Source of the DNA: an uncultured Rhodothermaceae bacterium
GTDB taxonomy: Bacteria; Bacteroidota; Rhodothermia; Rhodothermales; DASSAV01
Length of the DNA stretch: 42,213 bases
Direction: 5' to 3'
NCBI GenBank assembly: GCA_965363675.1
Contig: CBDTTW010000003.1
Coordinates: 1-42,213 of the forward strand
The notes under the pieces were generated by a model. That model was not told the DNA's origin. It made no database searches and saw nothing but the letters and a program-made list of their open reading frames with translations. Below are positions 1 through 42,213 of this stretch, piece by piece; within the stretch, counting starts at the first letter, position 1; the number at the start of each line of letters is the position of its first letter. The position numbers were made by a program, and so were the translations under genes.

Positions 1-130
1 GGCGGGCGCCGCCGTAGTCGCGCGAGGCCAGAGCCGACACGACGCCCCGGCGGCTCGCCTGGATGGCCGGGATGACCTTTTCCAAACCGATGCGGGCGGC
101 TCCGAGCACGCCCCAGCGCAGCTTTTGCAT
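1..130 (-). CDS. Gfo/Idh/MocA family oxidoreductase, N-terminal part (runs off window start)
   Basis: Not in the ORF track. The reverse strand from ATG at 130 reads MQKLRWGVLGAARIGLEKVIPAIQASRRGVVSALASRD, a typical Gfo/Idh/MocA Rossmann N-terminus. It starts 7 bp after the cupin stop. Confidence 0.85.
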   Translation of the reverse strand, partial: MQKLRWGVLGAARIGLEKVIPAIQASRRGVVSALASRDYGGAR

Positions 131-137
131 GGCCGCC

Positions 138-455
138 TTAGGCCTCCTCTTTGCCGTAAACGGGCGGCGCGTACACGTTGAGCGTGCGCAGCGGCAGTTG
201 GCCGGTGCAGCGGATCTCGTGGGGCTCGCCGGCCTCGATGAGCAGCAGCACGCCCGGCCGCAGCGCCGCCTCGCGCCCTCCGACGAGGGCCTTTCCTTCG
301 CCGGCGGCGACGTACAGCCACTGGTCGCCGGGGTGCGTGTTGTCCGGGCCGCCCTCGGCGCCGCCGGGAGCCACCACCATCACGGCCGCCTGCGAGCGCT
401 CGGAGCCGCCGAGCACCTGCCACGCGGCCTCGAACTTCACGTCGAAATGTTGCAT
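138..455 (-). CDS. Cupin domain protein
   Basis: Cupin motifs H-P-G-D-Q-W-L-Y-V-x-x-G-x-G and G-x5-I-x-x-G-x-x-H-x-I. Confidence 0.85.
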   Translation of the reverse strand: MQHFDVKFEAAWQVLGGSERSQAAVMVVAPGGAEGGPDNTHPGDQWLYVAAGEGKALVGGREAALRPGVLLLIEAGEPHEIRCTGQLPLRTLNVYAPPVYGKEEA

Positions 456-490
456 AGGGATAAGGGCGAAAGCGGGTGAAAGGAGCGCGC

Positions 491-1177
491 CTATACGATC
501 AGCTTGTAGCCGACGCCGTGCACCGTCAGAATGTGGCGAGGCTCCGAGGGGTCGGGTTCGAGCTTTTGCCGCAGCTTCATGATGAAGTTGTCGACGGTGC
601 GGGTGGTGGGGCTGCTTTTCTCGTAACCCCAGACTTCTTCGAGGAGCTGGTCGCGGCTGACGACCTGCCCCCGGTACTCGTAGAGCTTTTTGAGCACCTC
701 GAACTCCAGGTGCGAGAAGTACACCGGCTTATCGTCCGAGCGGGCGTCGTAGGCGTAGAGGTCGATGTCGAGGCGGCCGATGCGCAGGCGGTGGCCGGCG
801 GCCTCGCCGTCGTGGTGGGTGCGGCGTACGACGGCCTTGATGCGCGCGAGCAGCTCGCGGATGCCGAACGGCTTGGTCAGGTAGTCGTCGGCGCCCAGCT
901 CCAGGCCGATCACCTTGTCGATCTCCTCGCCCTTGGCCGTCAGGAAGATGATCGGCGTAGCGATGCCGCGCTGGCGGGCGGTGCGGCACACGTCGAAGCC
1001 GGAGAGGCGCGGCAGCATCACGTCGAGCAGCGCCACGTCGAAGGAGCCCGTTTCGAGCGCGTGCAAGCCGGCTTCGCCGTCGCCGGCGATCTCGACGGCA
1101 TAGCCTTCGAACTCGAGGTTGTCCCGCAAGCCCATTTGCATGTTGGGTTCGTCTTCGACTACCAGGATGCGGAGCAT
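491..1177 (-). CDS. OmpR/PhoB-family DNA-binding response regulator
   Basis: Receiver motifs VEDE, LLDVMLP, FLTA, GADDYLTKPF. The winged-helix end reads RTVDNFIMKLRQKLE...TVHGVGY. Confidence 0.95.
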   Translation of the reverse strand: MLRILVVEDEPNMQMGLRDNLEFEGYAVEIAGDGEAGLHALETGSFDVALLDVMLPRLSGFDVCRTARQRGIATPIIFLTAKGEEIDKVIGLELGADDYLTKPFGIRELLARIKAVVRRTHHDGEAAGHRLRIGRLDIDLYAYDARSDDKPVYFSHLEFEVLKKLYEYRGQVVSRDQLLEEVWGYEKSSPTTRTVDNFIMKLRQKLEPDPSEPRHILTVHGVGYKLIV

Positions 1178-1192
1178 AATCGGGGCGCCGGT

Positions 1193-2824
1193 TCAGGAGG
1201 CCGGGGTGGGTTGGAGGAGGATCGGGGCCGGGACGGGGGTTAATATCGGAAATGAAAGCCGGAAACAGCTTCCCGCCCCCATTTTGCTGCGCAGCGTGAC
1301 GGCGCCGCCGTGCGCCTCGACCGTTCTTTTCACAATTGCCAGGCCCAGCCCTGAGCCTTTCGTGTTGTGCACCAGGGCCGAATCGACGCGGTAGAACTGG
1401 TCGAAGATGCGCTGCTGCTCGGACGGCGGGATGCCCGGCCCCTCGTCCTCAACTTCGAGGTACACTTCGGCGGCGGAGACCATGCCGGTCCGGATGGTCA
1501 CCGCCTTACGTTCGGGGCTGTACTTGGCGGCGTTGTCGATGAGGTTGATGAGGCATTCTTCGAGCGCTTCGAGGTCGCCGCGCAGGGCGGGCTCGTCTTC
1601 GGAGAGGCGCGTATGCACGCTCGCGCCCTGGCGTTCGAGGCTTTGCCGGTACGCCTGAAGCACCTTCTCGACGAGGTCGTTGAGATAGACCGGCTCGGCG
1701 GCGTACTGCTTTTTGCCCGCGTCGAGCCGCGAGAAGTTGAGGATGTTGTTGACCAGGCGCGAGAGGCGCTCGGCCTCCGACCGGATGATGCGGTAGTACT
1801 CGGCGCGGCGCGGCTCGGAGGGCACGCGCCCCAGCTCCAGCGACTCGGCGTACATCCGGATGAGCGCCAGAGGCGTGCGCAGCTCGTGCGAGACGTTCGA
1901 GACGAAGTCCGAGCGCACGCGGGCCAGGCGCACGGCCTGCTGCGCGTAGCGGAAGATCTGCCACGTCCCGATGCCGAGCGTAGCCGCGATCAGGCCGATC
2001 AGCAGCAGGCTGCGGTAGAAGCGCCCCTTCACGATACGCTCGATCTCCAGGTTGCGCGAGCGCACGGCGATCACGTAGTCCGGCAGCACCCACACGGCGC
2101 GCTGCCGGATGGTGCGGTCGTAGTCCATCGGGCCGGTCGAGAAGGTGAAGCCTTCCTGGTCGCGCCGGGCTAGGGCCACCGTGATCGTGCCCCGCGAGAC
2201 TTCGCGGAGCTTGGGGATGAGGACCTGGCGGATGAACTCGTCCTCGTCGAGCAAGAGCCCGGCCACGCGCGCCGAAGGGTCGAGCGGCCACGGAGTGAAC
2301 AGCAGCGCCACGCGGGCCCCTTCGGCCTCCTGCTGCATCCAGACGGGGATGATCTTGCGGTAGCCGCTGGCGCGGGTGCGGCCGAGCTGCTCGGCCACGC
2401 GCCGCAGTTGCAGGTTGCCCAGCACCGACGGCCCCACGGGACCTTTCGGCGCGCCCTTCAGGTAAAGCGCGCCTTGGCGGAACGAGGCGTCGCAGAGGAA
2501 GACGCCCAGCAGCCCCTGCTGCCCCTCGACGAACGTCGAGAGCCGGTCCTCGCGGTAGGCGGCGTCGGCCACCGTGAGCGAGCGGTCGATTTCGTTGGCC
2601 CACAGGGCCGTCACGTCCCAGGCGTGCTGGTTCACCGACGAAAGCAGCGTCTCGACCTGATGCTCGTAGACTTCGGCAAGGGCCGACTCGCTCGCGCTCA
2701 GGGTGCGCACCTCGAAGGCGATGTAGGTGAGCAGGAGCACCAGCACGATGGGGCCGATCACGAGGCCGACGCGCCGCAGCGTGGCCGGCGGCTCGGCCGC
2801 AAGGCTGAGAAGGCGGCGTTTCAT
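1193..2824 (-). CDS. Membrane sensor histidine kinase (HisKA + HATPase_c)
   Basis: Two TM segments flank an extracytoplasmic domain. H-box SHELRTPL, N-box NLIDNAAKYS, G1 DEGPGI, F-box, G2 GSGLGL. It ends 15 bp upstream of the response regulator. Confidence 0.95.
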   Translation of the reverse strand: MKRRLLSLAAEPPATLRRVGLVIGPIVLVLLLTYIAFEVRTLSASESALAEVYEHQVETLLSSVNQHAWDVTALWANEIDRSLTVADAAYREDRLSTFVEGQQGLLGVFLCDASFRQGALYLKGAPKGPVGPSVLGNLQLRRVAEQLGRTRASGYRKIIPVWMQQEAEGARVALLFTPWPLDPSARVAGLLLDEDEFIRQVLIPKLREVSRGTITVALARRDQEGFTFSTGPMDYDRTIRQRAVWVLPDYVIAVRSRNLEIERIVKGRFYRSLLLIGLIAATLGIGTWQIFRYAQQAVRLARVRSDFVSNVSHELRTPLALIRMYAESLELGRVPSEPRRAEYYRIIRSEAERLSRLVNNILNFSRLDAGKKQYAAEPVYLNDLVEKVLQAYRQSLERQGASVHTRLSEDEPALRGDLEALEECLINLIDNAAKYSPERKAVTIRTGMVSAAEVYLEVEDEGPGIPPSEQQRIFDQFYRVDSALVHNTKGSGLGLAIVKRTVEAHGGAVTLRSKMGAGSCFRLSFPILTPVPAPILLQPTPAS

Positions 2825-2831
2825 GACGGCC

Positions 2832-3143
2832 TCACAGCATGATGAGCGGCAACGCGCGCACGACGAGGGCTTCCTGCGCGAACCGCTCCAGGAGCGCTTC
2901 GCGGTAAGCGGCCCACCACTCCGGGTCGAGCACGCCGGCCATCACCTCGAACACCACGATGTCGTCGCTGACAGCGGGCGCGCCGTCGGCCTCCTTCCAG
3001 GCCCCCCGCGCCGGAGCGCGTACGTACGATGTGATGCCCCCGAACTGCTCGATCAGCTCGTCGCGCACCCGGGCGAACGCCTCGGGCGGAAACGGCAGCC
3101 CGTCGTTGGACTGCAAGGGAAGCAGAAGCTGCACCAGATGCAT
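2832..3143 (-). CDS. Conserved hypothetical protein (103 aa), possibly PII-like/ferredoxin-like fold
   Basis: The real ORF is the C-terminal part of track ORF 2832..3923, from ATG at 3143: MHLVQLLLPL...FGGITSY...GAW...FAQEALVVR. It fits exactly between its neighbours (32 bp and 7 bp gaps). Confidence 0.75.
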   Translation of the reverse strand: MHLVQLLLPLQSNDGLPFPPEAFARVRDELIEQFGGITSYVRAPARGAWKEADGAPAVSDDIVVFEVMAGVLDPEWWAAYREALLERFAQEALVVRALPLIML

Positions 3144-3175
3144 GTTGCGCGGAGCCGCTTGCGGCGGGCGGCGGC

Positions 3176-4384
3176 CTACACGAAGAACAGAATCATGAAC
3201 AGGATCACGCTCAGGGCCAGACCCGTCATGAACACGGTGTACGAGATCCAGAGCAGTCGGTACTTCTTCGAGAGGACCTGCCCGAGCGAGTAGATGTCGC
3301 TGATCATGTTGTCGTAGAGGCGGTCCCAGTCCAGCATCAGCTCTTTCATGCCGACCGAGAAGTCGGCGGGATCCATGTTGACGAAGTTGCCGAAGAAGAG
3401 GATGTTGGATCTGTTTTGGCGCACGTCTTCCAGGGTGAAGACCTTGTTGGTCACCTTGGGGCGGGCGCTCAGGATGGCGTAGACGATGGCGACGAGGGCC
3501 GTGATGAGCAGCGTCGCCGAGGGCACCATCAGCCAGGGGTTCGTCTGGAGGCGCGACGAGACGAACGAGATGATGATCGACATCAGGATCGCGTTGACGC
3601 TGATCATGATGTTGGCCTTGCTGTCGGCCATGGAACTGAGGCTGACGTGGTTGCGGTAGGTGCTGCGGAACATCGTCTCGACGCCGCGCGAAGGGGCCTC
3701 GCGCAGCACCGGCTCCTCGGCGGGCGGGCCGGGGGCGGCGGCGGCTTGCTCGGCCGCGAGCGTAGCGGCGAGGCGGCGCTGGATGAGGCGCAGGTTTTTG
3801 AGGCGGCGGCCGCCGTACTTCTCGGCGGCGTAGGCCGTCAGAAACGGCGAGCGGTTGAGGAAGTCGAGTTGCAGTTCGGTCCACCCCTGGTCGCTGAAGG
3901 TGCGCCCGAGGTACGTTTCCCACTCCCGGCGCAGGCGCTCCGAGCGCTCGAAGAAGTTCTTCTTGCCGGTGTGGACGAGGTCGGCGTCGTGGAGGACTTC
4001 TTCGGCGGCGTCCTGGGGGGCATGCCCAGAGCGGGTGGCGCGGATGAGGGCCGCGACCGCGTGAATCTGCGGCTCGGGCAGCCCGCGCGAGTGCAGGTAT
4101 GCGTTGGCGATGCGCACCCCGGCTTCCTCGTGGCCGTCGTAGGTCTCCGTGAAGCCGGCGTCATGGAACCACGCGGCCAGCTCGATGAGCGGCAGCTTGC
4201 CCTTGGGCAGCGGCGTCTTCTTGCCGATGCGCACGGCCGCGTCCGCGACCTCCACGGTGTGCTCGTAGGTGTGGTAGAGGATGTCCGGGGGGAGCTTCTC
4301 TTTAAAAAGCGTGTATACGTACGCCGACGCTTCGGGCAGGAGCAGCTCGGGGGTGGGAGGCGTTTCCGTAAGTGCTAAAGCCAT
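3176..4384 (-). CDS. HD-domain phosphohydrolase fused to a Pycsar-type transmembrane effector domain (DUF5706/PycTM-like)
   Basis: N-terminal YHTYEHT...WFHDAG...H...HDAD HD motif. C-terminal ADSKANIMISVNAIL + 2 TM + ILFFGNF + LSKKYRLL + TM, typical of DUF5706/Pycsar effector family proteins. Confidence 0.88.
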   Translation of the reverse strand: MALALTETPPTPELLLPEASAYVYTLFKEKLPPDILYHTYEHTVEVADAAVRIGKKTPLPKGKLPLIELAAWFHDAGFTETYDGHEEAGVRIANAYLHSRGLPEPQIHAVAALIRATRSGHAPQDAAEEVLHDADLVHTGKKNFFERSERLRREWETYLGRTFSDQGWTELQLDFLNRSPFLTAYAAEKYGGRRLKNLRLIQRRLAATLAAEQAAAAPGPPAEEPVLREAPSRGVETMFRSTYRNHVSLSSMADSKANIMISVNAILMSIIISFVSSRLQTNPWLMVPSATLLITALVAIVYAILSARPKVTNKVFTLEDVRQNRSNILFFGNFVNMDPADFSVGMKELMLDWDRLYDNMISDIYSLGQVLSKKYRLLWISYTVFMTGLALSVILFMILFFV

Positions 4385-4462
4385 AGCTGCATGGGCCGTG
4401 AAGGCCGGCGGCGGAAAAGCTCCGCCGGACCGGGGGCGCTTGCGAAGAATAGAGTTTCCGGA

Positions 4463-5380
4463 ATGAGGTTCTCCTGTTTAGCTCCATATTTGCGGTTTTG
4501 TTGCAGCGTCCTGCTGTTTTTAGGGTGGGGCTGCCGGGGCGAGGCCCCGGCGCTGCCTGAAGCGGGCGCCGCCGGGGCGCTCGGCTACGATTTCGGGCGC
4601 CCCGACCGCGTGCTGACGCTGCCGGCGGCGCTCGCGGAAATCTCGGGCGTGGCCTATCTCTCGGCCGACCGGCTCGTGGCCGTCCAGGACGAGGCGGGCA
4701 TCGGCTATGTGGTCAACGCGCAGACGGGCGCCGTGGAGGCGCAGGTGGTCCTCGACGGCGCGGGCGACTTCGAGGACGTGGCGCGCGTGGGCGAGGCGCT
4801 CTACCTGCTCCGCAGCGACGGCCTGCTCGTGGGCAAGTCGCCGGCCGGCGGCGCGGCCGTGCGCCTCCGCACCGGCCTGCGCGACTGCGACGCCGAGGGG
4901 CTCGCGTTTGACCCGCGCGGCCGCCGCTTCGAGATCATTTGTAAGAACAATATCCAAATCTCCGGGAAACGAAGCCGGGTCGCGTATGTGTATTACCCCA
5001 TGGGCGGCGGGCGGCTGGACACGTTGTTCGTGCTGACCGAGGAAGCCATCGACGAGACGCTGGTGCAGGAGGGCAAACGGCGGTGGCAGGAAAGGCTGGA
5101 GCGTCTGCTGGAAGACCCGGTGGAGGGGCGCGGCATTGCGCCTTCGGCCCTGGCGACGCACCCGGCCACGGGGGCGCGCTTCGTGCTCTCCTCCGAGGCC
5201 AAAGCCCTGCTGCGGCTCAGCCCGGCCGGGGCGCTCGAAGTAGTCGAGGCGCTGCCGCCGGTGGTGTTTCCGCAGCCGGAGGGCATGGCCTTCACGCCGG
5301 AAGGGGACCTGTGGATCGCCAACGAAGGCGACGCCGCCGGCCCCCCGACGCTGCTGCTGTTCCGCCGCCGCGCCGAATGA
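4463..5380 (+). CDS. SdiA-regulated (YjiK-like) beta-propeller protein, probable lipoprotein
   Basis: Repeated blade motifs EISGV, QDE, DFEDV, DAEGL, PSAL, QPEGM, ANEG. The hydrophobic signal ends LFLGWG-C if translation starts at ATG 4463. Confidence 0.8.
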   Translation: MRFSCLAPYLRFCCSVLLFLGWGCRGEAPALPEAGAAGALGYDFGRPDRVLTLPAALAEISGVAYLSADRLVAVQDEAGIGYVVNAQTGAVEAQVVLDGAGDFEDVARVGEALYLLRSDGLLVGKSPAGGAAVRLRTGLRDCDAEGLAFDPRGRRFEIICKNNIQISGKRSRVAYVYYPMGGGRLDTLFVLTEEAIDETLVQEGKRRWQERLERLLEDPVEGRGIAPSALATHPATGARFVLSSEAKALLRLSPAGALEVVEALPPVVFPQPEGMAFTPEGDLWIANEGDAAGPPTLLLFRRRAE

Positions 5381-5437
5381 GCCGCAGAACAACCGTCGGA
5401 AACGTTTAGCAGCAGGACCTTTTTGATCACTACCCGT

Positions 5438-8400
5438 ATGCAGATTCATCAGAGCCGGGCGACGGCAGCGAGCCTCCGGGCGGCGACCCTGTGCCTGACG
5501 GCCGCTGTAGCGCTCGCCGTCGGGGGGTGCGCCTCGGGGCGGCAGTTTTCCATTCCCGAACTCCTCGGGGCCGACGCTCCCCGCCCGGCCGACTCGACGC
5601 TCGCCTATACCGTCGTGCTGGTCGGCGACGCCGGGGGCACGCCGCACCACAGCAGCGAGCCTGCCCTGACGATGCTTCAGCATCACCTCGGCCGTCTGGG
5701 CGAGCACAGCGCCGTCGTGTTCCTCGGCGACAACATCTACCCGAGCGGACTGGTGGCGCGCACGCACCCGGGGCGCGAGGAGGCCGAGTACCGCATCACG
5801 GCCCAACTCGACGCCGTCAAGGCGTTCAAGGGGCGCATCTTCTTCGTGCCGGGCAACCACGACTGGGGGGGCGCCGGCATGGGCGGCAGCCGCGAAACGC
5901 TGCGCCGCCAGGAGCTGTTCGTCGAGGAGTACCTCGGGCGCGGCGACACGTTCACGCCCGACCGCGGCTTCCCCGGCCCCGTCGAGATTCCGCTTTCCGA
6001 CTCGCTGATGCTTCTGGCGCTCGATACGCAGTGGTGGTTCGAGGACGTGAAGCCCTACGGCGACACCGGCCAGTACGAGATCGAGCAGGAGGGCGAGTTC
6101 ATCCTGGAGCTGCACAACGCGCTGGCGCGCCACCCGGACAAGCAGATCCTGGTGGTGGGTCACCACCCGATGTACTCCAACGGCGAGCACGGCGGGCGCT
6201 TCAAGTCGCGGCGCAGACCGGCGCCGCTGGCGCGGCAGTACCTGGGCACGCCGCAGGACTTCTCCAGTCTCAAGTACCGGCAGCTCCGCCAGAAGCTGCG
6301 CGCCGTGTTCCAGCAGCATCCGGGCCTGGTCTACGCCGCCGGGCACGAGCACAACCTGCAATACTTCCGCGAGGGCGGCCAGCACTACATCGTCAGCGGC
6401 TCGGGCAGCAAGCAGGGCTACGTGAGCCAGGGCGGCGGCGCGGCCTTCGCCTCGATGGATTCGGGCTTCGCCACGCTGCGCTACTACGCCGACGGCGCCA
6501 TTCTGCTGACGTACTACGGCGTCGAGGAGGGCAACCCGGAGGGGCGCATCCTCTACGAAACGCGCCTGCGCGAGGCCCGGCCGGCGCTCGAAGCCGCCGC
6601 GCCGGCCGGCGCTCCCCTGGGCGAGGCCCGGCCCGAGCAGAAGCCTCGGGCCAAGGCGGCCCCCGAGGCCAAGGCAGCCCCCGAGGCGCCGCGCGGCCTG
6701 CGCGCCGCCGCCGACGCCGGAGAGCCTGCCGTGGACGAGGGCGCGCCCCGCAAAAACCTCGCGCGCGAGGTCAACCTTACCGCCAACGCGCGCGTGGGCT
6801 CGGACATTCCGCCCTACGAGTTCGCCAGCACAGGCACGCGCACCGTCGCGGCGGCCGAGCGCTACCGGGTCGGGCCGCTGAAGTCGTTCTTTCTGGGCAG
6901 CCGCTACCGCAAAATCTGGGCGACGCCCATCGAAGCGCCCATCATCGACCTCTCGCGGACGGCGGGCGGCCTGACGCCCGTGCGCCTCGGCGGCGGCCTT
7001 CAGACGAAGTCGCTGCGCCTGCGCGGCGCCGACGGCGACGAATATGTGCTCCGCTCGCTCGACAAGGACCCCACGCAGACCGTCCCCGAGTACCTGCGCC
7101 TGACGATTGCCCAAGACGTGGTGCGCGACCAGATTTCGGCTATCCACCCCTACGGCGCGCTCGTCGTGCCGGGGCTGGCCGAGGCGGTGGGCGTGTTCCA
7201 CACCTCCCCCAAGGTCGTCTATGTCCCCGCCGATGCGCGCCTGGGCCGCTACCGCGACGACTTCGGCGGCAGCGTGGCCCTCTTCGAGAGCCGCCCCGAC
7301 GAGGACCAGTCCGACGAGGCGCGCTTCGGCTTTTCCGAGAACATCATCGGCAGCACCAAGCTGCTCGATGAGCTGGCCGAGGACAATGACCGCCGGGTGG
7401 ACGCCCACGCCTTCGCCCGCGCCCGCCTGCTCGACATGCTCATCGGCGACTGGGACCGCCACATCGACCAGTGGCGCTGGGCCGAGTACGACCGCACGCC
7501 CGGCAAGCTCTACCGCCCCGTCCCGCGCGACCGCGACTTCGCTTTCTTCCGGTTCAACGGCCTGCTCGCCACGCTGGCGCGCATGAGCGGCGTGACGGCC
7601 TACAAACGCTTCACCAACTACGACGACGACATCAACAACCTGTACGGGCTCAATTTCAACGGCTCGCCGCTCGACCGCCGCTTCCTCTCGGAGCTTACGC
7701 GCGAGGACTGGACTGCCCTGGCCGACAGCATGCGCGCCGAGCTGACCGACGAGGTGATCGACGAGGCGTTCCGGGCCTGGCCCGAGGCGGTCTACCAGGC
7801 GCAAGGCGCCGAGTTTGCCGACCACATGAAGTCTCGCCGCGACGGGCTGACCCGCGTCGCCGAGAAGTACTACGAGATGCTTGCCGGCGTCGTGGACATC
7901 GTCGGGAGCAACAAGCACGAGCGCTTCGAGGTCGAGCGCCTGAACAACCGCGAGACGGAGGTGACGGTCTACAAGACCAAGAAGGAGGGCGACGTTACCG
8001 GCGAGCTGTACCGCCGCCGCTTCCGCCACGACGAGACGCGCGAGCTGCGGCTCTACGGGCTCGGCGGCTCCGACCAGTTTGTCGTGCGCGGCGAGGCCAC
8101 CCGGGGGCTGCTCGTGCGCGCCGTCGGCGGCGACGGCGAGGATGTGCTGGTGGACAGCTCGCGCGTCTTCGGCCCTGCGCACCGGACCGTGTTCTACGAC
8201 ACCCGCCGGGGCAACACCGTCTACAAGGGCGGCGAGGCCCGCCTGCATCTCTCCGACGAGCCGGCCGTGAACCGTTACGACATGGGGCGCCTCGACCGCA
8301 CCCTCACGACGCCGCTGATCGTGGCGGGGCGCACCTCCGACCAGGGGTTCATCGTCGGCGGCGGCTTCCGGGTCGTCAAGCCCGGTTTCCGCAAAACGCC

Positions 8401-9331
8401 GTACCTCGCCCGGCATGAAGTCACGGCGAGCTATGCCGAGTACGCCAACGGCATCAACGCGGCCTACTTCGGGCACTTCCCCGAGGTAAAGGGCGCCTGG
8501 AGCGGTACGATGGACGCCCGCATCACGGCCGAGCGCTACTACCGGTTCTTCTACGGCCTGGGCAACGAAACCCGCAAGTCCGACCGGAGCCTCTATCAGG
8601 CCGCCCTCGGGCAGTTCACGGCGCAGCCGACCCTCTACAAGCGGGTGCTGCCGTTCTCGGACTTCGGCTTCGGGCCGCGCTTCGAGTTTACCTCGGTGGA
8701 CACGCGCCGCGACGCCGAGGGCCGACCCTACCCGACGACGTTTGCGCCGAAGGACTTCGCCGACCGGTACTACGTTGGGGCGGCGGCTACGTTCAACGTG
8801 AGCGGCCTCGATACGCTCGCCGGCACGCGCTCGGGCGCCCGGTGGCGCAACGAGGCCAGCGTGAACGTGGGCGTCAAAGGCGCCGACGGGGCGTACGTGC
8901 GCCTGGCCTCCGACCTGAGCTACTTCTACACGTACTTCATCCCCTCGCCGCTCACGCTGGCGCTTCGGCTCGGCGGCGCGCGCAACATCGGCGACTTCAG
9001 CTTCTTCCAGGCCAACACGCTCGGCGGCGAGTCCAACCTGCGCGGCTACGGCCGCACGCGCTTCGCCGGGCGCGCCGCGACGTACTCGAACGTAGAGCTG
9101 CGCGCCAAGCTGACCGAGTTCAACGCCTATCTGACCAAGGGCGAGATGGGCGTGTTCAGCTTTTTCGACAACGGGCGCGTGTGGGCCGCCGGCGACAAGT
9201 CCGGCAAGTGGCACCAGGGGTACGGCGTGGGCCTATGGGTGACGCCGTTCAACCAGTTCGCCGTTACGGCGTCGGTGGGGTTCTCCGAAGAGGATACCTT
9301 GCTCGACGTAGGCATCGGCTTCCAGTTCTAG
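5438..9331 (+). CDS. Lipoprotein metallophosphoesterase - kinase-like - Omp85 (BamA/TamA-family) beta-barrel fusion
   Basis: Lipobox VGG-C. Calcineurin-like motifs GDAG, GDNIY, GNHDW, HH, GHEH. Central GGG...YVLRS...GDWDRHIDQW...PRDRD. Omp85 LRGY and FFDNG motifs and C-terminal beta-signal GIGFQF. Confidence 0.9.
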   Translation: MQIHQSRATAASLRAATLCLTAAVALAVGGCASGRQFSIPELLGADAPRPADSTLAYTVVLVGDAGGTPHHSSEPALTMLQHHLGRLGEHSAVVFLGDNIYPSGLVARTHPGREEAEYRITAQLDAVKAFKGRIFFVPGNHDWGGAGMGGSRETLRRQELFVEEYLGRGDTFTPDRGFPGPVEIPLSDSLMLLALDTQWWFEDVKPYGDTGQYEIEQEGEFILELHNALARHPDKQILVVGHHPMYSNGEHGGRFKSRRRPAPLARQYLGTPQDFSSLKYRQLRQKLRAVFQQHPGLVYAAGHEHNLQYFREGGQHYIVSGSGSKQGYVSQGGGAAFASMDSGFATLRYYADGAILLTYYGVEEGNPEGRILYETRLREARPALEAAAPAGAPLGEARPEQKPRAKAAPEAKAAPEAPRGLRAAADAGEPAVDEGAPRKNLAREVNLTANARVGSDIPPYEFASTGTRTVAAAERYRVGPLKSFFLGSRYRKIWATPIEAPIIDLSRTAGGLTPVRLGGGLQTKSLRLRGADGDEYVLRSLDKDPTQTVPEYLRLTIAQDVVRDQISAIHPYGALVVPGLAEAVGVFHTSPKVVYVPADARLGRYRDDFGGSVALFESRPDEDQSDEARFGFSENIIGSTKLLDELAEDNDRRVDAHAFARARLLDMLIGDWDRHIDQWRWAEYDRTPGKLYRPVPRDRDFAFFRFNGLLATLARMSGVTAYKRFTNYDDDINNLYGLNFNGSPLDRRFLSELTREDWTALADSMRAELTDEVIDEAFRAWPEAVYQAQGAEFADHMKSRRDGLTRVAEKYYEMLAGVVDIVGSNKHERFEVERLNNRETEVTVYKTKKEGDVTGELYRRRFRHDETRELRLYGLGGSDQFVVRGEATRGLLVRAVGGDGEDVLVDSSRVFGPAHRTVFYDTRRGNTVYKGGEARLHLSDEPAVNRYDMGRLDRTLTTPLIVAGRTSDQGFIVGGGFRVVKPGFRKTPYLARHEVTASYAEYANGINAAYFGHFPEVKGAWSGTMDARITAERYYRFFYGLGNETRKSDRSLYQAALGQFTAQPTLYKRVLPFSDFGFGPRFEFTSVDTRRDAEGRPYPTTFAPKDFADRYYVGAAATFNVSGLDTLAGTRSGARWRNEASVNVGVKGADGAYVRLASDLSYFYTYFIPSPLTLALRLGGARNIGDFSFFQANTLGGESNLRGYGRTRFAGRAATYSNVELRAKLTEFNAYLTKGEMGVFSFFDNGRVWAAGDKSGKWHQGYGVGLWVTPFNQFAVTASVGFSEEDTLLDVGIGFQF
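6650..6685 (+). repeat. 18-bp in-frame tandem duplication (AKAAPE x2) in a Pro/Ala linker
   Basis: gccaaggcggcccccgag followed by gccaaggcagcccccgag, between the phosphoesterase and kinase-like domains. Confidence 0.8.
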
Positions 9332-9443
9332 CCCGGCCGGCGCTGGTAACGATCCGGCCTGCCCCATAACAACGGGCGGCTTCGGCGCGTTTACCCCTCA
9401 GCGCCCGGTATGCCCGGCGCTGCCTTGCGCTAACCCTGACGCG

Positions 9444-11783
9444 ATGATAAACGCAACGTTGAGCATAGAGCCGGCGCTGGAAGCCTGGCGGGCCTTGGCC
9501 CGGCAAGAGGAGTGGGCGTGGGTGGCCCCGTGGCTGGAGGCCACCGTCGAGGCGCACCCCTGGCTGAGCGGCGCGGCGGAACCGGCCGAGGCGCGCCGCC
9601 AGAAAGCGGTGCTTCAGCGGCTGCTGAGCCTGCCGCTGGCGCAGGGGCTGCTCGACAGCACGCCGGGCATCGCCCTGGCGCCGGGCAGCCGCGAGGCCGT
9701 GTACGTTTCGGCGGCGCTCGAACGCTACCTCACGCCCGAGGAGGCGGCCTCCGGCGTGCTCTCCGGGGAGGCGTGGTCCGAGCTGGACGAGGCGCGCCGG
9801 TACGCGCTCGTGTGCCGCCTTGCCGAGGCGGCCTATGGCCTGGAAGGCTGCCCGGCGCTGCGCCCCATCGTCACGCTGAAAGATCCGGAGACCGGCCTTA
9901 ACCATTACTTTGCGGCCGAGCTGGATTTTCGCCTCGTGCGGTTTGCGCCGCAGGGCGCGGCGCCCGCGCTCGACGCGGCGCAGGCCGAGGCGCTGCAAGC
10001 GGCGCTGCAAAACGGCGCCGCCGCTCCGCCGCACCTGGCGCTCGAAGGGTTCCGCGCCGAGGGCATCGAGCTGCTGCGATTCGTGGACATCACCGAGGAG
10101 CATGCGCTTTCGCTGCTCAAGGGCGACCTCCTCGAAGGCGAGCGCGGCGCGCTGGCCCAACTCGTCGGCATCTTCGAGGGGCGCGTTCGAGATTACCTCG
10201 GCAAGCCGGAGGTGTTTTTGGGGTTGGCCGCCACCCAGGGCGATACGCTGCGCCCGCTGCGCACGGCCGCCGGCGCCGCCGATCCGTTCCGCCCCGAGCG
10301 CCTCGACCCGGCGCGCCTCGGCGGCACGTTCATCGGGCGCGCCCTCTCCGAAGGCAAGCCCCAACTCGTCTGCGATCTGGCCGCCGAAGGCTCCGGCGAT
10401 CTCGAACGCGAGCTGGCCGGGGCCGGGGTGCGCGCGGCCATCGTGGCGCCGCTCAACCACCGCAGCAGCCTGACGGGTCTGCTCTACCTGTGGTCGCCCC
10501 GGCCCAACGCCCTGGCCCTGCGCGACCTGGCGCTGCTGGACCGCGTGCTGCCGCTCTGCGCCGCCGCCGTCAACCGCAGCAAGGAGGAACTGAACTACCG
10601 CGTCCAGTCGGTCATCCTCAGCGAGTACACCGCCATACACCCGAGCGTCGAGTGGCGCTTCCGCAAAGCCGCGCTCAACTACATCCGCCGCCACGACCGC
10701 GGCCTGCGCGCCGAGGCCGAGCCGATCGTGTTCGACGAGGTGTACCCGCTCTACGGCGTGGCCGACATCCGCGCCTCGTCCGCGCACCGCAACGAAGCCG
10801 TCAAGCACGACTTGCACGAGCACCTTACCGAGGTCGAGGACATTCTGCAACTGGCGCGCACGGCCAAGCCGCTGCCCATCCTGAACTACCTCGCCGCGCA
10901 GGCCGAGGCCAACCGCCGGATGCTCGAAGACGGCCTTTCCTCGGACGAGGAGGCCGGCATCAAGGACTTCATCAGCCGCCACATCGAGCCGCTGCTCGAC
11001 CACCTGACGACCTTCGGCCCCGCCGTGGCCGAACGCGTCGAGGCGTACCGCGCCGACGCCCAGGTCGAGTCGGGGCGCCTCTACCGGCAGTGCCGCGCCT
11101 TCGACCAGAGCGTTTCGCTGCTCAACCAGACCATCTCGGGCTACCTCGACGCCGAGGAAGCGCGCGCCCAGGCCATGTTCCCGCACTACTTCGAGAAGCG
11201 CCAGACCGACGGCGTCGAGTTCTCGATCTACGTCGGGGCCTCGCTCGTGGAGGACATCCCGTTCAACCCGCTTTACGTGCGCAACCTGCGGCTCTGGCAG
11301 CTCATGGTGATGTGCGGCATCGCCCGGCTTGCCGCGCCGCTCAAAGAGCGCATGGAAATGCCCCTCGAAACGACCCAGCTCGTGATCGCGCACAGCGCGC
11401 CGCTCTCGATCCGCTTCCAGCTTTCGGAGACGCGCTTCGACGTGGACGGCACGCACCACATCCGCTACGAAATCATGAAGCGCCGCCTCGAAAAGGCGCA
11501 GCTCAAGGGGGCCGACGAGCGCCTGACGCAGCCCGGCAAAATCGCCATCGTCTACTCGCAGTTCCGCGAGGCATGGGAGTACGAGGAGTACATCCGCTTC
11601 TTGCAGTCGGCGGGGTATCTGGCGCCGGAAATCGAGGAGGTGGAAATCAGCGATTTACAAGGCATCAGCGGCCTGAAGGCGCTCCGGGTGAACGTGCTCC
11701 TGGAGTCCGGCGCGGGCGGCGACGGCCTTTCCTCGGAGGTCATCGAACGCGCGGTGGCCGCCATGCCGCTCGAACCATTCTAA
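9444..11783 (+). CDS. GAF-domain protein with a C-terminal divergent class III nucleotide-cyclase-like domain
   Basis: GAF signature RAAIVAPL...LTGLLYL. The C-terminal half has ADIRASS, LLNQTISGYLD, EKRQTDG, FDVDG...RLEK and PGKIAIV in the order of class III cyclase motifs. The GAF call is firm; the cyclase call is inference. Confidence 0.8.
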   Translation: MINATLSIEPALEAWRALARQEEWAWVAPWLEATVEAHPWLSGAAEPAEARRQKAVLQRLLSLPLAQGLLDSTPGIALAPGSREAVYVSAALERYLTPEEAASGVLSGEAWSELDEARRYALVCRLAEAAYGLEGCPALRPIVTLKDPETGLNHYFAAELDFRLVRFAPQGAAPALDAAQAEALQAALQNGAAAPPHLALEGFRAEGIELLRFVDITEEHALSLLKGDLLEGERGALAQLVGIFEGRVRDYLGKPEVFLGLAATQGDTLRPLRTAAGAADPFRPERLDPARLGGTFIGRALSEGKPQLVCDLAAEGSGDLERELAGAGVRAAIVAPLNHRSSLTGLLYLWSPRPNALALRDLALLDRVLPLCAAAVNRSKEELNYRVQSVILSEYTAIHPSVEWRFRKAALNYIRRHDRGLRAEAEPIVFDEVYPLYGVADIRASSAHRNEAVKHDLHEHLTEVEDILQLARTAKPLPILNYLAAQAEANRRMLEDGLSSDEEAGIKDFISRHIEPLLDHLTTFGPAVAERVEAYRADAQVESGRLYRQCRAFDQSVSLLNQTISGYLDAEEARAQAMFPHYFEKRQTDGVEFSIYVGASLVEDIPFNPLYVRNLRLWQLMVMCGIARLAAPLKERMEMPLETTQLVIAHSAPLSIRFQLSETRFDVDGTHHIRYEIMKRRLEKAQLKGADERLTQPGKIAIVYSQFREAWEYEEYIRFLQSAGYLAPEIEEVEISDLQGISGLKALRVNVLLESGAGGDGLSSEVIERAVAAMPLEPF

Positions 11784-11790
11784 ACCCCCC

Positions 11791-12594
11791 ATGAACCACC
11801 CCGCGCTGCTGTGCTGCGCCTGCCTGCTCTTCGCCCTGGCCGGGTGCCGCGCCGATTTCGTCGAGCCGCCGCTCGACGTGGAGTGGGATTTGCTGCAAGG
11901 CACGGCCTGGAGCGTGCGGGCAAGCAGCAACCCGGCCATCGTCCAGGCGGGCGACACGCATGTGTTTACGCGCGAGGGCGACTTTATCTCGTACGTGCGC
12001 GGCCGCGACGCCTTTTGCGGCCGGTGGAACCAGACCCGCAGGGGGGTGCGCGTGCTGGCCGATCTGGCCAGTCGCGACATCAACTTCGAGGTGCTGATGC
12101 TCACCGCCGACTCGCTGCGCGTGCGCCTGACGAACGCCGCCGGCGCGGCTGATCTGCTCTACACCCCCGGCGAGGCGGTGGGCGCGCAGTTCTCCCGCGA
12201 GGCGTCGAACCAGCCCTCCGGCTATACCATCACGAGCCGCGCCGGCGCCATCGGCGTCGCCGACGAGAACGACTGGCGCACCACGCCGGACGCGACGTGC
12301 AAAATCGCCTTCTCGCCCGTGTTTCCGAACCCTGCCGAGCAGTCGGATTCACTCTCGCTCCGGATGACGGTTTTCGAGACGGTGAACTACCGCGACGGGC
12401 TCGTGCTGGCCGCGCTCGGCCCCAGCTCGGGCTTTCAGCAGCTCGACGGCGAGGCGACGGTTTCGCGGCCGGGCACGTACACGTTCCGCTTCAGCGCGGC
12501 GCAGATCCGGGCCGTGGGCTTACGGCGGCTTTACGTCTTCGACCGCGAAGGCAACGTCGTCAGCTACGGCGACGTGCAGATTCGCTCGCTCTGA
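11791..12594 (+). CDS. Hypothetical lipoprotein
   Basis: Lipobox ALAG-C. The N-domain is lipocalin-like (LQGTAW) and the C-domain beta-rich (VFPNP). It starts 7 bp after the GAF gene. Confidence 0.7.
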   Translation: MNHPALLCCACLLFALAGCRADFVEPPLDVEWDLLQGTAWSVRASSNPAIVQAGDTHVFTREGDFISYVRGRDAFCGRWNQTRRGVRVLADLASRDINFEVLMLTADSLRVRLTNAAGAADLLYTPGEAVGAQFSREASNQPSGYTITSRAGAIGVADENDWRTTPDATCKIAFSPVFPNPAEQSDSLSLRMTVFETVNYRDGLVLAALGPSSGFQQLDGEATVSRPGTYTFRFSAAQIRAVGLRRLYVFDREGNVVSYGDVQIRSL

Positions 12595-12603
12595 GGCCCC
12601 GGC

Positions 12604-14079
12604 TCAGGCGGCGCCCTGCGCCCACGCGTACACGCCGGCGGCGCGGCGGCGCTCGGGCGCGTCGGCGGCCGTGGTAGGCGGCAGGCAGAACCAGAAGGTC
12701 GCCCCCTGGCCCTCGGCCGAATCGACGCCGATGGAGCCTTCGTGCGCCAGCACGATGCGCTTGGCGATGGCAAGGCCCAGGCCCGTGCTGCTTTCGCCGC
12801 CGGTGGGCGTGGCCGAGAGCTTCTCGAAGTCCTTGAACAGCCGCTCCCGGTCCTCCGGCTTGATGCCCGGCCCTTCGTCCGAGACGGCCACGCGGAAGCA
12901 GTGGGGGTGCAGCGTCGTCCGCACCGTCACGACGCTGCCGGGCGGCGAGAACTTGACGGCGTTGGAGATCAGGTTGTCGAGCACCTGGCTGATGCGCAGC
13001 GGGTCGATGAGCACCATGGCATCCGGGGCGTTGGCCAGCACGACGTTGGTGCCTTTGGGCATCGCCAGGCGGCGGTGGCGCGTCGCGGTCTCCTCGATGA
13101 AGCGCCGCCACGAGACCGGCTCCTGCTTGATCGAGATGTGCCCCGCTTCGATGGCCGAGATGTCCAGCAGTTCATCGAGGAGCTGTTTGCACCGCCCGGC
13201 GTGCGCCTCGATGTCGTCGAGGAACGAGAGCCGGACTTCGCCGTCGAGCGTGGCATGCTCGGCGCGCAGCAGCTTCGTCACCATCTGGATCGTGGCGATG
13301 GGGCTGCGCAAATCATGGGCGGCGTTGCCGAGGAAGAGGTTTTTGTGCGCGTCGGCGCGCCGCAGCGCCTCGTTCTGGCGCGCGATCTCGGAGGCCAGGC
13401 GCCCGCGCTCGACGAGCACCGCAAGCTGCGCCGCGATCTGCTTGAAGATGTTGATATGCTCCCCGGCGTAGGCGCCCACGCGGCGGCTCGAAAAGAAGAT
13501 GAAGCCGATGGGCCGCCCGTCGATGAGCAGCGGGCACGTGAGCGACGAGCGGATGCCTTCCTCCACGATCCGGCGCGTCGATTCGGAGTGCGGGCGCGCC
13601 TCCAGGTACGCCGGCAGGTCGTTCAGGATGCGGGGCTCTCCGGTCTGCAAAATCTGGCTCAGGCTGCTGCCCTTGATGACGGCGGCATAGCCGGTCTCCA
13701 GGTGCACCACGTCGTAGTTGCAGCGGGACCAGTGAGCGGTCACGACGCTTTTGTCGTCGGAGAGCAGCGAGAAGCCGATGCGGTCGTACGGCATTACGGC
13801 GCTCAGGTGCTCGTACACGTAGTCGAGCATTTGTTCGAGCGTATGCCCGGCGCTGATGGCCGTCGTGATGCGGAAGAGCGTCTCGCTGAGCTTCCGGCGC
13901 TGCTCGGCCGCCTTTGCAAACACGCCGAGCGCACCGGTCAGGCGCGCCAGCTCCGGCGGCAGCGCGTCCAGGTGCAGGGCGCCGTCGCCGTCGTGGGCCA
14001 GCCGCTCGATGATCTGCGCCACCGACTCCACATGGGCGGCGCAAAGAAGCTCCAGGTCTTGAGAGCGGTCCGGGTTCAT
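12604..14079 (-). CDS. Cytoplasmic GAF-domain sensor histidine kinase
   Basis: GAF (RSSLTCPLLIDGRPIGFIFF), H-box AHDLRSPI, NLISNAVKFS, DEGPGI, TGLGL. No TM segment. Start taken at ATG 14079. Confidence 0.9.
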   Translation of the reverse strand: MNPDRSQDLELLCAAHVESVAQIIERLAHDGDGALHLDALPPELARLTGALGVFAKAAEQRRKLSETLFRITTAISAGHTLEQMLDYVYEHLSAVMPYDRIGFSLLSDDKSVVTAHWSRCNYDVVHLETGYAAVIKGSSLSQILQTGEPRILNDLPAYLEARPHSESTRRIVEEGIRSSLTCPLLIDGRPIGFIFFSSRRVGAYAGEHINIFKQIAAQLAVLVERGRLASEIARQNEALRRADAHKNLFLGNAAHDLRSPIATIQMVTKLLRAEHATLDGEVRLSFLDDIEAHAGRCKQLLDELLDISAIEAGHISIKQEPVSWRRFIEETATRHRRLAMPKGTNVVLANAPDAMVLIDPLRISQVLDNLISNAVKFSPPGSVVTVRTTLHPHCFRVAVSDEGPGIKPEDRERLFKDFEKLSATPTGGESSTGLGLAIAKRIVLAHEGSIGVDSAEGQGATFWFCLPPTTAADAPERRRAAGVYAWAQGAA

Positions 14080-14243
14080 AAGGGCTCGGTATAACTTTCC
14101 GCGCAAGGGTGTTTTACGGCATCGCAGCAAACGGCGCGCCTGCACACCGGGTCAGCCCGGCATACGGCGCGTCCTCGTCAGGGATTCACGAGCCTGTAAC
14201 AAACTCTGTTGCAACGACCACCCGGTCTCGTCCCTTCTCCGGA

Positions 14244-14270
14244 GTATCGGCGGGAGCGGCAAAAACTAAA
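14244..14270 (-). promoter_or_regulatory. Sigma-28 (FliA/SigD)-like promoter candidate upstream of the GAF kinase
   Basis: The minus strand reads TTTAGTTT-N11-GCCGATAC, versus the enterobacterial sigma-28 consensus TAAAGTTT-N11-GCCGATAA. Confidence 0.5.
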
Positions 14271-14335
14271 ATCAAGTGAATTTCGAAATTTATCCGTCTT
14301 CCCTGCGGCGCCGGCGGCAATTCTTTCCGGCGGCC

Positions 14336-14848
14336 CTAAAAGCCGAGCGCCTGGTTCGCCGCTCCGAGCGCCGCCACGATGAGCCACGCCAGCCCGATGC
14401 CTACGCCCAGCAGCAACGCCGTGAACAGGCCGATCACGACGTAGAAGAACAGGGCGTTGGACTTGTGGGCGCGTGCGGCTCCTTGCCCGAGGTGCTTCCG
14501 GGCGAGGCGGATGTTGCGGCGATTGGCCTTCCAGCCGGCGTCGAACACGTCGCCGAGCAGCGGAACAGCCCCGACGACGGCCTCGATGCCTACGTTGCCG
14601 AGCATCCGGAAGATGGTCGATTTAGGGAGCCCCATTCGGGCGGCCTGAAGCACGATGTAGGCGGAGATGAGCAGCCCCACGGCGTCGCCGGCGCCGGGGA
14701 TGAGGCCAATGACCGCGTCCCACCCGACGCGATAGCCTATTCCCGGAATCCGGATGGCCTCGTCCATGTAATAGCTGAGCTTCTCCAGGTCCTGAAGCCG
14801 CCGGTCCGCTGCCGGCGCAGGAACCGGAGCCGTATGCCGGGTTTTCAT
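14336..14848 (-). CDS. DUF4112 domain membrane protein
   Basis: MDEAIRIPG...GWDAVIGLIPGAGD...VPLLGDVFDAGWKANRRN is the DUF4112 pattern. Confidence 0.85.
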   Translation of the reverse strand: MKTRHTAPVPAPAADRRLQDLEKLSYYMDEAIRIPGIGYRVGWDAVIGLIPGAGDAVGLLISAYIVLQAARMGLPKSTIFRMLGNVGIEAVVGAVPLLGDVFDAGWKANRRNIRLARKHLGQGAARAHKSNALFFYVVIGLFTALLLGVGIGLAWLIVAALGAANQALGF

Positions 14849-14955
14849 AAGGGCGAGATTGTTGGTCGGGGGAGTGAGAGCCGCCGGGCGGCTGTGGGTT
14901 ATATGGCCGCCGCCGCCAACGGATTTACCGTCGGTGCAACGAATCGGGTAGGATT

Positions 14956-15771
14956 ATGAAAGCAGTGGTATGGATGATCGTCTGCGGCCTCGGCCTTGCC
15001 GGCTCGGCGGCGGCGCAGCAAGCCCGCCCCAAAGGCGCCGACCGTGTGCTGGCGGCAGAGCGGGCTTTTGCGCGCGCGGCGGCGTCGGAGCCGCTGGCCG
15101 AGGTGATGCTGCGGCATCTCGACCCCGAAGGGTTGCTCTTCCAACCGCAGCCGGTGCATGCGGCCGAGTGGATCGCCGCGCATCGCGCCGCCTGGAGCGG
15201 CACGCTGACAGCCGTGCCCACGGATCTGCGCATTGCCCGCAGCCGTGACCTGGCCTACACCGTCGGCCCGTCGTGGCATCGCGGGGCCGACGGGCGCGAA
15301 ACGACCGGCTCTTTCCTGACGGTCTGGCGGGTGCAGCCCGACAGCTCGTACCGCATCCTGCTCGATGCCGTCGTCGATCACGCGTTTGCCGCGCCGCCGG
15401 ACACCACGAGCATCCGCTATGCCGTCGCCGCCGCGCCTGTGGTGTGCGGCCCCGACCCGGACCTCGACCTCGAACTCGAAGCGCTGCTGGAGATAGACCG
15501 CGCGGGCGCAGGCGCGGCCGTAGCCCCCTACGCGCGGCTGCACCGCGAGGGCGCGCCGCCGCTCTCGGGGGCCGAGGCCGTCCGGGCGGCCGGAGCCGGG
15601 CAGGGGGCCGAGCCCGTGGGCGGCGGCCTCTCGCGCAGCGTCGATCTGGCCTACACCTACGGCCGTCTGGCCGAACCCTCGGGGGGCTATTACGTGCGCC
15701 TCTGGACCCGCGAGCCGGAAGCGGGCTGGCTCCTCGCCGAGGAAGTGCGCCTGCCGCCGACTGCTCCCTGA
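14956..15771 (+). CDS. Exported protein with two NTF2-like (DUF4440-like) repeats
   Basis: Signal peptide ending AAA-Q. The internal duplication SRDLAYTVG...FLTVWR / SVDLAYTYG...YVRLW marks two domains. Confidence 0.7.
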   Translation: MKAVVWMIVCGLGLAGSAAAQQARPKGADRVLAAERAFARAAASEPLAEVMLRHLDPEGLLFQPQPVHAAEWIAAHRAAWSGTLTAVPTDLRIARSRDLAYTVGPSWHRGADGRETTGSFLTVWRVQPDSSYRILLDAVVDHAFAAPPDTTSIRYAVAAAPVVCGPDPDLDLELEALLEIDRAGAGAAVAPYARLHREGAPPLSGAEAVRAAGAGQGAEPVGGGLSRSVDLAYTYGRLAEPSGGYYVRLWTREPEAGWLLAEEVRLPPTAP

Positions 15772-15861
15772 CGCCGCGCTTGCATGCCGCCGCGCCGTGG
15801 GCTAGCTTGGCGCAGCCGCCTGCCCATGACCGGCCCCGCTTCCTGAAAAACGCCCCTCGCC

Positions 15862-16542
15862 ATGAAAAACCCGGCCCTGGCCTTTGCAGGCCGCCTCGCC
15901 CTCGTTCTCGCCCTGGCCGCCGGCCTCGCGGCCTGCAAAAGCAGCCGCCCCGCGGGGCAGGAGCCCGTCGAGAGCGGCTTCACGTCGCTCTTCAACGGCA
16001 GAAACCTGGAAGGGTGGACCGGCGACACCGAGGGCTACGCCGTCGAGGACGGCAGTCTCGTGTGCCTGAAGGACAAGGGCGGCAACCTCTACACGACGAA
16101 GGACTACGGCGACTTCGTGCTGCGCTTCGACTTCAAGTACGAGCCGGGCGGCAACAACGGCGTCGGCATCCGCGCGGAAATGGGCAAGGACGCCGCGTAC
16201 TACGGCATGGAAATTCAGATCCTGGACGACTACGCTCCCGAATACGCATCCCTGAAGCCGTGGCAGTTCCACGGGTCGGTGTATGGCGTAGCCCCGGCGC
16301 GGCGCGGCTATCTCAAGCCCGCCGGCGAGTGGAACTCCGAGGAGATCACCGCACGCGGGCGCCGCGTCACGGTGCGCCTCAACGGCGAGGTCATCCTCGA
16401 CGCCGACATCGAGCAGGCCGCGCGGCCTACGACGGTGGACGGCAAGGAGCATCCCGGCCTGCTCAACCCTTCCGGGCGCATCGGCTTCCTCGGGCACGGG
16501 CATCGCATGGAGTTCAAGAACATCCGCGTGCGCGCCCTGTAA
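15862..16542 (+). CDS. DUF1080 (3-keto-disaccharide hydrolase family) lipoprotein
   Basis: Lipobox LAA-C, SLFNGRNLEGW, NNGVG, EIQILDD, GEWN, GFLGH, FKNIRVR. Confidence 0.9.
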   Translation: MKNPALAFAGRLALVLALAAGLAACKSSRPAGQEPVESGFTSLFNGRNLEGWTGDTEGYAVEDGSLVCLKDKGGNLYTTKDYGDFVLRFDFKYEPGGNNGVGIRAEMGKDAAYYGMEIQILDDYAPEYASLKPWQFHGSVYGVAPARRGYLKPAGEWNSEEITARGRRVTVRLNGEVILDADIEQAARPTTVDGKEHPGLLNPSGRIGFLGHGHRMEFKNIRVRAL

Positions 16543-16552
16543 GCCCTCCGGT

Positions 16553-16936
16553 TCAGGAGTCGCCCCAGACGCGCGCAATCCGCCCGATGAACCGCTCCTC
16601 GGCGGCGAGCACCTCGCCGTCGGCCTGCGCAATCTCCTTCAGGTCGCTGATGATGTGCTCGCGGAGCGCTTCCGGAAGCGCTTTCGCCAGTTTATCGATC
16701 AGGGCGTCCATCTGCGCGTCGGAGGGCTTTTCGAGGTACGAAAGGGTGGCTTCGCGGATGACGTGGTCGATCAGCTTGGGGTTTTTGTAAGGCTGCCACT
16801 GGCGCAGCTTGGCCGCAATGGTGCGCTGCTCCCGGTAGTCGAGGTCGTGGTCGGCGCCGTGCGCAAGCTCCAGGTATAAAAAGGCCAGGTCGTGCAGGAG
16901 CCTCACGTCGAGCCGGCCCGCGTCAACGTCTTTCAT
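16553..16936 (-). CDS. TerB-family (tellurite resistance-like) protein
   Basis: Two helical repeats with LAHGADHDLDYREQ and IAQADGEVLAAEERFI (ADG-x4-E motif). Start taken at ATG 16936. Confidence 0.8.
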   Translation of the reverse strand: MKDVDAGRLDVRLLHDLAFLYLELAHGADHDLDYREQRTIAAKLRQWQPYKNPKLIDHVIREATLSYLEKPSDAQMDALIDKLAKALPEALREHIISDLKEIAQADGEVLAAEERFIGRIARVWGDS

Positions 16937-17130
16937 GGGCGTACATGTCCGGAAGTTAGCGGGTGACCGGGGCGGAGCAATCCGCGGCCGGGACGTTTCC
17001 ATACGCCCGTTCGCTTCGGCGGGTTGCAAGGGGCGCACGATGTACCCGGTCCGTAACGAAGTGCGCCCGAGCGGTCGCGGCGAAGGAGCCGCGCCGCCCG
17101 GGCGCATCGTGCATGGAGCCGGCGTGGAGG

Positions 17131-18963
17131 CTACGAGCCGAGCGCCGCCGGAGCCTTGCGCATGCCCTTGACGGCGCCGGCCGCCTCGGCCAGGCGGTCC
17201 CAGGACGAGGTGGCCCAGATGCCGGCGTGGGTGCGGATGATTTCGAGCTGCATCTGCCGGTAGCGCGTGGGCTGCTGCGCCGCGAGCGTCTCGAACTGCG
17301 CCTTCAGGTCGAGCAGGCGCGCCTTGTTCTCGGCCGTGAAGCCGAAGTCGGCGATGTCCGCCACGAGCGCATCATAGGCGCGGTCGGCCTCGGTTTTGTC
17401 GGCGCGGTTGGGGTCGGCGTAGGTGGTTTCGTCGTAGGCGAAGCGCGCGTTCGGGTCGAGCGCATCGAGCCCGGCCTGCGCGAGCGCCTCCGAGGCGCCC
17501 AGCGGCAGGAAGAAGCGCACCGCCTTGCCGCCGACCTCGCTCACGAAGCGCACATCCGCCTGCGGCGCCACCACGCTCGAGGCGTCGGGCGCCGGCAGGG
17601 TGATGTGCGGGTTCATGCGCACGAAGGCCGCATACAGGCTCTCGCCCGGCTCCAGGCCGCGCAGCGCGGGGCGGCGCTCCGCGAGGGCGGCAAGGGCGCG
17701 GCTCAGCAGCAGCTCCGCCCCCGGCTTGACCTGCACGCGCTCGGTGCGCAGCGTTTTCTCCGGCTGAAGCGGCTCCTTGTCGGTTGCCTGAAGCGCTCCG
17801 TAGGCGCTCGCCACGTAGCCGCGCGAGTACGTCTTGAAGCTGCTGTTGGCCGACACCTGGTCGTAGCCGTCCGTAACGGCCCACATGTACGCATCCACGA
17901 CCGAGCCGGAGGCGGCGGCCGCGGGCTGCGCCGTAATGAACTGCCGGTAGACGGCGAAGATGTTGCCCGGACCGGTGTGATAGGCCGAGATGCCGGGGAT
18001 CTCATGCCCGACTGCGTTAGCGTAGCTCTTCACCGTGACGAACGAGTGCTCCATGGTGAGCAGCGGGTGCCACTCTTCGGAAACGCTTACGCTCGCGCCG
18101 CCGGCCGTAGCAAGCGCATAGCGGTTGATGCCGCTCTGCTCCAGGATGTAAGGCATCATCTGGTAGCGGCTGCGCGCCCCTACCGTCGAGATGAGGCGGT
18201 CCTGGTTGAACGTCTCGACGGTGCCGATCTCGGTGGCAAGCAGGCTCAGGCCGAGGCGGCGCGCCAGCCGGATCTCGTACTCGATGGTCGGCAGTTCGGT
18301 CGCGCGGGCTTCGCGCACCTGGTCGGCGCGGCCCCAGCGCACCACGAGGGCGCTCTTGGGGTAGCCCCGGCCGGTATAGGCGCCGATGAGACGGCTGGTT
18401 TCGTGGCGGCGCTGGCGGTCCACGTCGTCCCAGTTGGCCTGCCCGAGGCGCTGGTACTGCGCGCGCAGGGCTTCGAGTTCGGAGACTTCGAGCGTCTCGC
18501 CGGTGCGTCCATCGAGCAGGCGAATGGTAAAGTTGTCATCGACGCCCTGGCGCTGCTCGTACGTGCCCAGGAAGTCGCGGAACTTGCGGATAAGGTCGGC
18601 GCGCCCCGCGCTGCCGTCCGTCAGGAGGTCGCCTCCCAGATAAGGCTGGTAGAGCAGATCCGGATGCAAATCGAGGCTCTCGAAGGTGACGCCGGAGGCG
18701 ACGAGGCTTTTGCCGGCGGCGGCTTCGGCCAGGTCTTCGATGGGGTTGCGCTCCGGCAAATCGGTCGTCACCTTGCGGAGCAGGTTGCCTGCCAGCGAGT
18801 CCAGTCGGCCGCCGGTCGCCATGAGTAGGATGAACACGAAAAACGTGACCACGGCCGCCCAGGCCACGCTGCGCGGCGCCGCCTCCCCGGATGTAGGGGC
18901 AACCGAAACGACAACGACCTTTTCCTGGGGAGTCGAGGCGCTTTCGTTCTGGTGTTCTTGCAT
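17131..18963 (-). CDS. Membrane-anchored lytic transglycosylase (SLT)-like protein
   Basis: N-terminal TM. VETFNQDRLISTVGARSRYQMMP and ISAYHTGPGN match SLT motifs (E-S/T...GA-G-x-Q-x-MP; AYNxG), with YV in the motif IV position. Confidence 0.7.
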   Translation of the reverse strand: MQEHQNESASTPQEKVVVVSVAPTSGEAAPRSVAWAAVVTFFVFILLMATGGRLDSLAGNLLRKVTTDLPERNPIEDLAEAAAGKSLVASGVTFESLDLHPDLLYQPYLGGDLLTDGSAGRADLIRKFRDFLGTYEQRQGVDDNFTIRLLDGRTGETLEVSELEALRAQYQRLGQANWDDVDRQRRHETSRLIGAYTGRGYPKSALVVRWGRADQVREARATELPTIEYEIRLARRLGLSLLATEIGTVETFNQDRLISTVGARSRYQMMPYILEQSGINRYALATAGGASVSVSEEWHPLLTMEHSFVTVKSYANAVGHEIPGISAYHTGPGNIFAVYRQFITAQPAAAASGSVVDAYMWAVTDGYDQVSANSSFKTYSRGYVASAYGALQATDKEPLQPEKTLRTERVQVKPGAELLLSRALAALAERRPALRGLEPGESLYAAFVRMNPHITLPAPDASSVVAPQADVRFVSEVGGKAVRFFLPLGASEALAQAGLDALDPNARFAYDETTYADPNRADKTEADRAYDALVADIADFGFTAENKARLLDLKAQFETLAAQQPTRYRQMQLEIIRTHAGIWATSSWDRLAEAAGAVKGMRKAPAALGS

Positions 18964-19404
18964 AGGGATGTGGGGGCTAGAAAGTGTTCGGTGAGGGAAG
19001 GTGCGTCTATGAACTACAAATGATTATTGAGCATAGTTGCAGCTTGGTCTAGTAAAACGGGCAGCCCCTCTCCGGGTTCTCTCTGGGATGTGATAAAACG
19101 GTCGTATCGCTCCTTTTCCTTGCCATTTCTCTATGTTTCGCGCTTGAAGCCTTAGTTTTGCGCTTCTCCGGCGGCGCCTGCCTCGTTAAGGGCGCTTCTG
19201 CCGGAGCAGGCGCCCGCCGCGAAACAAACTTGCGGAAGCCCTTGCATCACCGGGAGGGTATGCGCAAATTGAGGCGGCGCGCCCGCTTCGCGGGGCGGCG
19301 GTCTGCTCCGCCTCGCGCCCGAGCCGGTGCGCCGCGCGCAGCCTCTCGTTTCATCCGGCGCCGGCCGGCCCCCTGTTGCCGGAGCCGCCCATCATGCCGC
19401 AACG

Positions 19405-19785
19405 ATGCCATACAGGCGGGAAGACGCTGCGCCTCCGAGCCCCTACTGGAGCCCCTTGCGCCGGGAGGCCGCGGAAGCCCGCGCCCATTGGGCCGAGGGC
19501 GTGACCGGGGACGGCCTGACCGGGGAAGGCCCCTTTGCGGAGCGCGGCGCGCCCGAGGCGTGGCCTCCGTCGGACGCTTCCGCCGAGGCGTACATCGATT
19601 TGCACAGCCGCTACGCCGAGGAGCGCCTGCGCCTGCTGGCGACCTTCCACGACGAGCGGGCGCCGCTGGAGGCGTTCATCCAGCAGTTGCAGCGCACTAC
19701 GGCGCTGCACCGCAAGCTGCGGCGCCTGCGCGAGGGCGCCGCCCCGGAGACCGGGCCGGCGCACCCCGCCGCCCTGCGGGGGTAG
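19405..19785 (+). CDS. Hypothetical protein
   Basis: ORF from ATG 19405 with GC3-rich codons and a helical C-terminal half. No recognisable family. Confidence 0.5.
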   Translation: MPYRREDAAPPSPYWSPLRREAAEARAHWAEGVTGDGLTGEGPFAERGAPEAWPPSDASAEAYIDLHSRYAEERLRLLATFHDERAPLEAFIQQLQRTTALHRKLRRLREGAAPETGPAHPAALRG

Positions 19786-19921
19786 CGGCGCGCGCGCCTC
19801 ATTTCGGACGGAGGCAGCCGGAGGCAGGGGAGGGAGGCGTATTTTATGCCGGATGTGCTTCGGCGCGGCGTTTGTTGCGGCGAGGGCGCCCCCCACGAAC
19901 GAGCCTCCGGCGCGCACCGTA

Positions 19922-20149
19922 GTGAATCCTGGAAAACCAGCCTCCCCCGCCGAAGTGAAGCGGCTTGCCGAGCAGGTGCGCCGCTGGGAGGAAGCCGTGC
20001 GCTGGCAGCAGGAGTACGTGCGCCGCCTCAAGCAGGACCCCCACGCCTCGGCAAGCCTCGTAGCCGGCGAGCAGGTCCACCTCCGGGGGCTGCAAGCCAT
20101 GCTCGACACGGTGCGGCAGGAGTACGCGCGCAAAAGCCACCCGGCCTAG
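19922..20149 (+). CDS. Hypothetical small coiled-coil protein (start uncertain)
   Basis: Amphipathic helical ORF (EVKRLAEQVRRWEEAVRWQQEYVRRL...) with a coding-like codon pattern. GTG 19922 and ATG 19853 are both possible starts. Confidence 0.45.
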   Translation: MNPGKPASPAEVKRLAEQVRRWEEAVRWQQEYVRRLKQDPHASASLVAGEQVHLRGLQAMLDTVRQEYARKSHPA

Positions 20150-20153
20150 GCGC

Positions 20154-22082
20154 TCACTGCACCAGGCGCCATAGCTCGCGGTACTGGGCATTCTGCGGCG
20201 CCAGCTCCAACAGGCGCCTGGCATGGGGGCGAGCCTCCTGTTTGCGCCCGGTGTTCAGGTACAGCGAGGCGAGGTTCGCCAGCGTCTGCTCCTCGTCCGG
20301 GTTGAGGCCGAGGGCCTGCCGGAAGTCCATGCGCGCCGCGTCGAGGTCGCCGCTGAGCGCCCGGAGGTAGCCGCGGTCGTTGTAGGCCAGCCAGAACTTG
20401 GGGTTGAGCGCCAGGATTTCGTTTTGCAAGGCCAGCGCGCGCTCGGGCTCGCGGCGGCCGGCGTAGGCGTAGGCCAGGCGGCTCTTGAAGCGCAAGTGCT
20501 GCGGCGCCCCGGCGGCGGCGGCCTCCAGCCACGGAACGGCCCCGGCGGCGTCGCCCTGCTTCAGGAACGCCTCGCCGATGCGATAGCGCGTCCAGGGCTG
20601 AAGGCGTTCCGGCGACGCCGTGGCGGCGTACGACGTAATGGCTCGGTAGTCGCCCTGCAAAAACCACAGGCGCACCCACGAGTCGGGAAGCGAGGCCCGG
20701 GAGGCTTCCTGGCGCCGGGCGCGTTCGAGGTAGACGGCCGCCGAGTCGAGGTAGTAGGCTTTGGGCTTGAACTGCTCGTAGTAGGTCAGGTAGCCGTCGG
20801 CCATGTCCTTGGCGGTAGGCGCCTTGTTGATGAGGCTTGCCATGCCGTAGAACTTCTGAAGCGCCGGCGTGGCCTCGGGCGGCGCCTGGCGGTCGGGCTT
20901 GCGGATGTAGTGGTCGGTGATCTGGACGTGGGGGATGTCCGACGAGCCCGAGGTGGGCATGTGGCAGGCAAAACAGTTGTCGCCGTTGCGGGCGCGCACG
21001 GCCGGCTCCTCGGCGCACACATCGCCGCGCGGAGGCGTGTGGCAGGTGCGGCACGGTTGGTTGTAGGCGTCCGCGCCGCGCTGCTTGACGCTTACGTGCG
21101 GGTCGTGGCAGGTGATGCACGTCATGGCTCCGGCGGCGCCCTCCCTGGCCCACGTCGCTTTGAAGCAGGGGCTCATCTTGAGGCGGTCCGGGTGCGAGGC
21201 CATGATGAACTGGCGCACGCTGTCGGCGTCGCGGGGCCAGTACACGTTCGTGAAAGCGTCCAGATTGCCGCCCGGCCGGAAGTCCAGGAAGGTCTTGTCG
21301 TCGGCGAGCACGGCCGCGCCCTGCATATGGCAGCGCTGGCAGATGTCGAACTGCCGCTCGACGGGCAGCCGCCGGGGGTTGACGATGGAGTAGTCCGGAG
21401 CCTGCGACGTATCGACGATCTCGCCGGCGCCTTTCTCGCGCACGTGCAGCGCGCCCGGCCCGTGGCAGCTCTCGCAGTCGATGCCGTTAGGGATGTGCGT
21501 AAACCGGTTCTCCGAGCCGGCCACATAGGTAGGGCGCGCGTTGTGGCATGTCATGCACTCCAGTTGGATCGCGCGGTCGAAGCGGGTGTTGTTGCCGGCG
21601 TGAAAGCCGGGCGGCAAGTCCCACCGCTGCTTCTGCACGTACCACGTCATCGGGATCTGGTAGACGTAGCCGTTTACGTCGTACATGTGGGAGTTGGTAT
21701 GTTGCCCCGAGCCGACGATGTAGTCGATGCGCTCGGTGCGCGCGTGCACGGTGTCGCGGCCGCTGAGGCGGTATTCCTTGACGAACAGCGCCTCGCCCCG
21801 GCGGAACGGCTGGTAGTAGAGGTCCGAGGCGGCGTCGTAGACGGGCGCGGCGCCGTCCCACCGGGCGTCGCTGTTGGAGAACGTGGCGCGTTTGAACGAG
21901 CGGCCCATTTCGGACTGCACATAACTCGCGTACTTGTCCGGGTGGCACCCGCGGCACGCCTCCTTGCCCACGAACTCTACGCTCAGGTCCATGTTGCGGT
22001 AGCGGGGAGCCTCGGCGTCGGGCTGCGGCCGGTTGGTGCAGGCCGCCAGCAAGAGCAGCAAGACGAAAGGAAGACGCTTCAT
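20154..22082 (-). CDS. Multiheme cytochrome c lipoprotein with C-terminal TPR repeats
   Basis: Lipobox LLAA-C after ATG 22082. Seven CxxCH motifs (CRGCH, CMTCH, CESCH, CQRCH, CITCH, CRTCH, CFACH). TPR repeats (AYNDRGYL, LANLASLY). Confidence 0.9.
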   Translation of the reverse strand: MKRLPFVLLLLLAACTNRPQPDAEAPRYRNMDLSVEFVGKEACRGCHPDKYASYVQSEMGRSFKRATFSNSDARWDGAAPVYDAASDLYYQPFRRGEALFVKEYRLSGRDTVHARTERIDYIVGSGQHTNSHMYDVNGYVYQIPMTWYVQKQRWDLPPGFHAGNNTRFDRAIQLECMTCHNARPTYVAGSENRFTHIPNGIDCESCHGPGALHVREKGAGEIVDTSQAPDYSIVNPRRLPVERQFDICQRCHMQGAAVLADDKTFLDFRPGGNLDAFTNVYWPRDADSVRQFIMASHPDRLKMSPCFKATWAREGAAGAMTCITCHDPHVSVKQRGADAYNQPCRTCHTPPRGDVCAEEPAVRARNGDNCFACHMPTSGSSDIPHVQITDHYIRKPDRQAPPEATPALQKFYGMASLINKAPTAKDMADGYLTYYEQFKPKAYYLDSAAVYLERARRQEASRASLPDSWVRLWFLQGDYRAITSYAATASPERLQPWTRYRIGEAFLKQGDAAGAVPWLEAAAAGAPQHLRFKSRLAYAYAGRREPERALALQNEILALNPKFWLAYNDRGYLRALSGDLDAARMDFRQALGLNPDEEQTLANLASLYLNTGRKQEARPHARRLLELAPQNAQYRELWRLVQ

Positions 22083-22401
22083 CGGGCAAAGTCTATCGGC
22101 AGGCGCAGCAGCGCGCCGCGCAGCTAAAAATAACCACCGGCGCGGCCCTTCGGCGGCGCAAAAATGCGGCGCATCCTGGCTCCGGCGCCTCCGGGACGCC
22201 CGGCGGAAAATTTTTCCGCGTCCGCTGCGAAAAATGAAAGACGCCGCGTTCCCTTTTTCTAGCCGCGCGCCCACCGGCAGGAGCGCAGCGGCACGCTTCG
22301 GGCGTTTTGTTTGAAGTTTTGGAGAACGGATTGGAAGTTGCACCCCGCCGCCGATACCCCTGAAGCATCCCCCGACGCCTGAGCCCACTCTCTGCTGGAA
22401 C

Positions 22402-22644
22402 GTGAATGACTTCGCCGCTATGAACGTCGTGGACCTGCTTCACCTTGCCAGCAGCCGGCGCATCATCGACGACTACCGCTTTCTCGACAGCGGGGTGCAG
22501 ATCCGCGAGGGCAGCGCCGAGTTTTTCTTTCCGCACGACGAGGCGGCCATGTTCCTGCGCGGGCTGCTGAGCTGGTACATGCAAACCTCCTACGATGCGG
22601 CCTCCGGAACGGGCGACGCCGCCGGCGCAACGGCGGGCGCCTGA
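22402..22644 (+). CDS. Small hypothetical protein, paralog A (alternative ATG start at 22420)
   Basis: GC3-rich ORF that aligns without gaps to ORFs 22777..23028 and 24860..25096. Confidence 0.65.
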   Translation: MNDFAAMNVVDLLHLASSRRIIDDYRFLDSGVQIREGSAEFFFPHDEAAMFLRGLLSWYMQTSYDAASGTGDAAGATAGA

Positions 22645-22776
22645 AGCGCCCGGAGCAGCGCTTGGAATCCATAAAATATTCTAAAAAAGGGCTTTCATCC
22701 TTCCTCTGAGGCGCTTTATCCTCTCAGTCAGCAGGTGCGCATCCGCGCCGCCGGACCCTGAACGAGGCAAACGGTC

Positions 22777-23028
22777 ATGGTGGAACTGAAGGGGCAGAAC
22801 CTACAGGATTTTCTGGACGTGGCGGTCCGGCATCACTACGCCGACAGGTACGACCTCCTGGGCGAAAAGGTGGTGCTGTACGTAGAGGGCCGGGCGCACC
22901 AGCTCACCCGGCAGCAGGTCTGGAGCTACCTTTCGCTGGCGATGTACGACTACGTGCGCGACCTCGCCCTCGGCTACGGTCTCTACAAGGAAGCCGAATC
23001 CTCCGACCCGAAGTACATCCGCTCCTGA
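22777..23028 (+). CDS. Small hypothetical protein, paralog B
   Basis: ATG with upstream GAGG. Shares the same 45-aa hydrophobic pattern with paralogs A and C. Confidence 0.65.
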   Translation: MVELKGQNLQDFLDVAVRHHYADRYDLLGEKVVLYVEGRAHQLTRQQVWSYLSLAMYDYVRDLALGYGLYKEAESSDPKYIRS

Positions 23029-23111
23029 AGCGCCTGGCCCCTTCGGCCGCCGCGTTGTGAGGCGCGCCCGGATGCTTTAGCTTGGCGCTCTCACATCCAG
23101 GAGCGCCTTTC

Positions 23112-23987
23112 ATGAAGGGAATCGTTCTGGCAGGCGGCGCAGGCACGCGCCTGCTGCCCGCTACGGCTGTCATCAGCAAGCAGCTTTTGCCGGTTTATGA
23201 CAAGCCGATGGTGTATTACCCCATTTCGAGCTTGATGCTGGCGGGCATCCGCGAAATCCTCCTCATCTCGACGCCTCACGATCTGCCGCGCTTCCGGGAA
23301 CTGCTCGGCGACGGCGCCGCGTGGGGCGTGCGCTTTGCCTACGCCGCGCAGCCGGCCCCGGAGGGCATCGCGCAGGCATTTCTGATCGGCGCCTCGTTCC
23401 TCGACGGCGAGGGCGCCGCGCTCATCCTCGGGGACAACATCTACTACGGCGCCGGGCTGGGCGAGAAGTTCGAGCGCGCGGCCGCCCTCACGCGCGGCGC
23501 CCTCGTCTTCGGCTACCCGGTCAAAGACCCCGAGCGCTACGGCGTCGTCGAGTTCGACGCGGCGGGGCGCGTGCTGAGCATCGAGGAGAAGCCGGCGGCG
23601 CCGCGCTCGCGCTATGCCGTGACGGGGCTGTACTTCTACGACGCCGACGTGGTGGAGGTGGCCCGGAGCGTGCGCCCCTCGGCGCGCGGCGAGCTGGAAA
23701 TCACGGACGTGAACCGCGCCTACCTGGCCGAGGGCGCCCTTACCGTCGATCTGTTGCAGCGCGGGATGGCGTGGCTGGATACGGGCACGCACGAGTCGTT
23801 TCAGCAGGCGTCGGTGTTCATCCAGACCATCGAGGAGCGCCAGGGCCTCAAGGTGGGCTGCCCCGAGGAGGTGGCCTGGCGCAAAGGCTGGATCGACGGC
23901 GAGCAACTGCTCGCGCTCGCAGGGCGCCTCGGGAAAAGCTCTTACGGCGAGTACCTGCGTATGCTGGCCGTGGAGGGCGCCGTATGA
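23112..23987 (+). CDS. rfbA: Glucose-1-phosphate thymidylyltransferase
   Basis: [48 protein letters not shown]. Confidence 0.97.
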
Positions 23988-24535
23988 AATGCACCCCGCT
24001 GCCCCTGGAGGGCCTGTTGCTCTTCGAGCCGCGCCGCTTCGCCGACGAGCGGGGGTGGTTCGCCGAGTTGTGGCAGGCCGAGCGCTACCGCGCCGCCGGC
24101 GTCGCGGCGGCGTTCGTGCAGGACAACCTTTCCTCTTCGCGTCGGGGCGTGGTGCGGGGGCTGCACTACCAGCAATCGCCCCGCGCCCAGGGTAAGCTCG
24201 TCTCGGTGCTTCGCGGCGAGGTCTACGACGTGGTGGTGGATCTGCGCCGCGCCTCGGCTACGTTCGGGCGCTGGATCGGGCGGCGCCTCTCGGCGGAGAA
24301 CGGCCATCAGCTCTACGCGCCGCCGGGCTTCGCGCACGGCTTCCAGGCGCTCAGCGCGGAGGCGGTCTTCCATTACAAATGCACCGACTACTACGACGCC
24401 GCCGCCGAAGCCGGCATCCGCTGGGACGATCCGGCGCTCGGCATCGACTGGCCGCTGCCGGAGGAGGCGCGCGTCTCGGAGAAGGACGCCGCTTTGCCGC
24501 TTCTGGCGGGGGTTCCGCCCGAGCGCCTTTTCTGA
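23984..24535 (+). CDS. rfbC: dTDP-4-dehydrorhamnose 3,5-epimerase
   Basis: DERGWF, FVQDN, RGLHYQ, QGKLV, GFAHGF, YKC, SEKD. ATGA overlap with rfbA. Confidence 0.95.
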
Positions 24536-24545
24536 GGGCGCCCCC

Positions 24546-24657
24546 AAAAAGAAGCAGCCCCCGGCGGAAGTGGTCGCGGGGGGCTGCGGTGGGGGCCTCG
24601 GTGGAAGTGGACACCAAGGCCGGGCGGCGCAGGGGGGCTGCAACGCCCTGCGCGCCA
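24546..24657 (-). ncRNA. Candidate small RNA: three hairpins, two with identical CCACUUCC loops, ending in an intrinsic terminator
   Basis: Stems at 24627-24653, 24594-24621 (a C/A mismatch on + becomes a G-U pair on -) and 24554-24587, followed by UUCUUUUU. A sigma-28-like promoter lies immediately upstream. Confidence 0.6.
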
Positions 24658-24663
24658 GTAAGG

Positions 24664-24715
24664 GTATCGCCGCCTCGGGCGCAATATTAAGCGCCGCGCC
24701 GCAATTTTTTTGAGA
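24664..24715 (-). promoter_or_regulatory. Sigma-28-like promoter with upstream A-tract driving the candidate sRNA
   Basis: Minus strand TCTCAAAAAAAT...GGCGCTTAA-N15-GGCGATAC. A near-identical arrangement occurs at 26874-26924. Confidence 0.55.
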
Positions 24716-24859
24716 CGCTCCGGAAACGGGAAATCCATGCGATAACCGGCTTGTTCGGCGCCGCCCAGCGGATCTTGAGGGCGCGGCGGCGGCTAGAACG
24801 GCTCTGGCAGTACGTACCCCCCGGCCCTCTGCCGCCGCGACGCAAACGCCGCCTTGCTC

Positions 24860-25096
24860 ATGGAAGCCCGTTTCATCAAATCGCTCGGCGCGCTCTGCGT
24901 GCAGCACAACCTTATCGAAGCGTTCACGCTGACGAAGAAAACGCTTGTCATGCACGTCGAGGGGGTGCCCGTGACGCTGCCGGTGGAGGCCGGCAAGGCG
25001 TTGCTGGCGGCGCTGCTCCGCGAGGCGGGCGTGCGCCCCGCCGAGCCGCCGCTCAGGCCGCCGGCCCCCGCTCCGGTCGTGGTCCGGCGCCTGTAG
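24860..25096 (+). CDS. Small hypothetical protein, paralog C
   Basis: MEARFIKSLGALCVQHNLIEAFTL...VEG...LLAALL aligns to paralogs A and B. Confidence 0.6.
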   Translation: MEARFIKSLGALCVQHNLIEAFTLTKKTLVMHVEGVPVTLPVEAGKALLAALLREAGVRPAEPPLRPPAPAPVVVRRL

Positions 25097-25105
25097 CGCC
25101 AGGGT

Positions 25106-25132
25106 TTAACCTTCGGCTCCGCATGCCGATAC
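25106..25132 (+). promoter_or_regulatory. Sigma-28-like promoter candidate
   Basis: TTAA(25106-25109)-N15-GCCGATAC(25125-25132), upstream of the HExxH membrane protein. Confidence 0.55.
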
Positions 25133-25189
25133 CTATGGGGTTGCGCCGTCGCTCAAGCGCGCGGCTTGTCCAACCCCTTCGGAATCCCC

Positions 25190-25699
25190 ATGCGGGCCGC
25201 CGTTCACACGTTTCCTCTCCGGCAGGCGCTGCGCCCCTGGCTCGGCTCCATCGCGCTGGCGCCGCTGTGCGCGTACTTCGCACTCCGCCACGGCGAGTAC
25301 ACGTTGCTGGACCATGCGGACCTGATTATCCACGAAGCCGGACACTTTTTCTTCCGCTTCTTCGGGGATTTTCTGTACATGTTCGGCGGAACCCTCATGC
25401 AGATGCTGCTGCCGGGGCTGCTCGTCTGGAACTTCGTGCTCAACGACTATACGCTGGGAGCGCAGCTTTCGCTGTTCTGGCTCGGGCATAACCTGCTCAA
25501 CATCAGCGTGTACGCCGCCGATGCGCAGGCGCGGGCGTTGCCCCTTTTGGGCGGCGCATCGGCCATCCACGACTGGTGGAGCCTGCTCGGCCGCCTGGGC
25601 CTGCTGCACTGGGACGCCGGCATCGGCATGTGCTTCTACGCTTCGGCGCTTTTCGTTTTCGGCTGCTGCCTGGCCGCCCCGCGCCTCATGAACGCCTGA
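25190..25699 (+). CDS. Small integral membrane protein with HExxH motif (M50B-like metallopeptidase)
   Basis: IIHEAGH within a TM helix, GGT motif and a distal HDW. About 4-5 TM segments. Confidence 0.7.
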   Translation: MRAAVHTFPLRQALRPWLGSIALAPLCAYFALRHGEYTLLDHADLIIHEAGHFFFRFFGDFLYMFGGTLMQMLLPGLLVWNFVLNDYTLGAQLSLFWLGHNLLNISVYAADAQARALPLLGGASAIHDWWSLLGRLGLLHWDAGIGMCFYASALFVFGCCLAAPRLMNA

Positions 25700-25824
25700 C
25701 GCCTTTCCGGGAAGCGTCTGGTTCCCAAGCGCTTAGCGGCGCTCGGATTGGCGTAATGTTTGCACGCTATTTTGCGGAAGGGCGGCGAAGGGCTGCCCAC
25801 GCAAACGACGGAGGAAGTGAAACG

Positions 25825-26223
25825 ATGGAAGCGGCTTCGCAACACACTCATCTCAAGCCCCGCGTGCTCGTCATCGACGCCGACAGCGCCGCCTTGCGGC
25901 GCATGCATTCCGTGCTGGATGAGGAATACGAGGTGCACCTTGCCTCGTCGGTTTCCCTTGCCTTGTTGCTGCTGAGCGAGTTCCGGTACAAGCTCATCCT
26001 GACCTCTCTGGCGTTGCCGAGCCGCTACGCAGGGGTCAATATCGTCCGCGTAATCCGCACGAAGCCGTTCAGCCGCCGCACGCCCGTAGTGGCGCTTGCG
26101 GCCCCCGGCGACGAGCCGGACCTTGCCCGCGAACTCGACGGGTGGCTCGAAGACGCCGGCGAAACCGGGCAGGTGCGCGCCGCGCTTCTGCACTTCAGCG
26201 CCCGCTCTGCCGGCCGCGCCTGA
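25825..26223 (+). CDS. Stand-alone atypical (pseudo-)receiver domain protein
   Basis: CheY-like pattern RVLVIDAD...LILTSLALP...G...TPVVALAA, but the phospho-Asp, Thr and Lys positions are replaced. Strong GGAGG RBS. Confidence 0.75.
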   Translation: MEAASQHTHLKPRVLVIDADSAALRRMHSVLDEEYEVHLASSVSLALLLLSEFRYKLILTSLALPSRYAGVNIVRVIRTKPFSRRTPVVALAAPGDEPDLARELDGWLEDAGETGQVRAALLHFSARSAGRA

Positions 26224-26250
26224 GGGCGGCCTGTACGCTTGCCCGCGCCG

Positions 26251-26475
26251 TCAGCTCAGCACCCGATCCAGACGCCAGGCGCCGTCGGAGCGGTACATGT
26301 CCAGCACGCCGCCCTCGGTGACGACGCGGAAATACACGCGCCGCTCGGGCCGGCCCCACCACTGGCCCTGAATGACCCAGTAGTCGATGGTGTCGAGCAC
26401 CTTGCAACGGCGCCCATGCAGGGTAAGGCAGCGCGGCCGGTCGCCCCGCGTCTGCACGTCGATTGCTTCGCCCAC
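26251..26475 (-). CDS. DUF6504-like small protein
   Basis: V...P......GR...V...DYW...QWW...RVYFRV...G...DMY...WRL pattern. GTG start with GGAGG RBS. Confidence 0.7.
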   Translation of the reverse strand: MGEAIDVQTRGDRPRCLTLHGRRCKVLDTIDYWVIQGQWWGRPERRVYFRVVTEGGVLDMYRSDGAWRLDRVLS

Positions 26476-26555
26476 GTCTTCGCGCCTCCATCAAGCAGGT
26501 TGATGCGCGTTGTACGCCGGGGATTCAATATGTGTTTCTTATATGTTTATATATT

Positions 26556-26786
26556 TTAAAACGCCAGCGCCGCTTCCGCATAGGTCGTGTTGATGAACGC
26601 TTCGCCGCGCGCCTCGATGCTCTGGAAGATGATCCCGCCGTCCTCGGCGAGGGGGCGGCGGTGATCTACCTCGCCGGAGAGGATGCCCGCCGGGATTTCA
26701 TCGGGGAAGGCTTTGCAGCAGGAAGGTTTGGCTTCGTTCGCAGGCGCGTGCGCGCACAGCCAGCACATCGTGATCGGGTAGCACAT
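26556..26786 (-). CDS. Small Cys/His-rich hypothetical protein (CxxC...C-x-AFPxxIP...DH..P..GD-like motif)
   Basis: CWLC...CCKAFPDEIPAGILSGEVDHRRPLAEDGGIIF. It is preceded by a sigma-28-like promoter. Confidence 0.65.
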   Translation of the reverse strand: MCYPITMCWLCAHAPANEAKPSCCKAFPDEIPAGILSGEVDHRRPLAEDGGIIFQSIEARGEAFINTTYAEAALAF

Positions 26787-26873
26787 TGCCGTCGGAGTAG
26801 GGTGAATACAACGGAACAGGGCGAACCACGCCTGTTTTGAAGGGATGGAGCCCCCGCAAGCAGGCTTCCCGAA

Positions 26874-26924
26874 GTATCGCCGGCGCCTCCTTCGGGCTTA
26901 AGCGCCTCTCGGATTTTTTTGAGA
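26874..26924 (-). promoter_or_regulatory. Sigma-28-like promoter with upstream A-tract
   Basis: Minus strand TCTCAAAAAAAT...GGCGCT-TAAG-N15-GGCGATAC. Confidence 0.55.
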
Positions 26925-26954
26925 GGGGCCCGGGAATTTCCTTGGGCAAGGCGC

Positions 26955-26991
26955 AAAAAGAAAGGCTGCCCGCAGATGCAGGCAGCCTTTC
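26955..26991 (-). terminator. Intrinsic terminator of the ferritin-like gene
   Basis: GAAAGGCTGCC/GGCAGCCTTTC 11-bp stem with an A5 on the + strand side (U-tract on the - strand). Confidence 0.75.
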
Positions 26992-27012
26992 CGGAAGGAA
27001 AACAAGGCCGGG

Positions 27013-27660
27013 TCAGGAGGGGCGCTCGCCGCCCTTGTACGCGGCGCTCTTGCCCTCGTGCTGCGTCTCGCCGGTCGAGCCCACTTCGTCCGTGGCGAAC
27101 GGCGTATCGCTGTAGGCGGCGCGGCGGCCGGCGTGATCCGTAACGCCCTGCGAGGCGCTGCCCGCGCCCTGGCCGGCGGCGTGCAGGTTCACGACGTTCT
27201 CCGCAAGGTCGGTCAGGAGCGAGTCGGTCTTTTTCTCCTGGTCGAGGATCTTGCCGAGGAGCTGCTTGTCGTCCGAGCGGCCCAGCAGGTCGGCGTAGGA
27301 GCACACGGTGCCGTAGCCGGCGATCTCGTAGTGCTCGATGCGCTGCGCCATGGCGATCATGCTGGCGTCGCGCACGTCCGGCTCGGCCTTCTGCGAAAGG
27401 TGGTGCTTGGCCTCCTTGATCAGGCCCTCCATGGCCTTGCAGGTTTCGCCGGTCGGCTTCTCGCCGAGGTTCTTGAAGACCATCTCCAGGTGCTTGATCT
27501 GGTCCTTCGTCTCGCCCAGATGGGTCTCAAACGCACGCTTGAGTTCCGGGTGGGTGGCCTTCTCGATCATTTGCTCCAAGCCCGCGATGAGCTGGTTCTC
27601 GGCGCTGTACAGGTCCTTGAGTTGCTCGACGTAGAGCTCCTGCAACGTCTCTAGTTTCAT
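27013..27660 (-). CDS. YciE/YciF (DUF892) ferritin-like protein with a low-complexity C-terminal tail
   Basis: LKDLYSAENQL, HLGET, CKAMEGLIKE, AQRIEHYEIAGYGT, QEKKTD. Start at ATG 27660. Confidence 0.92.
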   Translation of the reverse strand: MKLETLQELYVEQLKDLYSAENQLIAGLEQMIEKATHPELKRAFETHLGETKDQIKHLEMVFKNLGEKPTGETCKAMEGLIKEAKHHLSQKAEPDVRDASMIAMAQRIEHYEIAGYGTVCSYADLLGRSDDKQLLGKILDQEKKTDSLLTDLAENVVNLHAAGQGAGSASQGVTDHAGRRAAYSDTPFATDEVGSTGETQHEGKSAAYKGGERPS

Positions 27661-27845
27661 TGGATTACCCCAACTGTTTGTTAACGCTGTCTTCCGGGCG
27701 ACTCGCTCTCGGCGAGGTCCGTATGCGTGTACGCAGCAAGGGCTTGAGGGTCCCCGCCGAAGCGCTCCCCGGCGTCGGCTTGACACGGTTATTACATGCT
27801 TCCCGAGGGTGTTACCACAGGCCCGGACGGCGCCGGCGACCCGGC

Positions 27846-28013
27846 TCAGTTGGCAAGCTCGGGGCGGCGCGTAAGGGTGGGGCAGACGTACTTCATCTTC
27901 ATGTACGCCGAGAGCGCTTCGACCTCCTCCACGTCTGCCGGGCGCCCCGGAACGTCATGGCGATTCTGGCGGCGGAGGGCCGCCGCAGCGAGCATGCGCG
28001 TCAGTTGGCTCAT
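27846..28013 (-). CDS. Possible small hypothetical protein (55 aa)
   Basis: ORF MSQLTRMLAAAALRRQ...YMKMKYVCP with GC3-rich codons in an otherwise empty gap. Confidence 0.3.
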   Translation of the reverse strand: MSQLTRMLAAAALRRQNRHDVPGRPADVEEVEALSAYMKMKYVCPTLTRRPELAN

Positions 28014-28345
28014 GGGGGCCTCGTGCAGGTTTGGGGCATAGGCCCCGGGGTTTTGCCGCCGCAGCGCGTGGCCGTTCCGGCGCGCTACAGAGAGACAACG
28101 CCGCAAAGTAAAAATGATCCGTTAATGCGCGCCGCAAAGAAGTTGTAAGGCAAGGCAAAGAAGGATAAAAGGTCCAAAAATCCGTTATTGCAATTAATTT
28201 GGTTGCCTGCCGTGAGGGTTCGGAGGCGCTGCACGACTCCCGGCCTGCTCAAGCGCCGTAAGGCATTTGCCGCACGCGCGGCGTCGCTTTGGGAGGGCGT
28301 AGGAACCTCTAGGTACGCCGACCGTTTTCCGGTCTCCGCCGATAC

Positions 28346-29413
28346 ATGCGCTGGGAGGTTATTTTGGAGGAAGGGATCTGGTTATGGGTAGGCTTCAATG
28401 CCTTTGTGCTGGCGATGCTGGCCCTCGATCTGGGGGTGTTTCATCGCAACGCCCACCAGATTTCCATTCGAGAGGCGGCCCTGACCAGCCTGGCGTGGGT
28501 CGCGCTGGCTCTCGCGTTTTGCTACGGCCTGTACCGGATCGAAGGGCCTCGGCAGGGCCTTGAGTTTCTGACGGGGTATCTCATCGAGAAGGCGCTCTCG
28601 GTGGACAATATCTTCGTCTTCGTCCTGATCTTCTCGTACTTCAAGGTGCCGCCCAAGTACCAGCACCGGGTGCTGTTCTGGGGCATCCTGGGGGCGCTCT
28701 TGATGCGCGGCTTCATGATCGGGGCGGGCGCTTTCCTGATCAGCCGCTTCGGCTGGATCATGTACGTGTTCGGCGGCTTCCTGGTCATCACCGGCATTCG
28801 GATGCTGTTCCACCAGGACGACCACATCGAGCCCGAAGCCAACCCCGTGCTGAAGCTGCTGCGCCGGTTCGTCCGCGTAACGCATTACTACCACGGCCAG
28901 CGCTTCATCGTGCGCGAGCCCAACGAGTCCGGGGGCAAGCTGCCGTGGGCCGTGACGCCGCTGTTCGTAGTGCTGCTCATGGTCGAGACGACCGACCTCA
29001 TTTTTGCCGTGGACTCTATTCCGGCCGTCTTTGCCGTCACCCAAGACACGTTCATCGTGTACACCTCGAACGTATTCGCCATTCTGGGGCTGCGCGCCCT
29101 ATACTTTCTGCTGGCGGGCGTCATCGAGAAATTCCATTACCTGAAGGTGGGCCTTTCCATTGTGCTGGTGTTCGTGGGCGTGAAGATGCTGCTGGCCGAG
29201 GTTTACCACCTGCCGATCAGCCTGTCGCTGGGCGTGATCGCCATCGTGCTGAGCATCGCGGCGGGCGCCTCGCTGCTGTTCCCGAAGCCGGCGGCCCCTT
29301 CTTCGCCGCTCGAAACGCCGCCCCCGCCTGAGCCGTATTTTCAGGACGCTGCGACGCCTACGCCGGTGGGCGACGTGCAGGCCAACGAAGAGCATCCAGA
29401 ACATCGCGCCTGA
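28346..29413 (+). CDS. TerC/Alx family membrane protein (TTG 28364 after GGAGG is an alternative start)
   Basis: LALDLG, EKALSVDNIFVF, QHRVLFWGILGA, DLIFAVDSIPA, TSNVFAILGLRALYF. Confidence 0.95.
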   Translation: MRWEVILEEGIWLWVGFNAFVLAMLALDLGVFHRNAHQISIREAALTSLAWVALALAFCYGLYRIEGPRQGLEFLTGYLIEKALSVDNIFVFVLIFSYFKVPPKYQHRVLFWGILGALLMRGFMIGAGAFLISRFGWIMYVFGGFLVITGIRMLFHQDDHIEPEANPVLKLLRRFVRVTHYYHGQRFIVREPNESGGKLPWAVTPLFVVLLMVETTDLIFAVDSIPAVFAVTQDTFIVYTSNVFAILGLRALYFLLAGVIEKFHYLKVGLSIVLVFVGVKMLLAEVYHLPISLSLGVIAIVLSIAAGASLLFPKPAAPSSPLETPPPPEPYFQDAATPTPVGDVQANEEHPEHRA

Positions 29414-30723
29414 TGTCCGACGTCATCTTCGAGATCGTCATCATCTTTGCCCTGATCGTCGTCAACGGCGTGCTGGCTATGTCCGAGATCGCGATTGTCT
29501 CGGCGCGCAAGGCGCGGCTGCTCAGCCGCGCCGAGGAAGGCGACCACCGCGCCCGGGCCGCCCTCGAACTGGCGAACCATCCCAACCGCTTCCTCTCGAC
29601 GGTCCAGATCGGCATTACGCTCGTGGGCATCTTCGCAGGCGCCTACGGCGGCGCGAACGTCTCCGACCAGCTCGCGCTTGCGCTGCGAACCTACGGCCCT
29701 CTGGAGCCTTACGCCGACGCGCTCGCCCTGGGGCTGGTCGTCATGTCGATCACGTTTCTTTCGCTGATCGTGGGCGAGCTGGTTCCCAAGCGCATCGGCA
29801 TGCACAGCCCCGAGCGCATTGCAAGCGCCATGGCCCGCCCCATGCGCATCCTCTCCATCGTGATGGCCCCGCTGGTGCACCTGCTCGGCATGACGACGGA
29901 CTTCGTGCTGCACTTGCTGCGCCTGAAAACGTACGCCGAGGAGCCCGTGACCGAGGAGGAGGTGAGCCTGCTCATCGAGCAGGGCACCCGCGCCGGCGTC
30001 TTTGCCGAAGAGGAGCAGGACCTGGTGGAGCGCGTCTTCCGCTTCGCCGACCAGACGGCCGGCGAGCTGATGACCCCGCGCGTCGAGATCGTGGCGCTCG
30101 ACGTGCAGGACCCGGTCGAGATCAACCGGCAGAAGCTCGGCGGGCAGACGCACGCCCGCTTCATCGTATGCGAAGGGGGGCTGGACAACGTCCTCGGCTT
30201 CATCCACGTCAAGGACATCCTCGCGCAGTCGCTGCAAGCAGAGCATGTGGACATTCTGGCGGTGCTGCGGCACCCGCATTTCCTCCCCGACAGCGTCAGC
30301 GCCCTACGCGTGCTGGAGCTGTTCCGCAGCAGCGGCGTCCACCTGGCGCTTGTCGTGGACGAGTACGGCGGCATCGCGGGCCTCGTCACGCTCGACGACA
30401 TCCTCGAAGCCATCGTCGGCGACATCCCGTGGGTGGGCGAAACCGCCGAGCCTGCCATCATCGGGCGGGAGGACGGCTCGTACCTGGTCGATGGGATGCT
30501 GCTGATCGACGAGTTTAAGGACGCCTTCGACATTAAGTCGTTGCCGAACGAGGATAACGGCAGCTTCCGCACGCTCGGCGGCTTCGTCGTGACCCACCTG
30601 GGCCGCATCCCTAGCGTCGCCGAGGCGTTCGACTGGGACCGGTTTCATATCGAGGTGGTGGACATGGACGGCAACCGGGTCGATAAAGTGATGATTCGGG
30701 CGACCCCGCGCGCGGAAGCTTGA
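29413..30723 (+). CDS. CNNM/hemolysin family protein (DUF21 + CBS pair + CorC/HlyC)
   Basis: NGVLAMSEIA, LSTVQIGIT, GELVPK, MTPR, VVDEYGG, TLGGF. TGATG coupling to the TerC gene. Confidence 0.95.
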   Translation: MSDVIFEIVIIFALIVVNGVLAMSEIAIVSARKARLLSRAEEGDHRARAALELANHPNRFLSTVQIGITLVGIFAGAYGGANVSDQLALALRTYGPLEPYADALALGLVVMSITFLSLIVGELVPKRIGMHSPERIASAMARPMRILSIVMAPLVHLLGMTTDFVLHLLRLKTYAEEPVTEEEVSLLIEQGTRAGVFAEEEQDLVERVFRFADQTAGELMTPRVEIVALDVQDPVEINRQKLGGQTHARFIVCEGGLDNVLGFIHVKDILAQSLQAEHVDILAVLRHPHFLPDSVSALRVLELFRSSGVHLALVVDEYGGIAGLVTLDDILEAIVGDIPWVGETAEPAIIGREDGSYLVDGMLLIDEFKDAFDIKSLPNEDNGSFRTLGGFVVTHLGRIPSVAEAFDWDRFHIEVVDMDGNRVDKVMIRATPRAEA

Positions 30724-30884
30724 GAAATGCGCCAATAGGCTATTGCGCAAAACGTGCGCATGCCCTACGCTATTACCCGGCGCAGCGCTCACGCCCGAGC
30801 ACGCCGCCGAAAAAGCGCTTACGGCGCGCGGCCCGCCGCACACGTCCGGGGCCGCCGGGCCGCTCGTCCGGCGGGAGATGGCTT

Positions 30885-31358
30885 ATGACAACGTTTAAAT
30901 CGCGGCTGGACGGGGGCTCCCGGTTTGTCTACGGCGTCGCCGCCGCCAACATGTTGCTGCTGGCAGGGTACACGTTGGCGCAAAGCAGGTCGCCGTTTGC
31001 CTTCCTGGTGGCCGGGGCCATTTTGATGGTGGGGTACGTGCCGCTGGCCATTCTGTACCCCGGCGTGCGCTACGAGATCGGCGAGGGCCGGCTGACGGCG
31101 CGCATCGGCTCGCTGCTGACGTGGAGCGTGGGCCTGCACGAGATCGAGCGCGTGCAGCCGCTCGTCTCGCGGAGCGGCCGCCTCGACGCTTCGCGCCTGC
31201 GCCTCGACTACCGGGGCCGCCGGGGCAAACGCCACATCGTCGTGACGCCGGAGGCGGGCGAAGCGTTCATGCACGCGCTCGCGCGCAGCGAACCGGCGCT
31301 GCTGCTGGAGGAAAACTCCTTGCTGCGCCTGCGCGCGGGGCGGCGCGTCCACGCTTGA
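30885..31358 (+). CDS. Two-TM protein with a bacterial PH domain
   Basis: FKSRLD + 2 TM + YEI...L...I..V...RLRLDY...IVVTP....F pattern of YyaB-like bPH proteins. Confidence 0.7.
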   Translation: MTTFKSRLDGGSRFVYGVAAANMLLLAGYTLAQSRSPFAFLVAGAILMVGYVPLAILYPGVRYEIGEGRLTARIGSLLTWSVGLHEIERVQPLVSRSGRLDASRLRLDYRGRRGKRHIVVTPEAGEAFMHALARSEPALLLEENSLLRLRAGRRVHA

Positions 31359-31363
31359 TGCGG

Positions 31364-31395
31364 AAAAGCCCCCGGCGCCGCGGCGCCGAGGGCTT
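31364..31395 (-). terminator. Hairpin terminator between the convergent PH-domain gene and tatA
   Basis: AAGCCC-C-CGGCGCC/GGCGCCG-A-GGGCTT stem, with an A-tract at 31364-31367. Confidence 0.55.
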
Positions 31396-31418
31396 CGAAG
31401 GGCGTAGGCCCCGGGGGC

Positions 31419-31754
31419 TTAGTACTGCTTGGCGGCCGGGTCGGGGTTGACCGGCTGCGGCGCGGCGGCCGGAGGCGCCTGCTGCTGCGGGGCGGCATAC
31501 GGATCGGCGGCGGGCATAGCCCCGTACTGCTCGGGCGGGCGCGGCGCCGGCGCGCCGTAGTGCGGCGGCTCGATGCGGTAGTTGGGCTGGTCGTCGAAGT
31601 TCATTTCGCGCTTGATATCCTTGGTGGCATCCTTGAACTCACGAATGCCCTTGCCCATCCCGCGCGCAATCTCCGGGATGCGCTTGGCGCCGAAGATGAG
31701 GAGAATGGCGAGGAAGATGAGGAGCAGCTCCCCCATTCCGATATTACCGATCAT
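31419..31754 (-). CDS. tatA: Twin-arginine translocase TatA/TatE subunit
   Basis: GMGELLLIFLAILLIFGAKRIPEIARGMGKGIREFK followed by a Pro-rich tail. Confidence 0.95.
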   Translation of the reverse strand: MIGNIGMGELLLIFLAILLIFGAKRIPEIARGMGKGIREFKDATKDIKREMNFDDQPNYRIEPPHYGAPAPRPPEQYGAMPAADPYAAPQQQAPPAAAPQPVNPDPAAKQY

Positions 31755-32114
31755 ATGCCGTCACCTGGTTGTGGTTGTGGGAACGCGGCGGGTTTGAGTA
31801 GCCGCCTCCCGATTCGAGTCCGTCGGCCTGACGGGCTATAGCTTACGTAAATCAATCGCTAAATCAAGCGCTTCAGGCGTGTTTCTGCACGGCGCGCCGC
31901 CGAATCGCCTTGCTGACGCTGAAACAACGCGTGCATAGGGCTAAGTTCCACGTTTGCGTAACATAGCCCGGAATAAGAAATATCTTCATAGAGGATCCGT
32001 TCCGGATGATACCTGCGCCTCTACAAAATGTGCCCGCCTTCGGCACCTGGGGCGTCGGGCTGCGTATGAGGCGCGGGCTTAGGCCCGTCCCGCTTACATA
32101 ACGCCGCCGCGCCC

Positions 32115-32765
32115 ATGGAATTGTTGCAGCAGCTCGTTGATTTGTTTCTCCACCTCGACAAGCATCTCGGGGCCATCGTCGCCGATTACGGGACGTGGAC
32201 GTACGCGGTGCTGTTCCTCATCATCTTTTGCGAAACGGGCCTCGTGGTGACGCCGTTTCTGCCGGGGGACTCGCTGCTGTTCGCCGCCGGGGCGCTGGCG
32301 GCTACTACGGTGCTGAACGTGCATGCGCTCGTGCTGCTGCTTTTCGCGGCGGCCGTGGCCGGCGACGCGCTCAACTATACCATCGGCAAGACGACCGGCG
32401 AGCTGATTCTGAGCAAGCCGCGCCGCTTCATCCGCCGGGAGCATATCGACCGCACGCATGCTTTCTACGAGAAGCACGGCGGCAAGACGATCGTGTTCGC
32501 CCGCTTCGTGCCCATCGTGCGGACGTTCGCGCCGTTCGTGGCCGGGGTCGGGCATATGGCGTACATGCAGTTTGCGACGTACAACATCGTGGGGGGGCTG
32601 ATCTGGGTGACGCTCTTCACGTACGCCGGGTACTTTTTCGGGGGCATCCCGTTCGTGAAGAACAACTTCTCCGTGGTGGTTCTGGCGATCATCTTCGTCT
32701 CGCTGATCCCGATGATCGCCGAGTTCGTCCGGAGCCGCCGTGAGGCGGGGCGGCGGACGGCGTAG
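32115..32765 (+). CDS. dedA: DedA family membrane protein
   Basis: [44 protein letters not shown]. Confidence 0.95.
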
Positions 32766-33020
32766 GCGGCCGGGCGGGGCTGCACGCGCAATTCACGGCG
32801 GCGGGGTGGGGGCAGAAAGCGTCAAAGCTGCTGTTCGGCAAGGGTTTTTGCGAAAAGCGGCCGTTTGCGAAAGCTGTACTTTACCGGTTAACCCATTCGA
32901 TAATTTGTTGTATGTTTAGGCAGTTTCCGAAGGGCTGCCTTTCGGTCCGGCAGGCGCCGTGAAAGCGCTTAGGGCAGAGGGCGGGGCCGCTTGCCGTTTC
33001 TCCAACCACGAGGGTTGTTC

Positions 33021-34382
33021 ATGGCTCATCAACCTCTTATTCCGGATCCGGCCGTCGGGGCCCGCCCGGGGGCTTCCAAAACCCGCCTTGCCACCAACTA
33101 CCGGTGGGTGATCTGCGCGCTGCTCTTCTTTGCGGCGACGATCAACTATATGGATCGCCACGTGCTCGGCCTGCTCGCCGAAACCCTGGAAGCGGAGGTG
33201 GGCTGGTCGGAGGCGCAGTACGGCTACATCGTGATGGCCTTCCAGGCCACGTACGCCCTGTCGCTGATGCTCTTCGGGCGCTTCATCGACGTGATCGGCA
33301 CGAAGCGCGGCTTCAACCTCGCCGTCATCTGGTGGAGCCTGGCGGCGGCGGGGCACGCCCTGGCGCGCACCACCTTCGGCTTCGGCGTTGCGCGCGCCTT
33401 CCTGGGCGTCGGCGAGGCGGGCAACTTCCCGGCCTCGATCAAAGCCGTCGCAGAGTGGTTCCCGCGCAAGGAGCGCGCCTTTGCCACGGGCATCTTCAAC
33501 AGCGGCACCAACGTAGGCGTCATTTTCGCGGTGCTGCTGGTGCCGGTGCTGACGGCGGCGCATGGGTGGCAGACGACGTTCGTCGTGCTGGGCGCCATCG
33601 GTTTTCTGTGGGTGATCGCGTGGTCGCTGCTGTACACCGCCCCCGAGCATAGTTCGCGCGTCTCGCCCGAGGAGCTGGCCTACATCCAGAGCGACCCGCC
33701 GGAGCCCACGGTGCACATTCCGTGGGCGCGCCTGCTGCCGCACCGCCAGACGTGGGCTTTCGCCCTGGGCAAGTTCATGACCGACCCGATCTGGTGGTTC
33801 TACCTGTACTGGCTGGCGAAGTACTTGCAATCCAACTACGGCATTTCGCTCTCGGGCCTGCCGCTGCCGCTGCTGACCGTCTACATCCTTTCCGACTTCG
33901 GGAGCATCGCGGGCGGGTGGCTGTCCAGCTACTTCATCCGGCAGGGCTGGAGCGTGAACCGCGGGCGCAAGACGGCCATGTTCATCTGCGCGCTCATGGT
34001 CACCCCGATGCTGTCGCTGGCGTGGGTCAACTCGATGTGGGGCGCCATCATCATCGTCGGCATTGCGGCGGCCGGGCATCAGGCGTGGTCGGCCAACATC
34101 TTCACCACGGCCTCGGATATGTTCCCCAAGCGGGCGGTGGCTTCGGTGGTGGGCGTCGGCGGCATGTTCGGCGCCATCGGCGGGATGCTCTTTGCGCCCA
34201 CGGTGGGCAACTGGCTCGGGTGCTCGGGCGTGTTCGCTCCGGGCGGGCTCTTCGGCGGCTCGGCGTGCACCACCGAGAACTACGTGCCGGTGTTTTTCCT
34301 GTGCGGTTTCGCTTACCTGGCCGCCTTGCTCGTGATTCATCTGCTCGTGCCGCGCCTCGAACAGGCGCGCATCGACGTGTAG
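33021..34382 (+). CDS. MFS transporter, ExuT/hexuronate (ACS) type
   Basis: RWVICALLFFAATINYMDR, GEAGNFPASIKAVAEWFP..ERA.ATGIFNSG, DPIWWFYLYWL, HQAWSAN. Start at ATG 33021. Confidence 0.92.
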   Translation: MAHQPLIPDPAVGARPGASKTRLATNYRWVICALLFFAATINYMDRHVLGLLAETLEAEVGWSEAQYGYIVMAFQATYALSLMLFGRFIDVIGTKRGFNLAVIWWSLAAAGHALARTTFGFGVARAFLGVGEAGNFPASIKAVAEWFPRKERAFATGIFNSGTNVGVIFAVLLVPVLTAAHGWQTTFVVLGAIGFLWVIAWSLLYTAPEHSSRVSPEELAYIQSDPPEPTVHIPWARLLPHRQTWAFALGKFMTDPIWWFYLYWLAKYLQSNYGISLSGLPLPLLTVYILSDFGSIAGGWLSSYFIRQGWSVNRGRKTAMFICALMVTPMLSLAWVNSMWGAIIIVGIAAAGHQAWSANIFTTASDMFPKRAVASVVGVGGMFGAIGGMLFAPTVGNWLGCSGVFAPGGLFGGSACTTENYVPVFFLCGFAYLAALLVIHLLVPRLEQARIDV

Positions 34383-34604
34383 CCTACAGGCCGCGTTTTG
34401 AGCTTCAGGGGCGGGCGCCGAAAGCGTCCGCCCTTGCTGGTTTAAGCCGCTTCGGAGGCGGGCAGGCGCCGGGCCGGGGAAACCTGCGCCCCGAAGGCAA
34501 CGTTTGGAGGAGGGCCGCGCCCCGGCGCCCGGAAATTTTACGCGGTTGCCCTACGCGCGCCTCCTGCGCCGGAATTACCTTTCGGCGCCGCGCCCGGCGT
34601 GCGT

Positions 34605-34649
34605 CTTTGCACATGTGCCGGCGCGCGGCCTTTGCACATGTGCCGGCGC
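34605..34649. repeat. Perfect 20-bp direct repeat, each copy containing the palindrome GCACATGTGC
   Basis: CTTTGCACATGTGCCGGCGC at 34605-34624 and 34630-34649, 45 bp upstream of the MMPL start. Confidence 0.85.
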
Positions 34650-34694
34650 TCCCCGAGCGGAGCCCTCGCCTGACTGACCGCCTCCGACGCCTTT

Positions 34695-37256
34695 ATGAAT
34701 CGTGTTTTTTCGCTCCTGCGGCCGCTCATCCGGTCGGTCGTTCGCTTTCCCATCGTTTACCTGCTGGCGGGCCTGGGGCTGGCCGCCCTCAGCCTGTTCT
34801 ACGCCGCGAAGCTGCGTGTGGACAGCGACTTCTCGAAGCTGATCCCGGAGGACTACGCCAGCGTGCAGGCGCTGGAGAAGCTGCGCGCCACCGTGGGCGG
34901 CGAGAGCGAAGCCGCCATCGCCATCGAAAGCCCCTCCTTCGAGGCGAACAAGCGGTTTGCCGAGGCGCTCATCCCGCGGGTGCTGGCGCTCAAAAGCCCG
35001 AAGCGCGCCGAGCCGTACTTCCGGCGGGTGGACTACCGTAAGGACGTGACGTTCCTCCAGGATAACGCGCTCTACTTTGCCACGGGCGAGGAACTCGACT
35101 CGCTGGAGTCGTTTCTAAACGCGAAGATCGAGGAGGCGCGCCTGGAGGCCAACCCGTTCTTCTTCGACCTGGAGGACGAGGAGGACGACGCGGCGCCGGC
35201 GGCGGACTCGGCGGCCATCCAGTTGCAGGAGGTCTACGGCCGCCTGGTCGGCAAGGAGTACCCTGTCTCCGACGACTCGACGACGCTCGTGCTGCGCTTC
35301 TATCCCAGCGGCGCCCAGACCGACGTAGACTTCATCGCCGACGCCTACGCGGACCTCGAACGCCTCGTGGCGCAGATGCAGCCGCAGACCTATCAGCCGC
35401 AGATGGAGGTGACCCTGGCCGGGCGCCTGCTGCGCCAGATGATCGAGGTGCGCGCCATCACCGACGACGTGCAAAGCTCCTTCGGCGCAGGCGTCGCGGC
35501 CGTGCTGCTCATGGTGGTGGTGTACTTCACGTACAAGAGCTACCATGCCCGCGCCGGTTCCCGCTTCGACGGCCGCATTCTGCTTTCCAAGGTCGTGCGC
35601 GCCCCCATTCTGACGCTCGTCATCGCACTGCCGTTGCTCTCGGCGCTTTCCTGGACGTTCGGGCTGGCCTACCTGAACTACGAGACGCTGAACCTGATGA
35701 CCTCGACGCTCGGGCTCGTGCTCTTCGGCATGGGCATCGACTACGGCATCCACTTCTACGGGCGCTACACCGAGGAGCGCCGCGACGGCGCCGCGCCCGC
35801 GCAGGCCGCCGAGACCACGTTCATGACAACCGGCCAGGCCATTACGGCGACGGCTTTTACCACGTCGTCCGCGTTTTTCCTGCTCATGATCGCGGACTTC
35901 CGGGGCTTCAGCGAGTTCGGCTTCATCGCCGGGACAGGCATCCTGTTCTCGCTCGTAGCGATGGTGGTTCTGATGCCGGCGCTGCTGGTGCTCTTCGAGA
36001 AGCTGGGCTTGCTCAACCTGACCGCTGAGCGCCCCGACGGCGCAGGCCATGTCGCCGTGGCGCCGCGTCGCGCCGGGCGCGGGAATGCCCCCCGCACCAT
36101 CGTCGGCATCTGCGCGGCGCTTACGGTGGCGGCGCTCTTCTCGGTCCGCTTCGTGCAGTTCGAGTACGACTTCGGCAAGCTGGACCCGGTATACAAACAC
36201 TATAACGACTTGCAGGAAAAGGTGCGGCGCGTCTACAACGACCGCGGCTTCCGCAACCCCGCCTACGTCGTCGTGGACGACCCGGCCGACGTGCCCGAGG
36301 TGGCCGCCGCCGTGCGGCGCATCCAGGCCGCCGATACGCTCACGCCGACGATCCGGACGGTCGAGTACCTGCAAAACCGTTTTCCGACGACGCCGGACCA
36401 GGCCGAGGCGAAGCTGGCGCGCCTGGAGGTGATCCGGACGCTGCTCGCGGACCCGTTCCTGGCCGGGGCCGAGTCGCAGGACCTGGACCGGCTGCGCCGC
36501 GCCGCCGGCACGACGGCGCCGATCCAACTGGACGACGTGCCGGCCCCGCTCAAGCAGCCGTACACCTCGAAGGATGGGACCATCGGGCAACTCGTCATCA
36601 TTTATCCCTCGGTGGGGCTCTCGAACGGGCGCTACTCGATCCAGTTCTCCGAAGACGTAGGCACGATCACCACGGCGAGCGGCAAGGTGTTTCACGCCGG
36701 CTCGACGCCGCTCGTGGCGGCGGACATGCTGCGGCTCATGCGCGACGAGGCGCCGGTGATGGTGGCCCTCACGATGCTGCTCATTCTCATTTTCAAGCTC
36801 GCCATTCTGCGCTCGTTCAAGTGGGCGATGCTCTCGCTGGTGCCGCTCATAGCCGGTTTCGTGTGGCTCTTCGGCTTGATGGCGCTGTTCGGGCTGAAGC
36901 TGAACTTCTACAACCTGGTGGTGCTGCCCGCCATCCTCGGCATCGGCGACGATTCGGGCATCCATATCGTGCACCGCTACATCGAGGAGGGGCGGGGGAC
37001 CGTCTGGCGCATTCTGCGCTCGACCGGCGAGCAGGTCTCGATGAGCGCTTTGACGACGATGACGGGCTTCGGCGGGCAGATCCTTTCGTTCTACCCCGGC
37101 CTGCGGTCCATCGGCATCCTGGCCGTAATGGGCATCGGCCTGACCCTGCTGACGGCCATCGTGTTTCTGCCGGCGCTGCTGCTCATGCTGGAGGCGCGCG
37201 GCAAAGGCCCCGTCGGGACGCACGCGCACGCCGCCCCGGAGGACGCCGCCGCCTGA
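34695..37256 (+). CDS. MMPL/RND family transporter
   Basis: Two repeats of TM + large extracytoplasmic loop + 5 TM. GMGIDYGIHF and GIGDDSGIHIVHRY motifs. Confidence 0.9.
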   Translation: MNRVFSLLRPLIRSVVRFPIVYLLAGLGLAALSLFYAAKLRVDSDFSKLIPEDYASVQALEKLRATVGGESEAAIAIESPSFEANKRFAEALIPRVLALKSPKRAEPYFRRVDYRKDVTFLQDNALYFATGEELDSLESFLNAKIEEARLEANPFFFDLEDEEDDAAPAADSAAIQLQEVYGRLVGKEYPVSDDSTTLVLRFYPSGAQTDVDFIADAYADLERLVAQMQPQTYQPQMEVTLAGRLLRQMIEVRAITDDVQSSFGAGVAAVLLMVVVYFTYKSYHARAGSRFDGRILLSKVVRAPILTLVIALPLLSALSWTFGLAYLNYETLNLMTSTLGLVLFGMGIDYGIHFYGRYTEERRDGAAPAQAAETTFMTTGQAITATAFTTSSAFFLLMIADFRGFSEFGFIAGTGILFSLVAMVVLMPALLVLFEKLGLLNLTAERPDGAGHVAVAPRRAGRGNAPRTIVGICAALTVAALFSVRFVQFEYDFGKLDPVYKHYNDLQEKVRRVYNDRGFRNPAYVVVDDPADVPEVAAAVRRIQAADTLTPTIRTVEYLQNRFPTTPDQAEAKLARLEVIRTLLADPFLAGAESQDLDRLRRAAGTTAPIQLDDVPAPLKQPYTSKDGTIGQLVIIYPSVGLSNGRYSIQFSEDVGTITTASGKVFHAGSTPLVAADMLRLMRDEAPVMVALTMLLILIFKLAILRSFKWAMLSLVPLIAGFVWLFGLMALFGLKLNFYNLVVLPAILGIGDDSGIHIVHRYIEEGRGTVWRILRSTGEQVSMSALTTMTGFGGQILSFYPGLRSIGILAVMGIGLTLLTAIVFLPALLLMLEARGKGPVGTHAHAAPEDAAA

Positions 37257-37276
37257 GCCGAGCGTTCCGGGGGCGG

Positions 37277-37960
37277 CTAGCGCACGCCTTCGGCGACCAC
37301 GGCGGCCAGCAGGGCGCGCGCCTGCTCCAGCTCGTCGTCGTTGACGGTGTGCCCCATGCCGGGGTAGATGCGCTCCTCGACGTGGGCGCCGAGCCCCCGG
37401 AGCGCCTCGGCGGTTTCGTGGACGCGCGCAAGGGGGATGTGGGGGTCGCGGTCGCTGCACCCGAGCAGCACGGGCGTTCCGGCAAGCGCGCCGGGGTAAT
37501 CGCGCGGCGCGCCCTCCGGCCCGATCAGCCCGCCGCTCCAGCCGACCACGCCGCCCCAACGCGCCGCATTCCGCGCGGCGTACTCCAGCGCCAGGCACGC
37601 CCCCTGCGAGAAGCCGACGAGGACGATGCGCGCGCGCGGAACGCCCGCCTCCTCTAGCTGCTCGCGCACGTCGGTGAGGACGTTGAAGGCCGAACTCAGC
37701 TTGGGCTCGTTCCGGGCCAGGGGCGAGAGGAACGTGTACGGGTACCACGTCTGGTCGGCGGCCTGGGGCGCGACGAAGGCGAGGCCCGGAAGCGTCAGCG
37801 CTTCGGCGGCCAGGGCAATCATGCTCTCGGCCGTCGCCCCACGCCCGTGCAGCAGAACGGCGGCCGCGGCGGCCGTCGCCGGCGGCTCGCCGTGCGTACG
37901 GACGGGCATGACGAGGTGCGGATCGTAGCAGGGCGCGGGCGGACGGTTGCGAAGCTTCAT
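37277..37960 (-). CDS. Phospholipase/carboxylesterase (MhqD-like alpha/beta hydrolase)
   Basis: LLHGRG, GFSQG nucleophile elbow, D (DPHIP) and H (GMGH). Overlaps the dioxygenase stop (ATGA). Confidence 0.9.
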   Translation of the reverse strand: MKLRNRPPAPCYDPHLVMPVRTHGEPPATAAAAAVLLHGRGATAESMIALAAEALTLPGLAFVAPQAADQTWYPYTFLSPLARNEPKLSSAFNVLTDVREQLEEAGVPRARIVLVGFSQGACLALEYAARNAARWGGVVGWSGGLIGPEGAPRDYPGALAGTPVLLGCSDRDPHIPLARVHETAEALRGLGAHVEERIYPGMGHTVNDDELEQARALLAAVVAEGVR

Positions 37961-38901
37961 GGCGTCGGAAGTTTCAGCGGGGGAAGGGCGCTCTCGATGA
38001 GGTCACGGCGGTTTTCGAGCCAGGGGGGCAGCATCAGGCGCTGCCCGAGCGCCTCGGACGGCTCGTCGGCGGCGAAGCCGGGCGCGTCGGTGGCGATCTC
38101 GAACAGGACGCCGCCCGGCTCGTGGAAGTAGATCGACCGGAAGTACACCCGCTCCTGCACGGGCGTCACGCGGAAGCCGAGCGTTTGCAGGCGCTCGCGC
38201 CAGGCTTCCTGCGCGTCGGGGCCGGAGGCGCGGAACGCGACGTGGTGCAGCGCGCCGCTGCCCATCGCGCCCGGCTGCGGCGCGGCGGCAGCCGTCAGCA
38301 CGAGCGCGCTCGCCGGAGCGCCGCCGGGGGCCTCCATCAGGAGGCTGCCGGCTTTCTCGGCCGTGCGCCGGTAGCCGAACACCTCCGTCAGGAACGCCTC
38401 GGTAGGCCGGGTGCGGGCCAGGGACAGCGTTACGCTGTGCACGCTGCGCAGCGCCGCCTCGGCCGGGACGGCGGCATCCCACACCTCGGCGCCGCCTTCG
38501 TCGGGGGCCGCGCCGATAAGGAGCACGGGCAGCCCGTCCGGGTCGCGGGTGCGCAGCGCCTCGGCGCCGAAGCGGACCTCGGGCGCCGCCGGGGCGCCGC
38601 GCCGGCGCAGGCGCTCCGCCCAGTACGCCAGCGACCCGGCGGGGGCGGCAAAGGCCAGCTCGGCGGCCTGCCCTGCGCCCCGTCGCCCGGCGCGCGCCCC
38701 GGCCCACGGAAAAAAGGTGGCCAGGGTTCCGGGGCGGCCGGCGGCGTCGCCGAAGTAAAAGTGGTAGGTCTGCGGGTCGTCGAAGTTCACCGTTTGCTTG
38801 ACGAAGCGCAGCCCGAGCACGCCGGCGAAGAAGTCGAAGTTCTGCTGCGGCGGCCCGGCGATCCCGGTGACATGGTGTATTCCCGGTATGGATTCTGTCA
38901 T
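37957..38901 (-). CDS. Ring-cleaving dioxygenase/glyoxalase (MhqO/MhqA-like VOC family)
   Basis: GIHHVT, VKQTVNFDDP.TYHFYFGD, HHVAF, R.YFRSIYF.EPGG.LFEIATD.PGF. Confidence 0.93.
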   Translation of the reverse strand: MTESIPGIHHVTGIAGPPQQNFDFFAGVLGLRFVKQTVNFDDPQTYHFYFGDAAGRPGTLATFFPWAGARAGRRGAGQAAELAFAAPAGSLAYWAERLRRRGAPAAPEVRFGAEALRTRDPDGLPVLLIGAAPDEGGAEVWDAAVPAEAALRSVHSVTLSLARTRPTEAFLTEVFGYRRTAEKAGSLLMEAPGGAPASALVLTAAAAPQPGAMGSGALHHVAFRASGPDAQEAWRERLQTLGFRVTPVQERVYFRSIYFHEPGGVLFEIATDAPGFAADEPSEALGQRLMLPPWLENRRDLIESALPPLKLPTP

Positions 38902-39178
38902 GGCGATTGCGGCGCGTAGGCCCTTTCTCCGGTTGGAGCCTGCGCCTCGGCCGGATGTTCCGATCGTTGGAATGCGAGCGACCGGCCTTACAGAAATCGG
39001 CAGGGCTGCGCGCCTGCGTCTCCCGCCCGGCTAATCCGAACGGTTGAAGGGCATCTATGCTAAAGCATCGTGATGGTTACACTTAGGACGTTGTTGCTAC
39101 GCCTGCTCGCCGCCGGCAACAAGCGCGGCCGGTAGGCATAGGAAGCTTTCGATCCCCCTGACCAACCCGGAGAGTGTC

Positions 39179-39610
39179 ATGAATAGAGGCTTCACTCGAC
39201 TGCTGGCTCCCGCCTTCGCCCTGCTCCTGCTGTTCGGCGCCCCCACGGCCGCCGCCCAGGAGGCGCCTGCCGAGCCGGGCATCAGCAACCTCGTAGCCGG
39301 TTTATATGCCCTGCCGACGCAGCTTTTCGAGTTGCCGCAGGCGGCCGAGAGCCCGCAGATGCGCGTGCAAGTCGCCGACGCCGCCCAGATCGTCGGCGAG
39401 GCCCAAAAGGGCGCGCTGCTGCGCGGCATCGAACGCCAGCGCGACGACATCGCGGCGTTGCAGCAGGCGATCCCGGCCTATGCGCCGCTCGTCAGGGCGC
39501 TCGACCGCGCCGACGTGCCCCTAGCCGAGGTCATCGCTCTGGACGTGCGCGCCGACGGCTCTGTAGTGCTGTTCTACCATCCGGCCGGCGACCTGGCCCA
39601 GGGCCGCTAA
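39179..39610 (+). CDS. Hypothetical exported protein
   Basis: Signal peptide ending AAA-Q and a GGAGAG RBS. It is followed by a strong terminator. Confidence 0.65.
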   Translation: MNRGFTRLLAPAFALLLLFGAPTAAAQEAPAEPGISNLVAGLYALPTQLFELPQAAESPQMRVQVADAAQIVGEAQKGALLRGIERQRDDIAALQQAIPAYAPLVRALDRADVPLAEVIALDVRADGSVVLFYHPAGDLAQGR

Positions 39611-39647
39611 GGCGTCCGGAAAGACCGCAGGGAACTATGCTCTGCCC

Positions 39648-39684
39648 CAAAACGACCGCTCCCCTAGCCGGAGCGGTCGTTTTG
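39648..39684. terminator. Bidirectional intrinsic terminator
   Basis: Perfect 15-bp stem CAAAACGACCGCTCC / GGAGCGGTCGTTTTG between convergent genes. Confidence 0.85.
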
Positions 39685-39700
39685 CATTTGCAGAAGCGCG

Positions 39701-40627
39701 CTAGATGCGCAGGCGCCGGGGCGTAATCCAGGTGATGACGAGGCCGCCCACGACGCCGACGGTGACGACCCCGCTGGCCCCGAGGATGGAGGCCATGATG
39801 CGCCCGATGGCCGTGTGCGGCGTAATGTCGCCGTACCCGATGGAGGCGCCCGTAATGATGGCCCAGTAGAGCGCTTCCGAGTAGTCGTAACGGCTCCGGC
39901 GCTCCTCCGGAAGATCCTTGCCGGAGAGGTCTTCGATTTTCTCACTCAGGGCGCCGTTCTCGGCGTACATGAACAGCAGCGGAAACACGACGAACACCAG
40001 GGCGACCTGCACGAGCAGGTAGTTGTAGAGCATCTGCCGGCGGCGCAGCGTCCGCGTGACCTCGTAGAGATGCACGCGGTTGCGAAGCCGGAAAAGCTCG
40101 GACTCGCTCATCGCGACCGACGACGGGGCCAGTTGCAGCAGCCGGAACACCTTCTCCAGGTCGTTCTCGCGCTCGAACTGGAGGTAGGCATGGCGCAGCA
40201 CGACGTGCGCATGCTGGGTCATGTGGTCTTTCTGCTCGTGGCGGCTCTCGTCGTCCTCCGGAGGGCTATACTCGTAGAGCTTATCCGTGAACCGGACGAC
40301 GGAGAGCGGGTCGCGCCACCGGAGCGCCTCGAAGGCGTCGGCGTCGGCGGTGTTCAGCAGGTACTGGGCGACTTCGGGCGCGTCGATCAGGTCGGGGCGG
40401 CGCTGCAAGGCCAGGGCGACGGCTTCCTGAGCGCTTCGCTGCTCCGGGTCGTCGGGGCGCAGCAGGGGCAGCAGCCGGAGCAGATGCGCGCGGGTGCGCG
40501 CCGGGTCGTCGTCGCCGCGCCGAAGCTGCTCCGCAAGCCAGTCGATATCGTCGGGGCGCTCCGGAGCGGGCGCGGGGCGGCGCCGCGTGAGGAAACGGCT
40601 ATCCCTGAAGAAGCGATTGTGCGCCAT
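39701..40627 (-). CDS. Two-TM potassium channel (Ion_trans_2) with a long soluble N-terminal domain
   Basis: TM - ALYWAIITGASIGYGDITP - TM. No C-terminal RCK domain. Confidence 0.8.
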   Translation of the reverse strand: MAHNRFFRDSRFLTRRRPAPAPERPDDIDWLAEQLRRGDDDPARTRAHLLRLLPLLRPDDPEQRSAQEAVALALQRRPDLIDAPEVAQYLLNTADADAFEALRWRDPLSVVRFTDKLYEYSPPEDDESRHEQKDHMTQHAHVVLRHAYLQFERENDLEKVFRLLQLAPSSVAMSESELFRLRNRVHLYEVTRTLRRRQMLYNYLLVQVALVFVVFPLLFMYAENGALSEKIEDLSGKDLPEERRSRYDYSEALYWAIITGASIGYGDITPHTAIGRIMASILGASGVVTVGVVGGLVITWITPRRLRI

Positions 40628-41381
40628 CGATCCAGACGGGGGTTCCGCTGATGTGGGAGGCCCGGTCCGAGGCCAGGAACAGCACGAGCTGCGCCACCTG
40701 CTCCGAGGCGCCGGGCTTGCCGTCGGTGAGCGGGATTTCGCCTTCGGGAAACTCGACCGGCTCCTCGGCTTCTTCGGTGTCGCGGCGCGTTGTGTTGTCG
40801 TCTACGTGGGTGGCGATGGCGCCGGGGCAAATGGCGTTCACGCGGATCTTGTGCTTTGCCAGTTCGAGGGCGGCCATTTGCATGAAGGCGATCTGCCCCG
40901 CCTTCGACGACGAGTACGCGCTTGCCCCGGCATTGCTGAACATGCGCGTGCCGTTGACCGACGAGGTGATGATGATGGAGCCGCCCTGCTCCTTGAGCAG
41001 CGGCAACGCGTACTTGACCGTGTAGAACGTGCCCGTAAGGTTAATGTCGATGGTTTTCTTCCACTCGTCGTCGGTGATCTCGTCGATGGGCGCCCAGACG
41101 CCGTTGATGCCCGCATGGGCGAAGACGATGTCGAGGCGGCCCCAGTGCTCGCGGACGCGGCTGTAGGCGGCCTGCATGGCCGAGGCGTCGGAGATGTCGG
41201 CGGTGTGCGGCAGGCAGACCCCGCCGGCGGCCTCGATGTCGCGGGCGACGCTGCGCAGCTCGCCCTCGGTGCGACCGATAATCATGACGCGCGCTCCTTC
41301 GCGCGCGAACAGCTTGGCCGTAGCCTCGCCGATGCCTGAACCGCCGCCCGTAATGACGGCCGTTTTTCCGCTCAGCTCCAT
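40599..41381 (-). CDS. SDR family oxidoreductase
   Basis: TGGGSGIG, HAG (NAG variant), SS, YSSSK, IRVNAICPG. Confidence 0.95.
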   Translation of the reverse strand: MELSGKTAVITGGGSGIGEATAKLFAREGARVMIIGRTEGELRSVARDIEAAGGVCLPHTADISDASAMQAAYSRVREHWGRLDIVFAHAGINGVWAPIDEITDDEWKKTIDINLTGTFYTVKYALPLLKEQGGSIIITSSVNGTRMFSNAGASAYSSSKAGQIAFMQMAALELAKHKIRVNAICPGAIATHVDDNTTRRDTEEAEEPVEFPEGEIPLTDGKPGASEQVAQLVLFLASDRASHISGTPVWIDGAQSLLQG

Positions 41382-41576
41382 GATGGTTTCTCGTTAGATA
41401 GCCGGTGTGGAAGCCCCAAAGGTGCGCACGAATGCCCCCAAACGATCTGGAAGAGTTGTGAACCTTGAGGAAACTCCGGGGAACCCCAAAAACCGCCGCT
41501 TCGGAAGAACGTCAAACGGAAACACGCAGGCCGGGCAGGCTGCTTTTTACCCTGAGATTTGACCGAGAGGCATACC

Positions 41577-41936
41577 ATGGCCGATCCCAATACATCGACG
41601 AATGTGCACGGACCGGATTCGCAGCGGCCGGACGTGGAAGGCGGCGACCGCGACGCGGGCGCGTATGAGACGGGGGTAGACGCGCCGGGCGGCGGCGCCT
41701 CGGGCATCGGGCGCGGCGCCGAGGGCGCGCCGGAGACGCGGCGCGAAGGCGAGGGGGCCCCGACGCAGCAGCAAATGGAGCAAACGGGCACCGGGCAGTA
41801 CGTCTCGCGAGGGGCCGCGGACGAGGCCGAAGCCGAAGCGCACGCCGACGCCGACCAGGCGATGATCGAGCGCATGGGTCGCGGCGACGCCGAGGCCGAT
41901 GCCCCTGCCGACGACGACCGCGAGGTCAACCGCTAA
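41577..41936 (+). CDS. Acidic, Gly/Ala-rich, likely disordered hypothetical protein
   Basis: ATG 41577 after GAGAGG. D/E/G-rich with no hydrophobic core. Confidence 0.6.
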   Translation: MADPNTSTNVHGPDSQRPDVEGGDRDAGAYETGVDAPGGGASGIGRGAEGAPETRREGEGAPTQQQMEQTGTGQYVSRGAADEAEAEAHADADQAMIERMGRGDAEADAPADDDREVNR

Positions 41937-41970
41937 CGAAACCCCTGTCGAACGCTAACCCCTCCGCACT

Positions 41971-42213
41971 ATGGCAACATCCTTTCAGCCCGAGCGCCCG
42001 CATGGCACGGCCTACAACTCGTCGGGTCGCTCCACGATCATCTGGATCGCCGTGATCAGCGCCCTGCTGGTCGTGATGCTTTTTGCATACGGCCTGCCGC
42101 ACGCCGACATGGGGTACGAATCGAGCTGGATCGTCACGCTCGGCGCGGGCCTCGTGACGCTGGCGCTCGTGCTCGGCATCGGCTTCTGGCGGCAGGGCCG
42201 CTCCACGACGGCC
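41971..42213 (+). CDS. Small membrane protein (runs off window end)
   Basis: Not in the ORF track. MATSFQPERPHG...IIWIAVISALLVVMLFAYG...WIVTLGAGLVTLALVLGIGFWRQG has two TM helices and is open to the end of the window. Confidence 0.6.
   Translation, partial: MATSFQPERPHGTAYNSSGRSTIIWIAVISALLVVMLFAYGLPHADMGYESSWIVTLGAGLVTLALVLGIGFWRQGRSTTA

Follow-up and report, generated by a model that had tools for sequence, protein, structure and literature searches.

Why would a bacterium fuse the membrane module of a phage-defense effector to a phosphohydrolase, and does such a protein kill infected cells or serve the healthy one? The gene that raises this question lies in the window, by which we mean the whole 42,213-nucleotide stretch analyzed here, from contig CBDTTW010000003.1 of an uncultured Rhodothermaceae bacterium. 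The first-pass annotation, made from the DNA letters and their translations, described its product as a Pycsar-like membrane effector carrying its own HD hydrolase. We refer to it as HD-PycTM and list it with its neighbors in Table 1.

Table 1. Features of HD-PycTM and of the genes around it, in window positions
Feature	Positions	Strand	Basis and remarks
HD-PycTM gene (P0001, 402 aa)	3176..4384	-	ORF, translation, Pfam HD and PycTM, PADLOC PycTM, AF2 model
Cytoplasmic HD phosphohydrolase domain, residues 12-216, all helical; ligands H38, H74, D75, D133	3737..4351	-	Alignments A1 and A2; PDB profile; Foldseek; VIA-align
Flexible Ala/Pro-rich linker, residues 217-232	3689..3736	-	pLDDT <50 at 220-226
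PycTM (PF18967) module, residues 233-402	3179..3688	-	Pfam, PADLOC, hydropathy, structure models
Small 103-aa ORF (P0123)	2832..3143	-	32-nt gap after HD-PycTM; read from sequence
Sensor histidine kinase	1193..2824	-	7-nt gap after P0123; Pfam HisKA and HATPase_c
OmpR/PhoB-type response regulator	491..1177	-	15-nt gap after kinase; Pfam Response_reg and Trans_reg_C
Cupin	138..455	-	35-nt gap after response regulator
Beta-propeller (SdiA-regulated/phytase-like), divergent	4391..5380	+	Pfam PF06977, PF13449
1302-aa outer-membrane protein, Metallophos (N-terminal) and Omp85-type beta-barrel (C-terminal)	5423..9331	+	Pfam Metallophos; NCBIfam Omp85_fam 1151-1302
779-aa GAF protein with highly conserved C-terminal domain	9444..11783	+	Pfam GAF only

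An HD phosphohydrolase tethered to a three-helix membrane module

The open reading frame has exactly the bounds given in Table 1, starts with ATG and has a GC3 of 0.91. Its AlphaFold2 model (mean pLDDT 92) consists of two well-folded halves and a disordered linker whose sequence and length vary across the family alignment. Hydrophobic segments are centered on residues 268, 296 and 393 by hydropathy, and the HD half has none. HD-PycTM is an inner-membrane protein in which the linker tethers a cytoplasmic HD phosphohydrolase to the PycTM three-helix module. The N-terminal fusion proposed in the first-pass annotation is real: Pfam matches both parts and the H...HD...D motif is intact. PF01966 (HD) covers residues 39-139 with an E-value of 2.9e-8 and 34.4 bits (cut-off 22). 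The match to DUF5706/PycTM that had been named as a test of the idea is also present, with PF18967, the former DUF5706, covering residues 278-388 at an E-value of 3.1e-29 and 102 bits (gathering cut-off 27.2). In PADLOC, the PycTM models align to residues 246-400 (best E-value 2.8e-16), and the CBASS "2TM effector" models likewise give matches (best E-value 9.4e-12). A PDB sequence search with the protein alone gave no match at E<=1, a promoter and terminator scan of positions 2600-4700 gave nothing informative, and a literature search found no paper on DUF5706 or on PycTM together with an HD domain.

What kind of hydrolase is the N-terminal half? The H...HD...D motif in an all-helical model and matches to known HD folds, with Z up to 17.5, place it in the HD superfamily. 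Since the ligand columns are invariant or nearly so in both family alignments, of 28 and 82 members (H38, H74 and D133 invariant; D75, H42 and H85 nearly invariant), the metal site is intact and under selection. By sequence profile and by fold, the closest relatives are the YpgQ/YedJ-like HD subgroup. The top PDB profile matches are 2pq7 (E-value 3.5e-8), 3dto, YedJ 3gw7 and 3djb; Foldseek ranks YpgQ 5dqw/5dqv first (E-value 8e-4, TM 0.70 on target); and VIA-align gives Z 17.5 for 2pq7 and 16.9 for YpgQ. YpgQ (PDB 5dqv/5dqw) and the YedJ-like hydrolases (2pq7, 3dto, 3gw7, 3djb, 3b57, 2pjq, 2qgs) have the same four-residue mononuclear H..HD..D site as HD-PycTM, but they are soluble, stand-alone proteins of ~190-240 aa with only 14-25% identity to it. 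YpgQ of B. subtilis is a Mn-dependent (d)NTP pyrophosphohydrolase (PMC8177086), and because it is the one member of the group with a known activity, the group predicts little about the substrate of HD-PycTM.

The first-pass annotation had cast the HD domain as a built-in phosphodiesterase degrading the protein's own cyclic nucleotide signal, a role that the comparison does not establish. Class I phosphodiesterases (PDE1-PDE10, RhoPDE) have the HD-superfamily core in common with it, with VIA-align Z of 15-16.5 and an rmsd of ~3.2-3.4 A over ~190-205 residues. However, their profile match is non-significant (E ~0.17), their Foldseek TM on target is ~0.4 and they are ~100 residues larger. The likeness to cyclic nucleotide phosphodiesterases is at the level of the fold only, while the nearest relatives are of the YpgQ/YedJ type.

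The C-terminal ~170 residues are homologous to the cNMP-activated Pycsar and Pucsar effectors (PycTM and PucTM; PF18967), which also have three membrane helices. The model predicts a long helix at residues 233-278, made of an amphipathic part and TM1, then TM2 at 283-307, a cytoplasmic segment of ~70 residues with an LFFGNF motif, and a helix at 353-401 that ends in TM3. Residues R233, T237, H246, D254, K256, P288, P309, FFG 330-332, Y357, D363 and K374 are invariant in the family alignment. P309 and the LFFG region are common to the cyclase-adjacent Pycsar-type homologs, as are K256 and K374, which are invariant in both groups. The available part of a recent preprint names the PycTM/PucTM effectors the "pJV1-spdB3 family 3TM" and describes PucTM, a relative, as a cylindrical hexamer that acts with a cGMP-producing cyclase (bioRxiv 10.64898/2026.08.12.744502); the term HD domain does not occur in that part of the text.

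A VTC-like polyphosphate channel was considered for the PycTM module, as a VIA search with the whole protein returned VTC membrane domains at Z 9.0-9.3. With the domain-only model, VTC drops to Z 8.3 and 7.7, in the range of generic helical bundles and alongside BAR domains, vinculin and designed bundles; hhalign of PycTM (alignment A6) against DUF202 (alignment A7) gave a probability of 0.2%; and Foldseek returned nothing at E<=1e-3. The VTC reading was dropped as unsupported.

A vertically inherited family with phosphate and envelope neighbors

How common is this protein? Among 8000 scored candidates, 2196 are relatives at E<=1e-3. All of the best 120 of these have PF18967 and 105 have PF01966 too, so that the fusion, taken for an oddity in the first-pass annotation, is instead the common form of the family. 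At least 558 relatives occur among 599 pattern-matched stretches of species-representative genomes. We also sampled 201 genomes of the phylum, each >=90% complete: PF18967 is found in 82, consistently within genera (15/15, 8/8, 4/4, 3/3). The window's own genome has one copy, and the family is mostly single-copy. No phage record (0/50,697) matches the family, and the six matching plasmid records (of 72,556) are all non-mobilizable Bacteroidota replicons. Identity among relatives stays at 40-70% across classes, which argues for slow evolution. HD-PycTM thus belongs to a large, slowly evolving family that is inherited chromosomally and vertically in Bacteroidota, Rhodothermales and Ignavibacteria.

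The module also occurs in other settings. In one family of the same class, stand-alone PycTM is present in 28 of 33 genomes and a Metallophos-Omp85 protein in 27; the HD fusion is absent from these 33 genomes, the GAF protein is found in none and DUF2652 in only two. A single natural PPK1-PycTM fusion was found in Longimicrobium (P0124), with PycTM at residues 758-928 and 45% identity.

Which genes accompany HD-PycTM? On its own strand it heads a tight run made up of the 103-aa ORF, the histidine kinase, the response regulator and the cupin. The ORF is a candidate gene at most: Pfam assigns it to no family, and tblastn found no counterpart at the other loci compared. The best NCBIfam models for the kinase are PnpS and PhoR and those for the regulator are YycF, RpaB, MtrA and PhoB, all below cut-off. 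The first-pass statement that HD-PycTM leads an operon containing a two-component system holds in that the gene does head the run, but the two-component system is local to this genome. As a conserved partner it was rejected: few of the loci compared have a kinase or regulator homolog, and the closest relative has neither.

Back-to-back with this run lies a conserved envelope and phosphate set consisting of the beta-propeller, the Metallophos-Omp85 protein and the GAF protein. Other genomes add PPK1, a SixA-like phosphatase, PAP2 and the cyclase-like DUF2652 protein to this set. The most conserved partner is the Metallophos-Omp85 protein, of ~1300 aa, which adjoins HD-PycTM homologs in 11/14 loci of the same order and 40/80 loci of the phylum. 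Its distance to PycTM is at most 5 kb in 50/78 genomes, and by hand comparison 72 of 82 genomes with PycTM have it. The Pfam Omp85 domain was detected in a homolog of the window's protein. A literature search combining Omp85 with metallophosphoesterase or calcineurin-like found nothing relevant. Beta-propeller homologs are present in 7/14 same-order loci and 18/80 phylum loci; judging from its sequence, the window's propeller is probably a lipoprotein if translation begins at residue 25, the second Met, with a lipobox-like LGWGC. Further neighbors in the 80 phylum loci are PPK1 (26), His_Phos_1 (SixA-like) phosphatases (16), the DUF6268 family (14), DUF2652 (10) and PAP2 (9). PPK1 is not in the locus of this window. 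The linkage to Metallophos-Omp85 and polyphosphate kinase is the strongest signal in the data and had been missed in the first-pass annotation.

DUF2652 is predicted to be a class III cyclase-like family in the accessible part of the source (PMC4886424). It was considered as a general partner and rejected: it is adjacent in 10 of the 80 loci, but of the 11 sampled genomes with both genes just 2 have them side by side, and a search backed by a positive control did not find it in the window's own genome.

The third protein of the divergent set had been called a GAF-cyclase. Its C-terminal family is found in 30 of the 201 genomes, all 30 of them PycTM-positive, and by hand comparison the gene lies within 2 kb of PycTM in 12 of these. 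No cyclase domain was recognized in it: Pfam at E-values up to 5 finds GAF only, a PDB profile search returns GAF domains for the whole protein and nothing relevant for the C-terminal part alone, and hhalign against DUF2652 gives a probability of 0.1%. The ESM Atlas holds only "hypothetical/YeeD" clusters for it. The C-terminal alignment (A8) has the conserved motifs D47, KTDG and FDVDG..N..R.E, which we take to resemble cyclase motifs. By the sequence methods used, the protein is no more than a putative cyclase.

Is HD-PycTM a defense gene?

Besides membrane disruption and phage protection that depend on cCMP or cUMP, Pycsar is defined by a PycC class III-type pyrimidine cyclase encoded beside the effector, and no such partner was detected here. 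No PF00211 protein was found among the 30 window proteins scanned, nor among the flanking proteins at E-values up to 5; the sole match in the window's genome lies on another contig (C4). Although the CBASS 2TM models match HD-PycTM, a CBASS assignment also calls for an adjacent CD-NTase, and no defense family or CBASS component was found among 15 neighboring proteins. A patchy, mobile distribution of the defense-island type would be expected of Pycsar, whereas this family is consistent within genera, has no match in phage records and almost none in plasmid records. HD-PycTM also differs from the Pycsar and Pucsar effectors in its N-terminal HD enzyme and in its phosphate and envelope neighbors. 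We conclude that HD-PycTM does not belong to a Pycsar system.

True Pycsar-type pairs, with PycTM beside a cyclase, do exist in the phylum. Three were found (loci L116, L117 and L119), of which L116 and L119 are in the same order, and they agree with the first-pass description of canonical effectors as small, stand-alone proteins encoded beside a cyclase. By Pfam score their PycTM homologs stand clearly apart, at 37-53 bits compared with 100-134 bits for the HD-PycTM group. The earlier view that HD-PycTM is not a suicide effector gains support from the conservation of the family by lineage, its mostly single copy and the lack of phage matches, all of which make a suicide role unlikely. The warning that defense-finding tools may mislabel the gene was justified: besides the PADLOC matches, public records name relatives "Pycsar system effector family protein".

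Because the family is large and vertically inherited, with conserved phosphate and envelope neighbors, HD-PycTM looks like a component of everyday physiology rather than of phage defense. What might it do there? Our analysis leads us to favor, tentatively and with about as much doubt as belief, a membrane assembly that is set by a nucleotide and wired to phosphate, polyphosphate and envelope control, with the HD domain hydrolyzing that nucleotide or a precursor and so ending the response. PycTM would oligomerize in the membrane as it does in defense, its state set by a small phosphorylated nucleotide on the cytoplasmic face, and the assembly would take part in the routine regulation of phosphate, polyphosphate and the envelope. 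Hydrolysis of the signal or its precursor by the attached HD domain would make the response self-terminating and spare the cell. The signal would most likely come from the co-inherited GAF protein or, in other genomes, from DUF2652; the downstream two-component system would be a lineage-specific addition. The nucleotide part of this reading draws on the K256 and K374 residues shared with Pycsar-type homologs, the PucTM hexamer reported in the available part of the preprint, the fold match to class I phosphodiesterases and the DUF2652 neighbors. For its housekeeping part speak the size and genus consistency of the family, the conserved partners, the PPK1-PycTM fusion and the nesting of the GAF protein within PycTM-positive genomes. 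Against signaling stand the failure of sequence methods to detect a cyclase in the GAF protein, the lack of DUF2652 in the window's genome and the proximity of the HD domain to YpgQ and YedJ.

The 33-genome family without the HD fusion or the GAF protein bears directly on this scheme, because there the core pair of PycTM and Metallophos-Omp85 works without the proposed maker and breaker of the signal. It favors a possible, if somewhat doubtful, alternative in which PycTM binds no signaling ligand and serves as a membrane platform or conduit, holding cytoplasmic phosphate enzymes at the inner membrane opposite Metallophos-Omp85. The HD domain would then take part in phosphate and polyphosphate turnover as a metabolic hydrolase of phosphoanhydrides, with NTP, polyphosphate or alarmones as substrate. 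Such a platform would account for one C-terminal module joined to different enzymes (HD here, PPK1 in Longimicrobium, none in stand-alone forms), and it suits the PPK1, His_Phos_1, PAP2 and phytase-like propeller neighbors, the YpgQ and YedJ relatives and the PhoR/PhoB-like two-component system downstream in the window, albeit with NCBIfam scores below cut-off. The very strong conservation of the cytoplasmic face, with K256 and K374 common to cNMP-dependent effectors, nevertheless suggests more than an anchor; the nested distribution of the GAF protein and the occurrence of cyclase-like DUF2652 neighbors speak for a nucleotide, and the initial likeness to the VTC polyphosphate channel was not borne out. 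A further, improbable reading would couple the Omp85-type protein to turnover of envelope lipid phosphates, for example the recycling of polyprenyl or lipid A phosphate, and would make the polyphosphate link incidental. The PAP2 and DUF6268 neighbors (9 and 14 of the 80 loci) and an outer-membrane partner with a Metallophos domain are consistent with it, but HD-PycTM has no visible lipid-handling domain, a match to ArnT (Z 8.6-10.5) falls inside the range of generic helical matches, and PPK1, with 26 of the 80 loci and the fusion to PycTM, points to soluble phosphoanhydrides. Could the gene be a genuine abortive-infection effector after all, an orphan Pycsar or CBASS membrane toxin with its own antidote domain? 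The significant PADLOC matches and the Pycsar-like pairs in the same order would fit, yet we consider this very improbable given the lack of a PF00211 cyclase or defense-family protein among the neighbors scanned, the genus-consistent, mostly single-copy distribution, the slow evolution, the near absence from mobile elements and the separation of the cyclase-linked homologs by score.

The favored reading, a nucleotide-set assembly in housekeeping control, can be extended to a full circuit, which as a whole we regard as rather unlikely. HD-PycTM would be both membrane receptor and terminator of a hitherto undescribed nucleotide second-messenger circuit inherited vertically in the Bacteroidota group, in which a GAF-regulated cryptic cyclase (or DUF2652) signals to a PycTM oligomer, and the oligomer to polyphosphate synthesis by PPK1 coupled to the Metallophos-Omp85 phosphoesterase. 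In that case the suicide effectors of Pycsar and Pucsar would descend from this housekeeping module by loss of the HD "off switch".

Consequences for the PycTM family

PF18967 is currently annotated as a Pycsar effector, yet in this phylum most of its members, and the best-scoring ones, are conserved chromosomal genes linked to phosphate, polyphosphate and envelope functions. Defense-finding pipelines and genome annotation will consequently assign Pycsar too often in Bacteroidota, Rhodothermales and Ignavibacteria. With the HD-PycTM family, ligand sensing and gating by the 3TM module can be studied in a context that is non-lethal and genetically tractable. Its conserved pairing with the unstudied Metallophos-Omp85 protein, PPK1 and the GAF protein suggests that a major phylum has a trans-envelope module for phosphate or signaling that has yet to be described, and the family may represent the housekeeping origin of a phage-defense effector.

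The HD-PycTM protein and its family

The gene for the HD-PycTM protein P0001 is a real open reading frame, with a GC3 of 0.91 that is typical of real genes in the window (~68% G+C), and it carries both domains claimed for it by the first-pass annotation. In Pfam searches, residues 39-139 match HD (E 2.9e-8, over the gathering score) and residues 278-388 match PycTM (PF18967, formerly DUF5706; E 3.1e-29, with 102 bits where 27.2 is the cut-off), the latter being the HMM match that the annotation had named as a check. Residues ~240-400 are also hit by the PADLOC PycTM models and by those for the CBASS "2TM effector". An alignment of 82 members of the family shows no variation at H38, H74 and D133 and very little at D75, H42 and H85; to judge from this alignment, the HD site is intact, as had been proposed, and under selection. 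Hydropathy analysis detects three membrane segments, centered at residues 268, 296 and 393; the HD half (residues 12-216) contains no such segment. Given these segments and the lack of a signal peptide, the simplest topology would put the HD domain in the cytoplasm, with a short outside loop (278-284), a cytoplasmic segment of ~70 residues (306-376) and an outside C-terminus. The invariant LFFGNF and KKY motifs sit within residues 306-376. An AlphaFold2 model built with the 82-sequence alignment has a mean pLDDT of 92, the linker (217-232) being its sole disordered part.

Is this fusion unusual, as originally suggested? On the contrary, it is the rule. In a large protein collection, 2196 of 8000 scored candidates proved to be relatives of P0001 (E<=1e-3); PF18967 is present in every one of the best 120 (302-468 aa), and 105 of the 120 also possess PF01966. 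The architecture is not new, appearing in public databases as "predicted metal-dependent HD superfamily phosphohydrolase", "DUF5706 domain-containing protein" and "Pycsar system effector family protein". At least 558 of 599 pattern-matched stretches in species-representative genomes encode a relative. Eighty loci were kept, from Rhodothermales, Ignavibacteria, Cytophagales (Pontibacter, Hymenobacter, Rufibacter, Spirosoma), Chitinophagales/Saprospiraceae and Flavobacteriales. In the window's own order, 29 of 41 genomes contain a match. Nine of the 29, including the window's own genome, encode the full-length fusion (52-71% identity); most other matches are stand-alone PycTM proteins, 42-59% identical to P0001 residues ~231-400, and several genomes carry both forms. 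In an even draw of 201 genomes, each >=90% complete (the phylum sample), PF18967 occurs in 82, and members of a genus agree in having it (15/15, 8/8, 4/4, 3/3). By hand count, ~50 of the strong matches there lie in open frames of fused size (362-508 aa) and ~30 in frames of 188-289 aa. The family is thus large and vertically inherited.

Three stand-alone PycTM proteins of Rhodothermales (L020, L025, L019) have low-complexity, lysine-rich N-terminal tails (runs of K) in the place occupied by the HD domain and linker in fused forms, and a metallo-beta-lactamase-fold or His_Phos_1 gene often lies downstream. Literature searches for DUF5706, and for PycTM with "HD domain", found nothing on function or context, supplements lying outside the search. 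Judged by titles and the starts of abstracts, 10 of the 11 papers naming PycTM (those listed) concern defence or cCMP/cUMP biology, bar one genome description among the 10.

Absence of a Pycsar context

Pycsar is described as pairing a PycC cyclase with a TM or TIR effector and acting by abortive infection (PMC11224242; PMC13069673; bioRxiv 10.64898/2026.08.12.744502). Does P0001 belong to such a system? It shares with cyclase-adjacent, Pycsar-type homologues a common architecture in which K256 and K374 are invariant and P309 nearly so. No PF00211 cyclase was detected among 30 window proteins scanned, nor in the large flanking proteins at E up to 5; the one PF00211 match in the genome is on another contig. 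PADLOC identified no defence systems among 15 neighbours, giving only generic receiver-domain and kinase-domain matches. P0001 matches none of 50,697 phage records and 6 of 72,556 plasmid records, all six being large non-mobilizable Bacteroidota replicons. A comparison set consisted of low-scoring PF18967 matches in the phylum sample (11 loci fetched, 10 scanned). Here three small PycTM proteins of 161-174 aa each directly adjoin a Guanylate_cyc protein, and these Pycsar-type pairs score 37-53 bits against PF18967, whereas the conserved clade scores 100-134 bits. The P0001 locus is without Pycsar context, and a defence role for HD-PycTM is highly improbable.

Coordinates of the features discussed (L, locus; G, genome; positions without prefix refer to the window)
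Feature	Location	Strand	Description
HD-PycTM gene P0001	3176-4384	-	402 residues
Small ORF	2832-3143	-	103 aa
Metallophos-Omp85	5423-9331	+	1302 aa, outer-membrane protein
GAF protein	9444-11783	+	779 aa
Multihaem protein	20154-22388	-	744 aa; cytochrome c motifs (paired CXXCH, c7/c554-like), C-terminal TPR repeats
Metallophos-Omp85 paralogue	G000:C77:3068-5791		open frame of 977 aa, window's genome
Canonical Pycsar-like pair	L116:3860-5045 (G026)		small PycTM and Guanylate_cyc; window's own order
Canonical Pycsar-like pair	L119:3426-4685 (G034)		small PycTM and Guanylate_cyc; window's own order
Canonical Pycsar-like pair	L117:4119-6526 (G150)		small PycTM and Guanylate_cyc; cyclase with TPR repeats
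DUF2652 beside HD-PycTM	L038:10279-11442		convergent
DUF2652 beside HD-PycTM	L032:10214-11314		convergent
DUF2652 beside HD-PycTM	8 other loci		convergent

Neighbours of the PycTM module

P0001 had also been described as leading an operon with a two-component system. Within the window this is plausible: on the same strand, at spacings of 7-35 nt, come a small ORF, which is not conserved, and then genes for a kinase, an OmpR/PhoB-type regulator and a cupin. This gene order is not kept across the family, however. No kinase lies within 1.5 kb downstream of the gene in the closest relative (L004, 71% identity), and kinase or regulator homologues occur in only six of the loci compared (L016, L029, L052, L077, L080, L098), of which L016 and L029 are one place fetched twice. 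The best NCBIfam matches of the two genes include PhoR/PnpS and PhoB, all below cut-off; they agree with a phosphate theme and prove nothing. The small ORF occupies what had seemed a gap of 350 nt separating HD-PycTM from the kinase. It belongs to no family and lacks homologues in the other loci; it may be specific to this lineage or a spurious reading frame.

Which neighbours are conserved? Within the window's own order, 14 loci were compared: a Metallophos-Omp85 homologue adjoins PycTM in 11, a beta-propeller gene is found in 7, the GAF protein in 2 and a kinase in 1. Neighbours were also clustered for the 80 phylum-wide loci, many of which end at contig ends, making all counts lower bounds: Metallophos-Omp85 in at least 40, polyphosphate kinase PPK1 in at least 26, the beta-propeller in at least 18, a SixA-like His_Phos_1 phosphatase in at least 16, DUF6268 in at least 14, DUF2652 in at least 10, and PAP2 and the GAF protein in at least 9 each. 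Metallophos-Omp85 is next door in six of eight close relatives. It occurs in 87 genomes of the phylum sample, where hand comparison gives 72 genomes with both it and PycTM, 10 with PycTM only, 15 with Metallophos-Omp85 only and 104 with neither; related genomes are not independent samples in these counts, and the pattern nonetheless spans classes. Where the PycTM match is strong (78 genomes), the two genes lie within 5 kb in 50, 5-20 kb apart in 8, further apart on the same contig in 3 and on different contigs in 8, while 9 have no Metallophos-Omp85 entry. Linkage of PycTM to Metallophos-Omp85 is therefore strong and phylum-wide, and linkage to PPK1 and the GAF protein is frequent. A literature search joining Omp85 with "calcineurin-like" found nothing.

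The window's genome has a second, shorter Metallophos-Omp85 paralogue, 46% identical over residues 388-1302 and apparently without the Metallophos part, and two PPK1 genes (contigs C4 and C16), neither within the P0001 locus. As annotated, only 6 nt separate the divergent starts of the propeller gene (4391, +) and HD-PycTM (4384, -). A likelier start for the propeller is its second Met (residue 25), ahead of a lipoprotein-like signal (...FLGWGC); the two genes would then have ~78 nt between them in which a common divergent promoter region could lie.

A nucleotide-responsive module or a membrane platform?

What might the two halves do? The best solved relatives of the HD half in sequence-profile searches are 2pq7 (E 3.5e-8), 3dto, YedJ (3gw7) and 3djb, with class I phosphodiesterases at E only ~0.17. 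In Foldseek the top match is B. subtilis YpgQ (E 8e-4; TM 0.70 on target), followed by the structural-genomics proteins of the profile search and then phosphodiesterases (TM ~0.4). VIA-align, run against all cluster representatives, gives Z scores of 17.5 for 2pq7, 16.9 for YpgQ, 15-16.5 for class I cNMP phosphodiesterases (~190-205 aligned residues), 13.7 for YedJ and ~10 for alarmone hydrolases and PPX/GppA. YpgQ is described as a Mn-dependent (d)NTP pyrophosphohydrolase (PMC8177086). Because of these matches, the HD half is a plausible candidate nucleotide phosphohydrolase, which might cleave a cyclic nucleotide.

For the PycTM module folded alone (pLDDT 88), no solved structure is a convincing relative: the highest VIA Z is 10, to designed bundles and BAR domains, and Foldseek returns no matches at E<=1e-3. 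An initial likeness to the eukaryotic VTC polyphosphate polymerase, in its membrane domain, found no support, Z falling from 9.0-9.3 for the whole protein to 8.3 and 7.7 (noise) for the module alone, with an hhalign probability of 0.2% for PycTM against DUF202. A 2026 preprint describes the PycTM relative EcPucTM as a cylindrical hexamer acting with a cGMP-producing cyclase (bioRxiv 10.64898/2026.08.12.744502); its structure is absent among matches from the PDB copy searched.

Who would make a signal? The first-pass label "GAF-cyclase" found no support at sequence level, where none of the methods used detected a cyclase in the GAF protein. Its very conserved C-terminal domain (~385 aa) matches no family and occurs in 30 of the 201 genomes, all 30 PycTM-positive. 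By hand comparison, the GAF gene lies within 2 kb of the PycTM gene in 12 genomes, typically tail to tail, and within 15 kb in 19. In alignment A8 of this domain, an invariant Asp in VYPLYGAxDIRxSS is followed after ~130 residues by YKTDG and later by FDVDG..N.R.E, an order that we take, as a lead, to resemble class III cyclase motifs; the domain could be a very divergent member of that class. DUF2652, a predicted class III cyclase-like family (PMC4886424), is another candidate. This ~370-aa protein (consensus FIPDISGFT...EGDA) adjoins HD-PycTM in 10 of the 80 loci, and in the genomes of L038 and L044 the neighbouring copy is the only one. It is adjacent in just 2 of 11 phylum-sample genomes with both genes, and none was detected in the window's genome by a search whose positive control worked.

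The main rival dispenses with a signal altogether: PycTM would be a platform or conduit in the membrane serving phosphate enzymes. In its favour, a whole family keeps stand-alone PycTM and Metallophos-Omp85, with no HD domain or GAF protein found there, and PPK1 can replace HD on the module. The latter is seen in P0124, a 944-aa Longimicrobium protein in which PPK1 precedes a PycTM module (residues 758-928) that shares 45% identity with P0001. It is the sole natural fusion to a different phosphate enzyme found in a search for longer proteins. We regard this rival as a serious, if doubtful, contender. Our preferred inference, held with slightly less than even confidence, is that HD-PycTM is a housekeeping, self-terminating, nucleotide-responsive membrane module that would act on phosphate, polyphosphate and envelope functions.

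What the first reader, a model, noticed from the sequence alone, without database searches (positions are those of the whole stretch)
5438..9331. Omp85 barrel carrying both a phosphoesterase and an atypical kinase-like domain, with a lipid anchor and no evident POTRA
Seen in sequence: lipobox; a full calcineurin-like metal-ligand set (~5600-6560); a Pro/Ala linker; then a Gly-rich loop (LGGGLQT, ~6989), YVLRS (Arg at the usual Lys position), GDWDRHIDQW (7445-7474) and PRDRD (7523-7537). The latter resemble the DRH-x-x-N catalytic loop and Mg-binding Asp of PI3/4-kinase/CotH/HipA-like atypical kinases. The Omp85 barrel (LRGY, FFDNG, terminal F) follows. Metallophosphoesterase-bearing Omp85s are a recognised but uncharacterised subfamily; the central kinase-like domain is my inference. 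Opposing activities outside the cytoplasm, where ATP is scarce, suggest a different phosphodonor (e.g. polyphosphate) or a phospho-relay coupled to transport.
Basis: partly seen in the sequence, partly recalled or inferred. Interest (0 to 1): 0.78.

Follow-up and report, generated by a model that had tools for sequence, protein, structure and literature searches.

The report
Outer-membrane phosphatase plus kinase-fold protein
One large gene encodes an outer-membrane barrel protein carrying a purple-acid-phosphatase-like domain and a previously undescribed kinase-fold domain in place of the usual POTRA domains, which raises the question of what a kinase-like enzyme does where bacteria are not thought to have ATP.

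Summary
Window 5438-9331 (+) is one 1297-aa ORF with these parts:
- a lipobox
- a purple-acid-phosphatase-type metallophosphoesterase
- an Ala/Pro-rich linker
- a conserved domain of about 350 aa with no Pfam family
- a short all-beta domain
- a 16-strand Omp85 barrel with no POTRA

The central domain gives a confident AlphaFold model (pLDDT 93.5). Its best structural matches are all atypical kinases: PI4KII-alpha Z 14.7, CotH Z 14.3, CtkA Z 12.6, plus HipA and Fam20C. No sequence method links it to any kinase family.

The G-loop, the DWDRHxxQW loop and PxDRD are nearly invariant in close homologues. One stand-alone clade has Ser at the DRH Asp. A distant barrel-fused clade has lost all of these motifs. 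Whether Arg539 or the invariant Lys543 fills the usual Lys position is unresolved.

The domain occurs in 81 of 201 sampled genomes of the phylum. It is usually encoded beside a PycTM-family inner-membrane protein and a YjiK-like beta-propeller lipoprotein.

My best reading is a periplasm-facing phosphatase and phosphotransferase pair tethered to the outer membrane. Activity, phosphate donor, substrate and topology are all inferred. The 'Metallo' Omp85 subfamily is in print, but the searches found no paper describing the kinase-fold domain.

The parts
5438..9331 (+). Whole gene: 1297-aa outer-membrane multidomain protein (P0001)
   Evidence: Open frame without stops. 184 of 263 homologues have the same phosphoesterase + kinase-fold + barrel architecture.
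5438..5530 (+). Signal peptide ending in the lipobox LAVGG-C31 (Cys codon 5528-5530)
   Evidence: Read directly from the sequence; coordinates. N-terminal lipobox-like sites occur in 110 of 180 full-length homologues.
5609..6562 (+). Purple-acid-phosphatase-type calcineurin-like metallophosphoesterase domain (about aa 58-375)
   Evidence: PF00149 at 36.9 bits against a 21.5 cut-off, aa 58-305. Motifs GDAG, GDNIY, GNHD, GHHP and GHEH are present. PDB hits are purple acid phosphatases only. The C-terminal limit is inferred from where the linker starts.
6569..6826 (+). Low-complexity linker rich in Ala, Pro, Glu and Arg (aa 378-463)
   Evidence: Composition. Lies between the Pfam domain and the first ordered strand of model 1.
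6827..7885 (+). Protein-kinase-like fold domain with no Pfam family (aa 464-816)
   Evidence: AF2 model pLDDT 93.5, pTM 0.92. Foldseek: CtkA E 3.6e-6, also HipA, CotH, PI4KII-alpha. VIA-align: PI4KII-alpha Z 14.7, CotH Z 14.3, CtkA Z 12.6, actin-fragmin kinase Z 11.8, Fam20C Z 11.0.
6986..7006 (+). Gly-rich loop LGGGLQT (aa 517-523)
   Evidence: In 37 aligned homologues: G518 36 of 37, G519 37 of 37, Q522 36 of 37. It lies between the first two strands of the N-lobe hairpin in the model.
7043..7066 (+). Strand YVLRS followed by LDK: invariant R539 and K543, the two candidates for the phosphate-binding basic residue
   Evidence: R539 and K543 are each 37 of 37. The strand is model residues 81-86. 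Which residue matches the canonical beta3 Lys is unresolved.
7445..7474 (+). Catalytic-loop-like motif GDWDRHIDQW (aa 670-679), directly after the long helix aa 656-669
   Evidence: Of 37 aligned: D671 37, D673 32, R674 37, H675 35, Q678 34 with Asn in the other 3. The pattern that also admits Ser/Gly at D673 and Arg/Ser at H675 is in 253 of 263.
7523..7537 (+). PRDRD (aa 696-700), in the position of the kinase DFG motif after two short strands
   Evidence: D698, R699 and D700 are each 37 of 37. PxDRD occurs in 257 of 263. Strand order.
7889..8254 (+). All-beta domain with RTX-like GGxGxD turns (aa 818-939), occupying the place of POTRA
   Evidence: The model has strands only, with no pair of helices. 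Best match is the RsaA S-layer beta-roll segment: Z 7.9, 77 aligned residues, 21% identity. D879, G885 and D902 are invariant and G897 and G898 nearly so. The RTX consensus itself is recalled, not from a call.
8303..9328 (+). 16-strand Omp85-type beta-barrel (aa 956-1297) with LRGY, FFDNG and a C-terminal Phe
   Evidence: 16 long strands in model 2, pLDDT 88.8. Foldseek: BamA barrel E 7.3e-11, also TamA and Sam50. NCBIfam Omp85_fam E 2e-23, below its cut-off. Motif coordinates.
4463..5380 (+). Upstream neighbour on the same strand: YjiK/SdiA-regulated-type six-bladed beta-propeller, probably a lipoprotein
   Evidence: Pfam SdiA-regulated and Phytase-like hits. The profile hits E. coli YjiK 3qqz at E 2.1e-8. 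Present immediately upstream in 10 of 17 loci examined.
3176..4384 (-). Divergent neighbour: HD phosphohydrolase fused to a PycTM-family membrane domain
   Evidence: Pfam HD and PycTM. PADLOC PycTM and 2TM effector models. In 13 of 17 loci. Within 10 kb of the kinase-fold gene in 52 of 81 positive genomes, by my hand comparison.

Best explanation
The gene encodes an outer-membrane protein built on the Omp85 scaffold, with two enzyme-like domains where POTRA domains normally sit.

Anatomy (shown). From N to C terminus:
- a lipoprotein signal peptide
- a binuclear purple-acid-phosphatase-type phosphoesterase
- a flexible Ala/Pro-rich linker
- a very divergent protein-kinase-like domain of the HipA/CtkA, PI4KII and CotH structural neighbourhood
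- a small Ca-type beta-roll
- a 16-strand barrel

Mechanism (inferred). The soluble domains stay in the periplasm. They are pinned under the outer membrane at both ends, by the N-terminal lipid and by the barrel.

The kinase-fold domain is a catalytically competent phosphotransferase, or another nucleotide-dependent transferase. Its loop Asp/Arg/His/Gln, its DRD Asp and its Gly-rich loop bind a metal-phosphate donor. It acts on an envelope substrate, either a lipid head group or a protein at the inner face of the outer membrane. The tethered acid-phosphatase domain removes the same or a related phosphate.

The barrel serves mainly as an anchor and platform.

The conserved neighbours, a YjiK-like beta-propeller lipoprotein and an inner-membrane PycTM-family protein (with or without a cytoplasmic HD domain), are likely partners in a trans-envelope module. 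The inner-membrane partner is the most obvious candidate for delivering or gating the donor.
For: Fold: the model has pLDDT 93.5 and pTM 0.92. Every one of the top 22 Foldseek PDB rows is an atypical kinase: CtkA E 3.6e-6, also HipA, CotH, PI4KII-alpha and HipT. An independent all-against-all aligner gives PI4KII-alpha Z 14.7 (254 residues aligned, rmsd 4.3), CotH Z 14.3, CtkA Z 12.6, actin-fragmin kinase Z 11.8 and Fam20C Z 11.0. The tool gives 7-8 as the typical best Z for models without a real match.

Motif order fits the kinase plan: hairpin with a Gly-rich loop, then the R539/K543 strand, a long helix, the DWDRHxxQ loop, two short strands, then DRD.

Conservation in 37 aligned homologues: G519, R539, K543, D564, E617, R663, D666, D671, R674, D698, R699, D700 and D746 are invariant. 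Strict loop motif by architecture:
- 176 of 184 phosphoesterase + kinase-fold + barrel forms
- 41 of 44 kinase-fold + barrel forms

Extracytoplasmic location: signal peptides or lipoboxes occur in all three architectures. The barrel is of BamA type.

Link between phosphatase and kinase-fold domain: they are fused in 184 of 263 homologues. In one genome the phosphoesterase is a separate ORF directly upstream of the kinase-fold + barrel gene (L024).

Conserved module: the PycTM-family gene is in 13 of 17 loci and the propeller in 10 of 17. By my hand comparison, 70 of 81 genomes with the kinase-fold domain have a PycTM or HD homologue, against 27 of 120 without it. Related genomes are not independent samples.

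Periplasmic orientation by analogy: the patatin domain of the Omp85 protein PlpD lies in the periplasm (abstract and passages of PMC11116518).
Against: - No sequence method connects the domain to any kinase family. Pfam finds nothing at E<=1 for the protein or at E<=10 for the central-domain fragment and 36 homologues. A PDB profile search finds no kinase. HipA_C has 0 matches in the genome. hhalign against HipA gives probability 0.3-0.4%.
- The fold evidence rests wholly on AlphaFold models.
- Gln stands where kinases have the metal-binding Asn.
- The DRH Asp is Ser in one stand-alone clade, 37 of 110 stand-alone forms.
- A distant barrel-fused clade has lost the G-loop, R539, K543, H675 and DRD. 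The fold therefore also has a role that needs no catalysis.
- From general knowledge, the periplasm is not known to hold ATP. A TLC/NTT carrier family search found none in this genome, which is 100% complete by marker genes, but that search had no positive control.
- Substrate, donor, activity and topology are all untested.
Confidence: 0.45

Rival explanations
1. Pseudo-enzyme or scaffold. The kinase fold is kept as a binding platform that replaces POTRA, for a ligand, a lipid head group or a partner protein. The conserved polar residues bind rather than catalyse. Only the phosphatase domain is an enzyme.
For: - A distant clade keeps the fold and the barrel but has lost every catalytic-type motif.
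- One clade has Ser at the DRH Asp.
- Gln stands in place of Asn, and the Lys position is ambiguous.
- ATP is not expected in the periplasm (general knowledge), and no TLC carrier was found (no positive control).
Against: About a dozen charged residues are strictly invariant at exactly the positions a kinase uses: the G-loop, the loop after the long helix and the DFG position. That is more than binding usually demands. Families containing pseudo-enzymes normally also contain active members, so a degenerate clade does not argue against activity in the main clade.
Confidence: 0.25
2. Surface-displayed passenger. The barrel exports the lipidated phosphatase and kinase-fold domains to the cell surface, in the manner proposed for type V secretion. 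There they scavenge phosphate or act on external substrates, with extracellular nucleotides available.
For: - Purple acid phosphatases are typically secreted enzymes (general knowledge).
- RTX-like beta-rolls are typical of secreted proteins (recalled).
- Heinz & Lithgow 2014 raise this option for the 'Metallo' Omp85 group (passage read).
- Surface lipoproteins are common in this phylum (recalled).
Against: - PlpD, the model case for such export, keeps its enzyme domain in the periplasm.
- The residues after Cys31 (ASGRQF), and after the Cys in the homologues I looked at, are not acidic. They therefore do not resemble the Bacteroidota lipoprotein export signal as I recall it (sequences; the signal is recalled, not from a call).
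- The beta-roll joins strand 1 of the barrel through a short segment of about 16 residues. No long segment is available to thread the pore.
Confidence: 0.15
3. Substrate-presenting helper. The kinase fold only binds a nucleotide or phosphorylated compound and hands it to the metallophosphoesterase. This resembles the two-domain 5'-nucleotidase UshA, where a metallophosphoesterase domain works with a separate substrate-binding domain.
For: The phosphoesterase and kinase-fold domains are fused in 184 of 263 homologues, and are encoded by adjacent genes in L024. The UshA precedent is recalled, not from a call.
Against: 44 of 263 homologues have the kinase fold and barrel without a phosphoesterase, and 11 are stand-alone. 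A further 110 stand-alone forms appear. All keep the motifs, so the domain works without the phosphatase. The paralogue in this genome lacks a phosphoesterase.
Confidence: 0.1
4. Chance motifs. On this view the central region is not kinase-like. The DWDxH(H)G(Q) string resembles the histone-deacetylase active-site motif instead.
For: A PDB profile search gave HDAC6 matches over the loop, at E 0.65-2.2 and below any threshold.
Against: The hits are not significant. The predicted fold is bilobal and kinase-like with Z up to 14.7, not an arginase/deacetylase fold.
Confidence: 0.02

Closest known systems
Omp85 'Metallo' subfamily (Heinz & Lithgow 2014, PMC4104836; passages read)
   Same: PF00149 domain N-terminal to an Omp85 barrel without POTRA, found in Bacteroidetes and relatives. 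This protein belongs to that group by architecture.
   Different: The paper calls PF00149 a metalloprotease domain. The word 'kinase' occurs 0 times in its text, so the ~350-aa kinase-fold domain and the beta-roll between phosphoesterase and barrel are not described there. The paper sees the group conserved only at genus level. Here the central domain is in 81 of 201 sampled genomes and 41 of 110 genera of the phylum.
PlpD / FplA patatin-like Omp85 proteins (formerly 'type Vd'; Hanson et al. 2024, PMC11116518; abstract and passages read)
   Same: An enzyme domain N-terminal to a 16-strand Omp85 barrel. The PlpD enzyme domain stays in the periplasm. The Omp85 scaffold is reused for a function other than protein insertion.
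   Different: PlpD carries a patatin lipase and one POTRA domain. This protein carries a purple-acid-phosphatase-like domain, a kinase fold and a beta-roll, with no POTRA and an N-terminal lipid anchor.
HipA / HipT / CtkA atypical Ser/Thr kinases (PDB 3akk, 4pu5, 7ab3)
   Same: Best Foldseek matches, with VIA Z of 10.6-12.6. The G-x-Q Gly-rich loop, the D-x-H-x-x-N/Q loop and the P-x-x-D block are co-linear in an hhalign alignment that is not significant. One public record names a stand-alone homologue 'HipA domain-containing protein' (P0347).
   Different: There is no HMM match to HipA_C and hhalign probability is 0.4%. Gln replaces Asn. The protein is exported and fused to a barrel, not a cytoplasmic toxin with an antitoxin.
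PI4KII-alpha and the PI3/PI4-kinase catalytic core (PDB 4pla, 4hnd)
   Same: Highest structural score: Z 14.7, 254 residues aligned. It has a DRH-type loop followed by a DFG-position Asp. PI4KII-alpha is a membrane-tethered lipid kinase, which suits an enzyme pinned to a membrane (recalled).
   Different: No PF00454 match. The loop reads DWDRHxxQ rather than DRHxxN. A lipid substrate is pure inference.
CotH spore-coat / secreted kinases (PDB 5jd9, 5jda) and Fam20C secretory kinases (5yh0, 4kqa)
   Same: Structural neighbours: CotH Z 14.3 and Fam20C Z 10.9-11.0. They are kinase-fold enzymes that work outside the ordinary cytosol.
   Different: No PF08757 match. Those enzymes work where ATP is supplied, in the mother cell or the Golgi lumen (recalled). 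No supply route is known here.

Membership tests
Omp85 superfamily (BamA/TamA type) | 16-stranded C-terminal beta-barrel | tested here: met
   16 long strands at aa 956-1293 in model 2. Foldseek: BamA barrel E 7.3e-11, also TamA and Sam50.
Omp85 superfamily (BamA/TamA type) | Loop-6 (V/I/L)RG(Y/F) motif and a C-terminal aromatic residue | tested here: met
   LRGY at aa 1201-1204 and terminal GIGFQF. Among 233 barrel-bearing homologues, 216 have the motif and 230 end in an aromatic residue.
Omp85 superfamily (BamA/TamA type) | [quoted passage not shown] | tested here: not met
   No POTRA Pfam hit. aa 818-939 are all-beta in both models. The protein therefore belongs with the POTRA-less Omp85 proteins.
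Omp85 superfamily (BamA/TamA type) | Curated family HMM score above cut-off | tested here: not met
   NCBIfam Omp85_fam scores 83.6 bits against a 200 cut-off, over aa 1146-1297 only. Pfam ShlB scores 14.8 against 22.7. 20 of the 37 sequences of alignment A1 hit PF01103, best E 7.1e-18; the window's entry there is the central-domain fragment alone.
Calcineurin-like metallophosphoesterase, purple-acid-phosphatase type | Pfam PF00149 above the gathering score | tested here: met
   36.9 bits against 21.5, aa 58-305.
Calcineurin-like metallophosphoesterase, purple-acid-phosphatase type | Seven metal ligands in five blocks: GDxG, GDxxY, GNH(D/E), xxxH, GHxH | tested here: met
   GDAG, GDNIY, GNHD, GHHP and GHEH are all present. 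The Tyr-containing block II marks the purple-acid type; that pattern is recalled. Only purple acid phosphatases are hit in the PDB.
Calcineurin-like metallophosphoesterase, purple-acid-phosphatase type | Phosphoesterase activity | not testable with these tools
   Needs an enzyme assay.
Protein-kinase-like (PKL) fold superfamily | Bilobal kinase fold | tested here: met
   Predicted structure only. Z is 14.7, 14.3, 12.6 and 11.8 to four different atypical kinase families. Foldseek probability is 1.00 for CtkA, HipA, CotH and PI4KII-alpha.
Protein-kinase-like (PKL) fold superfamily | Catalytic-loop Asp with a metal-binding Asn five residues on, and a DFG-position Asp | tested here: inconclusive
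   D673-x4-Q678 and D698/D700 are in the right places on the secondary structure. Against this, Gln replaces Asn in 34 of 37 sequences, D673 is Ser in one clade, and D671 is the strictly invariant Asp. No superposition was possible.
Protein-kinase-like (PKL) fold superfamily | Beta3 Lys paired with a helix-C acidic residue | tested here: inconclusive
   R539 and K543 are both invariant on or just after the third strand, and D564 is invariant on the following helix. The equivalences are unresolved.
Protein-kinase-like (PKL) fold superfamily | Nucleotide binding and phosphotransfer | not testable with these tools
   Needs biochemistry.
HipA_C (PF07804), CotH (PF08757), PI3_PI4_kinase (PF00454) | Match to the family HMM | tested here: not met
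   No hit at E<=1 for the whole protein. No hit at E<=10 for any of the 37 sequences of A1. HipA_C has 0 matches in the own genome. hhalign against HipA gives probability 0.3-0.4%. The domain resembles these families in fold only, so I do not file it as a member of any.
PlpD-type ('type Vd') Omp85 proteins | Patatin-like passenger plus one POTRA plus an Omp85 barrel | tested here: not met
   No patatin or POTRA domain is found. Only the scaffold principle is shared.

The most novel reading that the evidence does not exclude
Many Bacteroidota, Rhodothermia and Gemmatimonadota run a real phosphorylation and dephosphorylation cycle in the periplasm. An active, highly divergent kinase and a purple-acid-type phosphatase are bolted to the inner face of the outer membrane through an Omp85 barrel. 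They modify an envelope lipid or protein. The phosphate donor is passed across, or gated at, the inner membrane by the conserved PycTM-family partner, which in some genomes is paired with a class III nucleotide cyclase. The YjiK-like propeller acts as an accessory lipoprotein, in the way BamB serves BamA.
Probability: 0.15. Interest if true: 0.9.

Novelty: new variant of a known kind. Interest (0 to 1): 0.72.

Why it matters
Omp85 proteins are known as insertases and translocases with POTRA domains. PlpD recently showed that the scaffold can also carry a periplasmic enzyme.

This family puts a kinase fold, usually together with a phosphatase, in that position. It is large: 3112 cluster representatives at E<=0.001, and 81 of 201 sampled genomes of the phylum.

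If the domain is active, it would be a widespread case of phosphotransfer in a compartment thought to lack ATP. That would point to an unknown donor or supply route and an unknown envelope modification.

If it is inactive, it is a new kind of POTRA substitute.

Either way, the 2014 label of this subfamily as 'metalloprotease' Omp85 proteins needs correcting. A ~350-aa domain without any Pfam model deserves a family of its own.

Tried and rejected
Sequence links to kinases, all negative:
- Pfam on the protein at E<=1, and on the central-domain fragment with 36 homologues at E<=10.
- NCBIfam and PADLOC.
- PDB phmmer.
- PDB profile search, which returned only chance hits to eS7 and HDAC6.
- HipA_C search of the own genome, 0 matches.
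- hhalign of 13-sequence and 378-sequence profiles against 5 and 7 HipA ORFs: probability 0.27% and 0.4%. The co-linear motif register in those alignments is suggestive only.

ESM Atlas: the window sequence was not held. With the homologue P0079, the nearest clusters are unnamed. CotH and HipA clusters appear only at score 0.76, which the tool rates as a lead only.

Fused forms longer than 2270 aa: none scored (weak evidence).

TLC/NTT ATP/ADP carrier (PF03219) in the own genome: no match, but the controls did not ring either.

Class III cyclase: none in the window. There is one on another contig.

Promoter and terminator scan of 4200-9700: nothing usable.

Sequencing runs: none was listed, and no RNA holder was listed.

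Complex prediction of the kinase fold + beta-roll with the upstream propeller: the job was never accepted because the queue was full on every try. There is therefore no result of any kind.

Riemerella anatipestifer metallophosphoesterase paper (Niu et al. 2021): not held. From search listings only it appears among type IX secretion effector papers, so I did not treat it as a homologue.

Earlier notes near this place in this genome: none. By sequence: none.

Full report
**What is there**

Window 5438-9328 (+) reads as one open frame of 1297 aa, here called P0001. A TTG five codons upstream gives the longest frame. G+C is about 0.70 across the gene, like its surroundings. The same architecture recurs in 184 of 263 homologues collected. 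It is therefore a real gene and not an assembly fusion.

**N-terminus and phosphoesterase**

- Residues 26-31 are LAVGGC, nt 5513-5530.
- Full-length homologues mostly carry a comparable lipobox. By a loose regex 110 of 180 have one, and 173 of 180 have a hydrophobic N-terminus. Some of the rest are wrong or truncated starts.
- PF00149 matches aa 58-305 above its cut-off.
- The five metal-ligand blocks are GDAG, GDNIY, GNHD, GHHP and GHEH. With Gly in block I and Tyr in block II, this is the purple-acid-phosphatase pattern as I recall it.
- The only PDB chains found by sequence are purple acid phosphatases.
- An Ala/Pro/Glu/Arg-rich stretch follows.

**The central domain**

No Pfam, NCBIfam or PADLOC model covers aa ~464-940.

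The family is very large:
- A full scan of 1.84 billion cluster representatives with aa 455-930 found 3112 proteins at E<=0.001 and 1455 at E<=1e-30.
- A word-indexed search found 2349 at E<=0.001 among 8000 scored candidates.

I aligned the fragment with 36 homologues and folded it. The model has mean pLDDT 93.5 and pTM 0.92.
- Foldseek against the PDB returned only atypical kinases in its first 22 rows: CtkA E 3.6e-6, then HipA, CotH, PI4KII-alpha and HipT.
- A search that does not depend on Foldseek aligned the model to 48,161 chains. It gave PI4KII-alpha Z 14.7 (254 residues, rmsd 4.3), CotH Z 14.3, CtkA Z 12.6, actin-fragmin kinase Z 11.8, Fam20C Z 11.0, and HipA, HipT, PI4KIII and PIKKs at about 10.5.
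- The tool states that models with no true match typically top out at Z 7-8.

**Motifs on the fold**

In model order:
- a beta-hairpin carrying GGGxQT (aa 518-523)
- a third strand, EYVLRS, then LDK, with R539 and K543 both 37 of 37
- helices carrying the invariant D564
- a strand ending in the invariant E617
- a long helix with invariant R663 and D666
- the loop G-D671-W-D673-R674-H675-x-x-Q678-W
- two short strands
- P-x-D698-R699-D700

This is the canonical order of Gly-rich loop, beta3, helix C, hinge, helix E, catalytic loop and DFG.

Conservation across 263 homologues: a loop pattern that tolerates Ser or Gly at D673 and Arg or Ser at H675 occurs in 253, PxDRD in 257 and the G-loop in 237. 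With D673 and H675 required, the motif is kept with and without the phosphoesterase, in 176 of 184 and 41 of 44 sequences respectively.

**Findings that cut against a simple 'active kinase' reading**

1. No sequence method sees a kinase. The PDB profile search found only chance matches, including HDAC6 over the DWDxHH-like string at E 0.65. None of the 37 sequences of alignment A1 hit a kinase Pfam model, even at E<=10. HipA_C finds nothing in this genome. hhalign against HipA ORFs from relatives gives probability 0.27% and 0.4%. In those non-significant alignments the G-loop, the catalytic loop and the P..D block are co-linear with HipA's. The HipA ATP-binding Lys did not fall on R539, so I cannot confirm 'Arg at the Lys position'. 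K543 is an equally good candidate.
2. The metal-ligand position is Gln in 34 of 37 sequences and Asn in 3.
3. D673, the Asp of 'DRH', is Ser in 37 of 110 stand-alone forms, mostly together with Asn at position 678. On a FastTree tree of 375 domains this is a single change, so one clade. D671 is invariant among these close homologues (37 of 37).
4. A distant branch at 27-30% identity, from seven loci fetched for this purpose, keeps the fold-sized region and the barrel. It has lost the G-loop, R539, K543 and DRD, and H675 where that loop aligns. One genome, G169, has a degenerate and a canonical gene side by side.

**Barrel and pre-barrel region**

I folded aa 455-1297 with 36 homologues of the ~800-925-aa range, most of which carry the barrel but no phosphoesterase. 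The model has pLDDT 88.8 and pTM 0.81.
- It shows the kinase fold.
- It then shows an all-beta domain (aa 818-939) with no pair of helices, so this is not a POTRA.
- It ends with 16 long strands (aa 956-1293).

Foldseek's best matches are BamA barrels at E 7.3e-11, followed by TamA and Sam50. The all-beta domain matches a beta-roll segment of the S-layer protein RsaA at Z 7.9, with 77 residues aligned and 21% identity. It contains conserved GGxGxD-like turns; the RTX consensus is recalled.

**Distribution and architectures**

- The kinase-fold part alone matched in 81 of 201 genomes drawn evenly from the phylum, and in 41 of 110 genera.
- Open frames fall into three length classes: about 1240 aa, about 860-930 aa and about 500-590 aa.
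- Among the 263 protein homologues: 184 have phosphoesterase + kinase fold + barrel, 44 have kinase fold + barrel, 11 have the kinase fold alone, and the rest are partial.
- Stand-alone forms of about 530-545 aa sit on long contigs of named isolates. They are called 'hypothetical protein', and one is called 'HipA domain-containing protein'.
- All three classes start with signal peptides or lipoboxes.
- Source names also include Gemmatimonadales, Longimicrobiaceae and Ignavibacteria.
- This genome has a second copy on another contig: 52% identity, kinase fold + beta-roll + barrel, no phosphoesterase.

**Neighbourhood**

I fetched 20 kb around 16 of the 99 matches. I chose them for diversity, and they include paralogue and stand-alone loci. 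I then compared them with the window.

| Neighbour | Loci (of 17) | Notes |
|---|---|---|
| HD + PycTM membrane protein | 13 | Window 3176-4384, minus strand; Pfam and PADLOC |
| YjiK/SdiA-regulated-type beta-propeller | 10 | Directly upstream on the same strand; window 4463-5380; profile hits E. coli YjiK 3qqz at E 2.1e-8 |
| 779-aa GAF protein | 5 | Window 9444-11783 |
| Membrane class III nucleotide cyclase | 4 | Next to the barrel gene: directly downstream in three loci, directly upstream of the second barrel gene in L016; not in this window |

In L024 the phosphoesterase is a separate ORF immediately upstream of the kinase-fold + barrel gene.

I searched the HD-PycTM protein over the same 201 genomes; it matched in 97. 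I compared that table by hand:

| Genomes | With a PycTM/HD homologue | Position relative to the kinase-fold gene |
|---|---|---|
| 81 with the kinase fold | 70 | 52 within 10 kb on the same contig, 7 at 10-25 kb, 11 elsewhere or on another contig |
| 120 without the kinase fold | 27 | not applicable |

In one large family of the same class the neighbour is a PycTM-only protein of about 190-200 aa, without HD. Related genomes are not independent, so these counts describe an association and are not a statistical test.

**Literature**

- Heinz & Lithgow 2014 define a 'Metallo' Omp85 subfamily carrying PF00149. They call that domain a metalloprotease, and 'kinase' occurs 0 times in the text (passages read).
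- Hanson et al. 2024 list N-terminal 'metalloprotease', WD40-like and patatin-like Omp85 subfamilies as poorly characterised. They show that the PlpD patatin domain is periplasmic (abstract and passages read).

Searches:

| Terms | Result |
|---|---|
| Omp85 + metallophosphoesterase | 4 papers, none on this architecture by listing or passage |
| Omp85 + TpsB + Metallophos | 0 papers |
| Omp85 with kinase-like or CotH | none of 12 listed holds Omp85 |
| Omp85 with HipA, atypical kinase, pseudokinase or periplasmic kinase | none of 15 listed holds Omp85 |
| DUF5706 / PycTM / PF18967 | defence-system papers by their titles and abstracts |

Within this library I found no description of the kinase-fold domain. 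Subscription journals and supplements were not searched.

**Earlier notes of this scan (AI notes, leads only)**

Other windows carry the same kind of protein:
- a triplet of phosphatase + kinase-fold + Omp85 genes in a flavobacterium (e1-3856611)
- a Gemmatimonadota operon of a DUF4956 membrane protein, an SdiA-regulated propeller, a kinase-fold Omp85 and a phosphoesterase lipoprotein (e1-4569102)
- exported kinase-fold proteins beside Omp85 barrels and NTT/TLC carriers in other phyla (e1-5287973, e1-4597885 and others)

I tested the carrier idea in this genome and found no TLC match, though the search lacked a positive control. The propeller and phosphoesterase association agrees with my own synteny analysis.

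**How it most likely works**

Shown: the domain order, the predicted folds, the conservation pattern, the export signals and the conserved neighbours.

Inferred:
- Periplasmic orientation. Strand 1 of Omp85 barrels starts in the periplasm. PlpD is the precedent. No acidic residues follow the lipidated Cys.
- Catalysis by the kinase fold.
- Functional pairing with the phosphatase.
- A donor supplied through the inner-membrane partner.

I put 0.45 on the tethered phosphatase and phosphotransferase pair in the periplasm. I put 0.25 on a non-catalytic binding platform, 0.15 on surface display, 0.10 on a substrate-presenting helper for the phosphatase, and 0.02 on chance.

**Verdict**

The structural interpretation is supported and the functional interpretation is untested.

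The protein is a member of a subfamily that is in print but mis-described. Its kinase-fold domain is, as far as I could search, undescribed. I rate it a new variant of a known kind (the Omp85 scaffold carrying enzymes) and give it an interest score of 0.72.

Noticed in passing
window 3176-4384 (-): An HD phosphohydrolase fused to a PycTM-family membrane domain is divergently transcribed from the propeller and Omp85 genes. It tracks the kinase-fold gene across the phylum: 13 of 17 loci, and 52 of 81 positive genomes within 10 kb by hand comparison. In one family only the PycTM part is present. It looks like a conserved envelope partner rather than a phage-defence effector.
   Followed up: partly
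L016:12116-13213, L018:3961-5064, L022:12380-13465, L024:12072-13139: A membrane class III nucleotide cyclase (PF00211, about 360 aa) sits next to the kinase-fold/Omp85 gene in 4 of 17 loci: directly downstream in three, directly upstream of the second barrel gene in L016. Together with the PycTM protein this resembles a Pycsar-like cyclase and effector pair built into the cluster. The window has no cyclase. The genome's only match is on contig C4.
   Followed up: partly
window 9444-11783 (+) and 11791-12594 (+): A 779-aa protein lies directly downstream, with only a central GAF domain recognised. Homologues occur in 5 of 17 loci. It is followed by an overlapping 267-aa lipoprotein-like ORF with no family. 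Its function and any link to the Omp85 gene are unknown.
   Followed up: no
L038-L043 and L044 (genomes G101, G085, G189, G181, G053, G073, G169): A divergent clade of kinase-fold + barrel proteins (27-30% identity) has lost the G-loop, R539, K543 and DRD, and H675 where the loop aligns. G169 carries a degenerate and a canonical gene side by side, which recalls pseudokinase and kinase pairs.
   Followed up: partly
L017 (G155:C27:62479-66730): Three stand-alone kinase-fold genes (frames of 531, 550 and 586 aa) lie next to each other in one genome. One stand-alone clade has DWSRHxxNW instead of DWDRHxxQW, a single change on the tree.
   Followed up: partly
L024:8172-9386 and 9371-12040: In one genome the phosphoesterase is a separate 404-aa ORF that overlaps the start of the 889-aa kinase-fold + barrel gene. 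This is either a natural split of the fusion or a frameshift.
   Followed up: no
G000:C77:3293-5790 (L045): The genome has a second copy with kinase fold, beta-roll and barrel (52% identity in the kinase-fold part). It has no phosphoesterase, and its 13.8-kb contig holds no propeller or PycTM neighbour.
   Followed up: partly
window 491-2824 (-): An OmpR-type response regulator and a histidine kinase lie just beyond the HD-PycTM gene. Weak histidine-kinase matches also occur in three of the related loci. I did not check whether this is a Pho-type system.
   Followed up: no
window 20154-22388 (-): A 744-aa ORF combines multihaem cytochrome c motifs (paired CXXCH, cytochrome c7) with C-terminal TPR repeats.
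   Followed up: no
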